A stretch of 24,000 nucleotides of DNA from Geobacterales bacterium. Lineage in GTDB: Bacteria; Desulfobacterota; Desulfuromonadia; Geobacterales; Pseudopelobacteraceae. The position numbers and the translations under genes are program-made. Below are positions 1 through 24,000 of the stretch, one piece after another. Under the pieces are notes generated by a model. It had not been told where the DNA came from and made no database searches. It saw only the letters and a list, made by a program, of their open reading frames with translations. The DNA lies in the NCBI GenBank assembly GCA_041738275.1, contig JBGSQD010000020.1, positions 3,441-27,440 on the forward strand, written 5' to 3'. The stretch's first letter is position 1. Every line of letters begins with the position of its first letter.

Positions 1-198
1 GGACAGTTCCCGGAAGGGATCGGCGCGGTCAGTATGGGCTTTATCAATCTGCCGGGTAACAAGGAGAAGGTAAAGATCGTGGAAACACCCAACATCAGCC
101 GGCCGCTGATGCTGATCACCAAGGGTGATCCTTCACCTGCCGTGCAAAAGATCCTCGATTTTTTCAGAGGCGAAGGCAAGAAATACATCAAGGATTAA
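1..198 (+). CDS. 3' fragment of a periplasmic PstS/PBP-like-2 family substrate-binding protein (5' end outside the window)
   Basis: Frame 1 is open from nt 1 to TAA at 196-198. The tail ...RPLMLITKGDPSPAVQKILDFFRGEGKKYIKD resembles the C-termini of phosphate-type binding proteins as I recall them. A hairpin terminator follows. Confidence 0.45.
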   Translation, partial: GQFPEGIGAVSMGFINLPGNKEKVKIVETPNISRPLMLITKGDPSPAVQKILDFFRGEGKKYIKD

Positions 199-213
199 TT
201 TGATTTGAATGAT

Positions 214-245
214 GGGGCGTACGCAATGCGGCGCCCCGTTTTTTT
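214..245 (+). terminator. Rho-independent terminator
   Basis: GGGGCG (214-219) pairs with CGCCCC (232-237), with an inner CGC/GCG pair, followed by a T-run at 239-245. Confidence 0.65.
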
Positions 246-291
246 GTCGTTTGTTCGCCCATAACTCAGATTGATATCCACTGGAGTTCTC

Positions 292-2760
292 ATGACGATC
301 AAAAGCAAACTCTACCTGATCATGGCGGTCACGGTTGTCGGTATCCTGGCAATCGGCGGCTCCAGCCTGATCGGTATGACGGTTGTTAAAGGCAAGCTCA
401 ATATCCTCACGGAGCGGTCAACTCCTTACCAGTTACAGACCATCGAGCTGCAGCGTGCCATACAGGAACATACCTCCGGCTTGATGAAGCTTTCCGTTGT
501 CCAGACCATGGCAGAATTTACCACAGTCAAGGGCGAGGTTGACAAATCAATGGAGACCGTGGCTTCAAAGGCCAAAGAGTTGGCTTCATTTACCGGTTCG
601 AATAGCTCTGCTGGTGTGGAGCAGCTTGCTACAATCACCAAGGAGATGATCGCGGTCACTGATTCGCGCCTGAAAGCTGAGGAAGCAGGGCGGGCAGCCG
701 ATCAGGTCATGAAGGGGAAGCTGCAGCAGATTGCCCAGAAGCTCCGCTCATTGGACAGTTCCATGCGAAAATCACAATCCGGTTCCATGACCCAGCTTTC
801 CGCTTCCAACCAGGGGGTAAAGAGGATCACCAAGAAACTGCGTGATGTCCAGAATGCCGGTAATGCCCTCAACGAGGTAAAACAGACGGTGCTGGAGGTT
901 GCGGCGGCCGACAGCAGAACCGGGGTCACCATTGCCACCAGCAAGTTCAACGCTTCCATCCGCAAGCTGGCCGGCAGTGAAATGGTCAAGGCCGACCCGA
1001 CAGCTGCCAAGCCGCTGCTGGAAGGGGTGACTGATGTCAAGGAACGCGTGACCGGGGCCGATGGTCTGATTCCTCAGAAGATCAGCCTGCTGGCCGTACC
1101 GGATGAGGAAAAGCGGAAGAAGTTCGCCCAGACCCTGGCCCAGACCAATCAGCGTATGTCCCAGATGACGGTGGTCATGGGAGATATAGTTGAGAAGGCG
1201 GGTGAAGATTTTGCTCAGGAAGACAGCCGGTTCGATGCTTCGTTGCAGGGTGCCGGCAGCGCCAGCAGTATTCTGGGCGTTTCCAGCCAACTGATTGCCG
1301 AAGGTTCCGAGATCAGCCGCCTGATCCGGGATATCTTTACCGCTTCCAACCCCAAGGAGCTTTCTGACATCAAAGAGGCCATGAATGCGGCTTTTAACAG
1401 GGCAGCAGCGTTGCAGGTAAAAGGGAACGGAAAAAAGGGCGGCAAAGATGCCGGTGCTGCTGCCGTGTCCGCTGTTATCGGTACACTGAACGATGTCAGG
1501 GGACAGCTGCTGGCAAAGTATGGGGTGGCTGAGACCATTGAACATCTGCTGGCCGTGAAGAAACAGTCTGCGGATTTGAGTGTAAAGCTGATGGAACTGC
1601 TCCAGGCTCAGCGCGAAGAAGGGAAGAAGGGCATGACCAGTGCCCAGGCCGAGCAGGAAAAGGCGGTCAAGTCGGTCAACAAGGTTTTTCGGACCAATAT
1701 CGCTACCGTATCTATTTTAGGGCTGTCGGTGTTGATCATTGGCGTGCTGCTGAGCGGTCTGGTATTGCGTTCCATCAGCAAGCCGATCACTGAATTGTCA
1801 CAAATGGCGGAACGTTTTGGTGGTGGTGACTTTTCCGGTCGGCTGGACGACAAGCGTAAGGACGAGTTCGGGGCATTGGCGGTACATTTTAATGCTGCCA
1901 CGGCAAAACTGGCAGAAATAACTCAGAGCCTGCGTTTGGCTATAACCGACCTTAACAGTGGCGCCCAGGATTTGGCAAGGGCCTCCGGCGACCTCTCTAC
2001 CGGAGCTGCAAGACAATCCAGCGAATCTACCCAGGCAGCCTCAGCCATGACCGAGATGGCGCAGACCATTGATGATGTCGCACGCAACGCTCATACTGCC
2101 GCTACAGAGTCCGGAAACGCATTACAACGGGCCACAACCGGCCGTGAGGTTGTGGAACGCACCGTTACCGGAATGGAGCAGATTGCCGCCTCGGTTCGTG
2201 ATGCCGCCGGGGTCATTGAGGCGTTGGGGGAAAGTTCGACCAAGATCGGCGATATCATCAGCACCATCAACGATATTGCCGACCAGACCAACCTGCTGGC
2301 CCTGAATGCAGCCATTGAAGCTGCCCGTGCCGGAGAAGCCGGTATGGGATTTGCCGTTGTGGCGGATGAGGTGCGCAGGCTTGCCCAGCAGACTGCTGAC
2401 GCAACCAAAGAGATCGCCTCAACTATCGGCCAGATCCAGAAGGACACCGAACGTTCCGTGGGCGCCATGCGTCAGGGGACCGTGAAGGTTAACGAAGGGA
2501 TCACCCTGGCCCATGAAGCCAACGAGTCTCTGAAGGCTATTGTAGAGGCATCCAGTCAGAGTGTTACGGTGGTTAATCAGATTGCCGTGGCAGCAGAAGA
2601 GCAGTCTGCGGTTGCAGGTCAGGTGTCACATGGTGTCGAGAAGATTGCATCCATCACAGTAGACGCCGAGGCCGCCGCCGCTAATATAAGCCGCTCGGCA
2701 GCTCATTTGAATCAACTTGCCGGGGAACTGGAACAGATGGCGTCCTGGTTCAAGGTCTAA
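292..2760 (+). CDS. Methyl-accepting chemotaxis protein (822 aa) with a large helical periplasmic ligand-binding region, HAMP domain and MA signalling domain
   Basis: ATG 292 is preceded by GGAG (283-286); the track start at 271 is a TTG without an SD. TM1 is near aa 10-35 and TM2 near aa 480-500. The highly conserved MCP hairpin [38 protein letters not shown] is present. Confidence 0.9.
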
Positions 2761-2783
2761 AAGTATAATATTCTTTCAGATGG

Positions 2784-2813
2784 AGCCCCGCTGATTGCAG
2801 TGGGGCTTTTTTT
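2784..2813 (+). terminator. Rho-independent terminator
   Basis: AGCCCCGCTG (2784-2793), loop ATTG, CAGTGGGGCT (2798-2807), then a T-run to 2813. Confidence 0.7.
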
Positions 2814-2877
2814 ATGGATTATCAACTAAGCAATAAAGGTATATAGTCCTGTTTATTCTAAGAACAGGGATCACAGT

Positions 2878-3765
2878 ATGGCCCGGATACTCACGTTATA
2901 TATTCTGCTGATTGTGGTGATGCTGTTACAGGTTCCTGTCTCAGCCGGAGTTGCCGAGCAGCCGAGCAAACCGGTTATCCGTTTTGGCGTTATCCCCCGT
3001 TACAACCCGGTGGTTATGTACAAGCGCTACCAGCCGATCATGGACTACCTTACCAAAAACACCCCCTACCACTTCGAGCTGAAGATCAGCCGCGACTACC
3101 CGGAGGCGGTGCGCTATCTCAAGGACGGTGTCACCCAGATCAGCTCCCTGGGGGATGTTACCTTTACCGAGGCCAGCACACTCTATGGCGCGATCCCGAT
3201 ACTGAAACCGCTCAATCAGGACGGGGTTCCCTATTACCGCTCCGCCATAATTGTGCCGAACCATTCGCCGTTAAAATCATTGAAGGACCTCAAGGATAAG
3301 ACGTTGGTATTCGGTTCTCCACACTCCACCTCGGGAAACCTTATCCCCCGTTACATGCTGTGGAACAGCGGCATCAAACTCCAGGATCTGGCCTTGTTCA
3401 CGAACCTCAAACACCATGACGCGGTGGCCAAGGCCGTTCTGAAGGGACAATACGACGCCGGTGCGGTCAAGGATGTGATCGCCAAAAAATACATGAATTA
3501 CGGATTGAGGGTTCTGGCCTATTCAGACCCTCTTCCCTCTGTCCCGTTCGTGGTCAGAAAAGAGGCCTCCCCCGAGTTCATCAAGGCCGTAAAACAGGCC
3601 CTGCTGAAGCTTGACCGCAACAATCCCGAACACAAAAAGATCATGGCCACCTGGGACGACGAGTTCAAATACGGATTTGCGGAGGCGAACTCCGATGACT
3701 ACCGGATGATCTTCGGTATGATCCGTAACATTCCCACCGGGTGCGGTATCGGGTGTCACCGATGA
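2878..3765 (+). CDS. Secreted PhnD-type (phosphonate/oxyanion) periplasmic binding protein, ArrX/AioX-like sensor component candidate
   Basis: Signal peptide MARILTLYILLIVVMLLQVPVSA. PhnD-like core (IRFGVIP...YYRSAIIV...GSPHSTSGNLIP...). The stop TGA overlaps the kinase ATG (ATGA at 3762-3765). Unusual C-terminal CGIGCHR tail. Confidence 0.8.
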   Translation: MARILTLYILLIVVMLLQVPVSAGVAEQPSKPVIRFGVIPRYNPVVMYKRYQPIMDYLTKNTPYHFELKISRDYPEAVRYLKDGVTQISSLGDVTFTEASTLYGAIPILKPLNQDGVPYYRSAIIVPNHSPLKSLKDLKDKTLVFGSPHSTSGNLIPRYMLWNSGIKLQDLALFTNLKHHDAVAKAVLKGQYDAGAVKDVIAKKYMNYGLRVLAYSDPLPSVPFVVRKEASPEFIKAVKQALLKLDRNNPEHKKIMATWDDEFKYGFAEANSDDYRMIFGMIRNIPTGCGIGCHR

Positions 3766-5234
3766 GGTTGCGCTATCTTGCCGGGATAAAAGGGAAGTTC
3801 GTGCTGGCAGCGGCGCTGATCGTGGCCATCTCCTCCATAATCTGGGGAACCTGGGCATGGCGCAACGAAAAACGGCTATTGTATGATCGCCTGGTAAGCA
3901 ACGCCCGCAGCATGGCGATCTCGCTCAGAACGCCGATTATCAACGCCCTTGTCTACGAGGAAATGGGAGTTATTGCCGAAGGCGGGCTTCTGGACAATTT
4001 TGTGGAAGAAATCGTGGCGAACAAGGATTTCCCGACCCTGTACGCCTTTGTGACCGACGACAAGGGCAAGGTGCTGGCCCACAACCGCTACATGGAATAT
4101 GGTCTTATCTATACGGATGATCTTACCCGGCAAGCCCTGTTTGGCGATTCATTCATATCCAGGACCGTCATCGATGCTGCATCGCAGGAGCATGTTCTCG
4201 ATATTGCCATGCCGTTGCGCATCTACGGCAAGAGCTGGGGGAGCCTCCGGGTTGGTTTCTCCATGAAGCCGCTTGAACGTGAGCTCTATCTGATGGGGGT
4301 CAAGGTCGTATCCTTCACGGCAATCTTTTTCCTTGCAGGTACGGTCCTGTTCTATTTTGTCGGGCAGACAATAACGCGGCCGATTCAGAATCTTGCCGAG
4401 GCAATGTCGGAACTCGACCCCCAGACGCTGACGGTTGATCTACCTGAGGCGAGGAATGACGAGATCGGACAGTTGCAGGAAAGTTTCAGCGGGATGCTGG
4501 ATCGGTTGCGGGCAAGCGAGAGCGAGCGCCAACAGGTCTTTTCCACCCTGGTCCAGAGTGAAAAGCTGGCCACCATCGGCAAGCTGGTGGCTGGCGTGGC
4601 CCATGAGGTCAACAATCCCCTCAACGCCATATCCAGCTCCATCTATTACCTGGAAAAGGAACCGTCGGAAAGTGTCGGAAAGCAGACCGCTCTCCTTAAA
4701 CAGGGCCTGGCGCGTATCCAGAAAATAGTCCAGCAGTTGAGCGATTTCAGCCGTGCGAGCAATCTGATCATGGAAGCGGTGCCGAGCGATTTGTTCTTTC
4801 AGGAGGCAGCAACATTTGGGGCCATGGCACTCAAAAAGAGGACAGTTTTTTTCAAATCTTTCGATAACTGTATCCCGCCGGCCACCGTGCGCATGGACAA
4901 GGCCAAGATGCATCAGGTCGTCCTGAACCTCCTGATGAACGCCGCCGACGCCTGCGGTACAAAGGGCGTGGTCCGCATTTCGGCGTCGGCCGATGACACT
5001 GACTATGTCATCACGGTAACGGACAATGGCGAGGGGATACCGGAAGAGATCCAGGGGCATATCTTCGAGATTTTTTTCAGCACCAAAAAGGCGGGCAAGG
5101 GTACCGGAATGGGGCTGGCCATCTGCAAGAACATCGTAGACATGCACAACGGTACCATCAGTGTGGCAAGCCGGACAGGAGAAACGATCTTTACCATCCG
5201 GATCCCGCTGGAAAACGAGGTTCAGACGGTATGA
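3762..5234 (+). CDS. Membrane sensor histidine kinase (periplasmic domain, HAMP, HisKA, HATPase_c), ArrS/AioS-like
   Basis: ATG 3762 forms a 4-nt ATGA overlap with the upstream stop. There are two TM segments flanking a ~150-aa periplasmic domain. H-box [13 protein letters not shown]-box LLMNAADA and G-boxes DNGEGI / GTGMGLAI are present. Confidence 0.85.
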
Positions 5235-6589
5235 TCAAGATACTGATTGTGGAGGATGACCCGCTGCTCTGGCAACCGCTGCAATATGCACTGCAGGGAG
5301 AGGGGTACGTAGTGCGGGTGGCCACGGATGGAGCAGAAGCACTGGCCGCCTCCGCCGAGGAGAGCTTTGACCTGCTGCTGGAGGATCTGCATCTCCCCGA
5401 CTCCAACGGTTTGGATATCATGCGTGAGATTACCATGCGCCATCCGGCCTGCAAGGTGCTGGTCATGACCGGCTATGCCACCATAGAAAATGCCGTCGAG
5501 GCCATGAAGATCGGTGCCTTCGATTTCATAACCAAACCGTTTCATCTGGAGCTGGTCTTCCTGAAGATCAGGCGAGTGATCGAATTCCGCGATATGGCAA
5601 ATCTCGTGGAATCGGCCGAATGCAGGAAGAGGAGTGTGATGACTCGCTGTCCGGATATGCGCAGGGTCATTGAGGTTGCGGAGACGGCAGCACCAACCGG
5701 GGCAACCGTCCTTCTCATGGGAGAGAGCGGCACCGGCAAGGAGGTGTTGGCTGACTATATTCAGGGGCAGAGTGCGGTAAAAGACAGGCCTTACATCAAG
5801 GTCAACTGTGCCGCCATTCCGGATTCGCTCTTCGAAAGCGAGCTGTTCGGCGCTGACAAGGGTGCCTACACCGGATCTGTGGCAGAGCGTATCGGGTATG
5901 TGGAGTCTGCCCATGGCGGGACTCTCTTCCTGGACGAAATCGCGGATATTCCCCTGCAAGTCCAGGGGAAGCTGTTGAGAGTACTGGAAAACGGCAGCTT
6001 CTACCGGGTTGGTGGGACCAGGCAACGGAGGTCCGACTTCCGGCTGATTGCCACCAGCAGCAGGGACCTTGCCGAGGCGGTACAGATGCGAATATTCAGG
6101 GAGGACCTGTATTACCGGGTCAATGTGATCGCCCTGACGATCCCGCCGTTGCGGCAGCGGAGGGAGGACATCCCGCTGCTCACGGCCCATTTCTTGAAAA
6201 AGCTGCAACTACCTGGCTGCAATGGGTCTATCACCCTGTCGTCCCAGGTACTGGACATCCTTTCTCTCTACGGTTATCCGGGCAATGTGCGCGAGTTGAG
6301 AAACATCCTGGAACATCTCTCCATGCTCTATCCGGGTGAAAAGATCAAACCGTCCCATCTCCCGGCCCATATGAGGGACTCTGCTTATATTGGCAACCTG
6401 TTCGAGACCTTTACCGTGGAGAAACCGCTTCGGGAGGCGACCCAGGAATTCGAGGCCCGCTACATTGAGAAGGTTCTCAGGGCGGCTGGAGGGAGCAAGA
6501 CCCATGCTGCTGCCCTGCTGGGTATCTCCCGCAAGGTGCTCTGGGAAAAATTGAACCGGATTGCATTCCTCGGCGAGAACAACTGCTGA
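5231..6589 (+). CDS. Sigma54-dependent (NtrC-family) response regulator: REC, AAA+ and Fis-type HTH
   Basis: ATGA overlap with the kinase stop (5231-5234). REC domain (KILIVEDD...LLLEDLHLPDSNG), Walker A GESGTGKE, sigma54-contact loop ESELFGADKGAYTGS, C-terminal HTH (KTHAAALLGISRKVLWEKL). Confidence 0.9.
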   Translation: MIKILIVEDDPLLWQPLQYALQGEGYVVRVATDGAEALAASAEESFDLLLEDLHLPDSNGLDIMREITMRHPACKVLVMTGYATIENAVEAMKIGAFDFITKPFHLELVFLKIRRVIEFRDMANLVESAECRKRSVMTRCPDMRRVIEVAETAAPTGATVLLMGESGTGKEVLADYIQGQSAVKDRPYIKVNCAAIPDSLFESELFGADKGAYTGSVAERIGYVESAHGGTLFLDEIADIPLQVQGKLLRVLENGSFYRVGGTRQRRSDFRLIATSSRDLAEAVQMRIFREDLYYRVNVIALTIPPLRQRREDIPLLTAHFLKKLQLPGCNGSITLSSQVLDILSLYGYPGNVRELRNILEHLSMLYPGEKIKPSHLPAHMRDSAYIGNLFETFTVEKPLREATQEFEARYIEKVLRAAGGSKTHAAALLGISRKVLWEKLNRIAFLGENNC

Positions 6590-6603
6590 ACCAGGACTCT
6601 GAC

Positions 6604-7524
6604 ATGAAACAAATGTATTTAACAATATTGGCGCTGCTGGTCCTGGTATGCATTTCCTGCAACCGCAAGGAACCGGTTCAGATAAGCATGAAGGCTGAGA
6701 CACCGGTCAGACAGCCGGTACCCCCTCAGGTTAAGGAGCCGTTGCGCATCGGTATGGGAGCCATGATTACCCCCAAGGAAGGCTATGTTTATTACCAACG
6801 GCTGCAGGCCTACATCGGCAAAAGGCTTGGCCGTACCGTGCAACTGGTGGACCGCGGCAACTATAAAGAGATGAATCGTCTCCTGGAAACTGGTGAGCTG
6901 GATGCGGCTTTTGTCTGTGCCGGGCCGTACGTGGAGGGGAAGGAAAAATTCGGCATGGAACTCCTGGCCATGCCGCTGGTCAAGGGGAAGCCGATTTACC
7001 GTTCATACATAATCGTTCGCAAAGATAGTCCTATCAAACAATTTGAGGATTTACGGGGCAAGGTGTTTGCATTTGCCGATCCCAAGTCCAATACCGGTAA
7101 ACTGGTGCCTACCTACATGCTTTCCAGGATGAACGAGACCCCGGACAGTTTCTTTGCCCACTATATCTTTACGTATGGCCACGATCAATCTATCCGGTCT
7201 GTGGCCGAGAGGCTGGTTGACGGGGCAGCCGTTGACAGCCTGATCTTGGACTATCTGGCTCAGAGGACGCCAGCGCTGATAAAAAATATTCGGATCATTG
7301 CCAAGTCCGGCCCTTACGGTATCCCGCCGGTGGTGGTCAGACCCGGACTCGACCCTGAACTCAAGAAGCAACTGAAAGACATTTTGTTGTCTGCGTCAGC
7401 AGATCCGGAAGGTAATGATATCCTGAAAGGGATGATGATTGACCGATTTGTTGAGGGCGATGACACGAACTATGACACCATCCGCCGGATAAACCGGTGG
7501 GTTGCCGAGTATCGAAAAGAATAA
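6604..7524 (+). CDS. Second PhnD-type periplasmic binding protein (secreted, possibly a lipoprotein), ArrX/AioX-like
   Basis: AGGA lies 7 nt upstream of the ATG. Signal sequence MKQMYLTILALLVLVCISC. PhnD-like core (LRIGMGAMITP...IYRSYIIV...ADPKSNTGKLVP...). It is only distantly similar to the first binding protein. Confidence 0.8.
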   Translation: MKQMYLTILALLVLVCISCNRKEPVQISMKAETPVRQPVPPQVKEPLRIGMGAMITPKEGYVYYQRLQAYIGKRLGRTVQLVDRGNYKEMNRLLETGELDAAFVCAGPYVEGKEKFGMELLAMPLVKGKPIYRSYIIVRKDSPIKQFEDLRGKVFAFADPKSNTGKLVPTYMLSRMNETPDSFFAHYIFTYGHDQSIRSVAERLVDGAAVDSLILDYLAQRTPALIKNIRIIAKSGPYGIPPVVVRPGLDPELKKQLKDILLSASADPEGNDILKGMMIDRFVEGDDTNYDTIRRINRWVAEYRKE

Positions 7525-7655
7525 AACCTCACCGTCAGAAATAATTAACTGATTTTGGTTGGATCCTCCTGCCAATTAATTACCCCCCCACCTTCACCAT
7601 CAGCGCCAAGAAATGCGGTCACCTTTCCAACGTATCTGTGGATAGGCTGCTCTAT

Positions 7656-7671
7656 TGGCAACATTCTTGTA
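7656..7671 (+). promoter_or_regulatory. Weak candidate sigma54 (-24/-12) promoter
   Basis: TGGCAA-N5-TTGTA has the correct GG to G spacing, but the -12 element is GT rather than GC. It is the best match in the 402-nt leader upstream of the cytochrome/arr operon, next to a sigma54 activator gene. Confidence 0.2.
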
Positions 7672-7926
7672 ATCATAATAATTAAGAGACATTTTGCCGG
7701 GTGCTATCTGAATTGACCGCCTGCATCCGGAAAGTTCGTCAAGGCAGCCGGAGGCACGAAACAAGGGCTTCGGTGCGATCGTCATCTTCCGAACGAAAAG
7801 CTTGCCGGGAAATTTGTTGACCGGAAGCCATGTCAATTGGCCGAGGGCGTTACGAAGTCGTAACAGATTCGCGAGTGCAGGCTGGAAGCCTACCCACGTA
7901 ACAACTTAATAAAGGGGATTGAAGCT

Positions 7927-9414
7927 GTGGATGAAAAAAGTAACGAGCCCGCTCGGATGGGGAAATTCAAAAAATGGCTGATTATTGTGCTGATTTTGCT
8001 GGTCGTGATCGTGGCTGGAGTGTTGGCCGTCCTTGTGGCAGCGGAAAAATACACGGGCCGGTCCGAGTTCTGCGGCTCGCAATGTCACATTATGAAGCCG
8101 AATTATGAAACATGGAAGAAGGACAAACACAGCAAACCTGACAAGGAAACCGGCAAGATCACCGGCTGTATAGACTGCCATTACAAACCAGGAGAAAAGC
8201 CAACCCCAAAAGCTAAATTCAGGGGCCTGGGCCAGCTTTTTTCCTATCTGGCCACTGGCGATAAAGAGGTACGCAAAAGACCGATAGTTAGCGATCTTAC
8301 CTGCACCACTGCCAAATGTCATCCTTTGGACAAGCTCCTGCCCAAGCCGATCGACTACAAAAAGAAGTATGTCACGGAATACAAGGAGAAACTCAAGCCG
8401 TTCACCCATAAGACCCATCTCGAAAAAAAGATCGATGGCCAGAAGCTCCAGTGCGCTTCCTGCCATCTGCACCAGTCGCGTGACAAGCATTTCGAGGTGC
8501 CGAAGGAGCTCTGTTTCATCTGTCATTTCCGAAGAACCACGGAAAACCAGGGACGTGCCAAGTGCAGCATATGTCACGAGATCCCGACAAAGGCCATGAA
8601 AGCCAAGAATGCCGAAGCAAGCAGCGAGGAAAAGGCAAAAAAACCGATAACCCATCAGGCACTGGAAAAAGGCAAGGTACCATGCAGCAGTTGCCACCTG
8701 GAGATGATTCGGGTCAGCAACAGGCTGAAGGCGGATTTCTGTCTTGAGTGCCACCATGATGCGTCACCGGAACTGCTTGCCAAGGGCGGCAACAGGACGC
8801 TGATGCATCAGGAGCATGTCAACAAACAGACAGCCCGTTGCCCCCAGTGCCATGAAACCGTGACCCACAAGAAGTACTCGTATCTTGATGCCGGGGTACA
8901 AAATTGCGATGTCTGCCATGCCAAGCCCCATACCTATACGAAGAAACTCCTGGAGGGAAAAGGTGCCCAGGGTATCAAGGAAAAATACCCGTCGCTCATG
9001 CATGCCTTTGGTGTCAACTGCGTTGCATGCCACAGCAAGGATGGCCGCGATGCCAAGGGGAACAAGGTCAAGAAGGGATCGGACAAGGCCTGTGCCGTGT
9101 GCCATAACAATGATCCTAGATACGGCAAGATGATCGTTCAGTGGGGGCAGGATATCAAGGATGCCCTGGCAGAAGCTAAAAAGGCGGAACAGGTGGCAGT
9201 GGAGGCCCTGCAACAGGCCAAGGGCAATATACCGGCCAAGACAAAGGCCAAGATGAATGCCGCCCAGGAAAACCTCAGGGTCGCCTCTGCCGGTGGCGGA
9301 GTTCACAACAAGAAATTTGCCATGTTGCTGATCGATATGGCGCAACAGGGATTCGAAGAGGTAGCTGCAGAAGTTATGGGAAATGCCCAGAAAGGAGAAA
9401 AGAATGAAAATTAA
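7927..9414 (+). CDS. Membrane-anchored multihaem c-type cytochrome (NapC/NirT/NrfH-like N-terminus), 12 haem-binding motifs
   Basis: GTG 7927 lies 8 nt after AGGGGA. One N-terminal TM helix (WLIIVLILLVVIVAGVLAVLVAA). Ten CXXCH motifs plus CGSQCH (CX3CH, nt 8071) and CTTAKCH (CX4CH, nt 8302). The first site is CH-I-M as in NrfH. Confidence 0.85.
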   Translation: MDEKSNEPARMGKFKKWLIIVLILLVVIVAGVLAVLVAAEKYTGRSEFCGSQCHIMKPNYETWKKDKHSKPDKETGKITGCIDCHYKPGEKPTPKAKFRGLGQLFSYLATGDKEVRKRPIVSDLTCTTAKCHPLDKLLPKPIDYKKKYVTEYKEKLKPFTHKTHLEKKIDGQKLQCASCHLHQSRDKHFEVPKELCFICHFRRTTENQGRAKCSICHEIPTKAMKAKNAEASSEEKAKKPITHQALEKGKVPCSSCHLEMIRVSNRLKADFCLECHHDASPELLAKGGNRTLMHQEHVNKQTARCPQCHETVTHKKYSYLDAGVQNCDVCHAKPHTYTKKLLEGKGAQGIKEKYPSLMHAFGVNCVACHSKDGRDAKGNKVKKGSDKACAVCHNNDPRYGKMIVQWGQDIKDALAEAKKAEQVAVEALQQAKGNIPAKTKAKMNAAQENLRVASAGGGVHNKKFAMLLIDMAQQGFEEVAAEVMGNAQKGEKNEN

Positions 9415-11962
9415 CAGAAGGGATTTTTTGAAGGCATCGCTGGCGGCTGGGGTAATCGTAACCCTTGACGGCCCCTTGTTTAACGCCCTGACCTTTGCCG
9501 CAGCGGAGGGAGGAGTGAAGCCGGGTAACTGGATGCCATCGACCTGTCAGGGATGCACCGCCTGGTGTCCGGTGGAATTTTTCGTTCAGGATGGCCGGAT
9601 CGCCAAGGTGCGAGGCAACCAGCTCAGCAAGGCCAACAGCGGCTTCTGCTGTCCAAGGGGCCATCTGATGGTCCAACAGGCCTATGACCCTGACCGGATC
9701 AAGGTGCCCATGAAGCGCACCAATCCAGCCAAGGGTCGCGGTATTGACCCAAAATTCGTCCCCATAACCTGGGATGAAGCGCTGGACACCATAGCCGACC
9801 AGATGCTGGCGTTGCGCAAGGCCAACGAGCCGGAAAAATTCATGTACATGCGCGGCCGCTATTCTCCCACCTCCACCGAGCTGCTTTACGGAACCCTGCC
9901 CAAGATCTACGGCACCCCCAACTACTTCTCCCACAGCGCTATCTGCGCCGAGGCCGAGAAGATGGGGCCGGGGCTTACCCAGGGTTTTTTCGGCTACCGC
10001 GACTACGACCTGGCCAAGACCACCTGTCTGGTGGTATGGGGATGTGATCCGCTCAGTTCCAACCGCCAGGTGCCCAACACCATCAACAAGTTTGGCGATA
10101 TCCTTGATCGGGGCAGTGTTATCTGTGTTGACCCACGTCTCTCAACTGCCGCTGCCAAGGCGACCGAGTGGCTTCCCATCAAGCCGGGCGAGGATGGCGC
10201 CCTGGCATCAGCTCTTGCCCACGTCATCATGACCGATGGGATGTGGAGCAAGGAATTCGTAGGCGATTTCAAGGAAGGCAAGAACCTCTTCAAGAGCGGC
10301 GCTGTCGTTGATGAGGCTGCCTTTGTGGAGAAGCAGACCCATGGTGTGGTCAAGTGGTGGAATATCGAACTGAAGGACAAGACCCCGGCCTGGGCCGCCA
10401 AGATCACCCTGATTCCGGAGGAGCAGATTATGCGTGTGGCCCGTGCCATGGGCAAGGCTGGATCAAAGACAGCTGTCTGGATGGGCCCGGGGGTTGCCAT
10501 GACTCCGCGTGGTACCTATGCCGGCATGGCGGTGTATGCCCTGAACGGTCTCCTCGGCTCCATCGAAACCGAGGGGGGGGTGTTCCAGAGTTCCAGCGCT
10601 CCGGTAGAGAAATTCCCGAAACCCGACGCGTTTATCGATGAACTGGCCAAACACCACGGCCACGGCAAAAAGATCGATGGTCGCGGCGCCAAGGACATGC
10701 CGGCCATGATGAACGCCAAGCCGGGCAGCGGCGTGGTCACCAATAACGTGGCCAACGCCCTGCTGAAGGATCCGGAATCCATCAAGGTATTCCTCAGCAC
10801 CTGGAGTAACTTTGTCTTTTCAGGCACCGGCACGCAGCGTTGGGAAAAGGCCATGGCAAAGATGCCTTTCTTTGCCCATGTGGTTACCAATGCCTCGGAG
10901 ATGACCCAGTATGCTGACATCGTCCTGCCGGCCACCTTCGGTCCGGCTGAAAAACTTTCGATCATCACCAATATGGCCAATCTGCACGGCCATATGTCGA
11001 TCCAGCAGCCGGTGATCAAGCCGCTCTGGCAGGCCAAGGCAGAGGAGACCGAGGTGATGTGGCTCCTGGCCGAGAAGCTCAAGGCCAAAGGTTTTGCCAA
11101 TCTTTATGAGTACTACGCCTCCTTCGAGGATCCTGAAAACAAGAAGAAGCCGACCAATGCCGCGGAGTTTGCCGAGATTGCCGCCAAGATCTCCAGCCAG
11201 AAGGTCTGGAACGGCAAGGAAAAGATGAAGGGGGATCAGATTGCCGGCTGGGAAGATTTCAGGAAAAAGGGCATTTACAACACCGAAACCTATAAATACA
11301 AGAAGAACTGGGGCAAGGACAACCCCGAGACCAAGAAGTTCGAAGGGCATTTCAAGACCGAGACGAAGAAGTTCGAATTCTACAGCGAGACCATGAAGAA
11401 GGGGCTTGCCGAACATGCCAAGAAGCATAATACCACCATCGATGACATCCTTAAGGTAAGCGGCTACGAGGCCCAGGGCGAACTGGCCTTTGTGCCGCAC
11501 TATGAGTCGCCCAAACGCCATGGCAGCGAAGCGGAATATCCCTTCACCTTCATTGACCACAAGTCGCGCCTCAACCGCGAAGGGCGCAGCGCCAACACCC
11601 CCTGGTACCAGGAGTTCAAGAAGGTTGATGTGGGTGACAAGAGTTGGGACGATGTGGCCAAGATCAATCCGCTGGATGCCAAAAAGCTGGGGATCAAGGA
11701 TGGCGACAAGATCCGCCTGACCTCCACCACCGGAACTATCGTCACCAAGGCCAGGTTGTGGGAGGGTGTACGACAAGGCACGGTGGCAAAGTGTTACGGC
11801 CAGGGACACTGGGCCTACGGCCGGGTGGCTGCCAAGGATTACGCCAAGGCTCAAGCACGCGGCGCCAACAATAACGAGCTTCTGGTCGACGACTATGATC
11901 GTTTGAGCGGCGCCACTGCCCGCAATGGCGGCTTTACCGGCGTCAAGATCGAGAAGGCATAG
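9404..11962 (+). CDS. arrA: Respiratory arsenate reductase catalytic subunit (Mo-bisPGD enzyme, Tat-exported)
   Basis: AGGAGA lies 6 nt before ATG 9404. Tat motif RRDFLK. CQGCTAWC-X26-CC [4Fe-4S] motif. RGRY (9851-9862) and HSAICAEAEK (9932-9961) match my recollection of Arr active-site motifs. Confidence 0.8.
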   Translation: MKINRRDFLKASLAAGVIVTLDGPLFNALTFAAAEGGVKPGNWMPSTCQGCTAWCPVEFFVQDGRIAKVRGNQLSKANSGFCCPRGHLMVQQAYDPDRIKVPMKRTNPAKGRGIDPKFVPITWDEALDTIADQMLALRKANEPEKFMYMRGRYSPTSTELLYGTLPKIYGTPNYFSHSAICAEAEKMGPGLTQGFFGYRDYDLAKTTCLVVWGCDPLSSNRQVPNTINKFGDILDRGSVICVDPRLSTAAAKATEWLPIKPGEDGALASALAHVIMTDGMWSKEFVGDFKEGKNLFKSGAVVDEAAFVEKQTHGVVKWWNIELKDKTPAWAAKITLIPEEQIMRVARAMGKAGSKTAVWMGPGVAMTPRGTYAGMAVYALNGLLGSIETEGGVFQSSSAPVEKFPKPDAFIDELAKHHGHGKKIDGRGAKDMPAMMNAKPGSGVVTNNVANALLKDPESIKVFLSTWSNFVFSGTGTQRWEKAMAKMPFFAHVVTNASEMTQYADIVLPATFGPAEKLSIITNMANLHGHMSIQQPVIKPLWQAKAEETEVMWLLAEKLKAKGFANLYEYYASFEDPENKKKPTNAAEFAEIAAKISSQKVWNGKEKMKGDQIAGWEDFRKKGIYNTETYKYKKNWGKDNPETKKFEGHFKTETKKFEFYSETMKKGLAEHAKKHNTTIDDILKVSGYEAQGELAFVPHYESPKRHGSEAEYPFTFIDHKSRLNREGRSANTPWYQEFKKVDVGDKSWDDVAKINPLDAKKLGIKDGDKIRLTSTTGTIVTKARLWEGVRQGTVAKCYGQGHWAYGRVAAKDYAKAQARGANNNELLVDDYDRLSGATARNGGFTGVKIEKA

Positions 11963-11980
11963 GAAAGGGGGGATAAATAA

Positions 11981-12811
11981 ATGTCAAAACAATATGGAAT
12001 GGTTATAGATATGCAGAAATGTGTGGGTTGCGGGGCTTGTGCCCTGGCCTGCAAGACCGAAAACAGCACCCAGGGGAGAAATCGTGGGCAAACCTTCAAC
12101 TGGGCGGACTTTCTCATCAAAGAGGATGGGAAATTCCCCAATGCCCGCACCGAAACCATTCCTACCCGGTGCAACCACTGCACCGATCCGGAATGCATCA
12201 AAGGCTGCCCGAAACCGCAGGCGTTGTACAAATCGGAAGAAGGCCTCACACTGTTCAATCACAAATACTGTATCCAGTGCAAAAAATGCCAGGAAAAATG
12301 CCCATACAGCGCCAAGGATGTGGACAAGGAACACGTTCAATACAGCGTCATCAGCTATAACGAGGTAGGTGTCGAAATCAACGAGTTTTACAAGGACAAG
12401 TCAGAGATGATCAAAGGCTGTACTGCATCCGGAGCAGAGGTGACAAAGGCTGCGGGAACAACCCCCCCCAACAGGAATGAGTATGCATTCAAGGACACCA
12501 GGAACCCGCGCGATCCAAAGGTGACCCGCGGTAAGGGGGAAATGAGGGATGTGCGATCGGGCGGATGGGTCGAAAAATGCACCTTCTGCGTCCACCGGAT
12601 CAGAAACAACGAAGAACCGTACTGTGTCGTTGCCTGTCCGGCCAAGGCCCGCATTGCGGGCGACATCAATGACCCTGCCAGTGATGTGAGCAAGCTGATC
12701 AAGAAATACAAGGCGGTACATCTGAAGAACAACAAGGGTGAGTACCTTAAAGAAGGCGAGAAGGGTACCCAGCCTAATAATTATTACATCAGGGACTATA
12801 AGAAGGTGTAA
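11981..12811 (+). CDS. arrB: Arsenate reductase 4x[4Fe-4S] electron-transfer subunit
   Basis: Four Cys groups are present: CVGCGACALAC, CNHCTDPECIKGCP, CIQCKKCQEKCP and CTFC...CVVACP. This is the typical DMSO-reductase-family beta subunit position, directly after arrA. Confidence 0.8.
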   Translation: MSKQYGMVIDMQKCVGCGACALACKTENSTQGRNRGQTFNWADFLIKEDGKFPNARTETIPTRCNHCTDPECIKGCPKPQALYKSEEGLTLFNHKYCIQCKKCQEKCPYSAKDVDKEHVQYSVISYNEVGVEINEFYKDKSEMIKGCTASGAEVTKAAGTTPPNRNEYAFKDTRNPRDPKVTRGKGEMRDVRSGGWVEKCTFCVHRIRNNEEPYCVVACPAKARIAGDINDPASDVSKLIKKYKAVHLKNNKGEYLKEGEKGTQPNNYYIRDYKKV

Positions 12812-12829
12812 CTTGCGCTGTACCGTCGT

Positions 12830-12860
12830 GGCAGGGGCGGGTTTGAAACCAGTCCCTGCC
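12830..12860 (+). promoter_or_regulatory. Intercistronic imperfect stem-loop between arrB and arrD (no T-run)
   Basis: GGCAGGG (12830-12836) pairs with CCCTGCC (12854-12860), with an inner GGTT/AACC pair. It is not followed by a U-tract, so it is more likely an mRNA stability or processing element than a terminator. Confidence 0.25.
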
Positions 12861-12898
12861 GCTGAAAATACCAACTGTTCCGTAGCGCGAGGAGAAAC

Positions 12899-13546
12899 AT
12901 GCAAAAGGATGAATTTGCCGTACAGGAGTTGATGAGAGGAGAATGCTATCGCTTTCTAGCCGCATGCTTCTATCTGCCGAAAAAGGAGCTGTTTGCCGCA
13001 GAAAACCTTCTCGCCAATCTCACTCTGAGCCTGCAGGATATCTGCCCTGACGCCGCACCCTTTTCCCGGAAAATGGAAGAGAGCTTTGCCAGGTATACAG
13101 AAGAGGAACTTGCCGTGGAATACGCACGGCTCTTCGTGGGACCTTTCGGGCTGAAGGCGCCGCCATACGGATCCATCTATCTTGACAATGACCGTACTGT
13201 CATGGGACCTTCCACCATGGAGACCATAAGCTTCTACGAGAAAGAGGGGCTTGCCAGGGACGTTGAGTTCAATGAGCTTCCGGACCATATCGCAGTGGAG
13301 CTGGAGTTCATGTATTTTCTCATTTACAAAGAAGTTGAGGCGTTGAAAAAGGGAGATTTGGAACTGGCAAAGGAGTATTTTAATAAACAGGATGATTTTT
13401 GCTCTCGCTTCCTTGGTAAATGGGTTCCAAAATTTTGCGGGGAGATTAAAGAGGGGACTGAAAACGGTTTCTACAGTGCCTTGGCAGACTGCGTTACCGC
13501 ATTTGTTCAGGCGCCGGCATTAGCACAGGTGAATTCCGTTTCGTAG
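12899..13546 (+). CDS. arrD: TorD/DmsD-family redox-enzyme maturation chaperone
   Basis: Cytoplasmic 215-aa protein with a TorD-like signature (EYARLFVGPFGLKAPPYGSIYLD ... LPDHIAVELEFM), encoded last in the Mo-enzyme operon. Confidence 0.7.
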   Translation: MQKDEFAVQELMRGECYRFLAACFYLPKKELFAAENLLANLTLSLQDICPDAAPFSRKMEESFARYTEEELAVEYARLFVGPFGLKAPPYGSIYLDNDRTVMGPSTMETISFYEKEGLARDVEFNELPDHIAVELEFMYFLIYKEVEALKKGDLELAKEYFNKQDDFCSRFLGKWVPKFCGEIKEGTENGFYSALADCVTAFVQAPALAQVNSVS

Positions 13547-13581
13547 CTGTTTTACGCGAAGAAACACCATGTCTGGAAGAG

Positions 13582-13616
13582 AATCGGGACTGCCGAAGGG
13601 CAGTCCCGATTTTTTG
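13582..13616. terminator. Strong hairpin terminator between the convergent arrD and acr3 genes
   Basis: AATCGGGACTGCC, loop GAAG, GGCAGTCCCGATT (perfect 13 bp), then TTTTT on the + strand. It lies between two convergent stop codons. Confidence 0.75.
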
Positions 13617-13663
13617 TAAATCAGTAGCGTAATTAACGGCTGGATTAAATCAGTTCTGTCATG

Positions 13664-14710
13664 CTAACTGACGAACCACCTGCGTTGAAACCAGAACGCA
13701 ACATTCACCAGCCCGATCATGACCGGCACCTCCACCAATGGGCCGATAACCGCAGCAAAGGCCGCGCCGGAATTGAGTCCAAAAACTGCAATCGCCACGG
13801 CAATAGCCAATTCAAAGTTGTTACTGGCCGCGGTAAAGGCCAGGGTAGTGGTCTTGCTGTAGTCGGCCCCCATCTTTTTACCCATCCAGAATGAAACCAG
13901 AAACATGACGATAAAGTAGATCCCCAGCGGGATGGCAATGCGCACCACGTCCAGCGGCAGCTGCACAATCAGATTACCCTTCAGGCTGAACATGACCACG
14001 ATGGTAAACAGCAGGGCAATCAGTGTCATCGGGCCGATCTTCGGCACAAACTCCCGGTGATAGCGTTCCTTGCCCATGAGCTTCACGCCGATGAAACGGG
14101 TCAGCGCCCCGGCGATGCAGGGGATGCCCAGGTAGATGAAGACGCTCTCGGCAATCTGGCGGATGCTGACATCCACGATCACCCCTTTGAGACCAACCAG
14201 CGGCGGCAGAACGGTGATGAAGAACCAGGCGTAGACGCTGTAGAACAGCACCTGGAAAATGCTGTTGAAGGCCACCAGCCCGGCGGCGTATTCGGTGTTG
14301 CCCTTGGCCAGTTCGTTCCAGACGATCACCATGGCGATACAGCGCGCCAGGCCGATCATGATCAGACCCACCATATACTCCGGTTTGTCCGGCAGCAGCA
14401 GCGCTGCCAGCACGAACATCAACACCGGCCCGATCAGCCAGTTCTGGATCAGCGAGATACCGAGGATTTTCTTGTTCTGAAAAACCTCCGGCATATCCTC
14501 GTACTTCACCTTGGCAAAGGGGGGGTACATCATCAGGATCAGGCCGACGGCGATAGGGATATTGGTGGTGCCTACCTGGAAGGAGTTGATAAAGGCTTCC
14601 GTGCCGGGGACGAAATAGCCGAGACCGACGCCCAGGGCCATGGCGGCGAAGATCCAGAGGGTCAGCCAGCGGTCGAGGAAGGAGAGTTTACGGGAAACGT
14701 GTTCGGACAT
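13664..14710 (-). CDS. acr3: Arsenite efflux permease, ACR3 family
   Basis: 348-aa polytopic membrane protein. The N-terminus [25 protein letters not shown] and overall pattern are typical of ACR3. GAGGTG lies 4 nt before the ATG. Confidence 0.9.
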
Positions 14711-14736
14711 GGTTCACCTCAGTGATCTGAAAGTGA

Positions 14737-14768
14737 GGATATTATATCCGCTTTTACGGATACATCAA
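14737..14768 (-). promoter_or_regulatory. Candidate internal sigma70 promoter with a palindrome over the -10, in the arsR-acr3 spacer
   Basis: Minus strand reads TTGATG (14768-14763), 16 nt, TATAAT (14746-14741). The perfect palindrome GGATAT-T-ATATCC (14737-14749) covers the -10. Confidence 0.3.
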
Positions 14769-14775
14769 GTCAAAA

Positions 14776-15123
14776 TCAGGAACACCCTGCGGGTTTGTCT
14801 TTCAGGAAGGCCGCAAGCATACGGCGGTCGGATGCTGCTTCGGGAAGGTTGGCGGCATGCTGTTTGAGGATATGGAGCAGTTCATTGCAGATAACGCAGC
14901 TTTCCTGGCTGATAGAATAGTGCATCCAGACCCCCTGGCGGCGGATATCAACCCAGCAACTGCGCTTGAGGTAGGCCAGGTGGCGCGATACGGTGGATTG
15001 GGGTAGACCCAGCACGGCCATGAGGTCGCAGACGCACAGTTCCCCCTCGGCCTGCAACAGCAGGATGATGCGCAGGCGGATCGGGTCGGAAAGGGCTTTT
15101 ATGGTTTGGGCGAGATGTTTCAT
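14776..15123 (-). CDS. arsR: ArsR/SmtB-family metalloregulator (As(III)-type)
   Basis: wHTH with the ELCVCDL metalloid-binding motif and PQSTVSRHLAYLK recognition helix. Additional Cys residues (CVIC, C-terminal GCS). Located upstream of acr3. Confidence 0.9.
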   Translation of the reverse strand: MKHLAQTIKALSDPIRLRIILLLQAEGELCVCDLMAVLGLPQSTVSRHLAYLKRSCWVDIRRQGVWMHYSISQESCVICNELLHILKQHAANLPEAASDRRMLAAFLKDKPAGCS

Positions 15124-15204
15124 GTAAGACCTATTACTCCTGCAAGGTGCCGCTATTTTTCGAAGTTATCCTGACTCACCATTTACCAAATGAAGCATGA
15201 CATG

Positions 15205-15235
15205 ACATTAGGTGTTTTAACAAATTTTGTCAAAA
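15205..15235 (-). promoter_or_regulatory. Candidate arsR promoter with overlapping inverted repeat (operator candidate)
   Basis: Minus strand reads TTGACA (15233-15228), 17 nt, TAATGT (15210-15205). The inverted repeat TTTTAACAAA-T-TTTGTCAAAA (15215-15235, 1 mismatch) covers the -35 and spacer. Confidence 0.4.
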
Positions 15236-15268
15236 CTGATTTGGAATTTGGGTGGGTGTAAAGAGTGA

Positions 15269-15284
15269 CAATATGATAATATTG
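15269..15284 (+). promoter_or_regulatory. Palindrome CAATAT-GATA-ATATTG containing an extended -10-like TGaTAATAT, upstream of hgcA
   Basis: Perfect 6-bp arms. TG-N-TAATAT lies at 15274-15282, about 35 nt upstream of ATG 15319. Confidence 0.3.
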
Positions 15285-15318
15285 CAAGCTGCGAATATGT
15301 GGTGGTTGGAGACATGTA

Positions 15319-15423
15319 ATGAAAATCCAGAAAATCAGAATGGCAAATGAAGCGGAAAAGAAAAAGGTTACCGCCGTGCGCCGTCGCGCCCACGCTACTG
15401 AACCGGATAAGCCACCCTGCTGA
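15319..15423 (+). other. 34-codon ORF ending in TGC-TGA, in frame with hgcA: either an N-terminal extension of hgcA via UGA recoding or a leader peptide
   Basis: ATG 15319 lies 6 nt after GGAGA. It reads MKIQKIRMANEAEKKKVTAVRRRAHATEPDKPPC-TGA and then continues in the hgcA frame with no canonical start codon until GTG 15508. Confidence 0.35.
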
Positions 15424-15507
15424 GGCCCTCCCACCTCTGCCGGCGGCGGAGAAATAAGCGAGAAGGTTCCAGGTTTCCTGGGGTGGCTGCAAACCGAAGC
15501 TGGGCAG

Positions 15508-16473
15508 GTGGCGCGAGTGTCCACGGAACTCGCCTTTGCCGACCGGCTTGGGGCCTGCAAGGCGCGCTGGGGCATTGGGCGGATGAACTTCATGGTTCCG
15601 CCCGGGCTTTATGCCATAGGAAATCCCGGACCTGCTGATCAGGTGGTTGTTACCGCCAATTACAAGATGAGCTACGACATTGTGCGCAGCAGTTTGGCCG
15701 GGCGCAATGTCTGGCTGCTGGTGCTTGAAACCTATGGAATAAATGTCTGGTGCGCAGCGGGTAAGGGGACCTTCGGCACGGACGAGCTGGTGCGCCGGAT
15801 CGCAGCCAGCGGACTGGCGCAGGTGGTCAGCCATCGACGCCTGCTGCTGCCGATACTCGGAGCGCCCGGCGTGTCGGCACACAAGGTTGCCCGGCGCAGC
15901 GGATTCAACATCAGCTACGCCGCCATCAGGGCCGATGACCTGCCTGAATACCTGGATAACGGTATGGCCACCACACCTGATATGCGGGAGTTGACCTTCA
16001 CCTTTTACGAGCGGCTGGTGCTGATCCCGGTGGAACTGGTACTGGCGCTGAAGTCGATTGCCCTGGGGGGCTTCGGGCTTTTCCTGCTGTTTTACGTTTC
16101 GAGCACCCCCATGGCGGGACTTACCGCCTTCCTCGCCTGGTTTGGCGCTTCATTGACCGGAAATGTTGTTGGACCGCTCCTGCTTCCCTGGCTCCCTGGG
16201 CGCAGTTTTGCCGTGAAAGGGGCCGTGGCTGGATTGGCATGGGTCGCGCTGTTCTATCTGCTGGCCGGAGGATCCGGCTGGAACCGGTGGGCGACTGTTG
16301 CCGCATTTCTGGTGCTTCCTGCCGTGAGCGCCTTCTTCACACTTAATTTCACCGGCTGTTCCCCCTATACCTCCCGTTCAGGAGTGAAAAAGGAGATGGC
16401 TATCGCCCTGCCGTCCATGGGCGGCGCTATTGTCATGGGTCTTCTGATGCTGCTGGCGAGCCGTTTCCTGTAA
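15508..16473 (+). CDS. hgcA: Mercury methylation corrinoid protein HgcA (the start may lie upstream; see findings)
   Basis: The diagnostic cap-helix motif NVWCAAGK is at nt 15742-15765. The N-terminal corrinoid-binding domain is followed by a C-terminal multi-TM domain, and hgcB follows 19 nt downstream. Confidence 0.9.
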   Translation: MARVSTELAFADRLGACKARWGIGRMNFMVPPGLYAIGNPGPADQVVVTANYKMSYDIVRSSLAGRNVWLLVLETYGINVWCAAGKGTFGTDELVRRIAASGLAQVVSHRRLLLPILGAPGVSAHKVARRSGFNISYAAIRADDLPEYLDNGMATTPDMRELTFTFYERLVLIPVELVLALKSIALGGFGLFLLFYVSSTPMAGLTAFLAWFGASLTGNVVGPLLLPWLPGRSFAVKGAVAGLAWVALFYLLAGGSGWNRWATVAAFLVLPAVSAFFTLNFTGCSPYTSRSGVKKEMAIALPSMGGAIVMGLLMLLASRFL

Positions 16474-16492
16474 TCAATGAAGGAGTGATATT

Positions 16493-16786
16493 TTGAAAGG
16501 TTTCAGATATTTGAAGTCAGTAGCCACCCTGAAGCTTGATCAGGCCGTCTGCATCGGCTGCGGCAGGTGCCTGGAGGTCTGTCCGCATCAGGTATTCTCT
16601 CTGACGGGAAAAAAGGCCGCCATCACGGACCTGAACGCCTGTATGGAGTGCGGGGCCTGTGCGCTCAACTGCCCGGTCAAGGCGATTGCCGTGGACTCCG
16701 GTGTCGGTTGCGCCACAGGGCTGATCAACGAATGGTTGCAGGAGCGGAAGCTGGTTAAGGTTGGGAGCGGGAGTTGCTGTTCCTGA
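16493..16786 (+). CDS. hgcB: Mercury methylation 2[4Fe-4S] ferredoxin HgcB
   Basis: TTG start 7 nt after AGGAG. MKGFRYL... N-terminus, two CX2CX2CX3CP motifs, a conserved Cys at position 73 and a C-terminal Cys-Cys (..GSGSCCS). Confidence 0.9.
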   Translation: MKGFRYLKSVATLKLDQAVCIGCGRCLEVCPHQVFSLTGKKAAITDLNACMECGACALNCPVKAIAVDSGVGCATGLINEWLQERKLVKVGSGSCCS

Positions 16787-16849
16787 TCTTTGCCGAAGTG
16801 GTGAAATCGAGAGATCGGGAAAAGTTTTATGCTTTTTATATGAGCATGC

Positions 16850-16863
16850 TCATTTTTATGTTG
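16850..16863. promoter_or_regulatory. Perfect 14-bp palindrome ATGAGCATGCTCAT (TetR operator candidate 1)
   Basis: The sequence is self-complementary. It sits in a TTTTATA...TTTTTA context upstream of the TetR gene. Confidence 0.5.
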
Positions 16864-16887
16864 CGCTTCGTTCGGAAGGGTTTTATA

Positions 16888-16901
16888 GTGAGCACGCTCA
16901 T
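16888..16901. promoter_or_regulatory. Near-palindrome GTGAGCACGCTCAT (TetR operator candidate 2)
   Basis: Second copy of the same ~25-bp unit (TTTTATAgtGAGCAcGCTCATTTTTA), 38 bp downstream of the first and 19 nt before ATG 16920. Confidence 0.5.
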
Positions 16902-16919
16902 TTTTAATGGAGGAAGTTG

Positions 16920-17543
16920 ATGCGCATCAGCGAACAGGCCAAGCAGGAAAACCGGACCCGCATCCTGGAAAAGGCGGCCGAGATATTCACCGTCAAGGGG
17001 TTCGAGGATACCACCACCAGGGATATCTCCCTGGCGTCCGGGTTGGCTGCCGGCACGCTTTTCAACTATTTCCCCAGTAAGGAAACCTTGGCCATGACCA
17101 TGGTCACCGAGGCATTCGACCAGGGGAGGGAGGATTTCCTACGCCGTTGCACCGGTAAAGAGGATCTGGCCGAAGAGTTGTTTCTGTTTGTCGCCTCGGG
17201 TCTGCGGCGTCTGCGCCCTTTGCGCCCTTTTCTCGGCCCGGTTCTGGAGCGTTCCCTGAGCCCTTTTCCCAGAAAGAACGTTTGCCAGGAAGGGGAAGCT
17301 GCCCGGCTGGGGCATCTTAACGCCGTGCAGAAGATCATCGGCCGGCACGGTTTTGACGAGGCCCCTGATTATGTGGCCATGACCATGTACTGGTCCCTCT
17401 ATCTGGGAATACTCGCTTACTGGGCCAACGACCCATCCCCAAACCAGGAAGCCAGCCAAGCCTTGATCGATTATTCAATCCGCATGTTCGTGCAGGTGAT
17501 TTCCGGCGCCGGGTCGGACAAAGGAGAAGCAGATGCAGGTTGA
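16920..17543 (+). CDS. TetR/AcrR-family transcriptional regulator
   Basis: GGAGGA lies 6 nt before ATG 16920. N-terminal TetR HTH (RILEKAAEIFTVKGFEDTTTRDISLASGLAAGTLFNYFPSKE). Confidence 0.85.
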   Translation: MRISEQAKQENRTRILEKAAEIFTVKGFEDTTTRDISLASGLAAGTLFNYFPSKETLAMTMVTEAFDQGREDFLRRCTGKEDLAEELFLFVASGLRRLRPLRPFLGPVLERSLSPFPRKNVCQEGEAARLGHLNAVQKIIGRHGFDEAPDYVAMTMYWSLYLGILAYWANDPSPNQEASQALIDYSIRMFVQVISGAGSDKGEADAG

Positions 17544-18978
17544 TGATGGAAGGGCAACTGAAACGGTTCAGATGGAAATGCTGCTCGACGCCCTTCCCAA
17601 GGGGAGCGCAGCGGATCCGAACGGTTTGGCCCTGGCAAGGTTGATTGCAGAAATATCCAATAAAAAGGTGCCGGTGCACTCCTTTTCCCGGATCTGGACC
17701 CTGGGCTCGCTTCAGGCCAAGGTGACGGCCGGATATTTCGCCTATTGGCTGCGCAGCTGTTTCTGCGACGCGGAAAAAAAGCAGCAGTTGAAGAGCGAAG
17801 CCCATCTTGCCGCGGCACTGCAACTGTTCGGTACCATGGGCTACCTTCGCGGCGCGGTGATGAAGGTCGGCCAGATGCTGGCCAATCTACCGGAGGTCGT
17901 GCCGGAGGAGTTCGCCGAGGTGCTTTCCGCGCTCCATTTCGAGGCCCCTCCCATGCACTACTCTCTGGTTCGGGAGGTCTTTCTGGACGAGTTCGGGCGC
18001 GAGCCGGAAGAGGTGTTTGCCTCCTTCGACCGCCAGGCCTTTGCCGCCGCATCCCTGGGACAGGTGCACCGTGCCCGGCTGCACAGCGGCGAAGAGGTGG
18101 CGGTCAAGATCCAGTACCCCGGCATCGCCCGGACCATCAAGGCCGATCTGCGCAATCTGCGTCTGCTGCTCCAGCCGCTTTGTCTGACCATCGACTGGCA
18201 GGACACTCTCGCCAAGCTGGCCGACATCGAGCGCATGCTTCTCATGGAGACCGATTATGCGCAGGAAGCCCGTTTCGGCAAGCTTGCCCGGAGTGTATTT
18301 ACAGCCGAAGATCGGGTGATTGTGCCGCAGATTTATGACGAATACTCCACCGCCAGGGTGCTGACCACCGAGTACCTGCATGGTTGCCATATAAACGACT
18401 TCCTGGCAGCAGATCCCGGCCAGGGGGAGCGGGATCATTTTACCACCCTGCTGACGGTGGCTACCTATCGGCTTTATTACCGTCTGCACTGGCTCCCGGC
18501 AGACCCGCACCCCGGCAACTTCATCTTCATGGCGGATGGCCGCCTCGGGATGATCGACTTCGGATGCACCCTGACTTTAAGCGACGAGGAGTGGATCTTT
18601 TCAAACCAGGCGATCCAGGCGGCGCTCGACCGGGATCTGCCGGGCCTGAATCGGGCCATTGCCAGGGCCTGCCGCTACGATGACCCCGGCGAAATGGAAC
18701 CGGATCATCTGGAAGTTATCCGGAGCGGTTTTTACTGGTTTATGGAACCGTGGCAGCAGGAAGGACTGTTCGATTTCGGGGACAGGGCCTTCTTCCGGCG
18801 CGGCATTGACAACGTTATTGAAGCGGCTCGCAAAGGCTACACCAGAAGCCTGCCCATGACCATCTGGTCCAATCGTTTCACCTTCGGAGGAAGGGCCTTC
18901 TGTTACAAGTTGAAAGGGCGCTGCGAATTCAGGAAGATCTTTCTGCAGGAATCTTCTTGGCTGCATAACTCCCCCTAA
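17533..18978 (+). CDS. ABC1/UbiB (AarF-domain) atypical protein kinase family protein
   Basis: ABC1 signature FDRQAFAAASLGQVHRARLHSGEEVAVKIQYPGI and DPHPGNF catalytic motif. The start overlaps the TetR stop by 11 nt. Confidence 0.85.
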   Translation: MQVDDGRATETVQMEMLLDALPKGSAADPNGLALARLIAEISNKKVPVHSFSRIWTLGSLQAKVTAGYFAYWLRSCFCDAEKKQQLKSEAHLAAALQLFGTMGYLRGAVMKVGQMLANLPEVVPEEFAEVLSALHFEAPPMHYSLVREVFLDEFGREPEEVFASFDRQAFAAASLGQVHRARLHSGEEVAVKIQYPGIARTIKADLRNLRLLLQPLCLTIDWQDTLAKLADIERMLLMETDYAQEARFGKLARSVFTAEDRVIVPQIYDEYSTARVLTTEYLHGCHINDFLAADPGQGERDHFTTLLTVATYRLYYRLHWLPADPHPGNFIFMADGRLGMIDFGCTLTLSDEEWIFSNQAIQAALDRDLPGLNRAIARACRYDDPGEMEPDHLEVIRSGFYWFMEPWQQEGLFDFGDRAFFRRGIDNVIEAARKGYTRSLPMTIWSNRFTFGGRAFCYKLKGRCEFRKIFLQESSWLHNSP

Positions 18979-19067
18979 CCCCCTCTTAACTTAAGAGGGG
19001 GAACATAGACTGTGCCTTTTAGCCTTTTTCTCCTCCCCTTAGCCTAAGGGGAGGCCGGGAGGGGTTA
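18967..19067 (+). repeat. Composite palindromic intergenic repeat, copy 1
   Basis: Hairpin CCCCCTCTTAA-C-TTAAGAGGGGG (18979-19001) and hairpin CCTCCCCTTA-GCC-TAAGGGGAGG (19032-19054). The 38-nt core CTCCTCCCCTTAnnnTAAGGGGAGGCnGGGAGGGGTTA (19030-19067) recurs at 22396-22433. Confidence 0.7.
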
Positions 19068-19096
19068 GCTTTTACCGAAAAGGAGACTATCAAACA

Positions 19097-19786
19097 ATGC
19101 TCAAGCTCCATGATGTAATCAAGACCTATGCCGGGAAGTCCGAGGTAACGGCTCTGGCGGGAATCAATCTGGCCATCAAGGCCGGCGAGATGGTGGCGAT
19201 CATGGGGCCCTCAGGTTCCGGCAAGTCAACGCTACTCAACCTTCTGGGGGGGCTTGATGTCCCCACTTCCGGCCAGGTGGTGGTGGCGGGGAAGGACCTG
19301 GCAGGGGAGAGTGAAAAGGGGCGCTCCCTGTTTCGCCGCTCCCAGGTCTCCTATATCTTCCAGGCCTACCACCTGATGCCGACCTTGAAGGTCAGCCAGA
19401 ATGTGGCGCTGCCGCTGCATCTGGCCGGAATCTCCGCAGCGGAGATCAGTCGGAAGGTTGCTCAGGCACTTCAGGAGGTTGGTCTTGAGGCGAGGGGCAA
19501 TCATCTCCCGGACGAACTTTCCGGGGGAGAACGGCAACGGGTTGCAATCGCCAGGGCACTGGTCACCGATGCGCCGCTGCTGCTGGCCGATGAGCCGACC
19601 GGCAATCTGGACACGGCCCGTGGGAAAGAAATCCTGGAACTGCTCAAGAAGATCAACCAGGAGCGTGGCACCACCATCGTCATCGTCACCCACGACCATA
19701 ACGCCGCCTCTGCCTGCAACAGGCTGATCAAGCTGCGTGACGGGAAAATGGAGGGAGACAGCTTCGTATCCGGAGGTGCGGCATGA
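19097..19786 (+). CDS. ABC transporter ATP-binding protein (LolD/MacB-type)
   Basis: Walker A GPSGSGKST, signature LSGGERQR, Walker B LLLADEPT. Confidence 0.9.
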   Translation: MLKLHDVIKTYAGKSEVTALAGINLAIKAGEMVAIMGPSGSGKSTLLNLLGGLDVPTSGQVVVAGKDLAGESEKGRSLFRRSQVSYIFQAYHLMPTLKVSQNVALPLHLAGISAAEISRKVAQALQEVGLEARGNHLPDELSGGERQRVAIARALVTDAPLLLADEPTGNLDTARGKEILELLKKINQERGTTIVIVTHDHNAASACNRLIKLRDGKMEGDSFVSGGAA

Positions 19787-22335
19787 GGTTTCTGCTCCGC
19801 ACCCTCTCTATTTCCTACGTCAGGCGCCATGTGGCAAAGACGCTCCTTACCCTCCTCGGGGTGATCGTCGGAGTGGCCACCTTCAGTTCCATCGAGAGCG
19901 CCAAGGGAACCCTGGTCAAGGGTATTCGTTCCACGGTTGACCGGGTCGCCGGCAAGTCCCAGCTGCAGATCACCATGGAGGGCGGGGTGCCGGAGGAGGT
20001 GCAGGAACAGGTGCGGACGCTCCCAGGTATCCGTGCCACCTCGCCGGTCATCGAGCAGATCGTCACCCCGGAAAAGGGTGAGCTCGGCAGCCTGATGGTG
20101 ATCGGTGTCGATCTGCTGGGGGACCGGGAGATGCGCGATTACGGCTTCGAAGGTGAGGACGCTGATCTGGACGATCCGCTCCTCTTTCTTGCCCAGCCTG
20201 ATTCGGTCATCTTTACCCGCCAGTTTGCCGCCAAGGCCGGTCTGAAGATCGGCGACAGCCTCGCGCTAAAGGTTCCCAAGGGGGTCAAACGGGTTACCGC
20301 GCGGGGGCTCCTCACCCCAAAGGGGTTTGCCGAGGCTTTCGGCGGCAACCTGATGGTGGTGGACGTGTATGCAGCTCAGGATCTGTTCGGCCGGGGGCGA
20401 CGCTTCGACCGGATTGATGTGCGGCTTGACGAGGGGGTCAGTGTCGCCCAGGGGACCACTACCCTGGAGAGTGCGCTTGGTCCGGCCTACCGGGTGGAGA
20501 CACCCGAGAAGCGTGGTGAGCATATGGAGCGGATCGTTGCCAACTTTATTGCCGGTTTCAACGTCTCCAGTGGTTTTGCCCTTGCTATCGGCACCTTCCT
20601 GATCTTCAATGCCTTCAATGTGGCGGTTAACCGGCGACGGCGCGACATCGGCACCCTGCGCGCCCTGGGGGCCACCCCCCGTCAGGTGCAGCTTCTCTTC
20701 CTCTCCGAGGCGTTGATCATCGGCATTGTCGGCGGAATCCTGGGCTGCCTGGCCGGCACTACCGCTTCCCAGGCTTTCCTCCAGATAATGGGACAGACGA
20801 CCGAGACCATGTACGGCGTTACCAGTTCCGGGGTGGTGCGGCTGCCGCCGGGGATCGCCCAGCAGTCCATGCTCCTCGGCATATTAGCATCGTTGATCGG
20901 CGCCTGGGGGCCGGCGCTGACCGCTTCCCGCATTCCACCCACCGAGGCCTTTGCCAAGGGCGCCTTTCAGGCCCGCCCCCCCGACAGATCTGTTCTGCGG
21001 ATTGCAGCAGGCGTAGTCACCCTGGGAGGCGCCTTCCTCATGGCCATCCGGCCGCCATTAACCGGAACTCCTTTCCTATTTACCGAGTTGTTACTGGGAG
21101 GAGTCGGCATCGTACTCCTGGTGGGGCCGCTCTCCCGGATGCTGCTAATCTGTCTCGTTCCTCTGGCGACCCGCTTTGCCCCGGTGGCGGGGCGGCTCTC
21201 CGGCGATGCCCTGCTCGGCAATGCCCGCAGGACTTCCGGAACCATCATGGCCATGGCCCTCTCACTAACCTTTGTGCTCGGCCTGGGCGGGTACATGGGC
21301 TCGACCAAAAAGGCTCTGGTACGCTGGATAGAAGATGCCATAACCAGCGACCTGTTCGTGCGGGCCTCAACCAAATTCAACCGCCCCGACTTTCTTTTTC
21401 CAGGGGGACTGCGTGATGAATTGCTGCAAGTATCCGGGGTAAAGAGCGTGGAGTGCTATCGGGCGATCCGCCCTCTCTTTAAGGGGCATCAGATCCTGGT
21501 TGCCTCCATCGAAATCGACCCGCTGCTGGATCGGATCAAGTACGAATTTACACAGGGGGACGTGGCTTCCATGCGTCGTGGTTTGACCAAAGAGGGGAAG
21601 TGCGTGGTGTCTGACAATTTCTACCGGCGCTACGGTCTGGGAGTCGGGCAGCAGGTGGAGCTGGCCTCACCCAACGGCATTGTGCGCTTGCCCATTGCCG
21701 CCGTGGTGCGAGACTACGGCTCCGATCAGGGAACCATTCTGATGGACCGCAGCATTTTTCTTCGCTACTGGAAGGATGACCGTGTAGATGTTTTCGATGT
21801 CTCCGTGATCCCCGGCACTGCTGTAGGGCAGGTGCGTGAGCTTATCCACGCCAAACTGGCCGGGCGCTATCCGTCGCTGGTCTCCACACGCCAGGAGTTC
21901 ACCGCCGAGATTACCAAGGCGATCGATGCCTTTTACGCCCTGACACGGGTCACGATCTTTCTGGCTCTGGGGGTCGCCTTTCTCGGTATTGTCACCGCGC
22001 TCCTCATTTCGGTGGCAGAGCGGACCAGGGAGATCGGGATACTCAAGGCCCTGGGCGCCATTCCGGCCCAACTCGCCCGGAGCGTCATTCTGGAAGCGCT
22101 GCTCCTGGCCCTTGTGGGGCTGGTCCTGGCGATCCCGGCCGGCAGCCTCTTTGCCTCCTTCATGGAGGGTCCGCTGGCGGAACTGTTTACCGGTTGGATC
22201 ATGCCCCACCAATATCCATGGGATACCCTGATGCAGCTCCTTGTTGCCCTGCCGTTGATCTCGGCCCTGGCTGCATGGATTCCGGCCCGGCAAGCCGGGA
22301 AAATGAAGATCGTCGAGGCGATAGAGTATGAATAG
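19783..22335 (+). CDS. ABC transporter permease with duplicated FtsX domains (850 aa)
   Basis: ATGA overlap with the ATPase stop. Two FtsX-type 4-TM modules, each followed or preceded by a large extracytoplasmic domain (RRRDIGTLRALGATPRQV and RTREIGILKALGAIPAQL). Confidence 0.9.
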   Translation: MRFLLRTLSISYVRRHVAKTLLTLLGVIVGVATFSSIESAKGTLVKGIRSTVDRVAGKSQLQITMEGGVPEEVQEQVRTLPGIRATSPVIEQIVTPEKGELGSLMVIGVDLLGDREMRDYGFEGEDADLDDPLLFLAQPDSVIFTRQFAAKAGLKIGDSLALKVPKGVKRVTARGLLTPKGFAEAFGGNLMVVDVYAAQDLFGRGRRFDRIDVRLDEGVSVAQGTTTLESALGPAYRVETPEKRGEHMERIVANFIAGFNVSSGFALAIGTFLIFNAFNVAVNRRRRDIGTLRALGATPRQVQLLFLSEALIIGIVGGILGCLAGTTASQAFLQIMGQTTETMYGVTSSGVVRLPPGIAQQSMLLGILASLIGAWGPALTASRIPPTEAFAKGAFQARPPDRSVLRIAAGVVTLGGAFLMAIRPPLTGTPFLFTELLLGGVGIVLLVGPLSRMLLICLVPLATRFAPVAGRLSGDALLGNARRTSGTIMAMALSLTFVLGLGGYMGSTKKALVRWIEDAITSDLFVRASTKFNRPDFLFPGGLRDELLQVSGVKSVECYRAIRPLFKGHQILVASIEIDPLLDRIKYEFTQGDVASMRRGLTKEGKCVVSDNFYRRYGLGVGQQVELASPNGIVRLPIAAVVRDYGSDQGTILMDRSIFLRYWKDDRVDVFDVSVIPGTAVGQVRELIHAKLAGRYPSLVSTRQEFTAEITKAIDAFYALTRVTIFLALGVAFLGIVTALLISVAERTREIGILKALGAIPAQLARSVILEALLLALVGLVLAIPAGSLFASFMEGPLAELFTGWIMPHQYPWDTLMQLLVALPLISALAAWIPARQAGKMKIVEAIEYE

Positions 22336-22343
22336 GTGCCCCA

Positions 22344-22433
22344 ACTCCTCCTGGCCCCTTTAGGCCCTTTAGCTTAAGAGGGTGGTGTGAGATTGCTCCT
22401 CCCCTTATGATAAGGGGAGGCAGGGAGGGGTTA
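22344..22433 (+). repeat. Composite palindromic intergenic repeat, copy 2
   Basis: CTTAAGAGGGTGG (22373-22385) and hairpin CCTCCCCTTA-TGA-TAAGGGGAGG (22398-22420). The 38-nt core at 22396-22433 matches copy 1 at all but the loop positions and one other position. Confidence 0.7.
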
Positions 22434-22464
22434 AGAAAAAGATTGTTTAACTGCGGAGGTAGAG

Positions 22465-23274
22465 ATGTACGAGAACAAATTTGCAGGTAAATATTTGCTT
22501 CGGATTGTTACTGCCGCGCTTCTTTCGGTACTCTGCTCCGCCCTGGCCTGGGGCGCCGACGCCCGATCACTCCTGAAAGAGTCCGAAACTCGCCACCGGA
22601 CCAAGACCCAGCAGTACGCCGGGAATCTCACCGTGGTGAACAAGGATGGCAAGGTCCGCAGGAAGGGCTGGAAAAGTTTCCGGCAAGGGTATGCCGGTGA
22701 CGCCAAGACCCTGACGCGTTTCACTGATCCGCCGGAGGTGAAGGGGGTAGGTTTTCTCTCCATCTCCCGCTCTGCAGGGCAGAACGACGACCAGTGGCTT
22801 TACCTCCCCTCCATGAAGCGGGAGCGGCGGATTGCCTCTCAGGATCGGGATGCATCCTTTGTCGGCACAGACTTCAACTATGAGGATATGGAGGAGTTTG
22901 ATCACGAAAAGTACAAGGTGGCACTGCAGGGTGAACAGGCCGTGGAGGGTCAGCCCTGTTATGTGATTGCGGCAATCCCGCTGGAAAGCGGCGTCAGGTC
23001 GGTCTATGAGAAGAAAATCCTCTACCTGCGTAAAGACATCCTCTATCTGCTGCGAGAGGAGCTCTATCTGAAAGGCGACAAGCAACCGAGCAAGGTCTTT
23101 AATCTCTCTGACCTGCAGAATGTTGATGGACATTGGGTAGCCAGAAAATGGGAGATGAGCAACCTGAAGAAGGGGAGCAAAACAACAGTCATTCTGAAAG
23201 AAATAGCCTTTGACAAGCCGCAGCCAGCCGGTCGCTTCACACTTCAAAACCTGAATCGAGAGGGGGGAGATTGA
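22465..23274 (+). CDS. Secreted LolA-like / outer-membrane lipoprotein-sorting family protein
   Basis: GGAGG lies ~6 nt before the ATG. Signal peptide ...LLSVLCSALAWGA. The motif DDQWLYLPSMKRERRIA...FVGTDFNYEDM matches my recollection of the LolA-like family usually encoded beside double-FtsX permeases. Confidence 0.6.
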   Translation: MYENKFAGKYLLRIVTAALLSVLCSALAWGADARSLLKESETRHRTKTQQYAGNLTVVNKDGKVRRKGWKSFRQGYAGDAKTLTRFTDPPEVKGVGFLSISRSAGQNDDQWLYLPSMKRERRIASQDRDASFVGTDFNYEDMEEFDHEKYKVALQGEQAVEGQPCYVIAAIPLESGVRSVYEKKILYLRKDILYLLREELYLKGDKQPSKVFNLSDLQNVDGHWVARKWEMSNLKKGSKTTVILKEIAFDKPQPAGRFTLQNLNREGGD

Positions 23275-24000
23275 TTCGACTTCAACTACAGGCCTGTCTG
23301 ATCATGCTGACCCTGATCACCTCGACCCAGGCGCTGGCCGAGAACTTTTCCGGGTATGTCGAGGCAAAGTGTTTTGCCTATCACGAACGCGCAAGCCGCG
23401 ACGATCCATGGGTGCTTGGCTGGGGCACCCTTTTCAATAAATGGGAGCAGAAGTTCGGCAATGTTCAGCTGACCGCTTCGCTGCGGGGTGAGTGGATCTC
23501 TTCGGATGAACAGGGTCCGCGGCTACTCGACCTGGCTGACCGGCACATCCGGCGGCCTCCTTTTTCGGTGCAGGATCTCTGGGTGCGCCTGCCGCTTGCC
23601 CCTGACCTGGACCTCCAGTTGGGCCGTTTCCAGCTCGGCTGGGGCAAAACCGACGGCTACTCCCCGGCCGATGCCTTCCTGCCTCGTGATCTTACTGACC
23701 CATTCAGCGATGAAAAACTTCCCCTGTGGGCCGTGCGCCTGACTGGCCAGAACAATGCCTTGCGCTACGAAGCGGTCGTCTCTCCGGTGACCACCCCCTG
23801 GCGTATCCCGGTACTCGGCAGCCGCAATGCCCCCATGAATACTGAAGATATTCCCGTGAGCATTTTCTTCAAGGAGATCGATTCTCCTCCCACGGAGTTC
23901 GGCTTTGCCGCCCTGCGCACCCTCTACACCTTTGGAGATTGGGACCTGGGAGCGTGGGGGAGAATCGGGGTGCGCCCCGCGCCGCTTCTGGATTTCCGTA
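23271..24000 (+). CDS. 5' part of a secreted, probable outer-membrane protein (3' end outside the window)
   Basis: Frame 3 is open from TTG 23271 (TTGA overlap with the upstream stop) to the window end. Signal peptide MIRLQLQACLIMLTLITSTQALA. Alternating aromatic and hydrophilic pattern (GRFQLGWGKTDGYSPAD). It is absent from the ORF track only because it lacks a stop. Confidence 0.6.
   Translation, partial: MIRLQLQACLIMLTLITSTQALAENFSGYVEAKCFAYHERASRDDPWVLGWGTLFNKWEQKFGNVQLTASLRGEWISSDEQGPRLLDLADRHIRRPPFSVQDLWVRLPLAPDLDLQLGRFQLGWGKTDGYSPADAFLPRDLTDPFSDEKLPLWAVRLTGQNNALRYEAVVSPVTTPWRIPVLGSRNAPMNTEDIPVSIFFKEIDSPPTEFGFAALRTLYTFGDWDLGAWGRIGVRPAPLLDFR

Follow-up and report, generated by a model that had tools for sequence, protein, structure and literature searches.

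A dodecahaem membrane cytochrome c encoded upstream of arrA as a putative quinol-oxidising electron donor to arsenate reductase

In aquifers and paddy soils, arsenic is mobilised by arsenate respiration, and the arrA genes detected there most often are of the Geobacteraceae type. How quinol electrons would reach the arsenate reductase ArrAB is the question raised by the 24-kb stretch of Geobacterales DNA analysed here (the window), in which Pfam found no open reading frame of the ArrC/NrfD family; its arr locus holds arrA-arrB-arrD without arrC (Table 1), in keeping with the ArrC-independent route originally suggested. We consider it fairly probable, judging from synteny and homology, that the multihaem cytochrome encoded immediately upstream is a dedicated quinol dehydrogenase and electron wire for periplasmic ArrAB. 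As the first gene of a cytochrome-arrA-arrB-arrD operon, it would fill the slot taken elsewhere by ArrC (NrfD-type) or CymA.

Table 1. Features of the window, with positions counted from its first nucleotide
Feature	Position	Strand	Basis
PhnD-like binding protein	2878-3765	+	Pfam
Histidine kinase	3741-5234	+	Pfam
Sigma54 response regulator	5231-6589	+	Pfam
Second PhnD-like binding protein	6604-7524	+	Pfam
Candidate sigma54 -24/-12 element TTGGCAACATTCTTGTAATCA	7655..7677	+	Intergenic conservation
Perfect palindrome GTTACG-N4-CGTAAC in leader	7849..7864		Single copy in window
Dodecahaem membrane cytochrome c gene	7927..9414	+	ORF, GTG start, 495 aa
N-terminal TM anchor W17-A39	7975..8043	+	Sequence; AF2 helix 11-43; aligns with NrfH TM helix
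Haem site 1 CGSQCHIM (CX3CH-x-M), residues 49-56	8071..8094	+	Aligns with NrfH CTSCHIM
Haem site 2 CIDCH, residues 81-85	8167..8181	+	NrfH haem 2 equivalent, aligned to CNDCH
Amphipathic conserved segment AKFRGLGQLFSYL	8212..8250	+	K97, Q103 conserved >=90%
Haem site 3 CTTAKCH (CX4CH), residues 126-132	8302..8322	+	Motif scan
Haem sites 4-12 (nine CXXCH, C176 to H393)	8452..9105	+	Motif scan
C-terminal helical tail	9115..9402	+	AF2 pLDDT >90
Invariant tail motif GGGVHNKK (GxGxHNxK)	9292-9315	+	Conservation
arrA, Tat-exported Mo-bisPGD arsenate reductase catalytic subunit	9404..11962	+	NCBIfam ArrA; alternative ATG 9383
arrB, FeS subunit	11981..12811	+	Best NCBIfam match ArrB; Pfam Fer4_11
arrD, TorD-family chaperone	12899..13546	+	Pfam Nitrate_red_del, E 2e-33
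acr3	13664-14710	-	Pfam SBF; 90% identity to L001 neighbour
arsR	14776-15123	-	Pfam HTH_5; 76% identity to L001 neighbour

The catalytic subunit has a full-length NCBIfam ArrA match of 1018 bits, which falls short of the 1600 bits set as strict equivalog cutoff, together with a Pfam TAT_signal match. The more likely of its two possible start codons is ATG 9404 (MKINRRDFLK), which is preceded by AAAGGAG at 9392-9398, a ribosome-binding site inside the cytochrome gene. The predicted overlap between the cytochrome gene and arrA is real with either start (11 nt with ATG 9404, 32 nt with ATG 9383), and we infer that the two genes are co-transcribed. On the opposite strand, acr3 and arsR (13664..15123) complete the arsenic island.

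An ArrAB-type enzyme might also run in reverse and oxidise arsenite, the cytochrome then serving as a quinone reductase or feeding other periplasmic acceptors. Arr/Arx enzymes are described as bidirectional, with ArxA reported both to oxidise arsenite and to reduce arsenate (PMC7327174), in Fe(II) oxidisers CymA has been proposed to reduce quinone (PMC6295460), and a second enzyme type partnered by relatives of the cytochrome is present in sulfur-oxidising symbionts. Against this, the window enzyme matches the respiratory reductase ArrA of Shewanella (6CZ7) with 891 bits (E 6e-267), and its nearest relatives are from anaerobic Geobacteraceae MAGs. It also carries the RGRY form of the ArrA motif (R/K)GRY and not the ArxA motif, and we regard reverse operation as very improbable.

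The cytochrome is 41-89% identical to its full-length homologues, and its GTG start and ribosome-binding site are kept in two related loci (L003 and L005); the exact window proteins were absent from a collection of 15 billion proteins. It has a single TM helix, and its haem domain is predicted to be periplasmic, as in the PF03264 family, given the K/R residues that precede the TM segment on its N side. Its 12 haem motifs comprise one CX3CH, one CX4CH and ten CXXCH. The order largely follows the original prediction: the N-terminal helix leads into a CX3CH-x-M site, with CGSQCH starting nine residues past the end of the TM segment, and the third site is CX4CH. The predicted total of ten canonical sites also stands, although only nine of them follow site 3, CIDCH being site 2. 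In 183 distinct homologues every one of the 12 Cys/His motifs is kept, which puts the twelve-site pattern far beyond chance, and ten non-motif His, M56, D123 and K463 also scored as invariant (113-183 relatives).

Both unusual motifs proved to be conserved in homologues, a point on which the original prediction could have failed. Site 3 is CX4CH in 180 of the 183 distinct relatives, with D123, C126, C131 and H132 around it invariant. Site 1 is more variable (CX3CH in 102, CXXCH in 78) and has changed repeatedly between the two states, while CH-x-M is retained in about 172 of the 183 and a small clade lacks this signature. The CX3CH-x-M site beside the membrane helix is therefore present as predicted, but it is not unique, since CX3CH beside the TM region is reported for all ImcH homologues and some CymA homologues (PMC6295460).

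By sequence comparison, the head of the protein (the TM helix with the first two haems) is NrfH-like. It matches PF03264 at 51.8 bits against a gathering cutoff of 24.1, over profile positions 7-95 of 174 only, and Desulfovibrio vulgaris NrfH (2J7A_C) with a profile E of 6e-9; a weak NCBIfam TorC match lies at the same end, and C81, C84 and H85 of site 2 are invariant. An hhalign comparison with the D. vulgaris NrfH sequence (159 aa as in 2J7A_C, two stretches of it appearing in the profile match) gave a probability of 96.5% over 49 columns, which run from the end of the TM helix through haem 1 and H68 to haem 2. The similarity ends after haem 2, so a complete NapC/NirT tetrahaem core is not supported, and on the strength of those 49 columns a complete tetrahaem NrfH module was dropped. 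Where the NapC/NirT/NrfH family has a compact tetrahaem or pentahaem core, this protein has 12 motifs, and where the NrfH subgroup has CXXCH-x-M at haem 1 (as do 78 of 180 relatives), three residues separate its cysteines. Of the predicted fusion between a tetrahaem quinol dehydrogenase module and a haem wire, the NrfH-type head thus survives, while its four-haem extent shrinks to haems 1 and 2. Haem 1 is presumed to be the quinol-site haem, and K97 and Q103 of the amphipathic segment are candidate quinol-site residues. K97 is similar in position to NrfH K82 and CymA K91, yet it falls outside the region aligned by hhalign; we infer only that K97 may correspond to NrfH K82 and Q103 to the Gln ligand of ImcH.

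For the C-terminal part, sequence profiles and predicted folds agree. The last five haem motifs (from C272) pair with those of OcwA (6I5B, profile E 6.8e-12), further profile matches are to OmhA (E 2e-9), MccA and NrfA, and Foldseek searches with two independent AF2 models returned solely NrfA, octahaem nitrite reductase or MccA among their top 19-23. These comparisons place the final five haems, together with the helical tail, in the NrfA/MccA/OcwA module, as the predicted NrfA likeness of the tail had implied; the long C-terminal (oligomerisation) helices of this superfamily are defined in PMC9250108. The tail helices are modelled at residues 397-430, 437-455 and 458-489, and residues 394-495 hold no haem motif. 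Within the tail motif, which is aligned with OcwA SNGVHNYD, OmhA SHGIHNT and MccA SWGMHGF, the residues G456, G458, H460, N461 and K463 are invariant among relatives. H460 probably ligates a haem, and the tail, predicted to be helical and haem-free, is thus helical and devoid of haem motifs but probably not uninvolved in haem binding.

Such a module could itself be catalytic, acting on nitrite, hydroxylamine, sulfite or a metal at a five-coordinate haem, so that the protein would be a self-contained quinol:X reductase and an analogue of a fused NrfH-NrfA. Members of the homologous module can reduce nitrite or NO in vitro, and outside the motifs only ten invariant His and M56 could serve the 12 haems, so one haem may lack a sixth ligand. 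We nevertheless think a catalytic role quite improbable, because a motif scan of the cytochrome found no CXXCK, the motif of the NrfA catalytic haem, the NrfA Pfam model gave no match to the window protein, no NrfA/MccA catalytic residues were detected as conserved (in a comparison that was not residue by residue), and the strict linkage is to Mo enzymes that already supply a catalytic site.

Relatives of the cytochrome are encoded in 323 GTDB species genomes. Among 79 related loci, spread over many phyla, the gene lies directly upstream of ArrA-ArrB-ArrD on the same strand in 22 and in a same-strand cytochrome-FeS-Mo-TorD order in at least 42 (about 44), the remaining loci being mostly broken by contig ends. 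The gene occurs among uncultured Geobacteraceae and further Desulfobacterota as well as in Nitrospirota, Verrucomicrobiota and SAR324, and the conservation of arrA linkage across phyla is what would be expected of an electron donor dedicated to Arr. At Arr-type loci, cytochrome distances are correlated with those of the A subunit (r=0.79, with 0 of 2000 permutations as high). In four Nitrospirota loci the cytochrome occurs with NrfC, NrfD and further multihaem cytochromes; these NrfCD-type loci have a separate quinol-interacting subunit. The arrA neighbourhood expected of a putative Arr donor is therefore conserved, but it is not exclusive, given a second Mo enzyme and these few NrfCD/multihaem clusters.

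These data also bear on whether the protein is a general inner-membrane/periplasmic electron hub of the EET type (ImcH/CymA-like), serving several acceptors including Fe(III) conduits, with its proximity to arr incidental. The closest relatives of its C-terminal module, OcwA and OmhA, are cell-surface Fe(III) reductases, many of its distant relatives are multidomain cytochromes of 600-1400 aa, and the four Nitrospirota clusters would suit a hub. Its twelve haems, compared with four in CymA, go far beyond what docking to ArrB or a quinol-to-ArrB link requires, which counts against the donor reading as well, and the cytochrome may have other or additional partners. A general hub is nonetheless unlikely: in at least 64 of the 79 loci the cytochrome stands immediately upstream of a Mo/FeS enzyme with its TorD chaperone, it co-diverges with the A subunit, its gene overlaps arrA in the window, and it shares an arsenic-type regulator set.

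The second partner, likewise an FeS/Mo pair, occurs in Desulfocapsa, Desulfolithobacter, many Alphaproteobacteria and the lucinid symbionts Thiodiazotropha and Sedimenticola. In Desulfolithobacter dissulfuricans GF1 the cluster lies at AP024233.1 761574-778983. The RefSeq label of the enzyme is simply 'molybdopterin-dependent oxidoreductase', its best NCBIfam match is a sub-threshold PhsA, and among solved structures it comes closest to PsrA (176 bits) and ArrA (158 bits). A comparison with Arx and Ttr left it unassigned; it has neither the ArrA RGRY nor the ArxA motif. A more speculative reading, less probable than not, is that the cytochrome is a portable quinol dehydrogenase cassette with an NrfH head and an NrfA tail, which repeatedly replaced NrfD-type anchors and sits in a fixed supercomplex with periplasmic FeS/Mo enzymes, the second and more widespread partner being a new oxyanion oxidoreductase, perhaps with arsenic as its substrate, that is neither Arr nor Arx.

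Upstream of the cytochrome gene, and adjoining it in most related loci, is a set of PhnD-like, histidine kinase and sigma54 regulator genes, whose products would probably drive the cytochrome-arrA-arrB-arrD operon. A sigma54 consensus search by itself did not rise above chance, and the -12 dinucleotide of the candidate element is GT, not GC; the site is retained solely for its conservation, no other intergenic block being as well conserved across the window, L003, L005 and L004. No correctly spaced -24/-12 element was found in L002 and L081, two loci that lack the second binding-protein gene. Copies of the leader palindrome also lie close to the cytochrome gene in L002, L003, L004, L081, L024 and L037.

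In the mechanism that we propose, the N-terminal helix holds the cytochrome in the inner membrane with its haem domain in the periplasm, as sequence and homology indicate. By analogy with NrfH, CymA and ImcH, the TM helix, haem 1 and the K97/Q103 helix would together make up an NrfH-type site for menaquinol oxidation, and the protons would be released into the periplasm, making the step electroneutral, as the ImcH preprint describes for the NapC/NirT/NrfH family in general. Electrons would then pass over the twelve haems to the C-terminal five-haem module of the NrfA/OcwA type, whose long helices probably serve oligomerisation or docking, and from there, as the operon structure suggests, to the FeS subunit ArrB and the Mo site of ArrA, where As(V) would be reduced.

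Among comparable known systems, Arr in Shewanella requires CymA, a NapC/NirT cytochrome (PMC2500031; PMC2762525), and the CymA of Shewanella sp. ANA-3 passes electrons from menaquinol to periplasmic ArrAB, the role predicted here; CymA carries four haems, works with many reductases and has its gene apart from arr, whereas the dodecahaem protein is encoded by the first gene of the arr operon. With D. vulgaris NrfH (2J7A chain C) it shares one N-terminal TM helix, CH-x-M at haem 1, a conserved His and haem 2, but it has 12 haems where NrfH has four, CX3CH in place of CXXCH at haem 1, and CX4CH at haem 3. TorC/DorC (torCAD, dorCAD) offer the same gene order of NapC/NirT-type cytochrome, Mo enzyme and TorD chaperone, together with an additional C-terminal haem domain that serves a single enzyme, as may hold here; TorC has five haems and no FeS partner, while the extra module of the present cytochrome holds eight haems and resembles NrfA/OcwA. 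ImcH of Geobacter sulfurreducens is described as an inner-membrane NapC/NirT-like quinol oxidase with CX3CH beside its membrane domain (PMC6295460) and differs in having three TM helices, seven haems and a role in extracellular electron transfer. OcwA (6I5B), OmhA (6QVM), MccA and NrfA share the last five haem motifs, the long C-terminal helices and the G-x-H-N motif, but they are soluble or cell-surface enzymes in which catalysis takes place at one or two five-coordinate haems, unlike the present cytochrome with its membrane anchor, NrfH-type head and lack of CXXCK. ArrC (NrfD/PsrC-type) is alike in its presumed role as the quinol-oxidising membrane anchor of ArrAB, yet it is an unrelated, cofactor-free, polytopic membrane protein whose gene is absent from the window.

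Our search of the accessible full-text literature returned no description of this cytochrome, although an earlier mention elsewhere is possible. The arsenic island of the cultured arsenate respirer Geobacter sp. OR-1 is arsR-arrA-arrB, with no cytochrome reported, implying that Arr is able to work without the cytochrome gene in the family's own lineage. ArrC and CymA, the two known links between ArrAB and the quinone pool, are also the only anchors that a 2025 review names; if the cytochrome is the Arr donor, it would be a third, operon-encoded solution, and its gene could act as a genomic marker of complete arsenate respiratory chains. More generally, it is a case of natural module grafting in multihaem cytochromes (NrfH head, NrfA/OcwA tail), its relatives supply a natural set of CX3CH/CXXCH variants at the quinol-site haem, and the same cassette draws attention to uncharacterised Mo enzymes that form a clade in marine symbionts and in sulfur disproportionators, with Desulfolithobacter dissulfuricans GF1 as a cultured carrier.

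The open reading frame encodes an N-terminal TM helix followed by 12 haem motifs, and the CX3CH and CX4CH sites of the original prediction lie exactly where it had placed them, although nine rather than ten CXXCH sites follow the CX4CH site (table below). The GTG start and ribosome binding site are kept in relatives. No haem motif was found in residues 394-495, where two AlphaFold2 models (43 sequences, pLDDT 73; 113 sequences, pLDDT 82, pTM 0.70) place long helices at pLDDT >90. The tail is helical and free of haem motifs, as predicted, but it holds an invariant histidine, H460, that is probably a haem ligand.

Features of the window and of related loci (L numbers; coordinates after an L number are within that locus)
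Feature	Position	Strand	Detail
Dodecahaem cytochrome gene	7927..9414	+	GTG start, 495 aa
Hydrophobic segment	W17-A39		23 residues; Lys and Arg on N side
Haem site 1, CGSQCH-I-M (CX3CH)	residues 49-56, nt 8071-8094	+	
Haem site 2, CIDCH	residues 81-85		
Haem site 3, CTTAKCH (CX4CH)	residues 126-132, nt 8302-8322	+	
Haem sites 4-12	C176 to H393		nine CXXCH
Conserved upstream block	7655-7677		TTGGCAACATTCTTGTAATCA
Palindrome GTTACG-N4-CGTAAC	7849-7864		intergenic, adjoining cytochrome gene
Same palindrome elsewhere	L002 5218 and 5349; L003 7769; L004 1159; L081 5132 and 5263; L024 9481; L037 9177		intergenic
Cytochrome-FeS-Mo-TorD (second-type) loci	L018, L021-L023, L025-L029, L032, L033, L042-L079 (e.g. 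L061 9520-13640), L080 9537-13719		
Methyl-accepting chemotaxis protein	271-2760		upstream
PhnD-like periplasmic binding proteins	2878-3765; 6604-7524		two separate proteins
Fused PhnD-like protein	L024 3088-4788		both binding domains, 566 aa
CdhD-like protein	15508-16473	+	divergent from arsR
2x[4Fe-4S] ferredoxin	16493-16786	+	97 aa, CCS at end

Among 5.8 billion protein clusters, 258 relatives were found, and all 12 motifs were present in every full-length one. The two unusual motifs recur across 183 distinct sequences (relatives from the cluster search and from 79 genomic loci): site 3 is CX4CH in 180, with D123, C126, C131 and H132 invariant; at site 1, 102 have CX3CH and 78 have CXXCH, the CH-x-M signature being retained in ~172. 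In a neighbour-joining tree the site 1 state changed several times (sister loci L006 and L007 differ, and L014 is nested in a CXXCH clade), and both states are evidently tolerated. The CX3CH form, C-G-[TSLM]-x-C-H, reads as though the two CXXCH forms, CGSCH and C[TS][QK]CH, had been added together. CX3CH beside a membrane domain has precedent in all ImcH homologues and in Rhodoferax CymA homologues (PMC6295460), and both CX3CH and CX4CH are listed as known haem-binding motifs (PMC11492766). Outside the haem motifs, M56, D123, W406 and ten histidines (68, 161, 164, 188, 243, 294, 297, 314, 335 and 460) are invariant, as is the tail motif G456-x-G458-x-H460-N461-x-K463; the helical tail is therefore no inert appendage.

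Pfam NapC/NirT (PF03264) scored above threshold at residues 19-108, covering the first half of the model only. The family profile matched Desulfovibrio vulgaris NrfH (2J7A_C, E 6e-9), and hhalign (probability 96.5%) aligned 49 columns comprising the TM end, FC..CHIM, a conserved His and haem 2. The proposed tetrahaem quinol dehydrogenase module thus stands as an NrfH-type head from the TM end to haem 2 but no further: neither the family profile nor hhalign aligned the cytochrome to NrfH past haem 2, so a complete tetrahaem NapC/NirT core is unsupported. The best PDB sequence match of the profile was Thermincola potens OcwA (6I5B, identity confirmed; E 6.8e-12), pairing the last five haem motifs and setting GGGVHNKK opposite SNGVHNYD, followed by OmhA, MccA and NrfA. 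Foldseek top matches of both models were exclusively NrfA, octahaem nitrite reductase and MccA, with weak E-values (0.01-0.3), as expected because the models are haem-less. These matches agree with the NrfA-like helical tail first suggested; members of the NrfA/OcwA-type superfamily share, as defining features, oligomerisation helices and a five-haem module at the C-terminus (PMC9250108). By its head and tail matches, the protein is a graft of an NrfH-type quinol head onto an NrfA/OcwA-type C-terminal module, joined by a five-haem middle section without clear relative. Exhaustive searching of 1.84 billion cluster representatives at E<=1e-30 gave 206 clusters. Many are larger proteins that hold the whole module, so it recurs inside bigger multihaem proteins. 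The ~460-residue dodecahaem module forms the C-terminal part of distant relatives of 1300-1440 aa (e.g. matches P0222, P0241, P0248, P0262 and P0292, 1321-1441 aa); in others, of 600-800 aa, it lies at the N-terminal end.

The cytochrome gene is followed downstream by genes for ArrA, ArrB and a TorD-type chaperone (ArrD), with convergent acr3 and arsR beyond. The ArrA shows the RGRY motif as well as a Tat signal, and matches the NCBIfam ArrA model over its full length (1018 bits) and Shewanella ArrA (6CZ7, E 6e-267). Its start is most likely ATG 9404 (MKINRRDFLK), 5 nt past AAAGGAG; from there arrA overlaps the cytochrome gene by 11 nt, spanning the stop codon (9412-9414), as predicted, and the two are presumably co-transcribed. 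No NrfD/ArrC-type gene was found in the 24-kb window. The exact cytochrome and ArrA sequences were absent from a 15-billion-protein collection; the closest cytochrome (89% identical) is on a short Logan contig, and the closest ArrA genes (88-91%) are in uncultured Geobacteraceae and Desulfuromonadaceae MAGs. Upstream of the cytochrome gene, the chemotaxis protein and the two PhnD-like proteins flank a histidine kinase and sigma54 response regulator; a PhnD-like protein, the kinase and the regulator are present as a set at most related loci. The CdhD-like protein has the cap-helix motif GINVWCAAGKG in its CdhD-like domain, and its C-terminal half is rich in TM segments; judged by HgcA/HgcB motifs, it and the ferredoxin next to it are a probable hgcAB mercury-methylation pair.

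Scanning one genome per GTDB species, we found relatives in 323 genomes and examined 79 loci. In 22 of these, which belong to Geobacteraceae, other Desulfobacterota, Nitrospirota, Victivallales/Verrucomicrobiota and SAR324, the next genes after the cytochrome encode ArrA (59-91% identical), ArrB and ArrD. A second type, in which the order is cytochrome, FeS subunit, Mo subunit and TorD chaperone, accounts for at least 42 loci (44 once ORFs were inspected), from the Desulfocapsa/Desulfobulbaceae group, many Alphaproteobacteria, Nitrospinota and the symbionts Thiodiazotropha and Sedimenticola. In their Mo subunit (~841 aa, 25-33% identical to ArrA), YGRH/YGRA stands at the position of RGRY. Its closest matches are PsrA (176 bits) and ArrA (158 bits), and its annotation goes no further than 'molybdopterin-dependent oxidoreductase'. 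Second-type operons adjoin arsR-arsP-arsR in cultured Desulfolithobacter dissulfuricans GF1 (L080) and acr3 and arsR in L053. In four Nitrospirota loci (L016, L024, L037 and L038) no Mo subunit adjoins the cytochrome, which instead clusters with two or three more multihaem cytochromes with NrfA/c554 Pfam matches, together with an NrfC-like FeS protein and a membrane protein of the NrfD family. The remaining loci are mostly cut by contig ends. Cytochrome and A-subunit distances correlate across 17 Arr-type (r=0.79) and 26 second-type loci (r=0.61), with 0/2000 permutations as high in either. A general electron hub, a system running in reverse with the cytochrome as a quinone reductase, or an NrfA-like module that is itself catalytic would each fit the strict Mo-enzyme linkage less well than a dedicated quinol:ArrAB oxidoreductase, which is the most economical reading.

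The block at 7655-7677 is the most conserved 5' of the cytochrome gene (window, L003, L004 and L005) and has sigma54 -24/-12 spacing, its -12 element reading GT, not GC. This candidate element lies upstream of the perfect palindrome, an unusual order if the latter is an activator site. Across loci the palindrome sits either ~75-125 nt ahead of the cytochrome start codon or in the gap separating the cytochrome gene from the FeS gene, and may be a regulator-binding site or leader hairpin.

NapC/NirT cytochromes are already known as electron donors to periplasmic Mo enzymes, and CymA as a donor to Arr; the architecture, dedicated operon position and breadth of this family are new. Public annotation of relatives is limited to 'NapC/NirT family cytochrome c', 'cytochrome c3 family protein' or hypothetical, and the literature open to our search did not describe the family. 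ArrC and CymA are the sole Arr anchors named in a 2025 review, and the Geobacter sp. OR-1 arsenic island was reported as arsR-arrA-arrB, with no cytochrome listed.

As a dedicated quinol:ArrAB oxidoreductase, the cytochrome would oxidise quinol at its NrfH-type site, carry electrons through twelve haems and hand them from the C-terminal module to ArrB, following the operon logic of torCAD (cytochrome, Mo enzyme, chaperone). The data show the protein's anatomy and homologies, the synteny and the gene overlap; quinol oxidation, the direction in which electrons flow and contact with ArrB are inferred from them. The twelve haems might reflect tail-mediated oligomerisation or service to further partners. 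Since NapC/NirT-type dehydrogenases are described as electroneutral, the cytochrome step would regenerate menaquinone but would not itself set up a proton gradient.

Follow-up and report, generated by a model that had tools for sequence, protein, structure and literature searches.

In Pseudodesulfovibrio mercurii ND132 an ArsR-family gene adjoins the mercury methylation genes in the arrangement arsR2-hgcA-hgcB, and a connection between arsenic and mercury methylation has been proposed (Gionfriddo et al., bioRxiv 10.1101/2022.10.17.512643). There the ArsR controls hgcAB and its gene is co-oriented, as the preliminary description of the present locus had correctly stated; arsR2 is co-transcribed with hgcAB and has no other ars genes near it. 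Surveys of hgcAB neighbourhoods (McDaniel et al. 2020, PMC7438021, Fig. 6; Zhang et al. 2023, PMC10349881) place acr3 and arsR within a few genes of hgcAB; the parts of these surveys available to us list acr3, arsC, arsM and arsR and mention no arrAB operon, operator or acr3-hgcA overlap. An island of Geobacter sp. combines arsR, acr3 and arrAB, and the accessible portion of its description gives another gene order and mentions no hgcAB. In Shewanella sp. ANA-3 both the arr and the ars operons are controlled by ArsR (Murphy and Saltikov 2009, cited in PMC7438021). Haft and Gwadz have described a selenoprotein form of HgcA whose N-terminus carries a CU motif (bioRxiv 10.1101/2022.07.06.499078).

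We analyzed a 24,000-nucleotide stretch of DNA from a Geobacterales bacterium (the window), which spans the boundary of an island for arsenate respiration and arsenic resistance. The genes run from a sensor module through a multihaem cytochrome gene and arrABD to convergent acr3 and arsR and then to divergent hgcA and hgcB (Table 1). Profile searches recovered every gene named in the preliminary description (hgcA, hgcB, arsR, acr3 and the Arr operon), and arsR-acr3 is indeed convergent with the arsenate reductase operon, whose cytochrome, ArrA, ArrB and TorD-like chaperone genes lie on the opposite strand. hgcAB had been called embedded in the island; it adjoins the island but lies at its edge, with tetR, ABC1 kinase and MacB-type ABC transporter genes downstream. 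Like the loci in the available parts of the surveys, the window has acr3 and arsR within a few genes of hgcAB. Compared with the accessible description of the Geobacter sp. island it lacks arsDA, and its arrA is preceded by a sensor module and a cytochrome gene. Unlike ND132, its arsR is divergent from hgcA and encodes a different ArsR, of the subfamily of acr3/arr islands, whose operator is not ahead of hgcA, whereas the ND132 regulator belongs to a clade found only in Desulfovibrionaceae. Earlier publications already cover both the occurrence of hgcAB beside ars genes and its control by ArsR; the linkage to arr and the operator map appear to be new. An Rfam scan of the window detected no RNA family, riboswitches included, and hence no cobalamin riboswitch 5′ of hgcA.

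Table 1. Positions of genes and predicted regulatory features in the window.
Feature	Position	Strand	Evidence or remarks
PhnD-like binding protein	2878-3765	+	Pfam and NCBIfam matches
sCache/HAMP histidine kinase	3741-5234	+	Pfam and NCBIfam matches
Sigma-54 response regulator	5231-6589	+	Pfam and NCBIfam matches
Second PhnD-like protein	6604-7524	+	Pfam and NCBIfam matches
Putative arsenic sensor module (whole)	2878-7524	+	Also 5′ of cytochrome-arrAB in relatives
Multihaem c-type cytochrome, membrane-anchored	7927-9414	+	NapC/NirT-type N-terminus, 10 CXXCH motifs
ArrA, respiratory arsenate reductase catalytic subunit, Tat signal	9383-11962	+	6CZ7 and NF041714
ArrB, iron-sulfur subunit	11981-12811	+	NF041715, Fer4_11 domain
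ArrD, TorD/DmsD-type chaperone	12899-13546	+	PF02613, E = 1.8e-33
Acr3 arsenite efflux permease	13664-14710	-	TIGR00832
acr3 promoter, TTGATG-16-TATAAT	14741-14768	-	Promoter scan, 10/12 positions match
Predicted ArsR operator, TATCCG-N6-CGGATA	14742-14765		Between -35 and -10 of acr3 promoter
ArsR repressor, 115 aa, ELCVCDL alpha-3 Cys pair	14776-15123	-	HTH_5, NF033788
arsR-hgcA spacer, 195 bp	15124-15318		ArsR operator absent by matrix scan
23-bp palindrome, centre of arsR-hgcA spacer	15212-15234		Perfect in L090, L091 and L108
Relic of marR 3′ end and MarR box	15282-15294	+	TTGCAAGCTGCGA against consensus TTGCA-N3-TGCAA
hgcA, selenoprotein form, 384 codons including UGA at codon 35	15319-16473	+	
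In-frame UGA read as selenocysteine (CU motif)	15421-15423	+	Alignment to Cys and TGA homologues
SECIS-like hairpin, 7-bp stem, 3-nt loop	15435-15451	+	Covariation across 20 loci
hgcB ferredoxin	16493-16786	+	NF040864, two CX2CX2CX3C motifs

The core of HgcA (15508-16473, + strand) matched NF040863 with 454 bits (cutoff 275) over profile positions 1-324 of 325. It contains the expected cap-helix motif NVWCAAGK with the cobalt-ligand cysteine, which is invariant in 23 homologues. HgcB matched NF040864 with 127 bits (cutoff 99) and carries the two 4Fe-4S motifs CIGCGRC..C and CMECGAC..C; Cys73 and the C-terminal Cys-Cys pair reported earlier are present, the pair being followed by one serine (CCS) and not terminal. 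The true start of hgcA is ATG 15319, with GGAGA ahead of it as ribosome-binding site, and the frame reads through the TGA at 15421-15423. This leaves 195 bp between arsR and hgcA (15124-15318), and the previously given distance of 384 bp had been counted to an internal GTG at 15508. This correction shifts the region where the hgcA promoter should be looked for.

The N-terminal extension (MKIQKIR...DKPPCUGPPTSAGGG) precedes the corrinoid and membrane domains. Its CU dipeptide, encoded by TGC-TGA within DKPPCUGPP, aligns to CC in Cys-type homologues; the second position is TGA in 19 other Geobacterales-type loci and Cys in six (L005, L007, L011, L012, L017 and L020). A hairpin begins 11 nt past the UGA. 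Across 20 loci 96.4% of its cells are paired, two pairs have changed on both sides and none of 500 shuffles reached the observed score; in Cys-type hgcA loci the hairpin is degraded. Reading TGA 15421 as a nonsense mutation with a restart at GTG 15508 was rejected on account of the conserved TGA column (otherwise Cys), the covarying hairpin and the published selenoprotein case. Judged by its sequence, hgcA of the window is the already published selenoprotein form, with the same extension, CU motif and single UGA and no essential difference; the downstream hairpin and its covariation are an addition for the Geobacterales clade.

ArrA aligned over its full length (residues 47-858) with the solved ArrA of Shewanella ANA-3 (6CZ7, 891 bits), and the motifs RGRY and H-S-x-x-C-A-E-A-x-K are identical in this alignment. 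The aligned residues presumably include the Mo-ligand Cys and those of the arsenate pocket, roles reportedly assigned by Glasser et al. 2018. The score of 1018 bits against NF041714 is below the cutoff of 1600, and the next family, PhsA, reached 280; ArrA is by a wide margin the best family assignment from sequence. Many homologues are 80-91% identical, and the true start is likely to be 9404 because the database copy has 852 aa. ArrB found its best match in NF041715, likewise below cutoff (198 bits against 450), and has a Fer4_11 domain. Besides ArrB the operon carries a TorD-like protein, an RRDFLK Tat motif and the NapC/NirT-type cytochrome, and ArrC is absent. The cytochrome gene is directly 5′ of arrA in relatives as well, and its product is likely to be the quinol-to-Arr electron donor. 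The sensor module precedes cytochrome-arrAB in six relatives (L085, L086, L087, L098, L104 and L138); gene order and analogy with AioXSR suggest that the binding protein, histidine kinase and sigma-54 regulator probably activate cytochrome-arrABD. No convincing sigma-54 promoter was found 5′ of the cytochrome gene, the best candidate by eye being TGGCAA-N5-TTGTA near 7652.

Acr3 matched TIGR00832 with 453 bits (cutoff 283). ArsR was recognized as a winged-helix protein by HTH_5 (E = 6.5e-15), NF033788 (88 bits, cutoff 55) and structure matches to SmtB and CadC. The description of arsR as divergent to hgcA and encoding ELCVCDL held: the alpha-3 Cys pair (ELCVCDLM) is present and conserved among orthologues, and Met stands where R773 has its third Cys (Cys37). 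Orthologues with 67-94% identity were found in L006, L011, L085, L087, L090 and L149. The sequence TATCCG-N6-CGGATA in the acr3 promoter is an exact palindrome and its sole match in the window. The same palindrome occurs at the ars promoters of L006, L011, L013, L014 and L021 and of eleven further relatives (L085, L094, L098, L104, L123, L127, L138, L143, L145, L146 and L149), and by comparative genomics it is the operator of this ArsR subfamily. A weight matrix built from relatives only, whose source sites score 17.6-36.2, gave 29.9 at the acr3 promoter; the next best score in the window was 12.6, at 14721. The acr3 promoter was detected by promoter scan independently of the operator, and those of L085 and L011 share its layout (TTGATA-16-TATAAT). 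ArsR would repress acr3 from this predicted operator, and binding of As(III) to its Cys pair would release it, as expected from the family. As in ANA-3, relatives of the window have one ArsR operator type both at acr3 and at the phnD-HK-RR operon or arrA. Unlike in that system, only the acr3 promoter has an operator in the window, and this operator sequence, like the sigma-54 sensor module, is particular to the Geobacteraceae. The matrix scan found none ahead of the arr sensor operon in the window, so coupling of ArsR to arr is not visible here.

The preliminary description had placed an ArsR site in the spacer shared by arsR and hgcA. No such operator was detected: the best matrix score anywhere in 15110-15335 was -1.0, against 29.9 at the acr3 promoter, and the corresponding arsR-hgcA or arsR-marR spacers of four other loci (L090, L149, L106 and L122) also lack one. 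That best-scoring stretch, 15277-15300, was rejected as a degenerate ArsR site: it is not conserved in L090 (94% identical) and aligns with the 3′ end of marR. The gene marR stands directly 5′ of hgcA in 15 loci, MarR boxes are conserved in relatives, and the box in the window matches 9 of the 10 core positions. It lies 24 nt ahead of the hgcA ATG, and the box at the 3′ end of marR lies at 23 nt in L081 and 22 nt in L088. The spacers of the window and L090 are 90% identical; the marR-like part changes fastest between them, and the box is decayed further in L090. On alignment, the spacer holds a decayed remnant of marR, the gene that precedes hgcA in most relatives. No sigma-70 promoter for hgcA, or elsewhere in the spacer, passed the promoter scan, so the regulation of hgcA is addressed here by inference. 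Two other elements were seen in the spacer: the 23-bp palindrome overlaps a possible arsR promoter (TTGACA-17-TAATGT, - strand), and a weak Fur-box-like AT-rich repeat lies at 15267-15282.

Linkage of hgcAB to arsR, acr3 or arr recurs in relatives. The arsR-facing-hgcA junction recurs in L090 (94% amino-acid identity) and L149 (67-68%), and L090 keeps it though atpAG replaces acr3 and arr. Many further loci likewise link hgcAB with arr or with a member of this ArsR subfamily, and the adjacency of arsR and hgcA is beyond chance. hgcAB adjoins arr in three different architectures (the window, L085 and L088/L089). At least five relatives (L011, L085, L145, L146 and L013) have the order arsR-acr3-hgcA-hgcB, and in them hgcA overlaps the acr3 stop codon 3′ of an ArsR-operated promoter; in L021 the operator lies 29-52 bp ahead of hgcA. 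The linkage of arsenic and mercury genes is real and recurrent in Geobacteraceae, direct adjacency to arrAB included, and the organism of the window encodes both arsenic respiration and mercury methylation. Within the family hgcAB has repeatedly come to lie beside arsR, acr3 and arr, one recurrent architecture being a putatively ArsR-controlled acr3 operon.

In these six relatives hgcAB is either arranged for co-transcription with arsR or acr3 or has the operator upstream. Neither was found in the window, where hgcA is on the opposite strand and, with hgcB, would be transcribed away from arsR across the spacer. The earlier proposal that As(III) de-represses hgcAB is accordingly well supported for operon-type sister loci, where translational coupling of hgcA to acr3 behind an operator promoter makes it the natural reading of the sequences, and unsupported in the window, whose spacer has no operator. 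Since this spacer lacks an ArsR operator and carries a marR remnant, hgcAB would most likely descend from a marR-hgcA-hgcB unit that has lost its own repressor, and would now be ArsR-independent, its expression constitutive or under another factor. We lean, with some reserve, towards this explanation: hgcAB derived from a marR-headed unit and expressed independently of ArsR, ArsR acting on acr3, and a physical link to arsenic genes that is not accidental.

An ArsR bound to the shared spacer might instead repress both divergent promoters, in which case As(III) formed by Arr would lift the repression of acr3 and hgcAB alike. The divergent junction kept in L090 and L149 fits this model, and its persistence in L090 after replacement of the acr3 side may point to a functional tie between arsR and hgcAB. 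The hgcAB-containing operons of L011, L085, L145 and L146 are, by sequence, under the control of this ArsR subfamily, and both the operator ahead of hgcA in L021 and the experiments in ND132 are precedents. We nevertheless regard it as unlikely: the spacer score lies far outside the range of the matrix source sites, the candidate stretch is better explained as a marR relic, and the operator is missing from the four other divergent loci too. Binding of ArsR at a non-canonical site in the spacer could still speak against an ArsR-independent hgcAB.

Rather less probable is that there is no functional link and that hgcAB is a mobile two-gene cassette hitch-hiking beside a rearrangement-prone arsenic island. 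The flanks of hgcAB are indeed wholly different among close relatives (L081, L082, L083, L088, L090 and the window), arsR marks a rearrangement junction in the compared loci, and between the window and L085 HgcA is 64% identical, against 91% for ArrA and 90% for Acr3. Against hitch-hiking stand the three arr-hgcAB architectures, the independent fusion of both Cys-type and Sec-type hgcA to acr3, the hgcA start codon overlapping the acr3 stop, and the presence of acr3 no more than about 10 kb from hgcA in 11 of 83 hgcA-centred loci, well above the genomic expectation of roughly 1%. Control in trans by a MarR encoded elsewhere in the genome, binding the residual box, would suit the near-complete core and its homologous distance from the hgcA start but is very doubtful, as the box is strongly decayed in L090, a tblastn search of the 24-kb window finds no marR, and chance alone would give about one box with one mismatch per window.

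Paddy soils and aquifers with arsenate-respiring Geobacter are also sites of methylmercury formation, and the control of hgcAB and the native function of its products are standing questions in mercury biogeochemistry. Three natural architectures can be distinguished: the operon type (arsR-acr3-hgcAB), the divergent type of the window (arsR facing hgcAB) and the MarR type (marR-hgcAB). Together with the predicted operator they make arsenic-mercury coupling directly testable. Transcriptional coupling through ArsR would be expected in operon-type relatives and not in the divergent type; arsenic should induce hgcAB in operon-type strains, and weakly or not at all in strains like that of the window. 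Repeated recruitment into ArsR-operated acr3 operons and adjacency to arrAB in three architectures also allow a tentative further reading, that HgcAB of Geobacteraceae is a working part of arsenic metabolism with a native role involving As(III), the window being an uncoupled derivative. If so, that role might be, for example, corrinoid- or SAM-dependent arsenite handling, and arsenate respiration would directly raise methylmercury output in operon-type strains.

Genes in the window were called from six-frame open reading frames and profile searches (Table). Both bore out the gene order of the preliminary description, in which arsR-acr3 is divergent to hgcAB and convergent on the arr operon, and Acr3, HgcA and HgcB passed their NCBIfam equivalog cutoffs in the profile search. 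ArrA scored 1018 bits against the NCBIfam ArrA equivalog and did not reach the cutoff of 1600. Because it gave a full-length alignment of 891 bits with ArrA of Shewanella ANA-3, whose structure is solved, the RGRY and H-S-x-x-C-A-E-A-x-K segments were identical in the two proteins and the next-best family was far lower (154-280 bits), this protein is treated here as a true Arr. It has many Geobacteraceae homologues, 80-91% identical, which by implication also score well below the cutoff; database labels for these ArrA-like proteins are molybdopterin oxidoreductases only. The nearest HgcA and ArrA homologues among the matches listed were from Geobacteraceae and Desulfuromonadales genomes or metagenome bins.

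The chemotaxis and sensor genes 5′ of arr (271-7524 in the Table) recall the AioXSR/ArxXSR arsenite-sensing systems in their layout. A search for a sigma-54 promoter before the cytochrome gene of the window turned up none that was clear. At the other end, a palindrome, TATGAGCATGCTCAT, lies on the upstream side of tetR and is probably the TetR operator.

Many HgcA homologues are 384-397 aa long and have an N-terminal extension rich in Cys. In the window, translation in frame from an ATG at 15319, preceded by a GGAGA ribosome-binding site, gives this extension too. This shifts the start of hgcA, and the arsR-hgcA spacer, first described as 384 bp, is corrected to 195 bp. A single in-frame TGA lies within the extension, in the column of the second Cys of PPCCG in Cys-type homologues; across Geobacterales-type loci this column holds TGA in 19 others and TGC or TGT in six. 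A 7-bp hairpin begins 11 nt 3′ of the UGA. It is 96.4% paired over 20 loci and has two pairs in which both partners differ; in Cys-type loci it is degraded. Judged by its sequence, the window hgcA is the selenoprotein (Sec-type) form, which has previously been described (Haft and Gwadz, bioRxiv 10.1101/2022.07.06.499078) and so is not new.

Features of the window and of relatives' loci (locus handles L001-L149; positions without a handle are those of the window)
Feature	Position	Arrangement
Methyl-accepting chemotaxis protein	271-2760	co-directional with arr block
PhnD-like periplasmic binding protein	2878-3765	co-directional block
sCache/HAMP histidine kinase	3741-5234	co-directional block
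Sigma-54 response regulator	5231-6589	co-directional block
Second PhnD-like protein	6604-7524	co-directional block
NapC/NirT-type multihaem cytochrome, membrane-anchored, 10 CXXCH motifs	7927-9414	co-directional block
ArrA	9383-11962	co-directional block
ArrB	11981-12811	co-directional block
TorD-like chaperone	12899-13546	co-directional block
acr3	13664-14710	minus strand, convergent on arr block
ArsR operator	14742-14765	inside predicted acr3 promoter
arsR	14776-15123	minus strand, convergent on arr block
arsR-hgcA spacer	15124-15318	
Spacer palindrome	15212-15234	exact centre of spacer
Spacer element; its core box	15281-15298; 15282-15294	before hgcA ATG
hgcA, then hgcB		divergent from arsR
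In-frame TGA	15421-15423	within hgcA extension
Palindrome by tetR	16836-16859	upstream side of tetR (16917)
tetR, ABC1 kinase, MacB-type ABC transporter, LolA-like gene		3′ of hgcB
ArsR operator in relatives	L085:4386, L087:3225, L086:1368, L098:4335, L104:5870, L138:5941, L127:2012, L145:3761, L146:1670, L094:5931, L123:5901	before phnD-HK-sigma54 sensor operon or arrA
acr3-hgcA overlap	L011:1954-1957, L085:10915-10918 (reverse strand), L145:5608-5611, L146:3517-3520, L013:9785-9788	
marR	L081:9325-9792; equivalents in L001, L003, L005, L006, L008, L009, L010, L016, L017, L082, L083, L088, L106, L122	upstream of hgcA
Convergent atpG and atpA	L090:6001-8688	after arsR
atpAG-arsR junction	L087:1-1359	arr cluster on opposite side

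In relatives, arsR and acr3 are preceded by a shared palindrome, TATCCG-N6-CGGATA, which lies between a -35 element TTGAT(A/G) and a -10 element TATAAT. A weight matrix built from relatives only gave a score of 29.9 for the site in the acr3 promoter, which had been predicted independently; this is the sole window match to the core pattern with two mismatches allowed. The preliminary description had proposed that ArsR binds the spacer shared by arsR and hgcA. No operator was found in 15110-15335, the best matrix score being -1.0 (equal to the 99.9th percentile over the whole window), and a search upstream of the window sensor operon found none there. The operators before the sensor operon or arrA of relatives imply that ArsR would control arsenate respiration in those loci. 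In L021 (Geomonas paludis Red736), with the order operator-arsR-operator-hgcA, a copy stands 29-52 bp 5′ of hgcA. None is present between arsR and hgcA, or between arsR and marR, in L090, L149, L106 and L122.

Synteny was compared over 80 loci centred on hgcA in genomes and 80 centred on ArsR in metagenomes, together with several contigs reached through exact proteins; each scan took in the top 80 of 600 or more matches. Among the matches listed, arsR faces hgcA directly, as in the window, in L090 (94-97% amino-acid identity to the window over ArsR, HgcA, HgcB and TetR) and L149 (67-68%). It faces marR-hgcAB in L106 and L122, and in L006 with one gene inserted. Single-strand layouts among these matches included arsR-hgcA (L021 and many Firmicutes) and arsR, operator, acr3-hgcA-hgcB (L011, L013 of Geomonas type, L085, L143, L145 and L146). 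In five of the latter six the stop codon of acr3 shares bases with the start codon of hgcA (GTGA or ATGA), and this holds for Cys-type as well as Sec-type lineages of hgcA. An arr cluster adjoins hgcAB in three architectures among the matches listed: that of the window; that of L085, in which phnD-HK-RR-cyt-arrAB and arsP-arsR2-hgcB-hgcA-acr3-arsR diverge (identity to the window proteins 91% for ArrA and 64% for HgcA); and that of L088/L089, with cyt-arrABD-phnD-HK-marR-hgcAB on a single strand (79% and 76%). These architectures and the varied layouts indicate that hgcAB-arsenic linkage is recurrent and spans different hgcA lineages, so that the synteny first noticed in one window extends to its relatives.

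In L090, the closest relative of the window among the matches listed, atpG and atpA replace acr3 and arr after arsR, and L087 has the same junction. Judging by these two loci, arsR marks a rearrangement junction.

At least 15 Geobacterales-type loci, among them L003 of Pelotalea chapellei DSM 13688, have the layout marR-hgcA-hgcB, with a gene for a Cys-rich MarR directly 5′ of hgcA on the same strand; the Cys motifs are ACCDxCCGE (N-terminal) and IACC[N/K] (C-terminal). MarR-type loci have two TTGCA-N3-TGCAA boxes. The first supplies the marR promoter with its -35 element. The second is contained in the final codons of marR and either precedes the hgcA start by 22-23 nt or overlaps that start. 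The window has ATTGCAAGCTGCGAATAT, which ends 20 nt before the hgcA ATG (its core box 24 nt before) and aligns with ATTGCATGTTGCAAGTAA of L088 and L081. No marR gene was found in the window by tblastn. Between the window and L090 the spacer is otherwise 90% identical, this element being its fastest-changing part. We read the element as a putative scar of a lost marR. The centre of the spacer is occupied by a 23-bp palindrome, GTTTTAACAAATTTTGTCAAAAC, which is perfect in L090, L091 and L108 and overlaps a possible arsR promoter. A promoter scan detected no sigma-70 promoter for hgcA.

Linkage of ars and hgc genes, ArsR control and the Sec form are already published. Passages in McDaniel 2020 (PMC7438021) and Zhang 2023 (PMC10349881) place hgcAB with acr3, arsC, arsM and arsR, and in ND132 a co-transcribed ArsR gives arsenic-responsive control of hgcAB (bioRxiv 10.1101/2022.10.17.512643). 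A MarR-family gene 5′ of hgcA in Geobacter daltonii is mentioned in a single sentence of the literature. Full-text literature searches found no report of hgcAB adjoining arrAB. Four points appear to be new: the position of hgcAB beside respiratory arrAB, in three architectures; the operon in which acr3 and hgcA are coupled in translation, behind a defined operator; the marR scar; and the operator map, which speaks against ArsR exerting direct control in the divergent layout.

In the window, As(III) would free the acr3 promoter of ArsR, arr would be driven by the PhnD-like/HK/sigma-54 module, and hgcAB in its divergent layout would be expressed irrespective of ArsR. We lean, by a narrow preference, towards such ArsR-independent expression combined with a physical linkage that has been selected. 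The coupling model of the preliminary description, in which As(III) de-represses hgcAB through ArsR, is improbable for the window, where hgcA has no operator before it. Since the linkage recurs in relatives, such coupling is plausible for the family, and in operon-type relatives As(III) would induce hgcAB.
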